A stretch of DNA of 64,000 nt from assembly GCA_011364925.1 (NCBI GenBank), contig RDOA01000001.1, positions 93,997 through 157,996 of the forward strand, read 5' to 3'. The notes under the pieces are model-generated. The model had not been told where the DNA came from and did no database searches. It worked only from the letters and a program-made list of their open reading frames with translations. Shown piece by piece: positions 1-64,000 of the stretch (position 1 is its first letter; every line of letters starts with the position of its first letter). A program made the position numbers and the translations under genes. This stretch comes from Promethearchaeota archaeon (GTDB taxonomy: Archaea > Asgardarchaeota > Lokiarchaeia > Sigyniarchaeales > SOKP01).

Positions 1-468
1 AGAATCGCAGATTTAAACGATCCAGAAAATCCTCCCATTCCAAAGTATTTGGAACGGTGGGAAGGTAGGTACGATCCTCTTAGCAAAAAGTATCCTATAC
101 AGTTATTATCCCCTCATCCAAAGAATCGCGTCCACTCTGAACTATTCTTAATCGATTGGCTTCGAGAGGTCGATCCTCACGTTGCTTGGATAAACCCCGT
201 TGATGCGGAACCGAGAAGAATACGAGACGGCGATGAAATCTTAGTATTCAACGATCGCGGTAAAATCACAATTAAAGCGTGGTTAACGGAAAGAATTATT
301 CCTGGAGTGATAAGCATTTTCGAAGGTGCGTGGTACGATCCCGACGAGAACGGAATCGATAGAGGGGGTTGCGTGAATACTCTTACAAAAGACGCCTATT
401 CACCTGGAGGAGCGTCAGCACTAAAATCGTGTCTTGTAGATATCAAAAAATTCAACGGAGGTGCTTAA
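1..468 (+). CDS. Molybdopterin oxidoreductase catalytic subunit (DmsA-like), C-terminal part; 5' end truncated by the window edge
   Basis: Frame is open from base 1 (RIADLNDPENPPIPKYLERW...). Molybdopterin-dinucleotide-binding domain motifs: YPIQLLSPH..RVHS, WINPVDAE..I.DGD...VFNDRG, EGAWY, GGCVNTLT. Confidence 0.88.
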   Translation, partial: RIADLNDPENPPIPKYLERWEGRYDPLSKKYPIQLLSPHPKNRVHSELFLIDWLREVDPHVAWINPVDAEPRRIRDGDEILVFNDRGKITIKAWLTERIIPGVISIFEGAWYDPDENGIDRGGCVNTLTKDAYSPGGASALKSCLVDIKKFNGGA

Positions 469-469
469 A

Positions 470-1027
470 TTGCAAGTTGGATTTTATTTCGATCAAACAC
501 GATGTATAGGGTGTTCTGCTTGTGCGATAGCTTGCAAAGATTGGCACGATATTCCCGCGGGTTCTGAACATTGGATGAAAATTCTTTATAACGAGGAAGG
601 TAAATTCCCTAATGTATACGTTAGTTATGTAATAAATCCATGTTTTCAATGTGAGGACCCAGTTTGTATCCCCGTTTGCCCCGTGAATGCGATAACCAAA
701 AGAATTGAAGATGGGATTGTTACGGTTGATAGTGAAACATGCATTGGAAAAGATGAGTGTGGTTCTAAATGTTTAAAAGCTTGCCCTTACAAAGCTCCTC
801 AATTCAGTTCTGAAAAAGATGCAAAAATGAGAAAGTGCAATTACTGTCTTGATAGACATTTAGAAGGAAAATTACCATCTTGCGTTGAATCTTGTCGAAC
901 TCACGCATTAGATGCAGACACTTTAGAAAATTTAAAAAGAAAATACGGACCAATCCAAGAAGCGAATAACTTTCAATACTCTTCTCGAACCAAACCTGCC
1001 ATAATTTTTAAACCGAAGAAAACCTAG
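470..1027 (+). CDS. 4Fe-4S dicluster electron-transfer subunit (DmsB-like)
   Basis: FYFDQTRCIGCSACAIACKDWH, CFQCEDPVCIPVCP, CLKACPY, KCNYC...SCVESC. TTG at 470 follows a GGAGGTG SD; the ORF track starts at GTG 461. Confidence 0.9.
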   Translation: MQVGFYFDQTRCIGCSACAIACKDWHDIPAGSEHWMKILYNEEGKFPNVYVSYVINPCFQCEDPVCIPVCPVNAITKRIEDGIVTVDSETCIGKDECGSKCLKACPYKAPQFSSEKDAKMRKCNYCLDRHLEGKLPSCVESCRTHALDADTLENLKRKYGPIQEANNFQYSSRTKPAIIFKPKKT

Positions 1028-1207
1028 AAATTAAATAAATCAAAGAGCAAACATAATATTATTTATATGTGAACCTCGCTAGGGCTTATAATTATAGGTA
1101 ATTTGCCTGACGAACTAAATAACTTTATATAAACTTTCTTTTATTAGTCCTTTAACTATAGTTATATTCATTACATTTAGGTATAAGATTTATAGTAAGT
1201 CATCACT

Positions 1208-4200
1208 TTGCAAATTCTAATAAATTTAGAGGGGATTTCTATTAAAAAATCTACAATTGTTTATTTATTAATATCTACAATTACAATTTGTACATTATTA
1301 ATTTCAGCAGACATGACTTTAAATGATTTAAAATATGTCAACAATTGTAATAATACTGAAACTTATGTTGATGGAACTCCCCCTTTTCTAAGAACTTCTT
1401 CGAATGATCCTCCTAATAAAAATTACTTTCAATACTATAAACAGATCACTATTCCTCACGAAAAAGTTATGGGCTCAGGAAGTCATAAAAACTTTCCTGT
1501 TCTAGTCTCAATTTTGGATTCGGATCTTCGCTATGATGTACAAGCAAGTGGGAATGATATTGCATTTGCAAATGATACAAATTGGTTATATCATGAAATA
1601 GAACTTTTTAATCAATCATATAATAGCACTCATGCTCAATTAGTTAGTTGGGTTCAGATTCCGAACCTTTCAACTTCAGTAGATACAACTATTTACCTCT
1701 ATTACGGAAATGCTACGATGACCTCTCAAGAAAATCCAGAAAGTGTGTGGTCGGATTATACATCTGTTTGGCATCTAAAAGAAAGTAGTGGAAGTGGATA
1801 TTACCTAAAAGATTCTAGTATAAACAGTTATGATGGAGACCCCAGTGGGACAGTTTATTTAGCGAGTGGAAAGATTGCAAGTGCTAGAAATTTTGGGGCA
1901 AATAGCGATAATATTGCCATAAGTGGTGGCTCAAGTCTATTAAATGGGGATAGTCAATTTGTTTTTTCTTTTTGGATGTATCCTAATTATGATAGTGATT
2001 CAGAATGGCAAAATGATGGAGAAAGACGTGTGTTCTATAAGGCCTCGTCCGTTAGGATGGCACGTACTTGGCGGGCAACTTGGCAAGATGCTGGTAAGGG
2101 GATTTTTCAGCCAGATATAGAATTTGATGATTATGGCACAATTTATCCTAATTTTGAAATAAACCGCCAAAGTTGGAATTATATCATTTATTCTTACGAT
2201 AGTAATTATTTTAGAGCTTATATAAATGGACAACTAAAATCATCGCAGTTTATTGGTTCTGACAGCCTCATTTCTGATTCAAGCACTTTTCATTTAGGAG
2301 ATATTGGAAATGATTGTTTTGATGGATACATTGACGAATTTAGAATATCAAACAATGTTAATACCAATGGATGGTACCAAACAGAATATAATAATCAGAA
2401 TAACCCCAATACATTCATTATATTAAGTGAAGAAGAAATTGTTGATCACAACCCCCCCTTATATTCAAATCTAACTGAGAGTTCAAATCCATTGGAATTA
2501 GGAGAAATTGAAATTATTCAAATAAATGTTTCAGATTTCTCAGGTATTTCTCAAGTACTAATAGAGTTCCAAGGATCGAACCATTCGATGTCAAACCTCG
2601 TAGGAAATAAATGGCAATATGATAGTTGGACTCCTAGTAGTGTAGGTAATTATTCCTACACAATTTGGATGGAAGATAATTGTAATAATTGGAATTCAAC
2701 CACTGGTACTATTGAAGTGATTGATAGTACTCCACCAACTTATTCAAACTTAATTGAAAGTGCGGATCCTTTACAATTTGGACAAAATGAAACAATTACT
2801 ATTAAGGTTTATGACTCTCCAGGTTCAGGAGTTAAGCAAGTTTTTTTAGAATATGAAGATGATGATTTAATATATCGTAACCACACGATGAATTTTGAAG
2901 GAAGTAACTCGTGGAGTTGGCATAATTGGAAGCCAATAACCGTGAAAGTTCATTCTTATAAAATTTATATGGAAGATAATGAAGATAACTGGAATATGAC
3001 TAGTGGAACAATAACAATTGCAGATACAACCGCCCCTGTAATAGAAAATCTTATCGAAAGTACCGATCCCTTAGAATTAGGGAACTTTATCACCATAGAC
3101 ATCGATGTCTATGATAATGAAACAATTGTATCAACTGTATTGATTGAATTAGAAGGAGTTAATCACACAATGAGCACTATTGGAGGAAATACATATGAAT
3201 ATAATTGGACTCGATCCGTTGTCGGAATTGTTTCCTATAAGATCTATGCCAATGACTCTGATAATAATTGGAATTCTTTAAGCAGTAGTTTCGATATCAT
3301 AGATACAACTCCACCGGATTTATCAGACCTTTGGAAAAGTGAAGACCCTCTAGAATTAGGAAATACCATCATAATAGCTGTGAATTCTACTGATTTATCG
3401 GATATCAAGCAAGTAAAAATTGAATTTGAAGGTTCTAACCATTCAATGGTATATGTCGGAGGAAACGCATGGGAGTACGATCTTTGGATCCCACCAACTA
3501 CTGGAAATTACTTATATACGATATGGGCAGAAGATAATAATAAAAACTGGGATTATATTAATGACTCGGTTTTCGTTCAAGATACAACCCCCCCAACCTA
3601 TTCAGGTTTGGTTGAAAGTGCTAATCCTGTCGAATTGGGCACATTATTAGCAATCTCGATTAATACTGCAGATTTAGCGGGCATCAAAGAAGTCTTAATA
3701 GAATATGAAAATTCTAACCATACAATGATAAATATAGGGGGAAATATATGGAATTTTGATTCTTGGATGCCAAATTCAATAGGTAATTGTACTTACAAGA
3801 TTTATATAACAGATAATAGTGAAAATTTGAATTACCTTGATAGTTGGATATTATTTATAGATACCATAATTCCAAATTTTGATAATTTATTTGAAAGTGC
3901 TAATCCTTTAGAGTTAGGGGATACTCAGATCATAAGAATAAATGCCTATGATTTCGCAGGTATTAATCAATGCTTAATAGAGTATAAGGGAGCGAATCAT
4001 TCTATGATTAATATCTATGGTAATACGTGGCAGTTTGATTCATGGAGCCCAAATAATTGGACTTTATATCAATACAGAATTTATGTTGAGGATAATAGCG
4101 GAAATTGGAATTTTGTCTTAGATAACTTTACAGTTCAAGATACAACGCCTCCTTCACCCCCCATCTTAACAAATAGTCCGAGTGGGGATGTTAGGGGTAA

Positions 4201-5296
4201 TTTAGTATTTGATTGGTCAGATGGAATTGACCCCTCGGGCATTGTATGTTATATTTTGATAATTGATAACGAAACGGATCCTTTATCAACCCCTGGATAT
4301 ATAAATCTGTTTAATATTTCTAATACTGGAACTGAAAGTAGTTATTATGAACTATCCGAGAACTTACCGGTAGGGAAATACTATTACTTTTTAGCTCAAG
4401 TTGATGGAGCAGGACACCAAAGTAGTTATACAATGGGAACTTTTACGGTTATTTTGAATCCCGATAATCCAGATTTTTTTCTTATTATTATGTTAATTAT
4501 AATTGGTGCTGTGGTTTCAATCGCAGTCGTAGGAATCATAGTAAGGAAAAAGACTCAAAAAGAAACGCATCCCCCTCGTAAAAAAATTCCTTACAAAATC
4601 ACAATTCAACATCTTAATAAAATCTCTCCCCAAATGTCGGGTATGATCGCTAAAGATGCTCAGGAGATCCCAATTATTAAAGAAACAAGTCCCGAAAGTT
4701 TAATCGAAGAAATAGATATAGAGGAGCAAGTTAAATCTTTTAAAGATTTAGGAGAAGAGTTTTTCTCCAATGGAGCTTATTTAGAAGCAATCGAGCAATT
4801 TCAGAATGCTAAAAATCTTCTTTTAAAGCAAGGAAAGGATACAGATGTAACCTTAATTTCAGATTTAATAGAAGGGATTGAAAGATTAGTAGAAGGACGT
4901 GAATCTCGATTAAATTTGTTGAGGAAAGAGAAAACTGAGGGGAACACTGTGAAAATATTCAATTTGTATCAAGAAGTAATTGAAATATCAAATAAATTAA
5001 GAGATTTTGATATAATAACAATGTATCAAAATGAATTAACTGAGTATTTCAAAAATAATTTGTCTAAAATACCAGAAATTGAAAGTTATAGAAATGATTT
5101 AGAAAAAGAAGCAGAATTATTTATATCTACAAGAGATTTTAACCAAGCAGCTCAATTATTTGAAAAGTGTGAGGAAATATCTCAAATTTTGGAAAAATAT
5201 ACAAAAGAAGAAAGAACAAATGTTGAAAAATTTAGGTTTAAGAAAAATGTGTTGAATAAAAGAACTAATCAGAATCACAGAGGAGACATAGAATGA
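1208..5296 (+). CDS. Type I membrane surface protein: signal/TM, DUF2341-like plus LamG/ConA-like domain, 6 Ig-like repeats, FN3-like domain, TM helix, cytoplasmic helical (TPR-like) tail
   Basis: NFPVLVSI..DIAF...WVQIP..YLYYGN (DUF2341-like); FDGYIDEFRIS (LamG); six DxTPP..ESxDPLELG repeats; TM FFLIIMLIIIGAVVSIAVVGIIV-RKK; tail with GEEFFSNGAYLEAIEQFQNA and AELFISTRDFNQAAQLFEKC. The start may be ATT at 1241. Confidence 0.75.
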   Translation: MQILINLEGISIKKSTIVYLLISTITICTLLISADMTLNDLKYVNNCNNTETYVDGTPPFLRTSSNDPPNKNYFQYYKQITIPHEKVMGSGSHKNFPVLVSILDSDLRYDVQASGNDIAFANDTNWLYHEIELFNQSYNSTHAQLVSWVQIPNLSTSVDTTIYLYYGNATMTSQENPESVWSDYTSVWHLKESSGSGYYLKDSSINSYDGDPSGTVYLASGKIASARNFGANSDNIAISGGSSLLNGDSQFVFSFWMYPNYDSDSEWQNDGERRVFYKASSVRMARTWRATWQDAGKGIFQPDIEFDDYGTIYPNFEINRQSWNYIIYSYDSNYFRAYINGQLKSSQFIGSDSLISDSSTFHLGDIGNDCFDGYIDEFRISNNVNTNGWYQTEYNNQNNPNTFIILSEEEIVDHNPPLYSNLTESSNPLELGEIEIIQINVSDFSGISQVLIEFQGSNHSMSNLVGNKWQYDSWTPSSVGNYSYTIWMEDNCNNWNSTTGTIEVIDSTPPTYSNLIESADPLQFGQNETITIKVYDSPGSGVKQVFLEYEDDDLIYRNHTMNFEGSNSWSWHNWKPITVKVHSYKIYMEDNEDNWNMTSGTITIADTTAPVIENLIESTDPLELGNFITIDIDVYDNETIVSTVLIELEGVNHTMSTIGGNTYEYNWTRSVVGIVSYKIYANDSDNNWNSLSSSFDIIDTTPPDLSDLWKSEDPLELGNTIIIAVNSTDLSDIKQVKIEFEGSNHSMVYVGGNAWEYDLWIPPTTGNYLYTIWAEDNNKNWDYINDSVFVQDTTPPTYSGLVESANPVELGTLLAISINTADLAGIKEVLIEYENSNHTMINIGGNIWNFDSWMPNSIGNCTYKIYITDNSENLNYLDSWILFIDTIIPNFDNLFESANPLELGDTQIIRINAYDFAGINQCLIEYKGANHSMINIYGNTWQFDSWSPNNWTLYQYRIYVEDNSGNWNFVLDNFTVQDTTPPSPPILTNSPSGDVRGNLVFDWSDGIDPSGIVCYILIIDNETDPLSTPGYINLFNISNTGTESSYYELSENLPVGKYYYFLAQVDGAGHQSSYTMGTFTVILNPDNPDFFLIIMLIIIGAVVSIAVVGIIVRKKTQKETHPPRKKIPYKITIQHLNKISPQMSGMIAKDAQEIPIIKETSPESLIEEIDIEEQVKSFKDLGEEFFSNGAYLEAIEQFQNAKNLLLKQGKDTDVTLISDLIEGIERLVEGRESRLNLLRKEKTEGNTVKIFNLYQEVIEISNKLRDFDIITMYQNELTEYFKNNLSKIPEIESYRNDLEKEAELFISTRDFNQAAQLFEKCEEISQILEKYTKEERTNVEKFRFKKNVLNKRTNQNHRGDIE
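2444..4138 (+). repeat. Six ~94-aa Ig-like protein repeats inside the 1208..5296 gene
   Basis: Units begin DHNPP/DSTPP/DTTAP/DTTPP/DTTPP/DTIIP; each contains ES.DPLELG, NH[ST]M and Y.I...DN..NWN. Confidence 0.8.
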
Positions 5297-6504
5297 AAAA
5301 AATACCAGGCACGATGTATCATTTTGGATTAACAAACTCTATTAGCGATACATTAAGCATCAACATTTGGTATAGAAGTATGTTAGTATTTGAACAAACA
5401 GGAATTTTTAAGGAGGAAATATTAAAGATTGTTAAGAATTTCCTTGAAAGTAAAAATTTGACTATTCCTAATAATAGATTAGAGTGGATTATAAAAGAAG
5501 AATTAAAAGATTTGTCCCCTGAGAGTGATATTACATTTATTGAAGGTACTGTATCTGAGATACTAGGGGAATTTCAAAAAAAATCCTCTGAAGATGTTAA
5601 AAAAATTGTATTAATGGGCCTTTCCAATGCGGGAAAAACATGTATCTACGAACGCGTGTTTGAAGGGAAAAAACCATGGGAATTAATGCAGTCTAAGGCA
5701 ACAAAAGGTATAGATTACAAGAAGTATGAAGTGGGTGAAATCTCAAAACCTATGATATGGGATTTAGGAGGACAACAGCAATACTTAGATGAATATCATG
5801 GACCTTTAAGAAAGAGCATATTTCAAAAAGCTTCTGTTCTGTTATATGTAATTGATGCCTCTGATGCAGGTAGATATGAAGATGCTAGGGATGAATTTGA
5901 ATGGAGCGTTAATCAGATGCTATCGTTTAATAAAGAGCCAAAATTGAACGTATTTCTTCATAAAATCGATCTTGTTAAGGACAAAAAAGAGTTATTAACA
6001 TATTTTAAGAATTTCCTAGGACAAAAGATATCGCATAATATAAGTTATTACAGTACATCAGTATTTGACGAATCACTTTTTACCGCTTGGAGTGGGATTA
6101 TTCGAGAAATATCTCCGAAATCTACATATATTAAGGCGGTTTTGAAATCTCTTAAGGATCAAGATGGAGTTAAAGATGCTGTGTTAATCGAAAAGACAAG
6201 TGGGCTAGCTTGTGGTTCGACACTAGATGAAAATGAGGAGGAAATCGTCATTGGAATGATTTCATTATTAATTGTAACTTGTGATAAGGTTACTAAAAAT
6301 ATGAAATTTGAAGACTTCATTGAATTTAGGTTAAAAACAAGAGCTCATTACTTATTAATCACTGATGTTACTGCAGATTTAATGCTTGTTGTTATCCTAG
6401 AATCACCAGGTTTTGAAGACCAAAAATTGAAGGAGATTGAAGCTGTAGGAAAAGATGTTGCAATCCAAATTAGAAATCTGTGGTCAGAAGAGGAGGTAGA
6501 TTAA
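5293..6504 (+). CDS. Rag/Gtr1-family small GTPase with an N-terminal extension and a C-terminal roadblock-like domain
   Basis: G1 GLSNAGKT, switch I ATKG, G3 WDLGGQ, Rag-type G4 HKID, G5 TSVFDESLF.AWS.I. C-terminal alpha/beta roadblock pattern (AVLIEKTSGLACGS...YLLITDV..DLMLVVI). ATGA overlap with the upstream gene. Confidence 0.88.
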   Translation: MKKIPGTMYHFGLTNSISDTLSINIWYRSMLVFEQTGIFKEEILKIVKNFLESKNLTIPNNRLEWIIKEELKDLSPESDITFIEGTVSEILGEFQKKSSEDVKKIVLMGLSNAGKTCIYERVFEGKKPWELMQSKATKGIDYKKYEVGEISKPMIWDLGGQQQYLDEYHGPLRKSIFQKASVLLYVIDASDAGRYEDARDEFEWSVNQMLSFNKEPKLNVFLHKIDLVKDKKELLTYFKNFLGQKISHNISYYSTSVFDESLFTAWSGIIREISPKSTYIKAVLKSLKDQDGVKDAVLIEKTSGLACGSTLDENEEEIVIGMISLLIVTCDKVTKNMKFEDFIEFRLKTRAHYLLITDVTADLMLVVILESPGFEDQKLKEIEAVGKDVAIQIRNLWSEEEVD

Positions 6505-6508
6505 GAAA

Positions 6509-7381
6509 ATGCCGCTAGGAATGTTTTTATTAATACACGATGAGGTATTGGGACCAGAAATTAAATGTTCTTATTATGCAAAACCAGTAAATCTCAGTCA
6601 GGAGTTCATTTCAAAATTATATATGTCCCACGCAGGATTTGAATCCTCATCTCATATAGAGATAAAATTTGAAGATTTTAAAAGCATTTCTTGTTTCACA
6701 GGAAATCTAGCCCGCAGAACTCAAAAAGAAGGTATTATGGGAATAATTTTCGAAGAAGACGATGAATTCGATAACTTAGATTTATTTCTACAAAGAAATT
6801 TAGACGAGGTGATACAAAATCCAAAGGATGAGACCTTACAAAAAATATTTTCCCAAAAACTACCAAATTACCTTAAATTGTCCAATCTCTTTCAAAAAGT
6901 GGATATTGAAGGATTTCCAGAAATATTCCTTATAACTGGAAACAATGAATTTAAGTCTCGCCTTCTAAGTATAAGTGAGAGTAGTATTCCATTATCAAAA
7001 ATGAACGATTTTTACAAAAAAATAGTAAAGAACCAAAAAATTCCACAATATCAATACATTAAATTAGATTTGGAAAATGGGTATAACTCGTTTATTGTTT
7101 TAAGAAATAAGGGTTCATCTGAAGATAATAAAAATATGCTTGAGACGCTAAAATTTTACTTAGAAAAAAACATCTATTATTCACTGGAGATTTTAGCCTT
7201 ATTACTCCTAGCAACGGTGATAAGAATAACCGATTTTAAAAAAGATCTCTCGAAGAAGGATTTAAACAAAACAAGGACCGTGTTACAAAGATTACAGCAA
7301 TCTAATGATTATTATAACGAATTCAATAATATTATCTTAGATTTGATAAAAGGAAATATTGTAATTCTCCCTTCTCTATAA
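6509..7381 (+). CDS. Longin/uDENN-like domain protein (NPRL2/FLCN/C9orf72-like N-terminus)
   Basis: N-terminus MPLGMFLLIHDEVLGPEIKCSY fits the beta1-xxxGP-beta2 longin hairpin; loop GNLARRTQK. Starts 4 nt after the GTPase stop. Confidence 0.6.
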   Translation: MPLGMFLLIHDEVLGPEIKCSYYAKPVNLSQEFISKLYMSHAGFESSSHIEIKFEDFKSISCFTGNLARRTQKEGIMGIIFEEDDEFDNLDLFLQRNLDEVIQNPKDETLQKIFSQKLPNYLKLSNLFQKVDIEGFPEIFLITGNNEFKSRLLSISESSIPLSKMNDFYKKIVKNQKIPQYQYIKLDLENGYNSFIVLRNKGSSEDNKNMLETLKFYLEKNIYYSLEILALLLLATVIRITDFKKDLSKKDLNKTRTVLQRLQQSNDYYNEFNNIILDLIKGNIVILPSL

Positions 7382-8392
7382 TTACCTTATTTTTCCTAAT
7401 TTTTCTTCAATTTCTTTGAATAACATTGTACCCATACCAAAATTCACATTTTTAGAAAAAAGTAAGACTAAGACGAATTCTTTTCCTGAAATATCAATAT
7501 TTTTTGAGAAGCATTTTTGATGATCTTTAAATTCAAAATACATGCTTGTTATCTCATTGTTTTGTCTCTCCTTTCTAATGTAAAATTCTTTTATGATGTT
7601 TACTTTCAAATCTGCTGGGAATGATGCGAAAATCAGATTCCACTCACGATCGAAAATAAAAATTCCAAGTATTTCTCGCTCATCAATTAGATTTCTTATT
7701 CCATTCAAATTTACTCCTTGAATCATTAAATTCGAAGCATTATCATTCCCTACTTTTGAAACTCCACTATTTTTACTATCAAATACTTCTATATTTTTTG
7801 ATTCTAAATTCACAACTTGATATCTTTCAACAGATAAAGATCGATCTAATTGTATTTGAATGCTATGTTCACAAAGAATTCCTTTAGGGATGTTTATAGT
7901 TTTAATAATTTGAAATGGGTTAATTAGTTTAGTAGGAATTCTAATTACTTTTCTTATTTCGCATATAGGACATCTTACATTTATGTTATTATATAATCCT
8001 TCTTGATAACTAGTGGTATTATTTATCTCTTGTTTCGAATTGTTTTCGAATTTACTCGAATCTGAGTTATAATCACGCATCTCTATAAGGGATATATTGT
8101 CAAAATATCCTTTTTTGTAAGATTCTAGCTCCTGTTTAAGTTTTATGTTATCTAATCTGAGGAGACCTAAAGCTTTCTTCATTTCTTTATTTTTTTCTTC
8201 TAATCCCTTTAAATGAATTCTTAATAAAGAGTTATCCGATTTCTCCGATTTAGTTTTTAAATCTGCTTCGAATTCCATAATAAAATCTTCTAGAGATTCT
8301 ATTCTATCTAAATGTTCCAATATTTCTTGATCTTTTCTTATTAATTCCGATTTTAGACCTTCAATTTCAGAATTATTTTCCTTATCAGTCAT
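7382..8392 (-). CDS. Coiled-coil, Zn-ribbon (CPIC...CEH) and C-terminal roadblock/longin-like domain protein
   Basis: Heptad-rich N-terminus; CPIC..IP..IPKGILCEH..DRSL.V..YQ; C-terminal ILGIFIFDREWNLIFAS...FVLVLLF..NVNFGMG. Confidence 0.6.
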   Translation of the reverse strand: MTDKENNSEIEGLKSELIRKDQEILEHLDRIESLEDFIMEFEADLKTKSEKSDNSLLRIHLKGLEEKNKEMKKALGLLRLDNIKLKQELESYKKGYFDNISLIEMRDYNSDSSKFENNSKQEINNTTSYQEGLYNNINVRCPICEIRKVIRIPTKLINPFQIIKTINIPKGILCEHSIQIQLDRSLSVERYQVVNLESKNIEVFDSKNSGVSKVGNDNASNLMIQGVNLNGIRNLIDEREILGIFIFDREWNLIFASFPADLKVNIIKEFYIRKERQNNEITSMYFEFKDHQKCFSKNIDISGKEFVLVLLFSKNVNFGMGTMLFKEIEEKLGKIR

Positions 8393-8571
8393 TTATCGCT
8401 ATTTAGGCATTCTTTTCTCTTTAATAATAAAAACTCTCATTTATTACTTTATCGAATAACAACAACTCGGTTTAATTTCAAAATCCCTAAATCTTTTACA
8501 TTTTGCCAGATTTGATTTCTAAAGAATTATATCAATATTTCATTAAATAATTAGCCAAAAACAACATCAAA

Positions 8572-8749
8572 ATGGCAGAATCTAAATCTCTAATTTTCCA
8601 GATTCAAAAGATGTCCAAGAGCATTGGATGCTGGAACATTAGAAGAATTAAAGCAAAAATATGATGATATTAAGGAAGCCGATAACTTTATCTACTCTGA
8701 AAGGACCAAACCAGCAATTATTTTCAAACCAAAATCAAAAAAAAGTTAG
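8572..8749 (+). pseudogene. Chimeric remnant: 5' end of a glycyl-radical activase paralogue fused out of frame to the 3' end of a DmsB paralogue
   Basis: 8572-8617 (MAESKSLIFQIQKMS) is nearly identical to the start of the 9870 gene. 8618-8749 reads RALDAGTLEELKQKYDDIKEADNFIYSERTKPAIIFKPKSKKS*, matching the C-terminus of the 470..1027 protein. Confidence 0.85.
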
Positions 8750-8845
8750 TTACACTCTCGTATTTTCTTCTATTTATTAGGAAAAATTTAAGGCTTTTTG
8801 ATTCTATCCCCTCACTCTACCACTTCATCTTTCCGGTCTGTTTCT

Positions 8846-8875
8846 TTCACTTCTAATTTCATAGATAGAAGTGAA
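8846..8875. repeat. Perfect 10-bp inverted repeat with a 10-bp spacer
   Basis: TTCACTTCTA-N10-TAGAAGTGAA. Confidence 0.6.
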
Positions 8876-8889
8876 GTTTATTAAAAGAA

Positions 8890-8954
8890 TATGATCAATG
8901 ATCATAACATTTAAATATGCTAATAGATATATGATCATATGATCAATAATCATA
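8890..8954 (+). promoter_or_regulatory. Two 8-1-8 palindromic operators flanking a TATA box upstream of the PadR regulator
   Basis: TATGATCA-A-TGATCATA (8890-8906, perfect); TTTAAATA (8910-8917); TATGATCA-A-TAATCATA (8938-8954, one mismatch). Confidence 0.7.
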
Positions 8955-8966
8955 TAGTGAAAAATT

Positions 8967-9725
8967 ATGGAAAAATTTAGAAAAAATGATCCAGAAACAA
9001 ATGAAAATGGTCCAGATTTTAAATCATTTCACAACAGAGATATAAGAAGATTCGATCCTCGTTTTTTTAATATGTATCGAGGGCCTTCATATCCTAGAAA
9101 TTCAAGAAATAAACATAGACACAATCATTCTCCTCCCTTTCATCCATTTGGTCCACCCTTGCCCATGTCAAGAGAGGAATTCAAAGAGATAAAGCATTTA
9201 ATGATCTTAACTCTATTATCAGAAATTCCTGAAGGCATTTCAGGATATCAATTACAGGAGCAATATAAGTTACCTCGTGGAAGCATGATGAGAAGTTTAA
9301 ATGAATTAGAAGATAATAAATCGTTATCCTCAATTCAAGACATTGTTAAAGGACGCTCTCAGAAAATTTTCAAAATTACAGATAAAGGGAAAGAATACTT
9401 GGAGAAACTTAAAGAAAAATGGACATACCAATTCTTAAGAATGACCGATATTGCACCTATGGAACAATATGGCAATCCATTTGGAAGTTTGCGTTTTAAA
9501 AATCGTTTAATTCGAAATTTAGAAAAGATTGAAGACATCGAAGATGCTATCGACATTTTTAGGGGATATCGATCGAAATTTAAACAAATGTACAAAAGAT
9601 TAGAAAATCGAATGGAGAAGTTGAACAAGACGAAATCGTATCTGGATTCTATCATAACTGAGATAGAAAATATGGATCAATTTGATTTGAATAAAGTAAA
9701 GGAAATGGTAGATAATTTTCCTTAA
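8967..9725 (+). CDS. PadR-family winged-helix transcriptional regulator
   Basis: LMILTLL...ISGYQL......GSM.R.L.ELE..........GRSQKIFKITDKGKEYL; His/Pro-rich N-terminus and coiled-coil C-terminus. Confidence 0.85.
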   Translation: MEKFRKNDPETNENGPDFKSFHNRDIRRFDPRFFNMYRGPSYPRNSRNKHRHNHSPPFHPFGPPLPMSREEFKEIKHLMILTLLSEIPEGISGYQLQEQYKLPRGSMMRSLNELEDNKSLSSIQDIVKGRSQKIFKITDKGKEYLEKLKEKWTYQFLRMTDIAPMEQYGNPFGSLRFKNRLIRNLEKIEDIEDAIDIFRGYRSKFKQMYKRLENRMEKLNKTKSYLDSIITEIENMDQFDLNKVKEMVDNFP

Positions 9726-9869
9726 ATTAATTAAATTAACTTTTTTTTTTTAGCTTTAATTCTTAATTTTATCAAGATATCAGCATCCTATCAAAAATAA
9801 TAGAATTAATAAAATTAAATTAACTCCAAGACTTTTTTTATTTAATTATCAGCGTAAAATATATTTAAA

Positions 9870-10829
9870 ATGGCAGAATCTAAAGCCTTGATTTTCCAGA
9901 TTCAAAAGATGTCCACTGAAGATGGTCCAGGCATTAGAACGACTGTCTTTTTTAAGCAGTGTCCATTAAAATGTATCTGGTGCCATAATCCAGAATCTAT
10001 TTTAAAGAAAAAGCAATTAGAGTGGTTTAAACATAAATGCATAGGCTGTAAGACTTGCATCGAAGTGTGTCCGAATGACGCATTGAAGCTCGATGAGAAC
10101 GGGATGCATATCGACAGAGATAAATGCAATAGCTGCGGATTATGCTCAGAAGAATGTCCCAGTACTGCTTTACATATGTTTGGAGAATTATGGGATTTAG
10201 AAGACTTATATTACGAAATTCAGAAAGATAAAGTGTATTACACCCAATCTCAGGGTGGAATCACGGTTTCAGGCGGCGAACCTACTCTACAATCTGAGTT
10301 TATGTTGCCATTTTTAAAAAAGTGTAAAGAAAACGAGATTTCAACAGCATTGGACACTTGTGGCTACGCAAGCAGAAATATCTACGAGAAAGTACTTCCC
10401 TACGTCGATTTAGTACTTCTTGATATTAAGGAAATCAATTCTGAAAAACATAAAGAATACACTGGCGTACCTAACGATCTCATACTAGAAAACGCAATCT
10501 GGATTTCGGAATATGTAAAAGACCACCAGAAAAAACTTTGGATAAGAACACCTGTTATACCTAACTATACTGCCACTGAGGAAAACATTAAGGGCATCGC
10601 TGAATTTATCGTTAATCAATTACACAATATTCCCGAAAGGTGGGATCTGCTTTCTTTTAATAATTTATGCACCGCAAAATACGAAAGATTGGATATGAAA
10701 TGGTGCTTAAAAGATGTTCCTCTGATTTCTACAGATATTATGGAAAAGTTTGTAGAGATTGGCAAAAAAGAAGGTGTATCTAATGTTAAATGGTCAGGAT
10801 TAACAAAAAAAAAGGAAGAAAGTGAGTGA
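9870..10829 (+). CDS. Glycyl-radical enzyme activating protein (radical SAM with a 2x[4Fe-4S] insert)
   Basis: IQKMSTEDGPGIRTTVFFKQCPLKCIWCHNPES; CIGCKTCIEVCP, CNSCGLCSEECP; GGITVSGGEP; DTCGY; IRTPVIP. Confidence 0.93.
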   Translation: MAESKALIFQIQKMSTEDGPGIRTTVFFKQCPLKCIWCHNPESILKKKQLEWFKHKCIGCKTCIEVCPNDALKLDENGMHIDRDKCNSCGLCSEECPSTALHMFGELWDLEDLYYEIQKDKVYYTQSQGGITVSGGEPTLQSEFMLPFLKKCKENEISTALDTCGYASRNIYEKVLPYVDLVLLDIKEINSEKHKEYTGVPNDLILENAIWISEYVKDHQKKLWIRTPVIPNYTATEENIKGIAEFIVNQLHNIPERWDLLSFNNLCTAKYERLDMKWCLKDVPLISTDIMEKFVEIGKKEGVSNVKWSGLTKKKEESE

Positions 10830-10831
10830 GA

Positions 10832-11716
10832 ATGAGTAGAAGTAAAAAAAAAGTTGTATGGACTCCTGAAATTTCTAAAGAGGGTATAAAGTTTACCCAA
10901 CCAGACATCATGCTTAAATTAGTCTCGACAATTGACGAGCGAGGTTGGCCACACGTAACTCTTATTTCAAGTAATCGTGCCATAAGTAAAGATAAAATTG
11001 TGTGGGGCGCGTTTACCGAAGGACTAAGCAAGAAATACGTTAAGGAAAGACCGAAACAAGGAATTTTCTATATGACTCCGTCAATGCCGTTTAAATTTCT
11101 TCAAGCTAAGGTAAATTTTAATCATACTACAAAAGAAGGAGAAGATTTAGAACATTTTAACCAGACTCAATTAATGCGCTATTTTACCTACGTACGAACT
11201 CACACGGCGTATTATAACGACATTGTCGCAGTAACCCCTATAAGGAACTTACCGTTGTTCGGAATCGTTAAGGGAATTATCAAAGATATTATCGGAAAAG
11301 GAGGTGCGAAGACTAAGCTGGAAGAAAAAAGATTGAACGTACTTGGCTATAAATTATTCGCGGCACCAATCGCGGTGAGAGTAATTTCTTACATAGATCC
11401 TGAGGATGGTTATCCAAGAATGATTCCCGCTATTCAACTCCAAGCGACAGATCACAATAGACTGGTGTTTCCTCCTTCAGTATTAAAAGAAGATTTATAT
11501 CAAATTCCCGTTGATTCGAAAGTCGCGGTTTTTGGAATGAATTTTGATTTTTATAATCAAGTCGTTAAAGGAACTTTTACAGGGTTCAAAAAGTTCAGAG
11601 GAATAAAGTTCGGAGTCATTGAGATTGAAGAAATCTATAATAGCACGCCACCCGTCGCAAAGGTTATTTACCCTAGAGCAGAATCCGTTCCAAAAGTAAC
11701 AGACTTCCACTTGTAA
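10832..11716 (+). CDS. Tandem FMN-binding split-barrel (pyridoxamine 5'-phosphate oxidase-like) protein
   Basis: Two similar halves: KLVSTIDERGWPHVT and RVISYIDPEDGYPRM, each ending in a beta strand plus Y[YN]. Confidence 0.6.
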   Translation: MSRSKKKVVWTPEISKEGIKFTQPDIMLKLVSTIDERGWPHVTLISSNRAISKDKIVWGAFTEGLSKKYVKERPKQGIFYMTPSMPFKFLQAKVNFNHTTKEGEDLEHFNQTQLMRYFTYVRTHTAYYNDIVAVTPIRNLPLFGIVKGIIKDIIGKGGAKTKLEEKRLNVLGYKLFAAPIAVRVISYIDPEDGYPRMIPAIQLQATDHNRLVFPPSVLKEDLYQIPVDSKVAVFGMNFDFYNQVVKGTFTGFKKFRGIKFGVIEIEEIYNSTPPVAKVIYPRAESVPKVTDFHL

Positions 11717-11808
11717 AATTAATTATATTTTAGTCTAAATATATTGAAAATTTTATTACTGATTTCGTTTTTTCTAAAGTAGGATTAAAACTTAAGTAGA
11801 TTTGTATT

Positions 11809-13344
11809 ATGCCAAAAGAAAATATGAACGTCTTGTTTATTATTACCGATCAACAACGCGCTGACATGTTGGGGTGCTCTGGTAATAAAATTATTAAAAC
11901 TCCCAATATAGACAGACTAGCAAGCGAGAGTGTGCGCTTTTCAAATGCCTTTTGCACGAATCCAATGTGCATGCCAAATAGAGCAACCTTGATCACAGGT
12001 TATTATCCAAACGTTCACGGAGTGCGTAGTAACGGAATAAACTTACCTTTAGACATACCAACTATAACCCAAACACTTGTAAATAGAGGTTATCACACGA
12101 TTAATGTAGGTAAAATGCATTACAACATTTGGGTAATGCCTTACGATCCTCGAGATATGTCGGCTGAGAATTTAGATGATTGGAGCGTTGAGAAACCAAA
12201 CAGAAATCATTTAGCCCACGATAATTTTCCTAATCCTTATTATGGTTTTGAGGAATGTGATTTAGTAGTAGGACATTCTTCTGCATGTTTAGGACACTAT
12301 TTCGATTGGCTTAAGGAACGAGCTCCAGACATAGCTGAAAACGTTAGAAAACAACATTATCAAGATGTTCCAATATTTGGTATGTTTAACGACAACTATA
12401 TCCCCGAAGAGCTATACAATACTACTTATATTAAAAGTAATACTATCTCGTTTTTAGAGAGATATTCTGAGGGTAAATACAATGATAAACCCTTCTTTTT
12501 ACACTGCTCTTTTCCAGATCCACATCACCCCGTAAGCCCTCCTGGTAAATATAAGGACATGTATAATCCACACGATATAGTACTACCATCTAATTACCAA
12601 GATTTAAAAAACTTATACAAGCATCCCTATCTAAAAACCCACCTTGAAAATCCTCCATATAGAGGTGCATTATTGAGGGAAGAAATAGAAGAAAATATTA
12701 AACGCTTCACCGCTCTCAGTTATGGCGCCATGTCTTTAGTTGATCACGCTATAGGAGAGATTTTAGCTTCCTTAGATAAGTTAGGGCTATCTAAAAACAC
12801 TATGGTAATATTTACTTCAGACCACGGTGAGTATATGGGATCGCATGGTATATGCTTAAAAGGACCCTCTCCTTTCAACGATACGCTTCAAGTACCTTTG
12901 ATATGGAAAGTTCCTGGAATAACAAATCCCGGGGTTAGCGAAGCTTTAATCAGTTCAGTTGATATTCCAAAAACAATTCTCGAACTTCTAAATATTAAAG
13001 AAAGATATAGACCCGTCGGTATGCAAGGGTACAATATGAAGCCTGTGTTGGAGGATCCTACAAAAAAAGTGCGCGATTGCTTACTTATCACTGAAGACGA
13101 AGAAGTTGGACCTAAGGGCCCTTTATACACTCGATTATCTCACCTTGTTACAGAAAATTATAAAATAACTAAATATGCGGAATTACCTGGGTATGGTGAT
13201 ATATTTGACAGAAAAAATGATAAAGATGAGATCAATAATCTTTGGGATAACGATAAGGAATTACGAGCTGATCTAGTAGATAAATTACTTCACGAATACA
13301 TGATTACGCGAAGTAGATTTCCAATAAGACAGGGTGGTACATAA
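11809..13344 (+). CDS. Cys-type sulfatase (arylsulfatase/choline-sulfatase-like family)
   Basis: NVLFIITDQQR, TPNIDRLA, formylglycine motif CMPNR(A)TLITG, GKMH, DPHHP, FTSDHGE. Confidence 0.92.
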   Translation: MPKENMNVLFIITDQQRADMLGCSGNKIIKTPNIDRLASESVRFSNAFCTNPMCMPNRATLITGYYPNVHGVRSNGINLPLDIPTITQTLVNRGYHTINVGKMHYNIWVMPYDPRDMSAENLDDWSVEKPNRNHLAHDNFPNPYYGFEECDLVVGHSSACLGHYFDWLKERAPDIAENVRKQHYQDVPIFGMFNDNYIPEELYNTTYIKSNTISFLERYSEGKYNDKPFFLHCSFPDPHHPVSPPGKYKDMYNPHDIVLPSNYQDLKNLYKHPYLKTHLENPPYRGALLREEIEENIKRFTALSYGAMSLVDHAIGEILASLDKLGLSKNTMVIFTSDHGEYMGSHGICLKGPSPFNDTLQVPLIWKVPGITNPGVSEALISSVDIPKTILELLNIKERYRPVGMQGYNMKPVLEDPTKKVRDCLLITEDEEVGPKGPLYTRLSHLVTENYKITKYAELPGYGDIFDRKNDKDEINNLWDNDKELRADLVDKLLHEYMITRSRFPIRQGGT

Positions 13345-13348
13345 CCCA

Positions 13349-14239
13349 ATGATATGGAAAACTAAAATAACTCAATTATTAAATCTCCGATATCCCTTAA
13401 TTATGGGAGCTTTCGGCGGGTGGGGAAAGTCTGAGTTCGCGTCCGTGTTTTCCAATGTAGGAGGGTTAGGAATAATCGCCGCGTTGAATTTTCCCAACTT
13501 AGAAGATTTCAAAAAAGACTTACAAAACATGAAATCGTTAACTACAAAGCCGTTTGGAGTTAATCTTTCATTACCACACCATATTTTAAGAGATAATGAG
13601 GAAGGTGAGAAAACACGGAAAAGGTATTTAGATTATATTGAAATAGCACTTGATGAAAACTGTCACATATTTACAACTTCTGGCTATAAAGCAGCTTTCA
13701 TAGGAAAAAGAGTTCACGAAGCAGGAGGTTTATGGTTTCACAAGTGTGTTTTAATCAAACATGCTGTTTCCGCTGAAAAACAGGGAGCAGATGGGGTGAC
13801 CTTGGTTGGCTTAGAAGGAACGGGATTTAAAAATCCTCTGACAAACACTACTTTAGTAAATGTAACACTAGGTAGGAAGTTGCTTAAAATTCCAATCATC
13901 GCTGCTGGAGGAATAGGTGACGCCAGAGGTTTTTTGAGCGCTCTTGCACTTGGAGCCGACGCAGTGTGTTTAGGAACAGCCTTAATGGCAACTGAAGAAT
14001 GCCCTGTCCCAAAAAATATTAAAGAAAAGTGGCTCCAATTAGACATTTTCGAAGAATCTTTCCACGACAAGATTTACAAGTATAATGTGAAGAACTTTAT
14101 GGCGCCTTCCACTGCGATAGGTCATTTTGAGAAGCTCGTTCCTCTCCAAACTTTGATAGAGGAATTGATTACTGGTGCAACGAAGATATTAGACTCGTGG
14201 GGATTCGATCATGATGAACTTAACACGCTTGATCCTTAA
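13349..14239 (+). CDS. Nitronate monooxygenase / FabK-like flavoprotein
   Basis: TKITQLLNLRYPLI, GGLGII, KPFGVNL, GADGV..VGLEG.G, IPIIAAGGIGDARG...ALALGADAV..GT. Confidence 0.85.
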   Translation: MIWKTKITQLLNLRYPLIMGAFGGWGKSEFASVFSNVGGLGIIAALNFPNLEDFKKDLQNMKSLTTKPFGVNLSLPHHILRDNEEGEKTRKRYLDYIEIALDENCHIFTTSGYKAAFIGKRVHEAGGLWFHKCVLIKHAVSAEKQGADGVTLVGLEGTGFKNPLTNTTLVNVTLGRKLLKIPIIAAGGIGDARGFLSALALGADAVCLGTALMATEECPVPKNIKEKWLQLDIFEESFHDKIYKYNVKNFMAPSTAIGHFEKLVPLQTLIEELITGATKILDSWGFDHDELNTLDP

Positions 14240-14323
14240 AAATCTCGTCAACTTTTAGAAATTAAGTGAAAAGTTTTTCTTTCCGCATTAATCTAATTAC
14301 AAAGAAAAGTAATATGGGTTAAA

Positions 14324-15271
14324 ATGGATATCTTCACTCATTTTGTCTTTGGTAGTTTGATGTATTTACTCTTCTTAAAGGAGGTTACTTTCGAATACTT
14401 ATTTATAGCTGCATTTTTCTCAATATTACCTGACTTAGATGTATTTTTAGCACCTTTGAGAAGAATTATAAAATCAAAGTATCTTGAACATCGTGGAGGC
14501 TCTCATTCTTACCTCGTTGGAATAATTCTTTCATTCGTAATTGGTCTAATAATTTCATACTTCACCCATCTACCGTTTTACTTAGTGTGGATAATAGGGT
14601 CGATATTTTTTGGTTTACATGTGTCAATGGATTTGCTTACCACGACTAGCATTCCTTTTTTATACCCGCTCTCTAAAAGAGAACATTGTTTCTACATTGA
14701 AAAGGCAGGAAGTATGTTTACATTTATAAGTTCAATAATCTTTTTACTTCTTCCGATGGTGGTGTTCAGGATTTTTAGAGGGATGCTCTTTTTTCAGATA
14801 TACATCAATGTTTACACTTATTTCTTTCTATTATATTATTTGTATCGAATAATATCAAAAATCTATATTTCTACCACCCTTGAAAAAGACCAAAAATATT
14901 TTCCTGGAATATTACCCTTTCATTACAGGCTCTACACTTATAAAATAAATGGAAATAATATTGTTTCTAGCGTTGAAAAAAAATCTCACTTTTCAAAAAA
15001 AACCGATATAATACAAATGAACTTTACCTTGACTGACCAAGAAAAACTGTTTTTTGAGAAAGCTAAAGAGTTAATACGGAAACATTATTATTTTGCGAAA
15101 TGGACATTATTCCCAATCTTCGTTCGAAATGATGGACTATTTTCCGTTAAATTCTTCTTTTTAGAATCGATGATGCGTAAAAGAACAATGTACGTACAGT
15201 ACGATTTTGACTTAGACAAGTATGATCCGGTTAATTATTTTCAAAAATCTGGTCCAATTCAAACCACATAA
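14324..15271 (+). CDS. Membrane-bound metal-dependent hydrolase (YdjM/DUF457-like)
   Basis: MD..TH, LPDLD, HRGGSHS, H...DLLT, FLYPLS motifs with several TM helices. Confidence 0.8.
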   Translation: MDIFTHFVFGSLMYLLFLKEVTFEYLFIAAFFSILPDLDVFLAPLRRIIKSKYLEHRGGSHSYLVGIILSFVIGLIISYFTHLPFYLVWIIGSIFFGLHVSMDLLTTTSIPFLYPLSKREHCFYIEKAGSMFTFISSIIFLLLPMVVFRIFRGMLFFQIYINVYTYFFLLYYLYRIISKIYISTTLEKDQKYFPGILPFHYRLYTYKINGNNIVSSVEKKSHFSKKTDIIQMNFTLTDQEKLFFEKAKELIRKHYYFAKWTLFPIFVRNDGLFSVKFFFLESMMRKRTMYVQYDFDLDKYDPVNYFQKSGPIQTT

Positions 15272-15413
15272 TTATCCCATACTTATTTTAATGTAACTTC
15301 TCAGAATAGATTACCCAAATTCAAAATATTTATAGCATTTAGGCAAATAGATAGAATATATTTTATAAACATATATTAAAAAAATCTAAAAAAAATAATA
15401 AAATGTGAATAAC

Positions 15414-17510
15414 ATGTCTGAATGGTTTATTCTTGTTGCATTGATAGCTGGAGTTGTTGCTATTCTTATAGCAGCTTATTTTGCGCGAATTGTTCTAAAA
15501 AAGGATCCTGGAAACGAACGAATGATTGAAGTTTCGGGATACATTGAGAAGGGGGCAAAAACATTTATCAAAGTTCAATATAAGGTATTAGCGGTTTTTG
15601 TGATAGCCTTGGCTTTGATTATTATGTTTTTTATTCAATCACCTAAGGGGTCCATAGTTAATTGGGAACAATCTGTTGCTTATGTCATTGGATCTGTGTG
15701 TTCAATGTTGGCAGGATGGATGGGAATGTATGTAGGCGTTAAAGCAAATACAAGATCGGCTCAAGCGTGCACAAAAGGAGTCAAGGCTGGTTTTGATGTA
15801 GCCTTCTTCGGTGGTGCGTTTATGGGACTAGCTGTTGTAGGCTCCGCTTTAATAGGAATTTCTATAGTTTATTTAATATTTCAAACTCCATTAGTTGTTT
15901 TAGGTTTTAGTTTTGGAGCAAGCAGTATTGCGTTATTCATGAAATGCGGTGGGGGTATTTATACAAAAACTGCCGATGTAGGTGCTGATCTAGTAGGAAA
16001 AGCTGAATATAATCTTCCTGAAGATGATCCGAGAAATCCTGCTACTATTGCCGATAATGTGGGTGATAATGTAGGTGATATAGCTGGTATGGGCTCTGAT
16101 TTATTTGATTCTTATGTGGCATCTATCTTAGCAGCCATGATACTCGCAACATTTTTAGGATTTGTAGATCCCAACAATGAATCAACATTTATCGTATTTC
16201 CCCTTGTGTTATGTGGTGTGGGTTTGATTTCTTCAGTGATAAGTATTTACTTGATAAAGTGGAAAGGATCAGAAGATCCTGGCAAATCTTTGAATTATGG
16301 AACCTATATTGCAACCCTAATCTTTGCTGGATTAGCGGCATTATTTGCATTTCTCATGACATTGGGTGCTACCGGAGATATAATTTTAAAAATCTGGAAA
16401 AATTATGTAGCTACTTTATTCGGACTTGGGAGTGGTATCTTAATAGGTTTCACTAGTGATTATTTTACCAGAGACGATAAAAAACCTACTCATAATATTG
16501 CTGAATCTTCTAAGGAAGGTCATGCTGTTGTAATTCTTTCTGGTTTTGCGTACGGTCTTATAAGCGTTGCTCCTGCGGCAATTGGTATTGTAATTGCTAT
16601 GGTTTTTTCTTACCTCTTAGATGGAATATTTGCTATAGCAATGGCTGCAGTTGGAATGCTTTCAATAGTAGGAACGATAGTATCAAATGATGCTTACGGT
16701 CCAATTGTAGATAACGCTCGAAGTATTGCGGAACAAGGAGATCTAGGAGAAGAAACTATTCGTATCGCTGATAGAATGGATTCGGCTGGAAATACTGCTA
16801 AAGCAATAACTAAAGGTTTTGCGATAGGTGCAGCCAACTTAACTGTAATCGCATTATTGTTTTCCTACAATGAAGACGCAAAACAGAGATTATTCGACTT
16901 AGGTCTCCCTACTATAAACTTAAGTTTATTAAATATCGATGTGTTAATCGGAGCATTCATAGGGGTGATCGTTCCAGCATTGTTTTCTGCGCTGTTAATT
17001 CTTGCTGTTCAACGAAATGCTGCAAAAATGGTTGATGAAATTAGGCGTCAATTTGAGTCTAATCCGAAAATTCTAAAAGGTGAAGAAGCTGCTGATTTTA
17101 CTAAAACCGTTAGTATAGCAACTAAAGGTGCTCTACGTGAATTAATTCTTCCGAGCATCATCTCAATCGCCGTTCCATTAGCTGTAGGATTTCTTTTTGG
17201 TGTAGCAGCATTAGGTGCATTCCTTGCAGCATCAATCTTGTCTGGATTCGTATTTGCTATTTTCATGGCTAATGCCGGAGGCTCTTGGGACAATGCGAAG
17301 AAATGGATAGAGGATGGAAACCTTGGTGGTAAAGGCACTGAAATACATAAAGCTTCCATTACGGGAGATACGGTTGGTGATCCTTTCAAGGATACTGCTG
17401 GCCCAAGTATCAACACACTTCTTGTAGTAATGTCATTGACTGCGACCATCTTCATGCCGCTGTTTGCTGCACTCAGTCCTTTCGGTTTGATTATCTTCCC
17501 AATGCTATAA
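15414..17510 (+). CDS. hppA: Membrane-bound proton-translocating pyrophosphatase (K+-independent signature)
   Basis: GGGIYTKTADVGADLVGK, EDDPRNPATIADNVGDNVGD, DAYGPIVDNA, GNTAKA, GDTVGDPFKDTAGPS. Confidence 0.95.
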   Translation: MSEWFILVALIAGVVAILIAAYFARIVLKKDPGNERMIEVSGYIEKGAKTFIKVQYKVLAVFVIALALIIMFFIQSPKGSIVNWEQSVAYVIGSVCSMLAGWMGMYVGVKANTRSAQACTKGVKAGFDVAFFGGAFMGLAVVGSALIGISIVYLIFQTPLVVLGFSFGASSIALFMKCGGGIYTKTADVGADLVGKAEYNLPEDDPRNPATIADNVGDNVGDIAGMGSDLFDSYVASILAAMILATFLGFVDPNNESTFIVFPLVLCGVGLISSVISIYLIKWKGSEDPGKSLNYGTYIATLIFAGLAALFAFLMTLGATGDIILKIWKNYVATLFGLGSGILIGFTSDYFTRDDKKPTHNIAESSKEGHAVVILSGFAYGLISVAPAAIGIVIAMVFSYLLDGIFAIAMAAVGMLSIVGTIVSNDAYGPIVDNARSIAEQGDLGEETIRIADRMDSAGNTAKAITKGFAIGAANLTVIALLFSYNEDAKQRLFDLGLPTINLSLLNIDVLIGAFIGVIVPALFSALLILAVQRNAAKMVDEIRRQFESNPKILKGEEAADFTKTVSIATKGALRELILPSIISIAVPLAVGFLFGVAALGAFLAASILSGFVFAIFMANAGGSWDNAKKWIEDGNLGGKGTEIHKASITGDTVGDPFKDTAGPSINTLLVVMSLTATIFMPLFAALSPFGLIIFPML

Positions 17511-17630
17511 TAAACTATCTTAAATTAAACTTTATTTTTTTAAAATTTAATTTTATTTTTATTCTCTTTTCAATGTTCTTTTAATGAAAATTTCGAATTT
17601 TGTTTTTAGGTTCTAATTTTCAAAAAAAAA

Positions 17631-18449
17631 TTATTGGTCTTCGTTATTATTATCAGATGCTAGTTTTTGGATTCCTTTTACCGAAAAGGCATTTGTAAAA
17701 CCAGCTATGGGCAAATTAGCAGGTACCATAATTATTGTGCTTTTCCCCGTTACTGCTGCTTCATAGAGCAGGTTCATCCATCGTAATTCCATTGCTTTTT
17801 CATTTTTTGTATATTCTTCAGCAGCTTCTACCATTTTAAACGAAGCTTGAGCTTCAGCAGTAGCTAATATTACACGAGCTTGACGTTCTCTTTCAGCTTC
17901 AGCTTGTCGAGCCATCACATCAATTAAATTCTGAGGTAAAACCACGTCTCGAACTTCAACACTCGTAACTTTAATCCCCCATCGTTCGGTCTTAGAATCG
18001 ATGATTTCTTGTAAATGTGCACTTATTTTGTCTCGTTCACTTAATAATTCATTTAGATCTACCTTACCCATAACTTCTCGCAATGTCGATTGAGCTGCCC
18101 AATTTGTTGCTACTAAATATTCTTCAACCTCTAAAAAAGCTTTTTGTGGGTCTACAACTTTATAATACATTATTGCATCCACGCTTACACTAACGTTATC
18201 CTTTGTTAGAGTCTGCTCGCTCCTAAAGGTGTAGGTTAACACTCTGGTTGATAATTTCATCGGTATAGTATAAATTCCCCTTAAGTACCAAATTAAACCC
18301 GGTCCTTTTAATCCCTTATATTTACCAAATTTTAATAATGGCGCTTTTTCCCATTGTTTTATTACTTTAAGACCGCTTATAAACCAGATAAATAGGATAA
18401 AAGCGATGATAGAGATTAGAGTGTAAATAATTGTTTGTTCTAAAGCCAT
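17631..18449 (-). CDS. SPFH/band 7 (stomatin-like) membrane protein
   Basis: N-terminal TM, TLTKDNVSVSVDA, AQSTLREVMG, WGIKVTSVEVRDV.LP, AEAERERQA; GAGGTG SD. Confidence 0.93.
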   Translation of the reverse strand: MALEQTIIYTLISIIAFILFIWFISGLKVIKQWEKAPLLKFGKYKGLKGPGLIWYLRGIYTIPMKLSTRVLTYTFRSEQTLTKDNVSVSVDAIMYYKVVDPQKAFLEVEEYLVATNWAAQSTLREVMGKVDLNELLSERDKISAHLQEIIDSKTERWGIKVTSVEVRDVVLPQNLIDVMARQAEAERERQARVILATAEAQASFKMVEAAEEYTKNEKAMELRWMNLLYEAAVTGKSTIIMVPANLPIAGFTNAFSVKGIQKLASDNNNEDQ

Positions 18450-18836
18450 AAAAACACCTCTTTTTTATTATAACAATATTCTTATATCTATGCTATAGAT
18501 AACTAATTCAGTTAAAAAATGTGGTCCTAATAAATCTTAGAGGAAAAATTAAATAAAGCTATGAAAAGTTACATAATTTTCTTTTCTGCGATTAAAAATA
18601 AATTAATGATAAGTATCTAAATACATTAATTCTAATTGATTAGAAAAACCTAATAACCTATATCGATGATATATAAATGAATTTTATGCTTTCCTCCAAG
18701 GAAATCTATTTATCAACTTTTATAATTTTGTCTTAAGACAGCATATATATGTCTATACCTATATTCTTACGAACAACCACAAATATCTAGCTAGAATAAA
18801 ATAAAAATATAAGACTGATTAACCAAGATATATTTA

Positions 18837-19562
18837 ATGAGATCTCAAAGATTGACCTTAGGAATATTAACTATTTTTCTCTGCCTTTATTATTTTACTA
18901 TACCCATTCAAGCACTACAAACCTCCCCAACATTTCGGCTAGGTGATACTTGTTTGCCAATGGACGAAGATGGTTTCATAGAATACGATTTTGAATCATC
19001 TCTTGCTACGACACTTGAAAAAGTAGAGATGAAGATTATTGATATTTATCAATTCGGTATCAGTCCTCCATTATTGGTTGTAAATATTTCTGTGAGTAAA
19101 TTAAATTCCACCAATAATGAATACGAGGCATTACTCGTGGATTCAATAGAATTCGCTAACCAAACCTGTTTACAGTATAATAAAACAGAACAATACTTTC
19201 GGTATCACCAAAGTATGGAGAACCTGTTAATTAATGGATACGGAGGGTTTTTCTTAATGCCTTGCGATCCTGTTGATATTAACCTTGTTAAAGGCTACAT
19301 CGATACTTATACTACATGGTCTGCAGCTATCGAGGAAAACACGATTACGATTGATATTAATAACGATCAGGTCGTCCTCTTATATAGCGATCAAGGAATT
19401 TTAATAAGAGAAGAGGTAATCTCAGCTGGTCAAGTAGTATCCACATTAAGCATTAGCATCCCGAGCGAACCTAGCATTTCATTTGGAGGCTTATTTCCTT
19501 TATTTTTCATAACAGCTCTCATTGGAGCTATATTTATCAAATGGAATACAAGAAATCGATGA
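18837..19562 (+). CDS. Hypothetical secreted protein with a C-terminal membrane anchor
   Basis: Signal-peptide-like N-terminus; C-terminal ISFGGLFPLFFITALIGAIFI-KW. Confidence 0.65.
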   Translation: MRSQRLTLGILTIFLCLYYFTIPIQALQTSPTFRLGDTCLPMDEDGFIEYDFESSLATTLEKVEMKIIDIYQFGISPPLLVVNISVSKLNSTNNEYEALLVDSIEFANQTCLQYNKTEQYFRYHQSMENLLINGYGGFFLMPCDPVDINLVKGYIDTYTTWSAAIEENTITIDINNDQVVLLYSDQGILIREEVISAGQVVSTLSISIPSEPSISFGGLFPLFFITALIGAIFIKWNTRNR

Positions 19563-19795
19563 GTTATTTGTTTCTAAGCACCAGAGACGATTTTACATTC
19601 ATTTAAGATACAAATATTACACGTAAAATTACTCAGACATAAACCATAATATATAGTCACAAGAAAATTTAGTCAAAAAGGCACATCCACTCCCATTTGG
19701 AAGATAACTCATTTTTTTTTATCATTTTGTTTAAAGAAAACATATAAAAAGACTAGTTTTTACAATCTTATTAAAATACATGAAAGGAACTAACT

Positions 19796-20539
19796 ATGGA
19801 GCCTACTGTTATAGAAGTAACTGGAGGAATATTAAGCCTATGTTATATAACTATAACGCTGATTTTAAGCATTATTTTAATCTATAAGTATTTTAAACTC
19901 CAATATAAAGAAGTTCTTTACGTTGGAATGGCACTCGTGGGTTTGGCGGGACCATGGTTTCCAGAAGGACTAGGCTTTTTATTAATATTAGTAACTGGAG
20001 GAGGATTAAGTGATGTATTTTACTTAAACGGTGTTATAACAATCTTTATCGTTTTTACGGCGTATCTACCTGTAGCACTCTTGTTTTGGTTATCAGCAAT
20101 TATGAAACTTGTAAACTTTGAGAAATCAAAGCTATACTTAAGGATTTCTCTGGTACTTGCTGCTATTTTCGAGATTGTATTTTTCGTGTTCGCAATCGTT
20201 GATTTAAGATTAATTGGCACCTTTATTGATGTGTTCAATTCTAGAGAAAGTACCTTTATATTCGTCTTTTATATGTGTTCTATGATCATTTTATTAATTA
20301 CTGCGATCATGTTTTCGTATGTTTCAATGAAATCGGAAAGTCGCAAAGTTAGATTGAAAGGCAAACTTTTTCTAATAAGTATGATCCTCTTCTTAATAGG
20401 TGGATTTATTGCTACAATCGCAACTGACATCATTCTTCTTATAATCTCGAGGGTCGTTTTAGTGTTCTGTTCAATTACACTCTATTTAGGCCTTTTATTA
20501 CCAAATCAAATACTAAAATTATTGAAAATAACTGAATAA
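19796..20539 (+). CDS. Hypothetical seven-transmembrane protein
   Basis: Seven hydrophobic segments; basic loop SESRKVRLKGK before TM6. Confidence 0.7.
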   Translation: MEPTVIEVTGGILSLCYITITLILSIILIYKYFKLQYKEVLYVGMALVGLAGPWFPEGLGFLLILVTGGGLSDVFYLNGVITIFIVFTAYLPVALLFWLSAIMKLVNFEKSKLYLRISLVLAAIFEIVFFVFAIVDLRLIGTFIDVFNSRESTFIFVFYMCSMIILLITAIMFSYVSMKSESRKVRLKGKLFLISMILFLIGGFIATIATDIILLIISRVVLVFCSITLYLGLLLPNQILKLLKITE

Positions 20540-20689
20540 CTTAATCACTTTTTTTATTTTATTACTTAACAGATAAAATCATAAAAAAGCAGTTTTTAAA
20601 GCTGTTATTCTTAGTAATAGTGTTAATAACTTCTAAATTCATAAAAGAAGATGGAAAAATATATAAAACAATAATTTTTAATCTTTCAG

Positions 20690-21019
20690 TGACACATGAG
20701 ATATGGGGCTGACGGTGAACTTGATTCGCTGAGGAACCTCGCCTCACGTTTCCAAACTTGGAGTAGAGAACTACTACGGTGAAAACCGTATTTTAGCAAC
20801 TGAAACGGCACTGCCCTTTTACGCACATTAATGACTTGGATGTAAGCCAGAGAAATTGTAATCGGGAACGGTTGGAACGAGCTAAAACCAGGGTGCAAGG
20901 CCAAATGAAAGCGATGAAGATTTGGAACGAGCTTTAGGTAGGCCGCTTAGTTTGATGCCCCACCTATTTTTTGGCAACGAAAAATAGGACAAAAAGGCGG
21001 GTATATATCTCAGGTGTCA
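20690..21019 (+). ncRNA. rnpB: Archaeal RNase P RNA
   Basis: GC-rich non-coding island. P1 pairs TGACACATGAGATAT with ATATCTCAGGTGTCA. CR-I GAGGAACCTCGCC pairs with CR-V ACAAAAAGGCGGGT (P4 with bulged U). Also TGAAACGGC, GGGTGCAAGG and GCCGCTTAG..GATGCC. TATA-like ATATAAAA near 20661; T-run downstream. Confidence 0.9.
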
Positions 21020-21072
21020 TCCTTTTTTCCAATTGACTAACTACATTGCAAAATTAAATTCAGTAGGAATTG

Positions 21073-21690
21073 TTAAAAATCTCTTGACTTTCCCTTCATA
21101 TCAAAATCTGCGATAACCCCGCTTCTATTCTTAAATTCCCAATTTCTGTCAAAATCGTTGTACTTCCAGAAATGGGTATTACATATCCGTAGATTCTTAA
21201 GGAATATACCGTATGGTGAATTTTCAATCGTTTGCGGATTGATTCCATCAAGTCCAGGGGTATATGACAGTTTCATTTCGCCGTATGGCATTTTGATATG
21301 GAATGTGTTATTCTCTTGCTCTAAACTAATATCCACATATCTAATACCTAAAGTTTTTTTTAAAAGAATACTACCAGGGATATTGTTTATAAAAAAAGGT
21401 TCTATATACCTTCTCTGTTCCTCTGAGGTTTCACTATTAATATAGAGTCCTCCTTCTCCCCCTTTAGTTAAAACATCTGCAGCCTTATTTGAAAACAAAT
21501 CTACTACATTTATTGCTAATACTCCACTGATATCCACTTCACCGATCTTCCCTTCGTTAATTTGGAATAATTGAAATGATTTACAAGGAGTTTCACGGTC
21601 TCTACCGAAATAAAACGAGCAATGACCTTCAGAGGCACACGCTTCATACCATTTACCTTTTGTGCTCCAACTTATTCGTTCTTTTGACAT
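21073..21690 (-). CDS. DUF1326-like protein
   Basis: W...G.WYEAC...HC, I.EG..G.VDISG, GLYI...SEEQR, WEFKNRSG....FD. Confidence 0.65.
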   Translation of the reverse strand: MSKERISWSTKGKWYEACASEGHCSFYFGRDRETPCKSFQLFQINEGKIGEVDISGVLAINVVDLFSNKAADVLTKGGEGGLYINSETSEEQRRYIEPFFINNIPGSILLKKTLGIRYVDISLEQENNTFHIKMPYGEMKLSYTPGLDGINPQTIENSPYGIFLKNLRICNTHFWKYNDFDRNWEFKNRSGVIADFDMKGKSRDF

Positions 21691-21795
21691 AAAATTCCAT
21701 CCCTTATGGATTAGAATACCTTTTAATTATGAATTACTCAATATATTAAATGGATAGGATGGAATTTATATATATGGTTAGAAACAATCAACTTT

Positions 21796-21909
21796 TTATT
21801 CTTCGTCAATTAAACTAAATGTGCCTTCTTCATTACCACATATGGGACATTTTTCAGGAATATCATCATTCTCGAACAAAGATCCACAAGTGTCGCATTT
21901 CCAACTCAT
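21796..21909 (-). CDS. 37-aa rubredoxin-like small protein (absent from the ORF track)
   Basis: Manual translation: MSWKCDTCGSLFENDDIPEKCPICGNEEGTFSLIDEE*, a WxCxxCG-x9-PxxCPxCG-like pattern. Confidence 0.82.
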   Translation of the reverse strand: MSWKCDTCGSLFENDDIPEKCPICGNEEGTFSLIDEE

Positions 21910-21998
21910 CGACTTTTAATTTCACTGATACAAAGTATGTAAAGTGTTATCGATAAACAACTAAAACAATAATTAAAATATTGTTATTTAAAGTTTAG

Positions 21999-22829
21999 CT
22001 AATGCGTTCCATTACTTTCAATCAGTTTCAGTTCCGTTTCACTCAAGGAAATATCTGCTGCTTTAGCGTTTTCCTCCACATGCTTTATGTGGAATGCTTT
22101 AGGAATAGACATTACATTTTTATGGTTAATTAACCAAGCTATTGCTATTTGTTGAATAGTAGCATTATGTGATTCTGCTATCTTGTTAATTGTTTCTCTT
22201 AATTCTCCTTTCAAAGAAGTATAGCCTCTATGTCCTAATGGACTATAGGCAGTTAAAGTTACTCCCTTTTCCGTATAATATGGTAAGGAATCCACAATGT
22301 GCTCTTGTTTAGTAATATTAGCGTGTAATTGATTTGTGACCAGTTCGGCGTTAAGGTATGTTTGACTCTTTTTGAACTGTTCTACTGAAAAATTGCTTAC
22401 GCCTACGTATCTAGCCTTTCCTTCTTTTATCAAAAAATCCAATATTTTCATTTGTTTTTGCTTAGAGGTTATCGGAGATGGCCAATGGATCAAGTATAAA
22501 TCAAAATTTTTTATACCTAAACGCTTTAAACTTCTATACGCTGCTTTTTTCATAGCATTAAATCCCATATGCATAGGAAATAATTTACTAGTAATAAACA
22601 ACTCATCTCTATCGTATTCAGCTATAACCTCTCCGACAGTTTTTTCCGAAGTTCCAAGTCCATAAAACTCAGCTGTATCTATATGAGTCATCCCAAGTTC
22701 TATTCCTTTTCGTAGAGAGCTTTTCCACGAGTTATAGTATTCTTTATTTTTTCCTTTCTTAATTCCCCAAGTACCTTGACCAAGAATAGGAATTTGTTCT
22801 CCCGTTTTTCCTAAATTAATTTTTCTCAT
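21999..22829 (-). CDS. Aldo/keto reductase
   Basis: LGQGTWG, IDTAEFYG.G.SE, LFITSK, DLYLIHWP, GVSNFS, AYSPLG, IPKA...HVEEN. Confidence 0.95.
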   Translation of the reverse strand: MRKINLGKTGEQIPILGQGTWGIKKGKNKEYYNSWKSSLRKGIELGMTHIDTAEFYGLGTSEKTVGEVIAEYDRDELFITSKLFPMHMGFNAMKKAAYRSLKRLGIKNFDLYLIHWPSPITSKQKQMKILDFLIKEGKARYVGVSNFSVEQFKKSQTYLNAELVTNQLHANITKQEHIVDSLPYYTEKGVTLTAYSPLGHRGYTSLKGELRETINKIAESHNATIQQIAIAWLINHKNVMSIPKAFHIKHVEENAKAADISLSETELKLIESNGTH

Positions 22830-23248
22830 AATTTTAAAAAAATCATCGCAGAATTTAATCATCTACATTTATAATTATAATCATTTTTTGAAAAAATTCA
22901 AGATGAGATTAGGAGTTAGAATAACTGTTTTAATGTACTTAGACTAGTAATTATCTGTAATTAATTCTATCTATTTTGCCATACAAGAATTAAGCTTTTA
23001 AATCTAGCACTGGATAAAGACGACATAATTAATTGAGCTTCTTGATTTTCCCTTTTTTCACGGGATAAAACGAGACAGACAAAAAATTATATATATTTTG
23101 TGAAATCATAAAATAATATTATAATAAGGCGTTAATAACCTCCAATAAATTTGGGTTTTGTGCGCTTCGTATAATGTCATAGGGATCATCGTTATCCAAA
23201 TTTAGTAAAAACATAAGTTTGTAATTATATTCAGCAAAGGCGATAATC

Positions 23249-26200
23249 ATTAAAAAGTATAGATATTTTAGGTTTAAAAGTTCATCAATACCGACGAAGA
23301 AGAGACTTGCTCTCACTTTTATCGTAAGTCTTGTTTGTATTGTTATCGTAAGTAGTTTTTTCTCTTATAATAATTCAACAAATATCTTGAATAATATGAA
23401 TAACAACAGAAGGATTGAATACAAGTCACCAAATATTTCTGTCCCACCAACTTTCGATCTGGATTATCCTTTAAATTATTCGTTGTATGGGAAACTTGCT
23501 CCGAATTATTCTTTATCAAAAATTAAAACGGGAAATTATACATGGTATGAATTCTTGGATATCAGTACAAATTCAACGCCAGTAGAATTAGAAGGCACTG
23601 TAAATGAAAATTTTATTGGGACGTTTAACCAATCGATGTGGGACTCTTTAAGCAACGGAACTGCTACAATTCGTTTTTATGTTAATAATTCATTGGGTGA
23701 AATAAGCTTTCTAGACGCAATAATTAGAATTGATATTACAGATCCTTCCATCGACAGTATTGATTCACCCTCGCCAGGAACATGGTTTAGCGCTACACCC
23801 CCAAGTTATAGCCTTTCCATCACAGAGAAGAATCTTGACACTATCTGGTACACGCTCGATGAAGGGACGAACAACTACACCGGAGCGACGAGTGGAACGA
23901 TCGATTCTACCGCCTGGACTAACGCGGGTGACGGCGCAGTTACAATTACGTTCTACGTAAACGATTCTGTAGGTAATTGGGCGTCTTCAAGCGTAGGTGT
24001 TAACAAGGACAGTCTTGATCCTATAATCGATAGCATCGATTCTCCCTTGTCAGGAGCGTGGTATAGTAGTGCCCCTCCAAGTTATAGTCTATCCATAACG
24101 GAAGCGAATTTGGATTCTATCTGGTACACGCTAGATGGAGGATCGAACAATTACACCGGAGCGACGAGCGGAACGATCGATTCTACCGCCTGGACTAACG
24201 CGGGTGACGGCTTAGTTACAATTATGTTCTACGTAAACGATTCAGTAGGTAATATTGATTTTGCGAGTGTAGGTATAAACAAAGATACGCTTGACCCTTC
24301 TATCGACAGCATCGATTCGCCATTGTCAGGGGCGTGGTTTAATAGTGCTCCTCCAGATTATAGTCTTTCCATCACCGAGACGAATTTGGATTCTATTTGG
24401 TATACGCTCGATGGAGGGACAAACAACTTCACCGGAGCAACGAGCGGAACGATCGATTCTACCGCTTGGACTAACGCAGGTGACGGCGCAGTTACGATTA
24501 CGTTTTACGTAAACGATTCTTTGGGTAACTGGGATACCGCAAGTGTTATTGTTAACAAGGACACCCTTGATCCTTCTATCGACAGCATCGATTCTCCATC
24601 ATCTGGGGCGTGGTTTGATAATAATCCCCCAAGTTATAGCCTTTCCATCACGGAACCGAATTTGGATTCTATCTGGCACACGCTTGATGGAGGTTCGAAC
24701 AACTACACCGGAGGGGCGAGTGGAACTATCGACTCTACAGCTTGGATTAACGCGGGAGACGGTGCAGTTACGATTACATTTTATGTAAACGATTCCGTGG
24801 GTAATTTAGATAAAGCGAGTGTTATAGTTAACAAAGATACCCTTGATCCTTCCATTGATAGCATCGATTCGCCCATTTCTGGAGCTTGGTTTAGTAGCGT
24901 TCCTCCAAGTTATAGTCTTTCCATCACTGAGGCGAATCTAGACTCGATTTGGTACACGCTTGATGGAGGATCGAACAACTACACCGGAGCGATGAGCGGA
25001 ACGATCGACTCCACAGCATGGACCAACGCGGGTGACGGCGCAGTTACAATTACGTTTTATGTAAACGATTCCGTGGGCAATATCGATTTTGCAAGCGTAG
25101 CAGTTAATAAAGATACGGTCGATCCTTCTATCGACAATATTGATTCACCATTGTCGGGAGCTTGGTTTGCTGGTACTCCCCCTAGTTATACTTTATCCAT
25201 AACAGAGACAAACCTAAACTCGATTTGGTACACGCTCGATGGAGGTGTGAACAACTACACTGGAGCAACGAGCGGAACGATCGACTCCACAGCATGGACC
25301 AACATGGGTGACGGCGCAGTTACAATTACGTTTTACGTAAACGATTCCGCTGGAAATTTAAATTTTGCGAGTGTAATAATCAATAAAGATAGCGTGAATC
25401 CTTCCATTGATAGCATCAATTCTCCATCGTCTGGTGCGTGGTTTAATAATAATCCTCCAAGTTATAGTCTTTCCATCACCGAGACGAATTTAGACTCAAT
25501 TTGGTATACGCTCGATGGAGGTGCGAACAACTACACAGGAGCAACGAGCGGAACGATCTATTCTACCGCTTGGACTAACGTGGGTAACGGGGCAGTTACA
25601 ATTACGTTTTACGTAAACGATTCCGCTGGTAACTGGGCTTCCTCAAGCGTGGTAATTAACAAAGATAGCATAGATCCTTCTATCGACAGTATTGATTCGC
25701 CTTCTTCGGGCGCTTGGTTTGGTAGTAATCCTCCAAGTTATAGTCTTTCCATCACCGAGACGAATCTAGATTCTATTTGGTACACGCTCGATGGAGGTAC
25801 AAACAACTACACCGGAGGTGCGAGTGGAACTATTGATTCTACCGCCTGGACTAACGCGGGTGATGGTCTTGTAACGATTACTTTTTATGTAAACGACTCC
25901 GCAGGCAATATCGATTTTGCGAGCGTAGCAGTTAACAAAGATACCCTTGACCCTTCCATCGATAGCATCGATTCCCCATCACCGGGAGTGTGGTTTAGTG
26001 GTACTCCTCCAAGTTACAGCTTATCTATCACTGAAACGAATTTGGATTCTATTTGGTACACGCTTGATGGAGGTATAAACAACTACACTGGAGGTTCGAG
26101 TGGAATTATTGATTCTACCGCCTGGACTAACGCGGGTGATAGTCTTGTAACGATTATTTTTTATGTAAACGACTCCGCAGGCAATATCGATTTTGCGAGT

Positions 26201-29200
26201 GTAGCAGTTAACAAAGATACCCTTGACCCTTCCATCGATAGCATCGATTCCCCCTCGTCTGGAGCTTGGTTTGGTAGTGATCCTCCAAGCTACAGCTTAT
26301 CCATCACTGAGGCAAACCTAGACTCGATTTGGTACACCCTTGATGGAGGTACGAACAATTACACTGGAACAACGAGCGGAACGATTGACTCCACAGCCTG
26401 GACTAATGCAGGTGAAGGTGCAGTTACAATTACATTTTACGTAAACGATTCTGTAGGTAATTTGGATACCGCGAGCGTCGTAGTTAACAAAGATAGCGTT
26501 AATCCTTCTATTGATAGCATTGATTCACCATCTTCGGGAGCGTGGATTAGTAACACTCCCCCAACATATAGCCTTTCAATAACTGAAACGAATTTGGATG
26601 AAATCTGGTATACGCTCGATGATGGCATAAACAATTATACAGGAGCGGTAAGTGGAACGATTGACTCCACAGCCTGGACTAATGCGGGTGATGGTCTTGT
26701 AACGATTATTTTTTATGTAAACGACTCAACGGGTAATATTGCTTTTGCGAGCGTAGGTGTCAACAAAGATACCCTTGATCCTTCTATTGATAGCATTGAT
26801 TCGCCATCTTCGGGCGCGTGGTTTAGTAGTAATCCTCCAAGTTATAGCCTTTCCATCACCGAGACGAATTTGGATTCAATCTGGTATACGCTCGATGATG
26901 GTGCGAACAACTACACTGGAGGTTTGAGTGGAATTATTGATTCTACCGCCTGGACTAACGCGGGTGATGGTCTTGTAACGATTATTTTTTATGTAAACGA
27001 TTCCGCTGGTAATTGGGCATCCTCAAGCGTGGTAATTAACAAAGATAGCATAGATCCTTCTATCGACAGTATTGATTCACCTTCTTCGGGCGCTTGGTTT
27101 GGTAGCAATCCTCCAAGTTATAGTCTTTCCATCACCGAGGCGAATTTGGATTCAATCTGGTACACGCTCGATGGAGGTGCGAATAATTACACGGGAGCTA
27201 TAAGCGGAACGATTGATTCAACTGCATGGAGTATCGCGAGTCAGGGAGCAGTTACAATTACATTCTATGTAAACGATTCCGCTGGAAATTTAAATTTTGC
27301 AAGTGTAATAATCAATAAAGACAGCGTCGATCCTTCCATTGATAGCATCGATTCCCCATTACCGGGAGTGTGGTTTAGTAGTACTTCTCCAAGCTATAGT
27401 TTATCCATCACCGAGACGAATTTGGATTCAATCTGGTATACGCTCGATGATGGTGCGAACAATTACACCGGAACGACGAGTGGAACGATAGACTCTACAG
27501 CTTGGACTAACGCGGGTCAGGGATCCGTTACAATTACGTTTTTTGTAAACGATTCCGCTGGTAATTGGGTTTCCTCAAGCGTAGTAATTAACAAAGATAG
27601 CGTTGATCCTTCCATTGATAGTATCGATTCGCCATCCTCAGGAGTGTGGTTTAGTAGCTCACCTCCAAGTTACAGTCTTTCCATCACCGAGACGAATCTG
27701 GATACTATTTGGTATACGCTCGATGGGGGTACGAATAATTATACGGGAGCAGCTAGCGGAACGATAAACTCTACAGCTTGGGCTAACGCAGGTCAGGGAA
27801 CTATTACGATTACATTTTATGTGAACGATTCTGCAGGCAACTGGGCCTCTTCTAGCGTGATAATTAACAAAGATAGCGTTGATCCTTCCATTGATAGCAT
27901 CGATTCCCCATTACTGGGAATGTGGTTTAGTAGTACTCCTCCAAGTTATAGTCTTTCCATCACCGAGACGAATTTAGACTCAATTTGGTACACGCTCGAT
28001 GGAGGGACGACCAACTATACTGGAACAACGAGCGGAACGATTGATTCTACAGAATGGAGTAACGCTGGACAAGGTGCAGTTACGATTACATTTTATGTAA
28101 ATGATTCTGCAGGTAACTGGGCTTCTTCAAGCGTAGTAATTAACAAAGATAGCGTTGTTCCTTCTATCGACAGTATTGATTCGCCATCACCCAGTGAGTG
28201 GTTCAGCAGTAGTCCTCCTAGCTATAGTCTTTCCATTACTGAGACAAATTTAGACTCAATTTGGTACACGCTTGATGGAGGTATAAACAACTATACAGGA
28301 GCAGTAAGTGGAACTATCGATTCTACTGCTTGGTCTAACGCAGGACAAGGACCAGTTACGATTATTTTCTATGTAAACGATTCTGCAGGTAATTTAGCTT
28401 ATTCAAGTGTTGGAATTAATAAAGATAGTATTGATCCCTCGATAAATAGTATCAATTCGCCCTCATCGGGGGCATGGTTTAGTGACACACCTCCTGGTTA
28501 TAGCTTATCCATTACCGAAGCAAATCTAGACTCGATTTGGTATACGTTAGATGGAGGTTTGAATAATTACGCGGGAGCGGCAAGTGGAACGATCGACTTG
28601 ACGGCATGGACTAACGCAGGTCAAGGAGCCGTCACGATAACATTCTATGTAAACGATTCTGCGAGTAATTTAGATTCTGCGAGTGTGATAGTTAATAAAG
28701 ATACCTTACCTCCAATTTTAGTACTTAACACTCCAATGAATAACACTTATGTGAATAATGCCCCTCCAATTAATATCACCGTCTATGATAATTTTGCTAC
28801 TCTAACTTATACAGTATTAGGATACTCTCCTCTTTCACTAACAAATCATACGGCTGTTACCCTTAATCCTGCTATTTGGAGTTCTCTGTCTCAAGGAGTG
28901 TTTTATGTTGTTATTAGTGGTTTCGATTTATTAGGGCAATCCTCTAATCTTACGATCACTCTGTATAAAGATACGATTGCACCCATTATAAGCATCACTT
29001 CACCTGTAAATAACACTTACTCGAATGTACCACCTTATTTAAATGTCAATGCTGTAGATCCGAACCTTGATACAATCTGGTATAGCGTAAATAATGTTAA
29101 TATCACTTTGCAAAATAACACGCTACAGGAGTTGAATAGCTCAATTTGGGCCAGCTTGCAAGACGAAGGACAGTATGAGGTTAAAATATATGCAAACGAT

Positions 29201-32200
29201 ACGTTTGGTCATTTAAATGATCTTTACACGCTTAATCTTTACAAAGATATTATTTATCCTACCTTAATAATAAATTCGCCATTAAATAATTCCTACTATA
29301 AGCTAGAACCTATTATTAATGTTGTAGTTAGTGATCCTTATTTCGATTCTTTATGGTATCGTGTTGGATCCCAGAACATTCCTTTAACTAATGACACAAA
29401 CCAACAATTAACCACTAGTATTTGGAATAATCTACCTGAAGAGGGAAGTTTTATAATTTATTTCTACGCTAACGATAGTGCTGGTAATTTAAACGACTTA
29501 TTTAGTTTGACTCTAAATAAGGATGTAAGAAATCCTGAAGTTATAATTATAAATCCAAACTCAAACGATTTATTCGGGGAACCCTCTCCTGAGTTCCAAA
29601 TTTCCATAAATGAACTTAATTTAAACAAGACATGGTACATGTTATACAACAATTCATGGAGCTCTTTGAATTACACTTTTAGCGGATTAACTGGAGTAAT
29701 TAATCAACTCGCTTGGGACGCATTCAAAAACACAGATGTAACCATTAGATTTTACGCAAACGATACACTGAATAATTTGGGTTATACCGAAGTTACAATT
29801 CGGAAGAATATAATTGCTCCAATAATGACTATTGTTGATCCCCAAGATAATGACTTATTCGGAATTGAAGCCCCAAATATTACGATTTATAAAGCAGGAA
29901 TAGAATTAAATACTACTTGGTACACCCTAGATGGTGGATTAACTAATTTTACTTTTTCAGGATTAAGCGTTGTCGTAAACCAAGATGCGTGGAATAATTA
30001 TGGATTTAGCGATGTAATTATCACTTTTTATGTTAACGATTCGTTAGGAAGAATCGGATTCGACCAGATAATTCTTAAAAAAGATCCAAATCCTCCACAA
30101 ATTCTGATTACTTTCATTAATCCGTCAACTAATAATTCCTATTGTGCAACAGAACCAACTTTCAGAATTGCGGCATATGATCCAAATTTAGTTTCAATTT
30201 GGTATCGGGTCGGTTTAACAAATATAACTTTTACAAATAATTCAGTCTTAATTCTTAACGATACAATCTGGAACAGCTTACCTCAAGGGAAATTCACGGT
30301 CGAGATTTTCGCTGTAGATCAATTAGGATATCTCAACGATTCAATAACCTTGACATTCCACAAGGACACACTTGCTCCTAAACTTGTAATTAATCAACCA
30401 GAGGACTATACCTACTATGATTCGCCACCTCCACTTAATGTTACTGTATATGACCCAAATTACTTATCTTTTTCTCTTACCTACACCGTTGTTGGATACC
30501 TCCCCGATGCTATCACATTAGAGAATAACACTGAGGAATTTCTAAATCCCGCCATTTGGAATAGTCTTCCCCAAGGAGAATTTTCTGTTAGTATTACTGC
30601 CAGAGATACTTTTAATCAACGAAACAATACATTCGTTCTTACGTTATACAAAGATACAATTGGGCCAATTTTTGAAAGCCTTATACCAGAGAATTTCAGT
30701 ACCTACAACTCTCCTCCAACTTTATTAATTTCTTATTCTGACCCCAACCTTCAAACTATTTATTATAAAGTTGGTACAAGTCCAATAATACCCATATCCA
30801 ACGGCATATCTCAAGATCTTGATTCCTCCATTTGGAGTGGCTTAACTGACGTATCTTTTACCATCGAATTTTATGCAAATGATACCTTTGGTCATATGAG
30901 CACTGTTGTGAATCTGACTCTTATTAAGGATACAACTATTCCTCTAATAACTATAAATTCTCCATTAAATAACACATATTATTCTACACCTCCTACTATG
31001 AATTTAGCTTTATTAGATCTCAATCCTGATACAATATGGTATACTGTTCTAGGTAGTAAAGTAATACTTTCGGGAATACAACCATTTGATAACTCTATAT
31101 GGAACAGTTTAGATCAAGGAGAATTTCAAGTATACATATTTGCTAACGATACTGCTGGTAATCTAAATAATACTCTTGTTTTGACATTACTTAAGGATAC
31201 AAAAGCTCCTTTAGTAACGGTTAATTTACCCCTAAACAATACCTATTGGAATACACGACCAACGATTAATGTGGAGGCCTTTGATCCAAACCTAAATCTT
31301 ATTCAATATCTTGTAGCAGGTGGTTATGTTACATTGCAGAATGGAAATGATTCGACACTTGTCCCAATATTATGGAATCTGCTTGGCGAAGGTGAATTTA
31401 CTCTGCAGATTTTTGCTTCTGATACATTTAGTCAAACTAATAGTTCGGTTATACTAACGCTCTATAAAGACACAATATTACCTAATATTGATATCATTTC
31501 CCCCCAACCTAACGATTTCTTTGGAGAGAATGCTCCCTTTGTGTCTATAGATGTTACTGATACGAATTTAGAAGAAATTTGGTACCGGTTAAGCAATGGA
31601 ACGGTTGTTACTAATAATTACCCATGGACAGGTTCTATTGATCAGTCTGTCTGGGACCAGGTCGGAAATGGAACCGTTACCATACGGATTTACGCCAACG
31701 ATACTGCGAGAAATGTACAATTTGAAGAGGTGGTAGTTCGAAAAAACATCTACGCTCCTATAATTAGTATCAATTATTTAGATAATCATTCTCCTTACGA
31801 TAACGAATTATTCGGAATAACTGCGCCTTATTTTGATATTTATACGTCAGGCTCAGAACTACAGTTAACTTGGTATACAATAAATAATGGTATTACAAAT
31901 TTTACATTTACTGGGTTAAGTGGTTCAATAAATCAATCAGCGTGGGATGATTTTGAATCTGGCACTGTTCATACTATAACTTTGACTTTCTATGTTAATG
32001 ATTCTCTCGGAAAAATTGGTTTCGATGAGATAATTATAAGAAAGGACATAGACATCCCAACAGTAGTTATAAATTCTCCTGTTGATCAAACTCCATTCGC
32101 ATCATCTCCGTTACTGGATCTGACTGTAACAGACCCAAATCTACACAAAGTTTGGTATAGTGTCAATGGTGAAACGAGAGATATTACGAACAATTTAACT

Positions 32201-32824
32201 GTATTTCTTGATGATTCCATTTGGAATAGTTTGAGCGATGGTGCTTTTACAATTGAATTTTTTGCGAACGATACTATGGGGAATCTTAATAGTTTAAGAC
32301 ATTTAGATCTTTCCAAAGACACAACTGGTCCTACTATAGAAGTAATTAGACCTACTGAGAATCAGAGAGTTGGTCGAAGCGCTCCTTACATTGAAGTTCA
32401 AATCAGTGATATAAACGGGATGGATAGTTCTTGGTATAGGCTTATTGGATATGGCAATAACACACTTTTTAATGGACCGATTGATAGAGTGGATGTGTCG
32501 TTATGGGAAAATCTTTGGGACTCGCTCCCTGATGGTTCCGCAGTTACAATACGATTCATCTCAAATGATACTCTTGGAAATGTTGCCTTTATTGATGTGG
32601 ACTTGATTATTAATAAACCTGCACTCCCACCAAGAATATTCCAATATCCCTTGGGATTTTTAATTCCCACTTTAGGATTAGTGGCGTTGATTCCTTTTAC
32701 TGTGAAATTGACTAAGACACGATATTACAAATCGTTAAATAACAAGGATAGAAGAAAGTTAAGAAATGCTTTAATAGCTGCAGGATTCTTTCTATCCTTA
32801 CTAGCGGTATATTTTGTCTTTTAG
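23249..32824 (+). CDS. Giant (~3,190 aa) cell-surface glycoprotein built from tandem ~92-aa Ig-like repeats; N-terminal signal/TM and two C-terminal TM helices
   Basis: The track ORF is 23387..32824, but the frame is open upstream to the stop at 23222 and encodes IKKYRYFRFK...KKRLALTFIVSLVCIVIVSSFFSY. Repeats contain WYTLDGG.NNYT and ITFYVNDS.GN. The start position is uncertain. Confidence 0.8.
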   Translation: MKKYRYFRFKSSSIPTKKRLALTFIVSLVCIVIVSSFFSYNNSTNILNNMNNNRRIEYKSPNISVPPTFDLDYPLNYSLYGKLAPNYSLSKIKTGNYTWYEFLDISTNSTPVELEGTVNENFIGTFNQSMWDSLSNGTATIRFYVNNSLGEISFLDAIIRIDITDPSIDSIDSPSPGTWFSATPPSYSLSITEKNLDTIWYTLDEGTNNYTGATSGTIDSTAWTNAGDGAVTITFYVNDSVGNWASSSVGVNKDSLDPIIDSIDSPLSGAWYSSAPPSYSLSITEANLDSIWYTLDGGSNNYTGATSGTIDSTAWTNAGDGLVTIMFYVNDSVGNIDFASVGINKDTLDPSIDSIDSPLSGAWFNSAPPDYSLSITETNLDSIWYTLDGGTNNFTGATSGTIDSTAWTNAGDGAVTITFYVNDSLGNWDTASVIVNKDTLDPSIDSIDSPSSGAWFDNNPPSYSLSITEPNLDSIWHTLDGGSNNYTGGASGTIDSTAWINAGDGAVTITFYVNDSVGNLDKASVIVNKDTLDPSIDSIDSPISGAWFSSVPPSYSLSITEANLDSIWYTLDGGSNNYTGAMSGTIDSTAWTNAGDGAVTITFYVNDSVGNIDFASVAVNKDTVDPSIDNIDSPLSGAWFAGTPPSYTLSITETNLNSIWYTLDGGVNNYTGATSGTIDSTAWTNMGDGAVTITFYVNDSAGNLNFASVIINKDSVNPSIDSINSPSSGAWFNNNPPSYSLSITETNLDSIWYTLDGGANNYTGATSGTIYSTAWTNVGNGAVTITFYVNDSAGNWASSSVVINKDSIDPSIDSIDSPSSGAWFGSNPPSYSLSITETNLDSIWYTLDGGTNNYTGGASGTIDSTAWTNAGDGLVTITFYVNDSAGNIDFASVAVNKDTLDPSIDSIDSPSPGVWFSGTPPSYSLSITETNLDSIWYTLDGGINNYTGGSSGIIDSTAWTNAGDSLVTIIFYVNDSAGNIDFASVAVNKDTLDPSIDSIDSPSSGAWFGSDPPSYSLSITEANLDSIWYTLDGGTNNYTGTTSGTIDSTAWTNAGEGAVTITFYVNDSVGNLDTASVVVNKDSVNPSIDSIDSPSSGAWISNTPPTYSLSITETNLDEIWYTLDDGINNYTGAVSGTIDSTAWTNAGDGLVTIIFYVNDSTGNIAFASVGVNKDTLDPSIDSIDSPSSGAWFSSNPPSYSLSITETNLDSIWYTLDDGANNYTGGLSGIIDSTAWTNAGDGLVTIIFYVNDSAGNWASSSVVINKDSIDPSIDSIDSPSSGAWFGSNPPSYSLSITEANLDSIWYTLDGGANNYTGAISGTIDSTAWSIASQGAVTITFYVNDSAGNLNFASVIINKDSVDPSIDSIDSPLPGVWFSSTSPSYSLSITETNLDSIWYTLDDGANNYTGTTSGTIDSTAWTNAGQGSVTITFFVNDSAGNWVSSSVVINKDSVDPSIDSIDSPSSGVWFSSSPPSYSLSITETNLDTIWYTLDGGTNNYTGAASGTINSTAWANAGQGTITITFYVNDSAGNWASSSVIINKDSVDPSIDSIDSPLLGMWFSSTPPSYSLSITETNLDSIWYTLDGGTTNYTGTTSGTIDSTEWSNAGQGAVTITFYVNDSAGNWASSSVVINKDSVVPSIDSIDSPSPSEWFSSSPPSYSLSITETNLDSIWYTLDGGINNYTGAVSGTIDSTAWSNAGQGPVTIIFYVNDSAGNLAYSSVGINKDSIDPSINSINSPSSGAWFSDTPPGYSLSITEANLDSIWYTLDGGLNNYAGAASGTIDLTAWTNAGQGAVTITFYVNDSASNLDSASVIVNKDTLPPILVLNTPMNNTYVNNAPPINITVYDNFATLTYTVLGYSPLSLTNHTAVTLNPAIWSSLSQGVFYVVISGFDLLGQSSNLTITLYKDTIAPIISITSPVNNTYSNVPPYLNVNAVDPNLDTIWYSVNNVNITLQNNTLQELNSSIWASLQDEGQYEVKIYANDTFGHLNDLYTLNLYKDIIYPTLIINSPLNNSYYKLEPIINVVVSDPYFDSLWYRVGSQNIPLTNDTNQQLTTSIWNNLPEEGSFIIYFYANDSAGNLNDLFSLTLNKDVRNPEVIIINPNSNDLFGEPSPEFQISINELNLNKTWYMLYNNSWSSLNYTFSGLTGVINQLAWDAFKNTDVTIRFYANDTLNNLGYTEVTIRKNIIAPIMTIVDPQDNDLFGIEAPNITIYKAGIELNTTWYTLDGGLTNFTFSGLSVVVNQDAWNNYGFSDVIITFYVNDSLGRIGFDQIILKKDPNPPQILITFINPSTNNSYCATEPTFRIAAYDPNLVSIWYRVGLTNITFTNNSVLILNDTIWNSLPQGKFTVEIFAVDQLGYLNDSITLTFHKDTLAPKLVINQPEDYTYYDSPPPLNVTVYDPNYLSFSLTYTVVGYLPDAITLENNTEEFLNPAIWNSLPQGEFSVSITARDTFNQRNNTFVLTLYKDTIGPIFESLIPENFSTYNSPPTLLISYSDPNLQTIYYKVGTSPIIPISNGISQDLDSSIWSGLTDVSFTIEFYANDTFGHMSTVVNLTLIKDTTIPLITINSPLNNTYYSTPPTMNLALLDLNPDTIWYTVLGSKVILSGIQPFDNSIWNSLDQGEFQVYIFANDTAGNLNNTLVLTLLKDTKAPLVTVNLPLNNTYWNTRPTINVEAFDPNLNLIQYLVAGGYVTLQNGNDSTLVPILWNLLGEGEFTLQIFASDTFSQTNSSVILTLYKDTILPNIDIISPQPNDFFGENAPFVSIDVTDTNLEEIWYRLSNGTVVTNNYPWTGSIDQSVWDQVGNGTVTIRIYANDTARNVQFEEVVVRKNIYAPIISINYLDNHSPYDNELFGITAPYFDIYTSGSELQLTWYTINNGITNFTFTGLSGSINQSAWDDFESGTVHTITLTFYVNDSLGKIGFDEIIIRKDIDIPTVVINSPVDQTPFASSPLLDLTVTDPNLHKVWYSVNGETRDITNNLTVFLDDSIWNSLSDGAFTIEFFANDTMGNLNSLRHLDLSKDTTGPTIEVIRPTENQRVGRSAPYIEVQISDINGMDSSWYRLIGYGNNTLFNGPIDRVDVSLWENLWDSLPDGSAVTIRFISNDTLGNVAFIDVDLIINKPALPPRIFQYPLGFLIPTLGLVALIPFTVKLTKTRYYKSLNNKDRRKLRNALIAAGFFLSLLAVYFVF
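23732..28699 (+). repeat. 18 tandem copies of a 276-bp (92-aa) intragenic repeat
   Basis: GAT of D(I/S/T)xDP recurs every 276 bp from 23732 to 28700 (4968 = 18 x 276). More divergent copies continue to about 32600. Confidence 0.92.
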
Positions 32825-32836
32825 AATTATAATTTT

Positions 32837-33814
32837 TTATTTTTTCTGTTTTGAGTGTTCTAATATTAGTTTTAATTCGTAAAAATCCAATTTCTTTCCT
32901 AATTTCTGCTTTTCAAGGGCAATTGCTAATTTTTCTTTCGTGTATTTCTTCTGTGTTCTTTTTCTTTCAACAATATACTTAGTCTTTAGCTTTTTAACTT
33001 CTTCTTCCTTTTTTTTTTTTCTATAAATGTTCATCTGTTCTTGAAAGGCTTGTTTTTGGCTCTTGTCTTTTAGTTTGTAGAACAGTTCAAGATTTTTCTC
33101 GTTGGTTTGCTTTGCTCCAAATAGTTCGGATTCAATTTGTTTTTTAATATTTTCAAACGCTTTCGCTTTCCGATACAGGTTAAGCATTTGTTTATGGGTT
33201 TTTACTTTTCTTTTAGACCACTTATTTAATTTTGTATTTATAGTTTTAAGATTAACTTCAAGGATTTCAATAGTTCTCATAGTTTTAAAATAGATATTAT
33301 TCTGTATTTCGTTATTTAAGTCTCCTTCGAGTTTCTTTAAATGTCTAAGATTTATTTGTTTATCGCGATCTAAATTCTGAATTTCTTCAACAATATAACT
33401 TTCTTCGTCTAGATCTAAATTCTGTTCCTCAATTTCATTATTTAGATCATAAATTTTAAGTTCAATCTCTTCTAAAGAACTTTTAATATGGTGGATGGAA
33501 GATGTAAGCTCATCTTTGATTTTAGGTTTGTTAACCTTTTTCTTCTCTTCATAAGCGTATTCTAACACTCTTTTAAATTCAATATCTTTACGTTTTAAAT
33601 CTTTAATCTTTCTTTTATAATAACGGCGTCTTTTATCGTAAAACTCTTTTGCTGCAAATAGTGCTTTCACGATTTCAGAATCAATATTTCGGAAGCTTCT
33701 AATGTAGTTTTCAAGTTCTTTATTAGCTAGATTTCTTTTTAAAGTAAAGTTAATTATATTTTTTTGCCAATTATAGAAGTAACGACTAAAATCATCGAAT
33801 TTATGATCAGGCAT
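32837..33814 (-). CDS. Archaeal long coiled-coil protein (COG1340-like)
   Basis: Continuous heptads; LDLDEESYIVEEI; C-terminal EK..LGKKLDFYELKLIL. Confidence 0.65.
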   Translation of the reverse strand: MPDHKFDDFSRYFYNWQKNIINFTLKRNLANKELENYIRSFRNIDSEIVKALFAAKEFYDKRRRYYKRKIKDLKRKDIEFKRVLEYAYEEKKKVNKPKIKDELTSSIHHIKSSLEEIELKIYDLNNEIEEQNLDLDEESYIVEEIQNLDRDKQINLRHLKKLEGDLNNEIQNNIYFKTMRTIEILEVNLKTINTKLNKWSKRKVKTHKQMLNLYRKAKAFENIKKQIESELFGAKQTNEKNLELFYKLKDKSQKQAFQEQMNIYRKKKKEEEVKKLKTKYIVERKRTQKKYTKEKLAIALEKQKLGKKLDFYELKLILEHSKQKK

Positions 33815-33928
33815 TCATCCTAAAGTACAGATATAGTTAAATAATCCTTAATTATTAGATATAGTGTTTTTCTAATCATTAAAGGTTTACTTTACTAATT
33901 AAGAATAATTAGAAATGAATTAAAATAT

Positions 33929-33956
33929 AAAAAAAAGATGGCAAGAAAGCTTGCCA
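33929..33956 (-). terminator. Hairpin plus U-tract terminator after the 33966..34772 gene
   Basis: TGGCAAG-AAAG-CTTGCCA (33939-33956), followed on the minus strand by TC and a run of T. Confidence 0.6.
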
Positions 33957-33965
33957 AGCAAACAG

Positions 33966-34772
33966 TTATTCCAACTGTAAGTTTTTACTGGCGATGTTAA
34001 CTATCGGGAGTTTAGGATTCTGGGACATAGCTTTATGTGCCAGTATTACCATGAACTTTTGTGTGTCTAAATGACAACCTTCCCATTGTGAAGCAAAACA
34101 AACGTCAACCTCTTTACCTAGAGTGACATCTTGATTCATACCTTCTGGTAGATGGTTACTATCGAGACAAATTGGCTCGCATACGTAGAACGTGATTAAA
34201 TATTCAACTGTGCAAGGACAGTCGTCTAAAACTACTTCTTCAAAGTGAGCAAAAATAACACCCTCGAAGCATTCATCTCCTTTTAATTGGTTAAGGTAGA
34301 TTGCTCCCCATTTGGGTGAATACCCGCCGGTGCTAACGACGGTCATATAATATGGAGCTAAGTATTCATTATCTATGCATAATGGAAGAGGACCTGATGG
34401 AAGATAAGTTCTACTTTCATCAATTTCTAAGGTTCCTGGAACGGTGTCAAAGCGACCCACAAAGCCACTTTCTGGTACTGACACGTCACCTCCTCCCATA
34501 CTTGCTTCGTCCATAATTTCGCTGATTCCACCTTCAGAATCCTGCGGATCTGAAGAAATCTGCGAAATTTTATCCTCAAAGGATTTTTCTGGAATATATG
34601 GCAAATCAAAAGTATCCTCTTGAGAGCCATCCAAAGCAATAATCAAAACTCCCAGCACAGATAACCCAAGGGAAACAGATAAGGTAATAATTAGAATCCC
34701 CATAACAGTATTAGAATAACTGCCATTGGTCTCTTTAAAGAGACATGGTTTAGTGCTTTGAAACATCACCAA
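33966..34772 (-). CDS. Hypothetical N-terminally membrane-anchored, Cys-rich acidic protein
   Basis: TM VMGILIITLSVSLGLSVLGVLIIAL, acidic linker, and a domain with multiple Cys. Confidence 0.6.
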   Translation of the reverse strand: MVMFQSTKPCLFKETNGSYSNTVMGILIITLSVSLGLSVLGVLIIALDGSQEDTFDLPYIPEKSFEDKISQISSDPQDSEGGISEIMDEASMGGGDVSVPESGFVGRFDTVPGTLEIDESRTYLPSGPLPLCIDNEYLAPYYMTVVSTGGYSPKWGAIYLNQLKGDECFEGVIFAHFEEVVLDDCPCTVEYLITFYVCEPICLDSNHLPEGMNQDVTLGKEVDVCFASQWEGCHLDTQKFMVILAHKAMSQNPKLPIVNIASKNLQLE

Positions 34773-34873
34773 TTATTATTAGCACGTATCTAATATATAA
34801 ATATTATGGTCTTAAAAAAACACACAAAACCAATCTGGGCCGTGTTTTTGCATAATTTTTCAGTTTTGTTATC

Positions 34874-35371
34874 TTAAAAAAAAAACCCTAATTCCGTTTT
34901 TGGCATTTTCTTTTTGGTGCAATATTCATCTAATAGCTGATTGCTAAACAAAAAACAGTAAAATACTTTTTGGATTAGTTTAAATAGGGACTTTTTTGAG
35001 ATAAAGTTTTCTTTATCAGGGAAAATTTGCTCGTGTATCTCGATTATGTCTTCTTTATAATCAAACTTAAAATAAACTTCCTTAATAAGTAGGTATTTTC
35101 TTAAACCGTTTAAAAATTGAAGTTTCCTATTGTCTTTAAAAGAATCTAAAGTTCTAATCTTTTCTTTTGATATTTTAAATCTAATAGTGATAAAGATACC
35201 GTTCATATTCTTTGGTTTATAAACGCTCAAGTTTTCGATTTTTGATCCTGGTTGAAATGATATAACAAATCCAAAATCAAATTTTTCGCTAATAATCTTG
35301 TCTTTAAACACACCTTCCTCTAATAAATACCCATGTATTAGTTTCTCAATGGTAGCGTTCTTATTTGGCAT
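34874..35371 (-). CDS. DUF2299-like archaeal protein
   Basis: I..YLLEEG.......FDFGF...F..G; IHEQIFPD...ISK..LF..I.KV. Likely ATG at 35371. Confidence 0.6.
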   Translation of the reverse strand: MPNKNATIEKLIHGYLLEEGVFKDKIISEKFDFGFVISFQPGSKIENLSVYKPKNMNGIFITIRFKISKEKIRTLDSFKDNRKLQFLNGLRKYLLIKEVYFKFDYKEDIIEIHEQIFPDKENFISKKSLFKLIQKVFYCFLFSNQLLDEYCTKKKMPKTELGFFF

Positions 35372-35623
35372 AGTAGAGACTTTAATCAAATAAATGGATA
35401 TGTTTAAGAATATTTTTTTATCTTTATTAATGTTTAGATAAATGATTTCTAAATATTTCAATAGTCCTTAAGTTTTTCATAAGTTGTTATCAGCTCATTC
35501 ATCTTTTGTTATAACAAATTATATTATCTTTATTCCAAAATAGGATGGATGATTTGATTAAGTTTAAAATAAACTATTGAATAAGTATTATATAGGTATT
35601 GAAGTCAATATTATGTGATTAAT

Positions 35624-37606
35624 ATGCATTCGATTATGCAAATTGCTAATGGTATAGGTATCATTAATGTAGAAAGGCTGAGAAAGAATGGTATAGACTC
35701 GATAGAAAAACTCGCATCTTCAACTGTTGAGGATATCCTTAAAATTGATGGCATTGGAGTTAACAACGCCAGGATGTTCATCGAAATTGCAAAGAAGCAC
35801 TTGAAGAGTATGAGGACGAGAGAGAGAATTCAAAGTATGATTAGACAAGAAAAACCTCCAGAAGTTTCAAAGGTAGAAACAAAAGCTTGTGATCTAATGC
35901 TTTTCGGTTCTAGTCGGCATAAAGTTTCTCTGGATTCAATAAAAAAGCTCGCCTCTGCTGATGAGGAAGATATCTCTCGATTGAAAGGAATTGAAATTTC
36001 GAATGCGAAACGTTATATTGACATTGCAAAAAAATATCTTGAGAGCATGCGAGTAAAAGAGCAAGAAGCAGATACCGTTGAGATTGAATTTGAACCACTT
36101 GAAGTAAAAAGCGAAATTAAAATTCCAAAAGACTCAACAAAAGCATCAAAACTGGAAAAAGTATCTGTAAAGCAAAAATTTACTTTAAAAGACCAAGCGA
36201 TTGCTCTTAAATCACCCACTTCAGTGAAACAGGCAACTCAAATAGCGTCAACAACCAGAGCTCGCAATGGAATTGATATAAAATCAGGTCAGAAAAAAGA
36301 ACCAATCAGTCCATCAGTGCTCAAAACATTCTTCCCTCTAGAACAAATGCAGAGAATTCGCTTTCTGCACTACAAAATTAAAGGTTTAGAGGACGCTTTA
36401 TGGAAGAATAGAGAATTTTCTTTTTCAGAGTTAAATTTTGTTCTGGAATATATTAAAATATTAAATATAAATTACAAAACTCAAAGCCAAATCAAAATTC
36501 TTAAAGAACTTGAAATCTCTAATACTTTTTACGATCCTATAGACAAGAAAGAGATTAAAATATGGGATTTAATCTTTGAGTGTGCACGTGTGTTATGGGT
36601 TTCTGCACAGGCCTATTCTTATCTCTCCCGAAAATACGAAACAGAGAAAAAAATGGAGAACGCAATCGTTTCTATGGTAGAATGTAGCAAAATGTATAAA
36701 ACTGCCGCATATTTTAGCGCTGCGTGCACTAGACAAGAAGAACGGGGATTAACATTGTCGGTCGAGAATCTAGAATTAAATTCTGAGGAAGCTCGAATCC
36801 TAGCTCAATCTCTTGCCACCACGAGCGAAGAAAATAAAGGAAATTACTCAATGGCGGCAAATCTATCAGCTGGTTTGAGTGCATTAACCAAACGCTTAGC
36901 TTTCGTTAAAAGAAGCGATATGATCATGGAAAATCAGTTTAAAGCTCAGTTTCAGTACGACATAGGACGAGCGTGCCACCTAAAAGCTAAATCTTACTTA
37001 ATTTTAGCTCCTGAAGAACGGAACGAAGAAACAATAGAAAATTTGCAGAAGAAAGCAAACTTTTATTATCACCAAGCTGAAGATTTATGGGAAAAAATGG
37101 TTGAAGGAACCTTAACTCCAGTTGAAAAAGACTGCTTAAAAAACAACCTAGAAATTGTAAACGAATATATTATAGAAAATGACGTTGAAATGATTGATGA
37201 AAGCGAGGCGTTAACAATCCAAGATCCGGAACCACTTATAATTGTTCCCGAAAATCTTGCGCCGTTCATTCCGAGAACGACTAATTACCTAACTAGATAT
37301 AAACAAACAGATCTTAATTTCGACGCTTATTTACGTTATAAGAATTTAATGTCTGATGTCTTAGTAAATTTCAATAAAATAGAGGAATTGAAAAATAACA
37401 AAGCGGGCATCGGGCGAACTATAAAACAATTAAAAATTCTCTATGAGAATAACGATATAGACATTAATAGTTTTACTGAATTGTTTGAGAAATATTCTAT
37501 AAAACTTGAGACTATAGAAGCTGCAATACAAAATTTAAGAGGCCCTGAAACAAAAAAACAAACCGATAAATTAAAAGCTCCACTTATAGGAAGTACGGCA
37601 CGGTGA
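35624..37606 (+). CDS. Protein with two N-terminal helix-hairpin-helix modules and a large all-alpha C-terminal domain
   Basis: GIG....ERLRKNGIDSIEKLA...EDILKIDGIG and SLDSIKKLASA..EDISRLKGI, both followed by [FY]I.IAKK.L.SMR. Confidence 0.7.
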   Translation: MHSIMQIANGIGIINVERLRKNGIDSIEKLASSTVEDILKIDGIGVNNARMFIEIAKKHLKSMRTRERIQSMIRQEKPPEVSKVETKACDLMLFGSSRHKVSLDSIKKLASADEEDISRLKGIEISNAKRYIDIAKKYLESMRVKEQEADTVEIEFEPLEVKSEIKIPKDSTKASKLEKVSVKQKFTLKDQAIALKSPTSVKQATQIASTTRARNGIDIKSGQKKEPISPSVLKTFFPLEQMQRIRFLHYKIKGLEDALWKNREFSFSELNFVLEYIKILNINYKTQSQIKILKELEISNTFYDPIDKKEIKIWDLIFECARVLWVSAQAYSYLSRKYETEKKMENAIVSMVECSKMYKTAAYFSAACTRQEERGLTLSVENLELNSEEARILAQSLATTSEENKGNYSMAANLSAGLSALTKRLAFVKRSDMIMENQFKAQFQYDIGRACHLKAKSYLILAPEERNEETIENLQKKANFYYHQAEDLWEKMVEGTLTPVEKDCLKNNLEIVNEYIIENDVEMIDESEALTIQDPEPLIIVPENLAPFIPRTTNYLTRYKQTDLNFDAYLRYKNLMSDVLVNFNKIEELKNNKAGIGRTIKQLKILYENNDIDINSFTELFEKYSIKLETIEAAIQNLRGPETKKQTDKLKAPLIGSTAR

Positions 37607-38103
37607 TCTCTATATCGAAATTAATAAGATATGTAAAAACCATCCTATTTTACCTCAGTATAGTAATTATACTAGGATTGTACGTAGTGAATCGAATACT
37701 AGGGTTAATTTTAGCTAGTTTTTTCTTTTTAGCTTATTTCGTAACTTATTTAGCTTCACTTTCTTCCAAACGAAGATTGCTAAAAATAATTAGGCAATAC
37801 CCATTAATTAGCGATACAGAAATTTCTAATCTCCTATCACGCTCTTTAGACAACATTAGAAATACGTTATTCTCTTTAGCTAAAAATCAGAAAAATAGAA
37901 AATGGTTAATAGTGTTTCTGAATAATCGCTATATCTTTCTGAACGAAAAAACTGTAGAAAATTATAAAGAACTTTATCGTATGGGATATAACGAAAAGAA
38001 AATTCTCGAACATTTACAAAGACATACAAGAATCAGATCAAGAGCCGAAGTTAAAGCAATTGAACTCACACTTGCGAGTCAGAATAGGCTTGGCGATCAT
38101 TAA
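37603..38103 (+). CDS. Two-TM membrane protein with a cytoplasmic winged-helix-like domain
   Basis: Two N-terminal TM helices; ISDTEISNLLSRSLDNIRNTL followed by a beta hairpin. GTGA overlap with the upstream gene. Confidence 0.6.
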   Translation: MISISKLIRYVKTILFYLSIVIILGLYVVNRILGLILASFFFLAYFVTYLASLSSKRRLLKIIRQYPLISDTEISNLLSRSLDNIRNTLFSLAKNQKNRKWLIVFLNNRYIFLNEKTVENYKELYRMGYNEKKILEHLQRHTRIRSRAEVKAIELTLASQNRLGDH

Positions 38104-38109
38104 TTGGTG

Positions 38110-39234
38110 CTAATTTAAATCTCTGAATTTTTCTAATAATTTTCTCTGTTCTTCAGAAATATTTTTAGGAATTTCAATAGATACGACCACATATTGATCT
38201 CCCTTACCTTTCCCTCTAAGATATGCAGCACCCCTATTTTTGATTCGAAATTCCGTCCCATGTTGGGTCCCTGGGGGTATCTTTAACTCTTTTTCAGTTA
38301 ACTTTTCGTTTTTATAATCAAGCGTAGGAACTTTGACTTCACCGCCTAATATTGCTGTGACAATATCAAGGTAAACTGGAGTAAATAGATCATTTCCCCG
38401 ACGAATAAAATGTTCGTTTTCCTCAATTTTTATACCTAAATAGAGGTCACCAGGAATAGCGCTACTTGATGGAACGTGTCCTGCGCCTTGAACTTTTAAA
38501 TGAACTCCATTTTCTATACCAGGAGGAATACTCACATGAATCGTCTTCTTTTCCGCGATTACTTTTCTACCGTCGCATGTGCGGCACTTTTTCTCAATAA
38601 TCTTACCCGTAGCATTACAATTATAGCATTCAGATTCCCGGATTATTGTTCCAAATCCGGATTGAGTCATCTTTCTTATTCGCCCTGAACCTTCACATTG
38701 AGGACAAATTTTAATACTTGAGGGATCTTCAGCACCAGTTCCTTCGCAATCGTCGCAAGGAGTGTATCTTTGAATAACAACATCTTTTTTTGTACCAAAC
38801 ATCGCTTCTTCGAATGTTACCTCAATAAAATCCTCGATATCCTGCCCTACTTCTCTGCGTGGAGCTGCCCTCGATCTTCCTCTTGAACCAAAGATACTAC
38901 CAAATCCAAAGTCGTCTCCAAAATTCCCCCCTCCAAAAATCGATCTGATAAGTTCGTCAAAACCAGGAATTCCTCCTCTGAAAATATTGCTCATGTCGAT
39001 ATCTACACCGCTAAATCCATACCTATCGTAATTGCTTCTCTTATTAGCATCGCTCAATACTTCGTAAGCTTCTTGAAGTTCAATGAACTTTTCCTTAGCT
39101 TTAGGATCGGTTTTATTTAAGTCTGGATGTAGTTTCCTTGCTAAGCGTCTATAGGCTAGTTTTATATCGTTTTCACTCGCATCCTTAGCTACTCCCAAAA
39201 CTTCATAGTAATCTCGCTTTTTATTTGTGCTCAT
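38110..39234 (-). CDS. dnaJ: Chaperone DnaJ
   Basis: J-domain with HPD, G/F-rich region, four CxxCxGxG-type repeats, C-terminal IPPGTQHG. Confidence 0.97.
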
Positions 39235-39428
39235 TATCCAAATGCCACATATTGATCTCTGATTAGTTAAAATTCAATTACCTAGAATTAATTATGAAAT
39301 TTATCTTTTTAGGTAATAGGATATCTACAAAGAAATATATAAATTTCTTATAATTCATTTAAATAAAAAATGCATAATATAAGTAAAAGAAATAAAATGA
39401 GATGATTTCTCACAGGAATATAGATTGA

Positions 39429-41432
39429 TTAATCTGATTCTTCCCAATCTACATCTACTACGTGTTTTTTATCCTTCTCTTTTTTATCCTTGTCTTTTTT
39501 GTATGATGCTCCGCCAGCACCAGTACCACCCATATCTCCTGGTGGAACTCCACCCATCCCTCCTGGAGGAATGCCTCCCATCCCACTCGCTGCCTGTTGG
39601 GCTTGTTGAGCTGCTTGTTGATACACTTGATCTTGTGATTGTTGTGCATAAATTCTTTGAGAGAAACTATGCATCGATTTCTGGAGATTTTCAACTCCCA
39701 ATTTGATTCTCTGGAGGTCGTCTGTTTTAATATCTTCTTCAAGAGATTTAATAGCTGCCTCTATTGCGGTTTTCTCATCATCTTCAATCTTATCCTTATT
39801 TTCTTCCATTAATTTTTTAGTTTGATAGATCATTGAATCAGCGTTGTTCTTAGCTTCAATTACTTCTCTGAGCTTCTTATCCTCTTCCTCAAATTGTTCA
39901 GCGTTTCTCACTTTTTCTTCGATTTCTTCGGGAGTTAAGCCTTTTGCGCCTGTAACTGTAATACCTGTTTCTTTACCTGTGCCCAAATCTTTAGCGGTGA
40001 CGTGAACTATCCCGTCCGCGTCGATCGAGAATTTAACTTCTATTTGTGGGACTCCCCTAAATGCAGGAGGTATGCCCGTGAGATGAAACATACCTAATGA
40101 GATGTTATCTTTAGCCATCGCTCTTTCTCCCTGTAGAACATTAATCGTGACTGCGGGTTGATTATCAGCAGCTGTGCTAAAAATCTGCTGTTTCTCAGTA
40201 GGTATAGTTGTATTTCTCTCTATTAGTTTAGTAAATACTCCTCCTAAAGTTTCAACGCCTAACGATAGCGGAGTAACATCTAATAATAATAAATCTTCAA
40301 CGTCGCCTGCGATAATTCCTCCTTGAATCGCCGCTCCGATAGCAACGCATTCCATAGGATCGACAGAATGTTCCGGTTCTTTGCCAAAGAAGTCTTTAAA
40401 TCTTTTCTGAACTGATGGCATTCGCGTTGGTCCACCAACCAGAATTATTTTATCTACGCTAGCGGCTGACATTTTCGCGTCAGATACAGCTCTTTTCATT
40501 ATTGGATCAAGTCTTCTTAACGTTGGTTCAATTAGCTGCTCCAATTTTGCACGAGTCAATTCTACTTCAATATGGACCGGATTTCCTTCTTTTTGAGTAA
40601 TGTAAGGTAAGTTAATTTGAGTATTTAGAGTAGTGGATAATTCAATTTTAGCTTTCTCGGCAGCATCTTTAATTCTTATCATTGCTTTACTGTCTCCTTT
40701 AAGATCGATTCCTTCTTTCTTTTGGAAGTTTTCGGCTACCCAATCAATTATGGCGTTATCCATATCAGTTCCACCCAATTGCGTGTCCCCCGCAGTAGAT
40801 AAAACTTCAACTACGCCTTCTCCATACTCCATGATTGTTATATCGAACGTACCACCGCCTAAGTCCAGAACGCAGATCTTTAAGAGCTTACTCTTAGTAT
40901 CCTTGTCTAAACCGTATGCCAAGCATGCCGCGGTCGGTTCGTTGATCATTCGAACTACTTCGAGCCCAGCGATTTCTCCAGCGTTCTTTGTCGCTGTTCT
41001 TTGTGCGTCATTAAAATAAGCAGGGACCGTTATTACCGCTTTTTTAACTTCTTCGCCAAGATACGCACTTGCGTCGTTCTTAATTTTCTTGAGAATCATT
41101 GCAGAGATTTCTTCTGGAGAAAATTCTTTCCACTCTGTTCCGACTTTTATTTTAGCCTTGTAGGATAACCCCATTTTACGTTTAATAGCCGTAACTGTCC
41201 CATCTGGATTGGAAACTGCTTGTCGTCGAGCAGGTTCTCCCACTATTTTTCTCCCATTCTCATCAAATGCTACATATGATGGGAATGCTTTACCTCCTAA
41301 TGTTCGCCCTTCGGCAGCAGGAATAATCTCTGGTTGGCCAGTACCGCTCAAAACCGCACACGCGCTATTCGATGTTCCCAGGTCTATACCGATTATCTTT
41401 TCCTTTCTCTTTGATTTACTTTCTTCACTCAT
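39429..41432 (-). CDS. dnaK: Chaperone DnaK (Hsp70)
   Basis: [47 protein letters not shown]. Confidence 0.98.
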
Positions 41433-41800
41433 TATGTAATTCACTTCTTCAATGATTAATAGTAGAATTTGATTTAAATATCATATTTTTATTTTCTATT
41501 AATTTCAATGAGAGAAATAATTTTTGATATTTTTTTAATTTTATGACTAGGAGTTCATTCTATAACCATTTGAATTGAAAAAAATAATAATAAGAACCTT
41601 ATTGATCCGTTTTAGCAATAGTATTTACCACATATACTCTTAAGATTTTATCCCTTTTTTTATAAAAACATAAAAAATGATAAAAATTTTATTTTATTCT
41701 AATTTACTTAATCATACCAGTTCTTTAAATTAAGCATTCTAATCAAAAAAATTGTTATCGATTCTTAAGATACCTATCGAGATAGAATTTGTTCCTAAAA

Positions 41801-42628
41801 ATGCCTCGAAAAAAAAAGGATAAAGATAAAATGAGCGACGAATCAACTAAAAAGGAAGAAGCGCAATCACCTACTAAAGAAGTAACAAAGGTTAAGGACA
41901 AAGAAAATGGTGAATCCGCAGAAGAAAAAGAGGAACAAGAAACAAAACTTTTAGTAGGCAATGGACAGAAAGTTCTTGAATATCACGATCTTGACGAATT
42001 ACTTACAGAATGTACAAAGCTTAAAGAGGAAAGCAAAAAAGACAAGGATCGTCTTACAGAACTTCAAAAAGAAGTTGAAATTTGGAAAGGTAAACACATG
42101 AGACTTCAAGCGGAATTTGAAAACGCCCAAAAACGGTGGAGCAAAAACCAACAGAACCTAAGAAAAGAAAACATCGCGTACACTTTGAAATCATTCCTAC
42201 CATTATATGATTCCTTTAAAAAAGCGTTGGATGGCGACGATAAAAACCAAGCTGTGTTAAAACAATTCTACGACCAATTCATGGGCATCCTAAGGTTTCA
42301 TCAAGCTGAACCGATCAAGGTTAATGTAAACGATCCTTTTGACTATTCCTTACACGAAGCGTTGAGCACTCTAGAGCGAGACGATCTTCCTAACAATTCG
42401 ATTATAGAAATCATCCAAGACGGTTGGAAAATTGATAAGGACGTACTTAGATTCGCGAAAGTAATTGTCTCTCGAGAGCCATCTCCCCCAAAACCCGAAC
42501 CCGAACCTGAATCCAAGCCAGAACCAGAACTTGAAACAGAAGCAGAGGACAATGGCGCTCAAGATAATGGAGAAAGTAAAAAAGTGAAGATTGAAACAGA
42601 ACATATAGAACCTGAAGAGAAATACTAA
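41801..42628 (+). CDS. grpE: Nucleotide exchange factor GrpE
   Basis: RLQAEFENAQKR, FLPLYDSF..AL, FDYSLHEAL, QDGW.....VLR.AKV.VS. Confidence 0.92.
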   Translation: MPRKKKDKDKMSDESTKKEEAQSPTKEVTKVKDKENGESAEEKEEQETKLLVGNGQKVLEYHDLDELLTECTKLKEESKKDKDRLTELQKEVEIWKGKHMRLQAEFENAQKRWSKNQQNLRKENIAYTLKSFLPLYDSFKKALDGDDKNQAVLKQFYDQFMGILRFHQAEPIKVNVNDPFDYSLHEALSTLERDDLPNNSIIEIIQDGWKIDKDVLRFAKVIVSREPSPPKPEPEPESKPEPELETEAEDNGAQDNGESKKVKIETEHIEPEEKY

Positions 42629-42808
42629 CAATACTAGTATTTTAAAAATTTATTTTCTATTAGATCACGCCTTACTTACTTGCCCTATTTATAAATTCAA
42701 GATAAGTTGTTAGTTTACATTATGTTTTATAATAAATACTTTTTATTACTTGAGTTTGGTTATGTACAATTAGTTTAACAAGTTTGTAATAAATTGGATA
42801 GATGAAAC

Positions 42809-43666
42809 ATGTCAATGATTCGAAAAGTAAAATCAGTTCTAAAAAGTAGAAGAACGATGGAAGGAGCCGGTGTAAGGTTAAGACGAGCTTTTGGATACGC
42901 TGATCCTTCTTTAGATCCTTTTTTATTGTTGGACGATTTTCATTCAGGCGATCCTCACGATTATCTAGCAGGATTTCCGTGGCACCCACATCGGGGCATT
43001 GAAACCATTACATATATGCTTCATGGAAAAATAGAACACGGTGACAGCATGGGCAATAAAGGCGTCATTGGATCGGGTGATGTTCAATGGATGACTGCGG
43101 GAAGTGGCATAATCCACCAAGAAATGCCGAAGAATAACCCGAACGATCCATTTCTGGCAGGCTTTCAATTATGGGCTAACCTTCCGGCATCTCATAAAAT
43201 GATGGACCCTCGATATCGTGACATAACTAACGAACAAATTCCAGAAGTTAGCATAAACGATAACATTAGAGTCAAAATAATCTGTGGTGAGATAAACGGA
43301 GTTAAAGGACCCGTCCAAGATATTGTAACTGATCCGGAATATTTAGATGTGTATATTGGGCCAAATTCAGAATTCAAACACGCAATTGATAATACGCATA
43401 ATGTTTTCGCCTATGTTATAGAAGGTGAAGCTTTTTTTGATCCAAGCAAAGAGAATATTGTTGACGAGGAGAACCTCGTCATTTTTAGAGAGGGTGGTGA
43501 AGTTATAGTAAATACTAAAGATAATTCTGTGAGGTTTCTATTAATCTCTGGAAAACCTATTGGAGAACCCGTAGCTTGGAGGGGGCCAATTGTCATGAAT
43601 ACGGAAGAAGAATTAAGAATCGCTTTTAGCGAATATAATAATGGTACGTTTATTAAGCATAGCTAA
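42809..43666 (+). CDS. Pirin family protein
   Basis: DPFLLLDDF, GFPWHPHRGIETITY, VQWMTAGSGIIHQEMP, GPIVMNT. Confidence 0.95.
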   Translation: MSMIRKVKSVLKSRRTMEGAGVRLRRAFGYADPSLDPFLLLDDFHSGDPHDYLAGFPWHPHRGIETITYMLHGKIEHGDSMGNKGVIGSGDVQWMTAGSGIIHQEMPKNNPNDPFLAGFQLWANLPASHKMMDPRYRDITNEQIPEVSINDNIRVKIICGEINGVKGPVQDIVTDPEYLDVYIGPNSEFKHAIDNTHNVFAYVIEGEAFFDPSKENIVDEENLVIFREGGEVIVNTKDNSVRFLLISGKPIGEPVAWRGPIVMNTEEELRIAFSEYNNGTFIKHS

Positions 43667-43894
43667 TCATACCCCTAATTTTTATAATAATTAACCTCTT
43701 AATAAGAATTGAATTTGCAAACATTCACTTTTACTCAAGCACCAAGGAATTAGCAACTTTAAGATCTGAATATTAAAGCGATTAGCTCTTTTTTTTTAAA
43801 TTCTATAGAATAAAATAGAGGTAATAATCATATAGTTGGTGGTAGATTATTGCAATATATTTAAATACTTTTCTAACAAGTATATAAGACATAG

Positions 43895-46800
43895 ATGGGA
43901 GAATATATAAACATTAAACTCAATAAAACCGTTGCATTTTGTCTTTTAGGTGTTATTATCTTAATCTTATTTAATTTCTCTCAGATTATTGATAACCTTA
44001 ACTTTAACAATCTTACTTATGGCACTGAAATTGAGAATTACGCAGGAGATATAAAAAGCTCAAGTTATTGGTTTTTAACATCTCCAATTGAAATAAACGA
44101 TCTTGAAGCTAATAATTGGACGTGGGCTGAGGAAGAACCTTGGTTTGGAGGAGGTAATGGTACCCTAAATAATCCTTACATTATTGAAAATGTTACTATA
44201 AATGTTGAGAAAAATTTTGATTTTGGAATAAATATCCAAAACTCAAATAAACATCTTCTAATCAACAATTGTACGGTTTCGAAAGCAAATTTAACAGGAA
44301 TTTTGTTAAGAAATGTAAATAATTCTGTTATAATTAATAACAAGGCTTTTAACAACAGTATTGTAGGAATTGGTCTAGTTAGTAGTAATCTTAATTTGAT
44401 ATTTGGAAATAATATAAGTGGAAATTCTATAGGAGGTATTGGATTAAATACTAGTTATTATAACTCTGTCTTAAATAATACAGTGTTTTCTAACACTGGT
44501 TATGGAATCGGCTTAGAATACTGTGATTATAATACAATTTCTAATAATACAGCAACCTTCAACGGAGAACAAGGGATTGGTTTGCTGAACTGTAAAAATA
44601 TTACGGTTTCAAGAAACAATGCGAGCTTTAATTCATTAGCAGGTATAGGAATCAGTTTTTGTAATAATAGCTCAATTAAACATAATATTGTAGATTCAAA
44701 CATTGGTTCTGGTATAAGTTTCGGTACCTGTAGTTTTACTTCAATATTAGATAATACAATATTGTCCAACGCTGGGTCTGGAATAGATATCGGGAATTCT
44801 GATCGCAATACAATTTCAAATAATGTAATAAATACTAATCGTAATGACGGGATAATTATTGTTGATTGTAATTATAACACATTTTCTAATAATGCTATTA
44901 ATAATAATCGTGATCAAGGGATGAATATCAGAACTTGTAATTTTAATACTCTTTCGAGCAATGCAATTAATAATAATCGTGATTTAGGGATTGGATTATG
45001 GAATTGCTTACATAACATCGTTTCGGGGAATGATGCAAACGGTAATGGTGATAGTGGAATATCTTTAGAAGCATGCAGTATTTCCTCTATTACGGGAAAT
45101 ACTGCAAATGTAAATGACCTTAATGGGATCTATATGTACAATTGCTTTATTACTAACATCTCAGTAAATACCATAGTAAGTAATCCTCAATATGGAATAG
45201 GTCTGTGGTATAGCGATAATATTGATATCTCGGAAAATTTAGTAGAAGATAATGGATGGGCAATATTTTTACAGTATTGTAATGAGAATAATATTATTGA
45301 AAACGATGTAATAGAAAGTGATAATTTAGGTATAGCACTTTGGTTCAGCGATAACAATATTATTACAGGAAATTATTTAGACAACAACGACTATTATGGT
45401 ATTTATCTAGTACGGAGCCATATCAACAGTATTACAAGCAACTCCATTAATAACGATCATAATGGAATCTATTTAGAATCAAGCACTATAAATACTATCC
45501 TAACAAATACAATTACAAACAATTATAACGGGATTTATCTAGTAAGCGGTCAAAGCAATAGTATTGTAGGTAACTCCATTAATGCCAATCATAATGGGAT
45601 TTATTTAGAACTTAGCGATAGTAATACTATCCAGTCAAATACAATTACTAACAACCAATATGGGATATATCTCTTTTCAAGTTATTCCAATTTTGTTTCA
45701 AATAATATATTTGACAGTAATGTCGTAGATATTTTTGATTCAGAAGAAGGCAATGGCGGGTATCCAAACGATGGTGATTTAAATCCTTTCATAATAATTG
45801 GTATTGTCTTAGCGATAATTGCTATCGTTATCGTAGCCAGTTTCGTTATCAAAAGTAGAAGATCTTCGAAAATTAAAGGTACTTCAGTAAGCAAACCTAA
45901 AATTGGACCTCAAACACAAGCAGAATTTAAAAAACCTCAACCAGAATTGAGATTAATCCCCCCATCAAAGCAAGTAGAGGAAGAAGATGAAGTTGAAGTC
46001 CTTCCACAAGAGATTATACCCAAAGAGGAAGAGATCATAGAAGAAGAAGTTATTGCTCCTATCGAAGAAATACCCGAAGAGGAACAAGTCTTAGAAGAGG
46101 AAATTATCGAATCTCTAGAAGAAATACCTAAAGGGGAAGAAATTGTAGAAGAAGAGGTTATTGCTCCTATCGAAGAAATACCCGAAGAGGAACAAGTCGT
46201 AGAAGAGGAAATTATCGAACCTTTAGAAGAAATACCTAAAGGGGAAGAAATTGTAGAAGAAGAGGTTATTACTCCTTTCGAAGAAATACCTGAAGAGGAA
46301 CAAATCGTAGAAGAAAAAGTAATTGCTTCTATCGAAGAAATACCTGAAGAAAAACAAATCGTAGAAGAGGAAGTTATCGGACCTCTAAAAGAAATACCTA
46401 AAGAGGAAGAAATAGTGGAGGGAAAGGTCATCGCTCCTCCAGAAGAAATGAGTGAAAAGGTAGAAGATGTAGAAGAACAAGTTGTTATCTCTCCTCCTGA
46501 AATAATTAAAAAGCAAAAGCTTGCTGCAACAGAGGGAATTAAATTCAAAGCTCCTGATACTATTGAAAAAATTCTACTCTTAAAAACTCTAAGTGGACAT
46601 CTATTAGGAGTCACATCTGTAGCGATTTCTCCATATGGGGAGTTAATCGTGAGTGGTTCGAAAGATAAAACGATCAGATTATGGGAGTTACCCTCAGGTA
46701 ATCTTGTGAGAATCCTTAGAGGACACAGCAAAAACGTTACTTCCGTTACTATATCACCAGATGAAAAATACATAATTAGTGGCTCAAACGATAAATCTAT

Positions 46801-47452
46801 CAAAGTTTGGGAATTAGATACTGGAAAACTCATCCATACTCTCAAGGGACATACCTTTTACGTACTATCCGTTGCTATTTCTCCTGACGGGAGATATATT
46901 GCGAGTGGCTCATTCGACAGGACTATTAAAATTTGGGAATTATCAACTGGAAAACTTGTGAGGACGATTGATGGGCATCAGAAGGAAATAAATTCGATTA
47001 CGATATCCTCTGATAATAAGTATCTCGTAAGTGGATCAGCCGATAAGACTATAAAAATCTGGGATTTTCCTAGTGGGGAGTTATTTAAAACTATTCATGG
47101 TTCAAATAGGCCAGTGACTTCAGTTGCGTTTTCTTCAGATGAAAAATATGTAATTAGTAGTTCTAGAGACAAATCTATTAAAGTGTGGGAAGTTACATCA
47201 GGAAATCTTGTAAGAACTTTGGAAGGGCATGCGTTCTTTGTGCTATCTATAATACTTTCTCCCAACGATAAATATTTAGTCAGTGGCTCATTTGATAGGC
47301 AAGTTAAGGTTTGGGATTTTTTAACTGGAAGTGTGATTGAAACGCTTAAAAAGCACAAAAAAGAGGTTAATTCCGTGGCTTTCTCTCCAGACTATAAATA
47401 CATCGTTAGTGGTTCTTCTGATAATAAGATTAATATCTGGGAAATCCATTAA
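43895..47452 (+). CDS. Single-pass receptor-like protein: extracellular parallel beta-helix (NosD/CASH-like), TM, Glu-rich repeat linker, 7-bladed WD40 propeller
   Basis: GNGT..NPYIIEN followed by many GI.L..S..N.I..N repeats; TM FIIIGIVLAIIAIVIVASFVI-KSRR; seven GH...VTSV.ISPD...SGS.D.TIK.W repeats. Confidence 0.85.
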   Translation: MGEYINIKLNKTVAFCLLGVIILILFNFSQIIDNLNFNNLTYGTEIENYAGDIKSSSYWFLTSPIEINDLEANNWTWAEEEPWFGGGNGTLNNPYIIENVTINVEKNFDFGINIQNSNKHLLINNCTVSKANLTGILLRNVNNSVIINNKAFNNSIVGIGLVSSNLNLIFGNNISGNSIGGIGLNTSYYNSVLNNTVFSNTGYGIGLEYCDYNTISNNTATFNGEQGIGLLNCKNITVSRNNASFNSLAGIGISFCNNSSIKHNIVDSNIGSGISFGTCSFTSILDNTILSNAGSGIDIGNSDRNTISNNVINTNRNDGIIIVDCNYNTFSNNAINNNRDQGMNIRTCNFNTLSSNAINNNRDLGIGLWNCLHNIVSGNDANGNGDSGISLEACSISSITGNTANVNDLNGIYMYNCFITNISVNTIVSNPQYGIGLWYSDNIDISENLVEDNGWAIFLQYCNENNIIENDVIESDNLGIALWFSDNNIITGNYLDNNDYYGIYLVRSHINSITSNSINNDHNGIYLESSTINTILTNTITNNYNGIYLVSGQSNSIVGNSINANHNGIYLELSDSNTIQSNTITNNQYGIYLFSSYSNFVSNNIFDSNVVDIFDSEEGNGGYPNDGDLNPFIIIGIVLAIIAIVIVASFVIKSRRSSKIKGTSVSKPKIGPQTQAEFKKPQPELRLIPPSKQVEEEDEVEVLPQEIIPKEEEIIEEEVIAPIEEIPEEEQVLEEEIIESLEEIPKGEEIVEEEVIAPIEEIPEEEQVVEEEIIEPLEEIPKGEEIVEEEVITPFEEIPEEEQIVEEKVIASIEEIPEEKQIVEEEVIGPLKEIPKEEEIVEGKVIAPPEEMSEKVEDVEEQVVISPPEIIKKQKLAATEGIKFKAPDTIEKILLLKTLSGHLLGVTSVAISPYGELIVSGSKDKTIRLWELPSGNLVRILRGHSKNVTSVTISPDEKYIISGSNDKSIKVWELDTGKLIHTLKGHTFYVLSVAISPDGRYIASGSFDRTIKIWELSTGKLVRTIDGHQKEINSITISSDNKYLVSGSADKTIKIWDFPSGELFKTIHGSNRPVTSVAFSSDEKYVISSSRDKSIKVWEVTSGNLVRTLEGHAFFVLSIILSPNDKYLVSGSFDRQVKVWDFLTGSVIETLKKHKKEVNSVAFSPDYKYIVSGSSDNKINIWEIH
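46020..46500 (+). repeat. 54-bp (18-aa) acidic tandem repeat with a 108-bp higher-order unit
   Basis: EEEVIAPIEEIPEEEQVL alternates with EEEIIESLEEIPKGEEIV; GTTATTGCTCC occurs at 46049 and 46157. Confidence 0.8.
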
Positions 47453-47583
47453 CTATACTTGCAAACTTTTAACCATTAAAAAAAGGAATTCATGCTCTAC
47501 TCTTTTAATTGTTAACCTAAAAAGTTATTAGTTGTTAATTATTGTATAATCACAAGTATCAAATATAATCTAGAGATAGTAGC

Positions 47584-47838
47584 ATGTCTGAAGAACCCGA
47601 ATTTCCACCGCTTCCAGATATAGGAGAGATCCTCGATAGGAAAGATCGCTTTATACCAAAGAAGACAACGGTATTAAAATGTAAGGAATGTAAATCTAAG
47701 TACACTCGCGAGTTTATAATTGGTGATTATGTTTTTAAAAAAATTGACGACGAAGAATGCAAAGAATGCCACCGGACTAGAACGCTTTCTGTTGACGAGA
47801 TTTATTCAGAATGGATTGATCCAAAAAAGAATAAATAA
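47584..47838 (+). CDS. Small archaeal Zn-finger protein (2x CxxC)
   Basis: CKEC..KYTREF..GDYVFK.....CKEC....L.V..IY.E. Confidence 0.75.
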   Translation: MSEEPEFPPLPDIGEILDRKDRFIPKKTTVLKCKECKSKYTREFIIGDYVFKKIDDEECKECHRTRTLSVDEIYSEWIDPKKNK

Positions 47839-47855
47839 AGATTTTTATTAATTTT

Positions 47856-48494
47856 TTAGCTTCTTGTTCGCATTCTATTTATCGCAATATATACGCATCC
47901 TAAACCTACACCCGTTGCCATTATAATTGAGACAAACATCGTAACTCCAATAATGCCAAGTGCGTTTATATCAAAGAAGTAATATATGTAATCACCGGTG
48001 AAGGCACCATATATAAAAACAAACACTAAATAACAAACGGGATAAATACAAATCCAATAGAGCAGATATCTCCATTTATATCTCGATTTATTTTCTGTTA
48101 ACACCCAATCAACAATGAACGCGATTGGAGCGATATAATGGAACACGATATTACTAAATGCTGCCCATCCGGTGGGGTGGTAGAACGGAGACAATAGAAT
48201 TGCAAAGAAAATAAATGTTATAGAGATGTAAGCGGTAAAAGCACCTTTAAGAAGTCCTGTAATCTTTTCGAGAGATTTTGGCTTATTGTACCATATAATT
48301 GCTAAAGTATACCATATAACAACCATGAAGTTTGATTGTATTGTGAAAGCTCTAAAACCATAAAACCATTCGTAAAAAGGGCCATAAAAAAGACCATAAA
48401 TTACTATACCAGCTATAATTGTAAACCAACTTAGTCCAGCAAAAATGATACGATAAATTAAAACAGTCTTATTTGATAGATCAAAATCTTTCAT
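47856..48494 (-). CDS. Pr6Pr / FAR-17a-AIG1-like membrane protein
   Basis: FTIQSN, H.IAP....VDW, YP..Y.., Y.Y.F.D motifs in about six TM helices. Confidence 0.7.
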   Translation of the reverse strand: MKDFDLSNKTVLIYRIIFAGLSWFTIIAGIVIYGLFYGPFYEWFYGFRAFTIQSNFMVVIWYTLAIIWYNKPKSLEKITGLLKGAFTAYISITFIFFAILLSPFYHPTGWAAFSNIVFHYIAPIAFIVDWVLTENKSRYKWRYLLYWICIYPVCYLVFVFIYGAFTGDYIYYFFDINALGIIGVTMFVSIIMATGVGLGCVYIAINRMRTRS

Positions 48495-48608
48495 TTTTTA
48501 AACACTATAATTCATTATTTTAGATTAGATAATTATGCGTTTTGAAAGTATAGTATAATAAATAATTATTTCTATTTTGAATCCTAGAAAATGTATCCAA
48601 TAAAATAA

Positions 48609-49601
48609 TTATTCTATACCTAATAATTTTACTATTAAATTCGCCATAGAATACGGATCAAGGTTTTTATCCATAACTAATCGTATATACTCATCAATGG
48701 TAGGATTGGAATGAATCAATCTTTCTACTTTTTTAGTGATTTTGTGTTTTAGAATTTGTAATGTTTCGCTTTTAATCCGATTTATCTGGTAATTCACTAA
48801 TACTCCGGAATCTCGTAGAAACTCTCTATGCTTATCGATTAGTTCCATCATTTGTTCAAAATTCTCTCCAGTTTTCGAGTTAACTTTAATGATTTCGGGA
48901 GTCCAATTCGACTTAAGCAGTTTATTTACTTCGTGGTTGTTTGATTCGTATTTAAAGTTTGTTTTCAATTCAAGCATCTGCATAATCTCAGCAACTTTTT
49001 TATCAGCACCGTCTAAATCCATTTTATTTACTACAAAAATATCTGTAATTTCCATGATCCCGGCTTTAATGGCTTGAATGTCATCGCCTAATCCAGGTAC
49101 TAAAAGTACAATTACAGTCTGAGCTGATTTAAAGATATCGACTTCAGATTGTCCGACTCCCACAGTTTCTATGATAATAATATCACAACCGTATGCGTCC
49201 AAGATTTTTACAGCATCTTCTGTAGCTCTAGCCAATCCCCCTAATTGTCCTCTGTTTGCCATGCTACGGATAAAGACATTCCTTAGTGAAAAATTATCCT
49301 TCATGCGAATCCTATCCCCTAGTAATGCACCACCTGAAATTGGGCTAGTAGGGTCGACACAGACAATCCCTACTTTCTTTCCTTGTTCCGAAAAAAACTT
49401 AGTCAAAGTAGAGATGAATGTTGATTTCCCACTCCCGGGAGCTCCTGTAATGCCTAAAATATACGCATTCCCAGTGTAACTATAGATTGCATTGATGATT
49501 GTCTCTGCAGCTTCAATATCGTTTTCTGCTAAAGTGATAAGCCTAGCAGCTGCTCTAGAATTTCCATTAAGTAGTTTTTCGATTAAATCAGAATAAGCCA
49601 T
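48609..49601 (-). CDS. meaB: Acyl-CoA mutase-associated GTPase MeaB/ArgK
   Basis: GITGAPGSGKST, VDPTSP.SGGALLGDRIRM, ETVGVGQSE, VNKMD. Confidence 0.95.
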   Translation of the reverse strand: MAYSDLIEKLLNGNSRAAARLITLAENDIEAAETIINAIYSYTGNAYILGITGAPGSGKSTFISTLTKFFSEQGKKVGIVCVDPTSPISGGALLGDRIRMKDNFSLRNVFIRSMANRGQLGGLARATEDAVKILDAYGCDIIIIETVGVGQSEVDIFKSAQTVIVLLVPGLGDDIQAIKAGIMEITDIFVVNKMDLDGADKKVAEIMQMLELKTNFKYESNNHEVNKLLKSNWTPEIIKVNSKTGENFEQMMELIDKHREFLRDSGVLVNYQINRIKSETLQILKHKITKKVERLIHSNPTIDEYIRLVMDKNLDPYSMANLIVKLLGIE

Positions 49602-49607
49602 TATTCG

Positions 49608-50009
49608 CTATCTTTTTAAATTGTTTTTTACAAACTCTACAATCGTTTTCAGTTCTGTACCTGGTCCGTAAAATCCTTTTAATCCGTGTTCTTCTAAAAA
49701 TGGTTTGTCTTCGTCAGGTATAATACCACCAACACTTACAAGAACATCATCTATGCCATTTTCCTTGAGTTTTTCCATTATAACCGGACATAACGCTTTA
49801 TGAGCACCTGATAACATGCTTAGCATAACCGCATCTGGATCTTCCTGAAGAACGGTTTGCACGATCATATCAGGGGTCTGGTGCAATCCCGTGTAGATGA
49901 CCTCCATACCCGCGTCTCTTAGTGCTCTAGCAAGGACTTTTGCCCCACGATCGTGCCCATCTAATCCCGGTTTACACACTAATACTTTTATCTTTCTATT
50001 CTCTGTCAT
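49608..50009 (-). CDS. Cobalamin-binding small subunit of an acyl-CoA mutase
   Basis: KPGLDGHDRGAK (DxHxxG), S.LSGAH, GGIIP. Confidence 0.95.
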   Translation of the reverse strand: MTENRKIKVLVCKPGLDGHDRGAKVLARALRDAGMEVIYTGLHQTPDMIVQTVLQEDPDAVMLSMLSGAHKALCPVIMEKLKENGIDDVLVSVGGIIPDEDKPFLEEHGLKGFYGPGTELKTIVEFVKNNLKR

Positions 50010-50023
50010 AATATTGACCTAAC

Positions 50024-51658
50024 TTAAAATATTGAATCTTCTCTATATTCTCCAAATACTTCTTTTAAGGCAGCCATCACTTCACCAATTGATGCGTATT
50101 CTCTTATAGCATCCATAATATATGGCATTAAGTTTTCAGTGCCATTAGCAGCTCGTTTCAAGTTTTCCAGTTTTTCTTGAACTAGAGTGTTATTTCTTTG
50201 AGTCTTTACCGAATGTAAAAGCTCAACTTGTTCTTTAGTAACCTTCTCGTCAATTTTAAGTAAAGGAGTAGCGCACGGTTCTCTTAGTTGAAAATCGTTT
50301 ACACCAACAATAATGCGATCCTTGTTCTCAATTTCTCTTTGATACTTATAGGATGCGTTTGCGATTTCTTTTTGAAAAAAGTTAGCTTTTATAGAAGGGA
50401 TCACTCCTCCTAGTGCTTCTATCTTATCGAAGTATGCTTCAGCTTCTTCCTCCATTTTATTTGTAAGCCACTCAACATAATACGATCCTGCAAGAGGATC
50501 CACAGTATCAGCAACACCCGATTCTTGTGCGATAATTTGTTGCGTTCGCACCGCGATTTTAGCTGCTTTTTCGGTTGGTAAGCATAACGCTTCATCGAAA
50601 GAGTTAGTATGGAGTGATTGAGTTCCTCCTAATACAGCAGCTAAACCTTGTAATGTAACCCTAGCAATATTGTTTTCTGGTTCTTGTGCAGTTAACGATA
50701 CTCCGGCAGTTTGCGTGTGAAAGCGTAACCTCATCGATTCTTTCTTCTTTGCTCCATATTTATTTTTCATCCGCTTAGCCCATATGCGACGAGCTGCCCT
50801 ATATTTACAAATTTCTTCAAAGAAATTATTGTGAGAATTAAAAAAGAAAGAAAGTCTTGGAGCGAAATCATCTACATTTAAACCCCGCTCCATTGCGGCT
50901 TCCACGTAGGCAAAACCATCGGCTAACGTAAAAGCGAGTTCTTGAACTGCTGTAGAACCAGCTTCTCGGATGTGATAACCTGAAATCGAAATGGTGTACC
51001 ATTGCGGAACATATTTGGTACAATATTCGATTGTGTCAATTATTAATCGCATAGACGGTTCAGGTGGAAAAATCCAAGATTTCTGCGCTATATATTCCTT
51101 GAGGATATCATTCTGAATCGTTCCTCTTAATTGATCCGCGGAATGTCCTTGCTTCTCAGCTGTTACTACATACATGGCCAATAATATAGATGCGGGAGCG
51201 TTTATCGTCATTGATGTTGAGATTTTTGATAGATCGATACCGTTAAATAGTGTTTCCATGTCTTTTAAAGTATCAATTGAGACTCCCTCTTTGCCAACTT
51301 CGCCTAAAGACTTTTCATCGTCAGCTTCGTAACCATAAATTGTGTGTAAACTAAACGCTACACTTAAGCCCGTTGTTCCATGCTCCATTAAAAATTTATA
51401 CCTCTGATTAGTCTGTTCAGCAGTTCCGAAGCCTGCAAATTGTCTCATTGTCCACAATCGACCGCGATACATGTTTGGATAAGCACCCCGGGTGAAGGGG
51501 TATTTACCAGGTTCGCCTAGATCCATAGTATAGTTAAAATCTTTTATGTCTTCGGGAGTATATAACCTTTTGATTTCAATATTGGATAAATTTGTAAATT
51601 CTTTTTTCCTTTCTCCTTTAGAGGGTCTTAATGTTTTACTTTCATCAATTTCAGTCAT
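50024..51658 (-). CDS. Acyl-CoA mutase large subunit (methylmalonyl-CoA mutase family; isobutyryl-CoA-mutase-like specificity residues)
   Basis: PG.YPFTRG, WTMRQFAGF, GTIQNDILKEYIAQ, SISGYHIREAG, FHTQTAG, SLHTNSFDEA. Confidence 0.93.
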   Translation of the reverse strand: MTEIDESKTLRPSKGERKKEFTNLSNIEIKRLYTPEDIKDFNYTMDLGEPGKYPFTRGAYPNMYRGRLWTMRQFAGFGTAEQTNQRYKFLMEHGTTGLSVAFSLHTIYGYEADDEKSLGEVGKEGVSIDTLKDMETLFNGIDLSKISTSMTINAPASILLAMYVVTAEKQGHSADQLRGTIQNDILKEYIAQKSWIFPPEPSMRLIIDTIEYCTKYVPQWYTISISGYHIREAGSTAVQELAFTLADGFAYVEAAMERGLNVDDFAPRLSFFFNSHNNFFEEICKYRAARRIWAKRMKNKYGAKKKESMRLRFHTQTAGVSLTAQEPENNIARVTLQGLAAVLGGTQSLHTNSFDEALCLPTEKAAKIAVRTQQIIAQESGVADTVDPLAGSYYVEWLTNKMEEEAEAYFDKIEALGGVIPSIKANFFQKEIANASYKYQREIENKDRIIVGVNDFQLREPCATPLLKIDEKVTKEQVELLHSVKTQRNNTLVQEKLENLKRAANGTENLMPYIMDAIREYASIGEVMAALKEVFGEYREDSIF

Positions 51659-51934
51659 ACATAATACACCAAATAATGGGAATAAAATGCCACTTTACTC
51701 TATTATCTTGCTTTCCTTACTTCTTGATAAGGAATTAGAATTATTAATTTTTACTTTAATATGTAAAATTGTTTATTTTTTTTTAAAACTGGTCATTGAA
51801 TTCGATAGTATAAACTACATTTATCGAAAGCGTTTGAAGATTCGAGCTAAAATAATATCATCACAATTTTGTATTAAAACTTAAAAAGTTTTTATAAAGA
51901 GTGTGAGTTATAAATAATATCTAAAAGGTGAAAG

Positions 51935-53395
51935 ATTGTTAAAATAGCTTTAGTAAATCCCGGACCCGGAGAAATTTTAGAGAAGGGCCGAATTGTAGCT
52001 AACGCAGATCATATATATCCTCCTTTAGGAATTTGTTATTTAAGTTCCATTTTAAAAAAGGAGAATTATCATGTTGATATAGTAGATCAAGCTGGGAAAG
52101 GATTCAATTTAAACCAAATAGTTAATTGGATTAAAAAGAAGGATCCAGATATCTTAGGATTCTCAACTTTAACTGCTTCAGGATCAGGAATTAGTGCAGC
52201 CTTAACCGCTATCGAGGTAAAGAAATGGAATCCTAACATTAAAATTGTGTTTGGTAATCGTCACGTAAACCATAACGATCTTAGAGTGTTAAATAAATAT
52301 CCCGAAGTTGATCTATGTGTAAGGGGTGAAGGAGAACATACTTTTATGGAGTTAGTGAAAGCTTTAGAAAAAAATTCACCATTAGAAAATATAAAAGGTT
52401 TAACCTACCGAGATAATGGGAGAATAAAGCGAAACGACGATCGCCCATTAATTAAGGATCTTGACAGCATACCGTTTCCAGACAGAAAAGCTTTAAATTT
52501 AGAATACACAGGGAGCTTTGGTGGTTTAGAGTTTGCTCCTAAGGGATTTACTTCAATGATTTCTTCTCGAGGGTGTCCTTACCACTGTACCTTTTGCTGG
52601 GGAATTCGAAGCGTTGGCTTCAGAACGCGATCAGTAGAGAACATATTGGAGGAAATTTTATTATTAGAAAGCGAAGGATATCAATACGTAAATTTTGTTG
52701 ACGATAACTTTACTGTTTCGAAAAAAAGAGTGATAAACCTCTGTAATTTAATGCGAAAAAATAAGGTAGACATTGATTGGATTTGCGAAGGAAGAGTTAA
52801 TCAAGTATCTAACGAAATGCTCCATGAAATGCAGAGATCAAATTGTAGAATTATGTTTTATGGAATAGAAAGTGCGAATCAGAGAATTCTCGATTATTAT
52901 AAAAAGAATATAACACCGTATCAATCAATTCTCGCGGTGAAAAAAACTAGGAGAGCAAAAATTCCATTTATATTAGGTTCTTTTATTGTTGGTGCTCCCG
53001 GTGAAACATTTTTAGAGATATATAATACTTTAAAGTTCGCTCAAAAACTTGAAATCGACTTTCCAGTTTTTAATCTTCTTGGAACAATGCCTGGAACCGA
53101 TATTTGGGACGAGATGGTTGCAAAGAATATTCTTGATGTAGATAAATATTGGGAGGAAGGAGTTCATATCCCAGATATAGATCCTGATGGAGTTCCCACA
53201 GATAAAATCTCAAATTTAATTTTAGTAATGCTAAAACAGTTTTTTATGAACCCAAAGTACATACTAAAAGCGTTATATAGAAGCGTTACGAGTTATTACA
53301 AAATTATGACGGTATTTAATATCCTAATCCAGAACACGAAGAATTTTGAAGAGTTCCATGGGTTAAGATCGTTTTGGAACCCAGAAAATGTTTAA
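51935..53395 (+). CDS. B12-binding radical SAM protein (class B-like), copy 1
   Basis: SRGCPYHCTFC, VDDNF, GIESA. The frame is open upstream of the track start (52247) to the stop at 51929 and encodes the B12 domain (KIALVNP...YPPLGICYL...DPDILGFST). The start is non-canonical or frameshifted. Confidence 0.85.
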   Translation: MVKIALVNPGPGEILEKGRIVANADHIYPPLGICYLSSILKKENYHVDIVDQAGKGFNLNQIVNWIKKKDPDILGFSTLTASGSGISAALTAIEVKKWNPNIKIVFGNRHVNHNDLRVLNKYPEVDLCVRGEGEHTFMELVKALEKNSPLENIKGLTYRDNGRIKRNDDRPLIKDLDSIPFPDRKALNLEYTGSFGGLEFAPKGFTSMISSRGCPYHCTFCWGIRSVGFRTRSVENILEEILLLESEGYQYVNFVDDNFTVSKKRVINLCNLMRKNKVDIDWICEGRVNQVSNEMLHEMQRSNCRIMFYGIESANQRILDYYKKNITPYQSILAVKKTRRAKIPFILGSFIVGAPGETFLEIYNTLKFAQKLEIDFPVFNLLGTMPGTDIWDEMVAKNILDVDKYWEEGVHIPDIDPDGVPTDKISNLILVMLKQFFMNPKYILKALYRSVTSYYKIMTVFNILIQNTKNFEEFHGLRSFWNPENV

Positions 53396-53425
53396 AAGTA
53401 TAGATTTTTAATCTAATTAAAATTA

Positions 53426-54889
53426 TTATCCCCAAAAGGGCTTCCAATTATCCCAGACGTTCCAATTTTCGATATTCTTTATATTTTGTAAAATTGCTCT
53501 AAGGCGATACCTACTTATTAGAGTTTTATAAATTTGTCTTGTTATAAAACTTGGGCGCTGCATAAATTTTACATGCGTTTGTCTAATTCGTTCCATCAGT
53601 TCGCTTAATGGAATGGGAAGTACAGCCGTACCAACCTCCCAGCATTCATCAGGATTAATCCTTTTTTCTTCTACCATCTTATCCCAAATCCAGTTTCCTG
53701 GGATTATCCCTAAAATATGAAATTGAGGAAAATCTATCCCTAATTTCATAGAAAAGTTTAGAGTTTCAATAATCTCTTCGCGAGTTTCAATTGGTGCTCC
53801 TATAATAAAATTTGCGATAATCATATCGATCCCCACTTTCCTTGCATTTTTTACAGCATCCCAAATCTGATTTAAAGTAATTCTTTTATTGTACCAATCT
53901 AAAAGCCTTTGAGAAGCGCTTTCAACGCCGTAACTAATAATTTTACAGCCCATTTGTTTCATAGCATTCAAAAGTTCTACAGAGCTTTGAGTAACTCTCC
54001 CTTCAGCCATCCAATAAAAATCTAACTTTTCTTTTCTTATTAATTTAGACAACTCTAGAAGTCGCTTTTTGCTTATTGTGAAGTTATCATCAACCCAGAG
54101 TAAATTCTTAAAACCCTGTTCTTCAAGAAGAGATAATTCTTCTACTATATTTACAGGGGATCTCGGGCGCCATTTTCCCCAGAACATAGAACTAGAACAG
54201 AAAGAACACTGAAAAGCACAACCTCTTGATGATGCTGCTGAAGTAAACTTGCCTACCGACACTTCTAGGCCCTCTACTACATTTTTATATTCAATATTTC
54301 CTAACAATTTCCTATTTGGGAATGGAAGCGCATCAATATCTTTTATTAATGGTCTATCGTCATTTCTAACGATTCTATTATTGTCACGATAGGTCAGTCC
54401 TCTAATATCTCCAAAGCCCTTAACCTTTTCTACCCTTTCGGCAACTTCTAAAAGGGTTTCTTCCCCCTCTCCTCTTACACAAGCGTCGATAAAGGGGTAT
54501 TTGTTTAAAATTCTGGTATCGTTAAACGTTGCGTGATAGTTCCCAAATAGTATTTTTATATTTGGATTTATTTCTTCTTTTACTCTTCTACTAATCTCTG
54601 CAGCAGTAATACCTGTCCCGGCTGTAGTGATTGTCGAAAACCCAAGAATGTCTGGATCTTCCCGCTTTATCCACTCAAGCGTTCTTTCAGTCGAGAATCC
54701 CGTTGCGAATTGATCAAGCAACGATACATCAAAATTATTTTCGCTAAGATAAGTTCCAAGATATAAAATTCCCATCGGTGGAAATCCATAAAATTCTATT
54801 TTCTCTTCATTATACTTCTCAGCTCCTTCAACAGTACCGCAAAATGTTCCTTGTTCTGGTGGTTTTGGAAAAATTAATGATACCTTCAA
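53426..54889 (-). CDS. B12-binding radical SAM protein, copy 2
   Basis: PPMGILYL, DPDILGFST, VRGEGE, SRGCAFQCSFC, VDDNF, GVESA. Confidence 0.92.
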   Translation of the reverse strand: MKVSLIFPKPPEQGTFCGTVEGAEKYNEEKIEFYGFPPMGILYLGTYLSENNFDVSLLDQFATGFSTERTLEWIKREDPDILGFSTITTAGTGITAAEISRRVKEEINPNIKILFGNYHATFNDTRILNKYPFIDACVRGEGEETLLEVAERVEKVKGFGDIRGLTYRDNNRIVRNDDRPLIKDIDALPFPNRKLLGNIEYKNVVEGLEVSVGKFTSAASSRGCAFQCSFCSSSMFWGKWRPRSPVNIVEELSLLEEQGFKNLLWVDDNFTISKKRLLELSKLIRKEKLDFYWMAEGRVTQSSVELLNAMKQMGCKIISYGVESASQRLLDWYNKRITLNQIWDAVKNARKVGIDMIIANFIIGAPIETREEIIETLNFSMKLGIDFPQFHILGIIPGNWIWDKMVEEKRINPDECWEVGTAVLPIPLSELMERIRQTHVKFMQRPSFITRQIYKTLISRYRLRAILQNIKNIENWNVWDNWKPFWG

Positions 54890-55045
54890 AAAGATCAATC
54901 CTAATTTCAATTGATAAAAATATCTATTAAAGATGGTAATATATCTTTTAAATTAAAATCATAGTATTTCAGCACTTTTAAATGTTGACAAGGCTGAAAA
55001 ATAAATCTTTTAACTAAATTAACTTTTGATATATTTACTAATAAC

Positions 55046-56530
55046 ATGAAATTAATAAATAAAAAAATCAAAAAAGTAGTCTTAGTAAATCCAAATTTTA
55101 TTACTAAGAGTATCACTGATAAATTTACAATTCCTGCATTAGGGTTAGAATCCATCGCTGCGAACATTTTAGACCTCGTGGAAGTGAAGATCGTTAATGC
55201 GAAAGTTAGAAATTTAACAGCTGTGGAAATAATGGATGAGATTAATGAATTTCAACCAGATATTGTAGGAATTTCGTGTTGTTTCACAATAGGTATAAAT
55301 TTCTCTTTGGGAATTGCAAAGGAATCAAAACGGCTAGGTTTTGCAACTGTATTAGGAGGATGGCATCCGAATTTTGAATATTCTAAAGTCCTTAAGCATC
55401 CGTTTGTAGATTTAATTGTCCGTGGAGAAGGAGAAATAACTTTCCGAGAAATAATAAAAAATAAAGATTTAGAAGATATTAAAGGTATCTCATATAAAGA
55501 CAACGGGAGCATAATTAACAACGAAGATCGTCCTTTAATCAAAGATTTAGATAAACTACCGATTCCCACTAGAAAATTAAGAAATAAAGATTCGTATCAC
55601 CAGATTTTTCAAATGCCTATAGATGCAATAGAAACCTCAAGGGGTTGTCCGTTTAAATGTACCTTCTGTAATATACATCAATTTTATCGAGGAACTTATA
55701 GGACAAAAAGCATTGAACGGGTGATTCAAGAGTTAAAAATAATAGTAAGTCAAAATAAAAGTCAAAATGTCCTAATAGTTGACGATAATTTTACAGCAAA
55801 TATAAAGCGAGTAGATAAGATATGCGATAGGTTAATTGAAGAGGGCATAAAATTAGATCTTACTTGCCAGAGCAGAATCGATGTTATCAAAAATAACCCA
55901 GATGTAATAAAAAAGATGGCAAAAGCAGGGTTTTGGCTATTCTTTCTTGGAATCGAAACTTTTAGTCAAAAATCGTTAGATAACATTGATAAAAAAGTAA
56001 CTTTCAGAGATATTGCAAAGGCAATAAAAATTCTTCATGAGAATAATATATTGATAATTGGAAGCATGTTAATTGGTTCAAAGTACGACGAGGAGGAGCA
56101 AGACACGGATTTAATGATAAAAATAGTAAGAAAATTAGGAATAGACTTCCCACTTTATTCTATAATGACACCATTGCCTGGAACAAAATTTAGAAACGAA
56201 GTAATCGAGAAAAACTACCTAGTTTCTCATAATTGGAGTGATTATAATTTTACTACTGCCGTGAATCGGCTTGATAAATTATCAAAGGCAAAATTGGAAC
56301 AACTTTTATCCAAAGCATATTACTATGGATATTTTAAAAGAGGGTGGAAGAATACTATTTTTAAACTCCTTAAGAGGAAAGGAATTCATTTTCTTTTGTA
56401 TTCTAAAAAAAATTTTCGAATTATAAAGGACTTGTTTGGCTTTTTACTAGATATAAGAGGAATGAAATTCATGATGGACTCAACCGTTAAATCGAAAAGT
56501 TCCTCTACTATTAAAACATTTCAAAAGTAG
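55046..56530 (+). CDS. B12-binding radical SAM protein, copy 3
   Basis: VLVNP, PALGL, PDIVGIS, GGWHP, RGEGE, ETSRGCPFKCTFC, TPLPGT. Confidence 0.92.
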   Translation: MKLINKKIKKVVLVNPNFITKSITDKFTIPALGLESIAANILDLVEVKIVNAKVRNLTAVEIMDEINEFQPDIVGISCCFTIGINFSLGIAKESKRLGFATVLGGWHPNFEYSKVLKHPFVDLIVRGEGEITFREIIKNKDLEDIKGISYKDNGSIINNEDRPLIKDLDKLPIPTRKLRNKDSYHQIFQMPIDAIETSRGCPFKCTFCNIHQFYRGTYRTKSIERVIQELKIIVSQNKSQNVLIVDDNFTANIKRVDKICDRLIEEGIKLDLTCQSRIDVIKNNPDVIKKMAKAGFWLFFLGIETFSQKSLDNIDKKVTFRDIAKAIKILHENNILIIGSMLIGSKYDEEEQDTDLMIKIVRKLGIDFPLYSIMTPLPGTKFRNEVIEKNYLVSHNWSDYNFTTAVNRLDKLSKAKLEQLLSKAYYYGYFKRGWKNTIFKLLKRKGIHFLLYSKKNFRIIKDLFGFLLDIRGMKFMMDSTVKSKSSSTIKTFQK

Positions 56531-56539
56531 TTTAGATGG

Positions 56540-57301
56540 TTAAATCCATCTTTCAACTAATTCTTTTAATGTAAAGAAAACGAGATTTCTTGAAAGAGAT
56601 CTTGCTATAAAAGTCCTTAATCTGTTTAAAAATGTATCTCCTGTATTGAACCATCGATCAGGTCTAAAAAGAAGATTTTTATATTTGCTGAAGGGGTTTT
56701 TTTGCTCAGAAATAAGAGATTTCATGTCAATTGCCTCCCAAGGGTGAAAATATAATATGCTCAATTCCTTTTTATAGATTCGGTTAAAAAGCATACGGAG
56801 ATTTAAAGGTAGTCTAAAAAATGCATTGAAATTTGATGGCGGGACTTTCAGTATTTTAGAGTTATCATATTGATAATTTTTCGATTTTTTAGAAGGAGTT
56901 CCTGATGAATCGTATCTAAATCCTAATTCATCTAAAATCTCATATAGGAATAAAGGAGGTTTTAAATAAGGCGCTCTAAAGCCAACTATCTCCGACTTTT
57001 GACAAAGTTCTTCCAAAAGTCTTTTGTTCTGCTGGATTGATTTGAAACATGTATCGTAATCTAAGCGATTCAACCGCTCATGGCTTAAGCTGTGACAAGC
57101 TATTTCATGGTTCTGTTGTTCAATTAAAATTATATACTCAGGCAATTGTTCTACTATAGCTCCAGTACAGAAAAAAGTCCCCTTGATTTTGAATTCATCT
57201 AGTATATCTAATATTTTCTTTAATCCTATTTTTACTCCCAAATAGGAGTTGAATACACCTGGTATATCTCTTTCGATATCAAATGTCAGTACTATTTTCA
57301 T
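56540..57301 (-). CDS. Polysaccharide deacetylase family (CE4/NodB-like) protein
   Basis: LTFDIE, TFFCTG, HEIACHSLSH, GFRAPY, YDSS, YFHPWE. Confidence 0.9.
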   Translation of the reverse strand: MKIVLTFDIERDIPGVFNSYLGVKIGLKKILDILDEFKIKGTFFCTGAIVEQLPEYIILIEQQNHEIACHSLSHERLNRLDYDTCFKSIQQNKRLLEELCQKSEIVGFRAPYLKPPLFLYEILDELGFRYDSSGTPSKKSKNYQYDNSKILKVPPSNFNAFFRLPLNLRMLFNRIYKKELSILYFHPWEAIDMKSLISEQKNPFSKYKNLLFRPDRWFNTGDTFLNRLRTFIARSLSRNLVFFTLKELVERWI

Positions 57302-57465
57302 CAAACAAACTTAAATCTTTGGACACGATTATAGATTCTAGGGTACTAAACTTGATAAATCTATTTAAATACGGTCAAAAAATGAAAATTTTTATATAGT
57401 AATATTTGGTTATAAAGAATATTGACAAATTTAGATATAAAGAATATAAATTAAAGGGTGTTTAA

Positions 57466-57948
57466 ATGCCATTATTAGACGGTTGGGAAGTTTCCTCCGA
57501 TAGAATTGAAAAGTATGAAAAAATGTTAAGCTCAGATCCGGTCGGGGATCCTATTTTTACATCAAAATGCCGACTCGGTAAAGACCATGGTTTAATAGTC
57601 GGAAGTACCAATGGTTTTGCATGGAGAATACAAGCGGGAATGTCTACTTCTATGTATTCAATGGGAAAAAGTAAGTGGGTACGATGGTACGATTTAGATC
57701 GAGTTGACCAAAAAAAAGAAGGTGTCCTTATATTATATCTTAAAGTAAGAGAAAAAGACGGAAGTTTAAAAATAGACGGAAAAGGTAATCCAAAATTAAA
57801 AAAATGGATGCTAGTTTTAGAAAGAAATAAGGATGAGGATAAAGGTCATTTTGCTCAAAGAAGAGCTGCATTCCACAGTGTCATGTCAGATGTTTTCAAC
57901 CAGAATAAGGGAGATTCAACTCCTGCAACAAGTGATTCAAGAATTTAA
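57466..57948 (+). CDS. Hypothetical protein (possible PH-like fold)
   Basis: Clear ORF with a GGGTG SD; beta-rich G.IV.S..GFAW...VRW.D...V, ending in a helix. Confidence 0.6.
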   Translation: MPLLDGWEVSSDRIEKYEKMLSSDPVGDPIFTSKCRLGKDHGLIVGSTNGFAWRIQAGMSTSMYSMGKSKWVRWYDLDRVDQKKEGVLILYLKVREKDGSLKIDGKGNPKLKKWMLVLERNKDEDKGHFAQRRAAFHSVMSDVFNQNKGDSTPATSDSRI

Positions 57949-58055
57949 GTAAATCTTCCTATATTTTAATAATTTATTTTTTTTTTCTAATATTATTAGT
58001 TAACAAACCTCTTATAGGATAATAAAAAGAAATAGTAATAAAAAATAAAAATAGC

Positions 58056-58553
58056 TTAATTCAATTTTGAGCCACATTCACCACAAAAATTACCTGCTTC
58101 AGTTAAGGGAGCTCCACAATTTGGGCAAAATTTATTTTCCTCACTTGGTATAGCTTCTACTTCTGGAAGTCCTGCTTCTACTTCTGGTTGAGAAGGTTGT
58201 GGCTTTACGACTCCTTGGTCAGCTATTTCATTATAGATTGTACTCCAAATTTTTTTAGTTGTGAGCGCTCCATGAGTTGGACATGATGTTTTAATTAAAG
58301 TCCAAGGTGTTGATACTCTCATATAACTTTGTGGAGCTTCTTGACCACATTTATAACACCTAAAAACTCCGTCCTTGATGAAATCAATATACTGATCTTT
58401 ATCCCTTGTATTAACTTTGAAGGCTCTTGCACCGTGAACGGGGCATCTTTGTTTCACGACCATTTTACTTCCCGCAACTTTCACAAGATAAATGCTACCT
58501 ACTGCTCCACATCTTGGACAACTAAACGCTTTTTTATAGTCGTATTCCACCAT
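58056..58553 (-). CDS. Multi-zinc-ribbon protein
   Basis: Two CxxCG...CPxHG units plus a C-terminal double zinc ribbon FCPNCG.....NFCGECG. Confidence 0.8.
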   Translation of the reverse strand: MVEYDYKKAFSCPRCGAVGSIYLVKVAGSKMVVKQRCPVHGARAFKVNTRDKDQYIDFIKDGVFRCYKCGQEAPQSYMRVSTPWTLIKTSCPTHGALTTKKIWSTIYNEIADQGVVKPQPSQPEVEAGLPEVEAIPSEENKFCPNCGAPLTEAGNFCGECGSKLN

Positions 58554-58645
58554 AATTTTTTCATCTTAAAATATAATCGTTACAAAAAAAGAGATAGACC
58601 AAATATAAAATCTTTTTGATATTGAAAAAATAAAATCGGTGAATT

Positions 58646-60103
58646 CTAATTTTCTTTTACTGATACAAGTTCATGTGTGAATGGATCGTATCCCGCAGAA
58701 TTTCTTCTACTCATTAGTTTATCGATTAAATCTCTAAAAATTTTGAAGTAAAAATTCTCAACACCAAAACCAAAAAACTCGTGATTCCACCTGAATTCTG
58801 CTAAAATCCTAATCAATTTGAGAATTGGTATATTCTTTAGTTCGAATACTTTCCTTCCGATTATTGCGCTCGTAAGTGAAATCGTTTCTAGTTGAGTTTT
58901 GTTCTTTAAGTAGTTTGAAGCGCGATCTCTTCTGATCTTTGACCAATCAAAAAGATTGGAGGGTGGTTTAAACCCTTTCTGCTGAGCTAAGTTGTAAATT
59001 CCAGTTCCAGGATAAGGAAAAAGTATTTTTATCGAGAATTCGCTTTCTGGATTAATTTTTTTAATTTTTTTTATTAAATGTATGGTTTTTTCTCTATCCG
59101 CTTTATTTTCACCTGGTATCCCGATCATCCAGCTATAATCAGCGCTTAGATCTGCATTTTTTGTAATCTTAGCGCTCTCTATTATATCGTTTGTAGTGAT
59201 ATTCTTGTTCAATAGATTTAATACTCGTTGGGAACCCGATTCCGCTCCAAAATACATTTGGGTGCAACCATGCTTTTTAGCATCTTGGGCTAGAGCAAAA
59301 TTTAGACGATTGACTCGTAATTCTGCCTTCCATTTGATGTCTCGTTCTTTAAAATAAGTAAAAAGGTCTTCAATCCGTTTTGAATTAGCAAAGAAGTAAT
59401 CGTCATAGAATGTAATCTTTTTAACGCCAAAATCCAAGCATCTATCCAATTCTTGAATGCACCTTTCTGCTGTCCACCCTCTCCAAACATTGTTGAATAA
59501 GGTATTGTAGCAAAACGCGCATCTAAAAGGGCACCCTCTGCTTGTAATGGCATTAAAACTTCCATTTAATATATATCGGTGAGGTTTTATTAGGGTCCAA
59601 GGTATGCTCAACTCATTTATTTCAAGATTTGTAAGTATCGCTGAATCAGGATTATGGATTATTTTTTTTTCTTTTTTATAAGAAAGACCGTTAATGTGAT
59701 TCAAATTTCTTCCGCTTACAAGTTCGTGATAAGTTTTTTCACCTTCACCGCGAATTACATAATCAATTAAGTTATTTTGAAGAGTTTGTGTTGGAAGAAT
59801 GGTTGCGTGAACACCACCCCAAACAATTTTAATGTTTTTAAATTCTTTCTTGATAAGCTCACAGATCTTAATTGCATATTGAATTTGCGGTCCTGTCATC
59901 ACTGATACACCGATAAATTCAGGTTCTTTATCGGAAATGGCGTTTAATACTTGAGATTCGTCATCAAACCGTAAATCAAAAAGTTCCACATCTACATTTC
60001 TTTTCAACAGATAATCTGCTATAAATAGAATAGAATAAGGAGGTGTGGGAATTTGTACCTTCGCGAATTCAAGTTGAGGATATATTAAAATCGATTTCGT
60101 CAT
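58646..60103 (-). CDS. B12-binding radical SAM protein, copy 4
   Basis: LIYP, PP..IL.IA.YL, IGVSVMTG.Q, VWGGVH, RGEGE, TSRGCPFRCAFC, GAESGS. Confidence 0.92.
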   Translation of the reverse strand: MTKSILIYPQLEFAKVQIPTPPYSILFIADYLLKRNVDVELFDLRFDDESQVLNAISDKEPEFIGVSVMTGPQIQYAIKICELIKKEFKNIKIVWGGVHATILPTQTLQNNLIDYVIRGEGEKTYHELVSGRNLNHINGLSYKKEKKIIHNPDSAILTNLEINELSIPWTLIKPHRYILNGSFNAITSRGCPFRCAFCYNTLFNNVWRGWTAERCIQELDRCLDFGVKKITFYDDYFFANSKRIEDLFTYFKERDIKWKAELRVNRLNFALAQDAKKHGCTQMYFGAESGSQRVLNLLNKNITTNDIIESAKITKNADLSADYSWMIGIPGENKADREKTIHLIKKIKKINPESEFSIKILFPYPGTGIYNLAQQKGFKPPSNLFDWSKIRRDRASNYLKNKTQLETISLTSAIIGRKVFELKNIPILKLIRILAEFRWNHEFFGFGVENFYFKIFRDLIDKLMSRRNSAGYDPFTHELVSVKEN

Positions 60104-60179
60104 AACTCCTTCAAAACTTATTTTTTAACTGGAAATTGTTAAGAAATTCCATATACTTAACAAAATATAAATCTCTTTA

Positions 60180-60947
60180 CTATATTGCGCCTGCTAATTC
60201 CTCATTTTTTGCGAGATCGTAATATATATCTTTTTTTAAGAAATATTGGTTAATCCGCTTATAACTGCGCTTCATAGTTAAGTTTCTTGCACTTGTTAAC
60301 ACAGAAATGAAATTCAGCGTTCTGACTTTTCCTTTGTTCAGCTTTTTCGTTAGATAAATTAATGAATCTGAAAACACCTTATCGATTCCCAGTGAGTTTG
60401 GAGGCGTTTTAAATCCTCCGGTTTTTAAAAATACATCTCTTCTAACAATCATATTACACCCAGCAAGCTCAGGATATCCCAATAATGACTTTAATAAATA
60501 GAATATATGCATATTGAAGTTAAGTAAGGTAAATTGGGTGATCGTTAATTTTTTTGAAGCAACTCTGAACGAAAGAACCTTTCCATTATAATAATTAACT
60601 CTCGCACTGCACGCGTATAACTTTTTACGAACTTTGAAAATCTCGTAAATTCTTTGAAAGAAGTCTGGACAAAGCAGCGTATCAGCGTCTAAAAAAATGA
60701 TTAAATCTCCGGAAGTTTTAGAGCAACCATAATTTAATTGATTTGCTTTACCTTTTTTAGGGGAAATGAGCACTTTTGCATATTCTTTAGCAATATTAAT
60801 CGTGTTATCAGTGCTATGTCCATCAACTACAACAACTTCATAGGTAAGGTTACATTGTTGTTGTTTCACTGATAATAATGTGTTTCTTATATATTTTTCC
60901 TCGTTATAAGTAGGGATAATAACTGAGATCTCTGGAATGTTACTCAT
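60180..60947 (-). CDS. Glycosyltransferase family 2
   Basis: ISVIIPTYNEE, VVDGHSTDNT, IFLDAD, F...GGF, TSAR. Confidence 0.92.
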   Translation of the reverse strand: MSNIPEISVIIPTYNEEKYIRNTLLSVKQQQCNLTYEVVVVDGHSTDNTINIAKEYAKVLISPKKGKANQLNYGCSKTSGDLIIFLDADTLLCPDFFQRIYEIFKVRKKLYACSARVNYYNGKVLSFRVASKKLTITQFTLLNFNMHIFYLLKSLLGYPELAGCNMIVRRDVFLKTGGFKTPPNSLGIDKVFSDSLIYLTKKLNKGKVRTLNFISVLTSARNLTMKRSYKRINQYFLKKDIYYDLAKNEELAGAI

Positions 60948-61051
60948 TGCTTTCTCTGGTTTAATGAAAATTAATATATTTTTAGAAGATGAAGTGTTAT
61001 TATTATAAATAATAGAATGATTAAATAATTATTTGAAACAAGCTAAAGACA

Positions 61052-62179
61052 ATGACAAAAGTTTCGGGTAAAATGAAATTTTGGACTAAGGGCTTCGTAA
61101 TTTCATTTCTTTTTTTAATTTTAAACGCGATGTTAATCGTGCTCTTAATTGTTAGCCACATATTTCTGTCGATTCCTTGGATCGATCTATTGTATAGTTA
61201 TCTACGACCATGGTTGTTGTTAATTTTCTATGATTATAACCTCTTTATATACGGAGGAATTTTCATTAGTTACACTGTTTTACTTGTTCTGTACGTTCTA
61301 GGGTATAATTTGGCAAAGGTCAGACGGATGGTGGGTTCTATTATATATGTTTTTAGTTTATTAGGATTTGTTTTAGTAACATTCGTTGCCGTTCATTATT
61401 CATACGCTAGCATCTTATTTAATCAAGATCTAACTTTGAATGTAAGACTCATGTTTCTATTACTTTTATTACCCATGATTTTTGCGCTCAGTTTGTTTCT
61501 CGTTTTAGTTAACACCGATTTCCTCATTTTTTTCAAGGATTTAGTTAAGGCTCGCAAGATTTGGAGACATAAAAGACCCGAATTCGAAATCGAAGTTAAG
61601 GGAAAAATTACTTATATCAATATAAAAACAGAGGAATTTGTTTTTACTCCAGTACCGATGCTGATCATAGCACAATATCTACAAACTAAAGGATATTCTG
61701 TCTCGTGGTTTGTGAGAGGCGCTTTTAATCATTTAATTTCTTTAATAATTACTTATTTAATTGGATGGCCAAGAGCTAAAAACGCACTATTTAGATTTAC
61801 GGGGATGAAGGTTGGGGAAAATTGCTCAATATCTCAAAAAGCCTCCCCGGACCCTCTATTGCCTGAGTTAATAGAATTTGAAGAGGGAAGTGGATGTGGT
61901 ATTGGTGTAAAACTACTGACTCACAATGCAATGAATATAAAGCATGGAAGTTTTAGTTTTGGTCCAATCAAAGTGTGTAGAAACGCTAGGATTGGCGCGT
62001 ATTCTGTTGTATTACCCGGTGTCACTATTGGGGAAGGATCAATTATTGGTGCAAACTCTTTGGTTTCAGATGATATTCCTCCATTCTCTATCGCATTTGG
62101 ATCGCCAGCCAAAGTTGTCCGGGAATTAACTGAGGCTGAAAAAGCAGAAGTAGACATAAATTACCGAGTTAAATCATAA
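61052..62179 (+). CDS. Membrane protein with a C-terminal hexapeptide-repeat (left-handed beta-helix) acyltransferase domain
   Basis: About four N-terminal TM helices; GMKVGEN, PELI...G..IG....LTH, IGAYSVVLPGVTIGEGSIIGANSLV..DIPP.....GSPAK. Confidence 0.88.
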   Translation: MTKVSGKMKFWTKGFVISFLFLILNAMLIVLLIVSHIFLSIPWIDLLYSYLRPWLLLIFYDYNLFIYGGIFISYTVLLVLYVLGYNLAKVRRMVGSIIYVFSLLGFVLVTFVAVHYSYASILFNQDLTLNVRLMFLLLLLPMIFALSLFLVLVNTDFLIFFKDLVKARKIWRHKRPEFEIEVKGKITYINIKTEEFVFTPVPMLIIAQYLQTKGYSVSWFVRGAFNHLISLIITYLIGWPRAKNALFRFTGMKVGENCSISQKASPDPLLPELIEFEEGSGCGIGVKLLTHNAMNIKHGSFSFGPIKVCRNARIGAYSVVLPGVTIGEGSIIGANSLVSDDIPPFSIAFGSPAKVVRELTEAEKAEVDINYRVKS

Positions 62180-62948
62180 CGAAGTCGTGTATCAGTTTAT
62201 TAACTTTAATGTGACTTTTTACCATTACTCTATGGGGGCTATTTTCAATAATATGTAATTCTGAATTAGGAATGAGGCTATCCAGAGTAACAAGCTCTGA
62301 TTTGGTGATAATTCTGTCATCGGTTCCATAGAGAATGAGTGTGGGTTGAGAGATGTCAGCAATGTTTTCGTTTTTATTAAATTTAAAAGTCATATTGTTG
62401 AAAGTTCTTAATACGACTGGTTTTGGAATAGTTAATGCATATTTTAATTGTCTTCTGAACTCTCTATTCTCCTCTTCTATGGAATTTATTCGTTTTAATG
62501 TTCCCTTCAAAAAATTTGTGTAAGTTATTCTAAAAATTGCATTAATCCAAAATAACAGGAACTTATTGAATGAGAGTTGAGAAATTGCAGATGTGCTAAT
62601 TAAAATTAGTTTATTCACTAACTCGGGATTTTGAATAGCTATATTTTGAGCAATTAATCCTCCTAAAGAGTGCCCAATAAGTATTGCTTTAGTATACCCA
62701 AGTTGATGGATAAAATCGACTATTACCTTAGAAAAAAAATCAATCGAATAATTTTCATTAGGTTTATCAGACTTACCATATCCTGGAAGATCGAGAAGAA
62801 TTATATGATTTCTTGACTTAAAATAAGCTATTTGATAAATCCATTCAAAAGAACTTCCTAACCACCCATGAATAAATAGTAGCGGAGTTCCTTTTAGTCT
62901 ATTCTCAACATAGAAAAGTTTTAATTGATTTATGTTAATGAATGGCAA
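62169..62948 (-). CDS. Alpha/beta-fold hydrolase
   Basis: FIHGW, DLPGYGKSD, nucleophile GHSLGG, G..D, H in ENSPH. Likely TTG start at 62948. Confidence 0.9.
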   Translation of the reverse strand: MPFININQLKLFYVENRLKGTPLLFIHGWLGSSFEWIYQIAYFKSRNHIILLDLPGYGKSDKPNENYSIDFFSKVIVDFIHQLGYTKAILIGHSLGGLIAQNIAIQNPELVNKLILISTSAISQLSFNKFLLFWINAIFRITYTNFLKGTLKRINSIEEENREFRRQLKYALTIPKPVVLRTFNNMTFKFNKNENIADISQPTLILYGTDDRIITKSELVTLDSLIPNSELHIIENSPHRVMVKSHIKVNKLIHDFVMI

Positions 62949-62967
62949 TTTTTTATCGTGAAAAAAG

Positions 62968-63999
62968 TTACAAAAATCTGTATTTGTAAATGAAACTTCT
63001 AATCGGATGCTTAATAAAATATGTAGGATTCCAATAACATGGTTTAAAACAATTACAATATTCAAACTTGAATTTGTTGACGTTTTTCAACCGTTTTTTA
63101 CGAGATAATTTTATGAAATCGCTGAAAGGAATATTAGTATTAACATCTTCGCAAACCATTACAGTTCCGTCGTTATCAATAGCATAGTATAAATCACATA
63201 CATCACACGTCCAAGAATACTTTTTCTGATACCATTTATTCATGTAATAATAATATACATTCGGTGACCAGACTCGAATACCTTGTCTTTTTAATTTAAC
63301 GATTACTTCTCTCAATTTATTCATTAAATCCGTGTTTAATGACAGTTCAGGACAATAGCTCCTATATTTGTACTGTTCACTAACATTTAACGAAGAATGA
63401 ACAGGGTCGATGGAGAAACGGCATTCAAGCTCATTATGAATTGTTTTTATTAATGGGACGAGTTCATTTAAATTTTCATTCGTGATTAAAATATGAAAAG
63501 TATAATCGATCCTATTAGGATATTTTTTTTTAATCTTTTGTAGCAATTTTATTAATTCTGGACGGTAGTTTTTTGAGCTAAAACTAGGCATTGAGATACC
63601 GTCAACACCTATTCCTAAAATTATATATCCATAGGATGCAAATTCTTCAAGTAACTGTTCGTTTAACAAAGATCCGTTTGTTACTATGTGAGTGTACATA
63701 TTTAAGTCTATGCAGTGTTTTAATAATTCGCCTAAATCTGACCGCAGTGTTGGTTCACCACCATAAATAGTAATGAACCGACACCCTTCGTTATATATTT
63801 GAGTTACAATGTTATTCCATTGCTTTACTGGAATATCTGGATTCCTTTTGCTTTTTGAGGTAGCACAATAATGGCAATTAAAGTTACAATCCCTTGTAAA
63901 GAACGCACTTACAAAAACAGGACCTTTAATTACTCCAAATACTCTTTTAAGATAACTTACTCCTAAATTTCTTAAAATCGTATTTTTTTTATTTACCAT
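62968..63999 (-). CDS. Radical SAM protein with a C-terminal Cys-rich (SPASM/twitch-like) region
   Basis: TRDCNFNCHYC, GGEPTLR, VTNGSLL, C......IDNDG.V..CED, C.C..PC. The start lies at the window edge. Confidence 0.88.
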   Translation of the reverse strand: MVNKKNTILRNLGVSYLKRVFGVIKGPVFVSAFFTRDCNFNCHYCATSKSKRNPDIPVKQWNNIVTQIYNEGCRFITIYGGEPTLRSDLGELLKHCIDLNMYTHIVTNGSLLNEQLLEEFASYGYIILGIGVDGISMPSFSSKNYRPELIKLLQKIKKKYPNRIDYTFHILITNENLNELVPLIKTIHNELECRFSIDPVHSSLNVSEQYKYRSYCPELSLNTDLMNKLREVIVKLKRQGIRVWSPNVYYYYMNKWYQKKYSWTCDVCDLYYAIDNDGTVMVCEDVNTNIPFSDFIKLSRKKRLKNVNKFKFEYCNCFKPCYWNPTYFIKHPIRSFIYKYRFL

Positions 64000-64000
64000 A

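Follow-up and report, generated by a model that had tools for sequence, protein, structure and literature searches.

Asgard genomes carry dozens of small GTPases, longins and roadblock proteins, and systems built from such parts have been described in eukaryotes, bacteria and archaea. The closest eukaryotic ones are RagA/Gtr1–GATOR1 (NPRL2–NPRL3) and RagC–FLCN–FNIP, and roadblock proteins also occur in Ragulator/EGO (LAMTOR2/3) and as MglB in Myxococcus. In the actinobacterial conservon/AGPS, the sensor is a histidine kinase (CvnA) and the GTPase is MglA-like. An Asgard roadblock-Rab-DENN operon has been reported together with NPRL2-like proteins (Liu et al., 2020; 10.1101/2020.10.19.343400); its GTPase is described there as Rab-like and different from Rags, and the same study reported no homolog of the mTOR kinase among Asgard archaea. 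Longins that act as GAPs have been defined by a GP motif before strand 2 plus an arginine finger; GP was reported absent from non-GAP longins, and both hallmarks were found in some Asgard longins, with the partner GTPase left open (PMC12290439). In MK-D1, GTPases generally lie outside longin operons, and cognate pairs are unreadable from gene order (PMC10933270).

Here we describe a cassette of three coupled genes, encoding a type I surface protein with a TPR-like tail, a Rag and a longin, in a 64,000-nt stretch of DNA (the window) from a Loki-type Asgard genome (Lokiarchaeia, Promethearchaeota). Like the eukaryotic Rag systems, the cassette has a Rag G domain with a C-terminal roadblock, but there is one Rag at the locus, it bears an extra N-terminal domain, and the cassette is tied to a cell-surface protein rather than to the lysosome. 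As in GATOR1 and FLCN–FNIP, the longin combines a GP motif with a candidate arginine finger, and NPRL2 is its top fold match; in contrast to those complexes, a single chain that carries a second longin/roadblock-like domain would serve as the GAP. A fourth, adjacent gene shares a C-terminal roadblock with Ragulator/EGO and MglB, but here the roadblock is fused to a Zn ribbon and an optional coiled coil without a transmembrane (TM) helix, and the gene is usually convergent and belongs to a family that is widespread without the cassette. The roadblock-Rab-DENN operon is likewise a conserved Asgard operon of a small GTPase and a longin/DENN regulator, but its GTPase is Rab-like and it includes no surface protein. 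The same GP and Arg motif pair is found in GP-motif Asgard longins (PMC12290439) and the same GTPase-roadblock architecture in the Rag-like GTPases of MK-D1 (PMC10933270; LokiRagO, 8yl2; LokiRagM, 9m28), whereas in the cassette the pair is fixed by gene order. The conservon/AGPS (PMC13343842) is also an operon of a membrane protein, a roadblock-type regulator and a small GTPase; the cassette differs in its non-catalytic tail, its Rag and longin, and the absence of a kinase. No description of a surface protein combined with a Rag and a GP/Arg longin was found in the literature searched, which left subscription journals mostly outside its coverage; the parts belong to known families, and their combination is apparently new in that literature. 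The cassette would work like a minimal Rag-GAP module, with membership of GATOR1, folliculin or Ragulator not established.

The four ORFs (Table 1) had been reported in an initial annotation with an ATGA overlap at 5293-5296 coupling genes 1 and 2, a 4-nt gap between genes 2 and 3, and stop-to-stop abutment of genes 3 and 4 at 7381/7382, and all of these were confirmed in the DNA. SD-like motifs lie ahead of both Rag and longin, each within the preceding gene. Gene 1 may start at ATT 1241 instead of TTG 1208, with GAGGGG 6 nt upstream of 1241, and near-invariance of the N-terminal MKKIPGT among relatives shows that the Rag start codon is real. A scan for sigma-70 promoters and terminators gave results at chance level, such models being ill-suited to archaea. 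Because gene 4 lies on the opposite strand, the operon comprises three genes, not four. The same genome has a second, diverged copy of the locus with the full four-gene set on contig C70.

Table 1. Features of the locus (window coordinates)
Feature	Position	Strand	Description
Gene 1, surface protein	1208..5296	+	ORF, 1362 aa; signal peptide, DUF2341+LamG, six ~97-aa Ig-like repeats, juxtamembrane domain, TM helix, ~250-aa cytoplasmic tail
DUF2341 + LamG (concanavalin-like) unit	1550..2359	+	0-4 copies in relatives
TM helix, then basic stop-transfer stretch	4481..4549	+	C-terminus inside
Cytoplasmic tail, conserved	4550..5296	+	Juxtamembrane helix, linker, TPR/MIT-like helical hairpins; proposed docking site for Rag or longin
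Gene 2, Rag-like GTPase	5293..6504	+	ORF, 403 aa; N-terminal domain aa 1-100, G domain, C-terminal roadblock
Gene 3, longin protein	6509..7381	+	ORF, 290 aa; longin aa 1-130, second longin/roadblock-like aa 133-222, small C-terminal alpha/beta part
Gly15-Pro16 (GP motif), invariant	6551..6556	+	Just before strand 2 (modelled 15-23)
Arg69, invariant; candidate arginine finger	6713..6715	+	Loop between strands 4 and 5 (57-63, 76-82)
Gene 4, convergent Zn-ribbon/roadblock	7382..8392	-	ORF, 336 aa; coiled coil about aa 5-95 (optional), Zn ribbon C141/C144/C174/H176, roadblock about aa 219-334

Gene 2 had been described as a GTPase with Rag motifs and a roadblock C-terminus, and Pfam agrees on both (Gtr1_RagA, 3e-41, 141.7 bits against a cut-off of 22; Robl_LC7, 1.4e-6, 28.3 bits against a cut-off of 23); to this we add the 100-aa N-terminal domain, for which profile searches of solved structures gave no significant match. 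The G domain has an intact P-loop, Thr137, WDLGGQ (Gln161), HKID and TSVFDESL, and all G motifs including the catalytic Gln161 are invariant (35 orthologs; alignment to Gtr1). The best solved-structure match is yeast Gtr1 (3.5e-23), above the solved Loki Rags. By these motifs, gene 2 encodes a Rag-type GTPase with a catalytic Gln. Rag/Gtr GTPases are obligate heterodimers that pair through their roadblocks; no second Rag is present at the locus, and the partner of the Rag roadblock could be the Rag itself, gene 4 or gene 3.

In a mixture-model tree that did not include RagC, the cassette Rags formed a clade (99/96) separate from 11 further Rag/Arf-like GTPases encoded in this genome. A branch supported at 100/96 placed this clade on the same side as RagA, but inside a polytomy. 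A single clade of cassette Rags with RagA was not rejected (AU p 0.62). A first quick tree had placed the Rag nested among Asgard proteins, which is not counted against the RagA link because the constrained tree scored higher. The cassette Rag thus appears to group with eukaryotic RagA, a sister relationship being neither rejected nor demonstrated. The closest Rag relatives with the same N-terminal domain occur without the cassette, next to guaA and other unrelated genes. The view of the locus as a prokaryotic forerunner of eukaryotic Rag signalling finds no support here, given this polytomy, the cassette-less nearest Rag relatives and the patchy occurrence of the cassette within one class. 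Distant Rags with the same N-terminal domain were also observed in a sister family (loci L084-L089), often divergent from a small GTPase and also adjoining a 940-1050-aa protein of no recognised identity.

Gene 3 gave no significant match to Pfam, the NPR2 and Folliculin models included, or in a profile search of solved structures. In its predicted model (pLDDT 81, pTM 0.75), NPRL2 chains are the top fold match (Z 11.8 over 175 residues, rmsd 7.1), extending past the longin to NPRL2 residue 238. Their lead over a Loki longin and VAMP7 is small, about 1 Z unit, and the rmsd is high; the matches to longins span Z 9-11.8. FLCN and DENND1 align chiefly over the longin part, and for the second domain the matches are roadblock/profilin folds (Z about 8). 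Of the earlier longin/uDENN-like description, the longin fold stands in the model, whereas the second domain is longin/roadblock-like and DENN is not recognisable. GP and Arg69 are invariant in 119 sequences and retained in the most divergent Rag-linked copies, and Arg96 and several Lys are likewise invariant; since the sequences are close kin, mostly 45-65% identical, this invariance partly reflects shared descent. The combination of GP and Arg69 is absent from six other aligned longins of this genome. Both were lost in one Rag-less copy (L047) and retained at two Rag-less loci (L013 and L048).

The arginine finger of eukaryotic longin GAPs (NPRL2 R78, FLCN R164) presumably lies in the loop equivalent to that of Arg69, and the loop position makes Arg69 a candidate equivalent of NPRL2 Arg78. 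Given the NPRL2-like fold and the invariant GP and Arg69, we consider it fairly probable that the longin is the Rag's own GAP, with Arg69 supplied in trans; the FLCN/NPRL2-like reading of the initial annotation has gained support from the same two invariant features. Eukaryotic longin GAPs (NPRL2, FLCN, SMCR8) require a second longin chain (NPRL3, FNIP, C9orf72), which counts against gene 3 as a GAP. Prediction of a complex of Rag, longin, GTP and Mg scored 0.28 against a mark of 0.32 and gives no evidence either way. At two loci from another family of the same taxonomic order, a small Rab-like GTPase is directly followed by a GP-motif longin without Arg69 (L051, 5689-7125; L052, 6948-8599), an arrangement that possibly corresponds to the operon described by Liu et al. 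(2020).

Gene 1 had been described as a single-pass LamG/Ig protein with a cytoplasmic helical tail, and it does have a type I layout of signal peptide, ectodomain, single TM helix and cytoplasmic C-terminus, with hydrophobic peaks at residues 16 and 1090, Pfam matches to LamG (1.5e-10, above the Pfam cut-off), DUF2341 (9.5e-8) and, weakly, Ig, and 28 N-glycosylation sequons. Complete relatives span about 830 to 2330 residues, and their ectodomains hold 0-4 DUF2341+LamG units and 1-7 repeats, or, in one relative (L044), an FG-GAP propeller in place of the usual units. Five Rag-linked surface proteins are missing the DUF2341+LamG unit; LamG is dispensable in cassette surface proteins, and "lectin-like" does not hold as a constant trait of the proposed receptor. 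The tail can be aligned across all relatives despite this shuffling. It gave a weak TPR_2 match in 12 of 20 members (best, 9.5e-5), and no kinase family was found by Pfam or NCBIfam in gene 1 or the tail. Sequence-profile searches of solved structures gave no significant match for tail or ectodomain, and an atlas look-up of the tail yielded nothing beyond unnamed clusters and weak leads. The surface protein joins a variable exterior to a conserved, non-catalytic helical tail. Elsewhere in the window, 43895-47452 (+) encodes a 1185-aa single-pass protein with a signal peptide, a beta-helix/NosD ectodomain, a TM helix near residue 633 and a C-terminal WD40 propeller, which is presumably cytoplasmic and would make this another receptor-like design. 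The 3145-aa product of 23387-32824 (+) is probably a giant surface protein; it has numerous Ig-like repeats and hydrophobic segments near its C-terminus, matches Peptidase_M9_N in part and lacks HExxH.

The Zn ribbon and roadblock attributed to gene 4 were borne out by its model, and both the longin fold of the 6509 protein and the roadblock fold of the 7382 protein are present in the structural models. Gene 4 had no significant match in Pfam or in a profile search of solved structures, its atlas look-up gave unnamed clusters or weak leads only, and its profile shows no similarity to the Rag roadblock; nevertheless, its modelled roadblock matches LAMTOR2 (Z 11.8, rmsd 2.7, 105 residues) and MglB (E 3.5e-4), and it is a true roadblock. 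Ragulator subunits bind the Rag roadblock and are anchored to the membrane through LAMTOR1. In about 35 of 45 informative loci, all belonging to the window's family, the longin gene is followed by gene 4, nearly always in convergent orientation; more distant cassette loci lack it. Of 161 genomes, 90 have close paralogs of gene 4, and the cassette is missing from about 50 of those 90. Gene 4 is an accessory at best, because its paralogs are widespread without the cassette and sit beside unrelated genes. The "Ragulator" reading is likewise weak, gene 4 not being co-transcribed here and having paralogs in so many cassette-less genomes. For these reasons the self-contained four-gene operon that had been proposed was reduced to three genes. 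In the genome of the window, a further Zn-ribbon paralog lies two genes from the second cassette copy (L001, 4623-5162; C70), and at least three more paralogs of gene 4 lie elsewhere. Divergent from gene 4 in the window is a PadR-like regulator with a coiled coil (8967-9725, +), which is not conserved beside the cassette.

Conservation of gene order was assessed at 47 distinct longin loci, of which 46 were informative and one lay at an edge. Directly upstream of the longin lies the Rag in 43 of the 46 and a tail gene in the other three; directly upstream of the Rag, where visible, a tail gene was found in every case (33/33, across three families). The loci are not independent, being kin, and these counts describe a pattern rather than a statistical test. 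The flanks differ among loci: the 12 valid upstream neighbours are all unrelated, and the 25 downstream ones represent about 23 families. A frozen core-genome block was rejected accordingly. The three genes travel as a unit, and their order is kept in relatives, as the initial annotation had required. Roughly 40 of the class's 161 genomes, from three families, have the parts together, and most of the remaining genomes have none of them. Nearly every related locus comes from a Promethearchaeota record or from a genome of the same class as the window; in those other classes of the phylum that were sampled, no longin match was obtained. Two closed genomes have only the distant Rag type that sits beside guaA and other unrelated genes, and no longin match. 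At a locus of another family (L078, 298-11461), a soluble tail-only gene immediately precedes the gene of a membrane protein of 1252 aa and lies about 4 kb from two Rag-like GTPases in tandem; this genome gave no longin match. A duplicated longin fragment (L071, 11729-11998) was also observed.

We tentatively favor, with rather less than even confidence, a switch encoded by three genes, in which a Rag docked at the membrane has its own GAP. The tail probably docks the Rag, or the Rag-GAP pair, at the membrane, possibly through the extra N-terminal domain of the Rag. GTP-loaded Rag would bind the tail and cluster or position adhesin-like surface proteins, and the longin, acting as the Rag's GAP with Arg69 in trans, would then reset the switch; its second domain possibly stands in for the NPRL3/FNIP partner. 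Gene 4 would be an optional accessory that might, though this is doubtful, pair with the Rag roadblock.

The direction of signalling in this proposal is finely balanced. Because no effector is present in the cassette and the tail is non-catalytic, we lean slightly toward the surface protein as output rather than input, and taking the tail for a dock or effector of the Rag needs slightly fewer assumptions than sensing from outside. The cassette encodes no enzyme or DNA-binding output, and a tail-less sibling with a matching ectodomain exists (L066). TPR domains bind GTP-loaded small GTPases elsewhere, as in MglA-SgmX and Rac-p67phox. The extracellular input of the initial annotation was, as written, an unsupported inference. 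An outside-in receptor, in which an ectodomain ligand changes the tail, the Rag is loaded with GTP or the GAP released, and an effector encoded elsewhere responds, has perhaps a one-in-four standing as a complete account, and sensing as such stays nearly as likely as output because many ectodomains share one Rag. The variable ectodomains on a constant tail suit a receptor, as does the juxtamembrane ectodomain module, retained in nearly all relatives. In addition, four MAGs (G205, G210, G219 and G261) hold four to six tail-bearing surface proteins for one Rag, the extra tail genes sitting in tandem ahead of the Rag or elsewhere in the genome, an arrangement resembling many-sensors-one-transducer systems. 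However, many tails with one Rag would also fit one switch controlling many adhesins, contamination of these MAGs is 6-9%, the cassette lacks an effector, and soluble tails without a TM helix exist (L048, L078 and L079).

Alternatively, the longin may be a GEF, or a scaffold bridging tail and Rag, as most longins are (Mon1-Ccz1, TRAPP, DENN), rather than a GAP. This we regard as improbable. Its tandem longin/roadblock-like domains and the presence of Mon1-Ccz1 and Fuzzy-Inturned among the Foldseek matches are in keeping with such a role, and the three loci in which the tail gene adjoins the longin without an intervening Rag suggest a direct tail-longin tie. On the other hand, Arg69 is invariant, NPRL2 ranks above the GEFs, and GP is reportedly absent from non-GAP longins (PMC12290439).

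A similarly small chance is given to mere co-regulation or a lineage-specific duplicated unit, in which a structural adhesin never touches the Rag and overlapping 3' ends hold gene 4 in place. Patchy distribution and orphan tails are compatible with it, as are decayed copies, namely a broken longin gene in a second cassette copy (L082, 9123-9340), a gene 4 remnant (L058, 4461-4697) and L096. So are the stop-to-stop overlaps of up to 22 nt at the longin/gene 4 junction of most loci and the gene 4 paralogs found next to unrelated metabolic genes. This account fits poorly with a 250-aa tail conserved while the ectodomain shuffles, with the invariable tail-Rag adjacency across three families, and with L054 and L082, where gene 4 is inverted and co-directional and still attached, probably through one event. 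The most far-reaching scheme, in which variable receptors feed one Rag with an NPRL2-type arginine-finger GAP and a roadblock scaffold, the Rag-GAP pair sharing ancestry with RagA-GATOR1, is more improbable still.

To our knowledge, no cellular role is known for any archaeal Rag, and the surface protein of the cassette, whose tail we take as the probable dock of the membrane-docked switch, offers a candidate for such a role. The cassette provides a matched, testable set for studying how Rag signalling parts worked outside eukaryotes, and a way to test archaea for arginine-finger GAP chemistry by longins acting on Rags. For the question raised by the GP-motif longins (PMC12290439), it names one GTPase-longin pair and one residue, Arg69.
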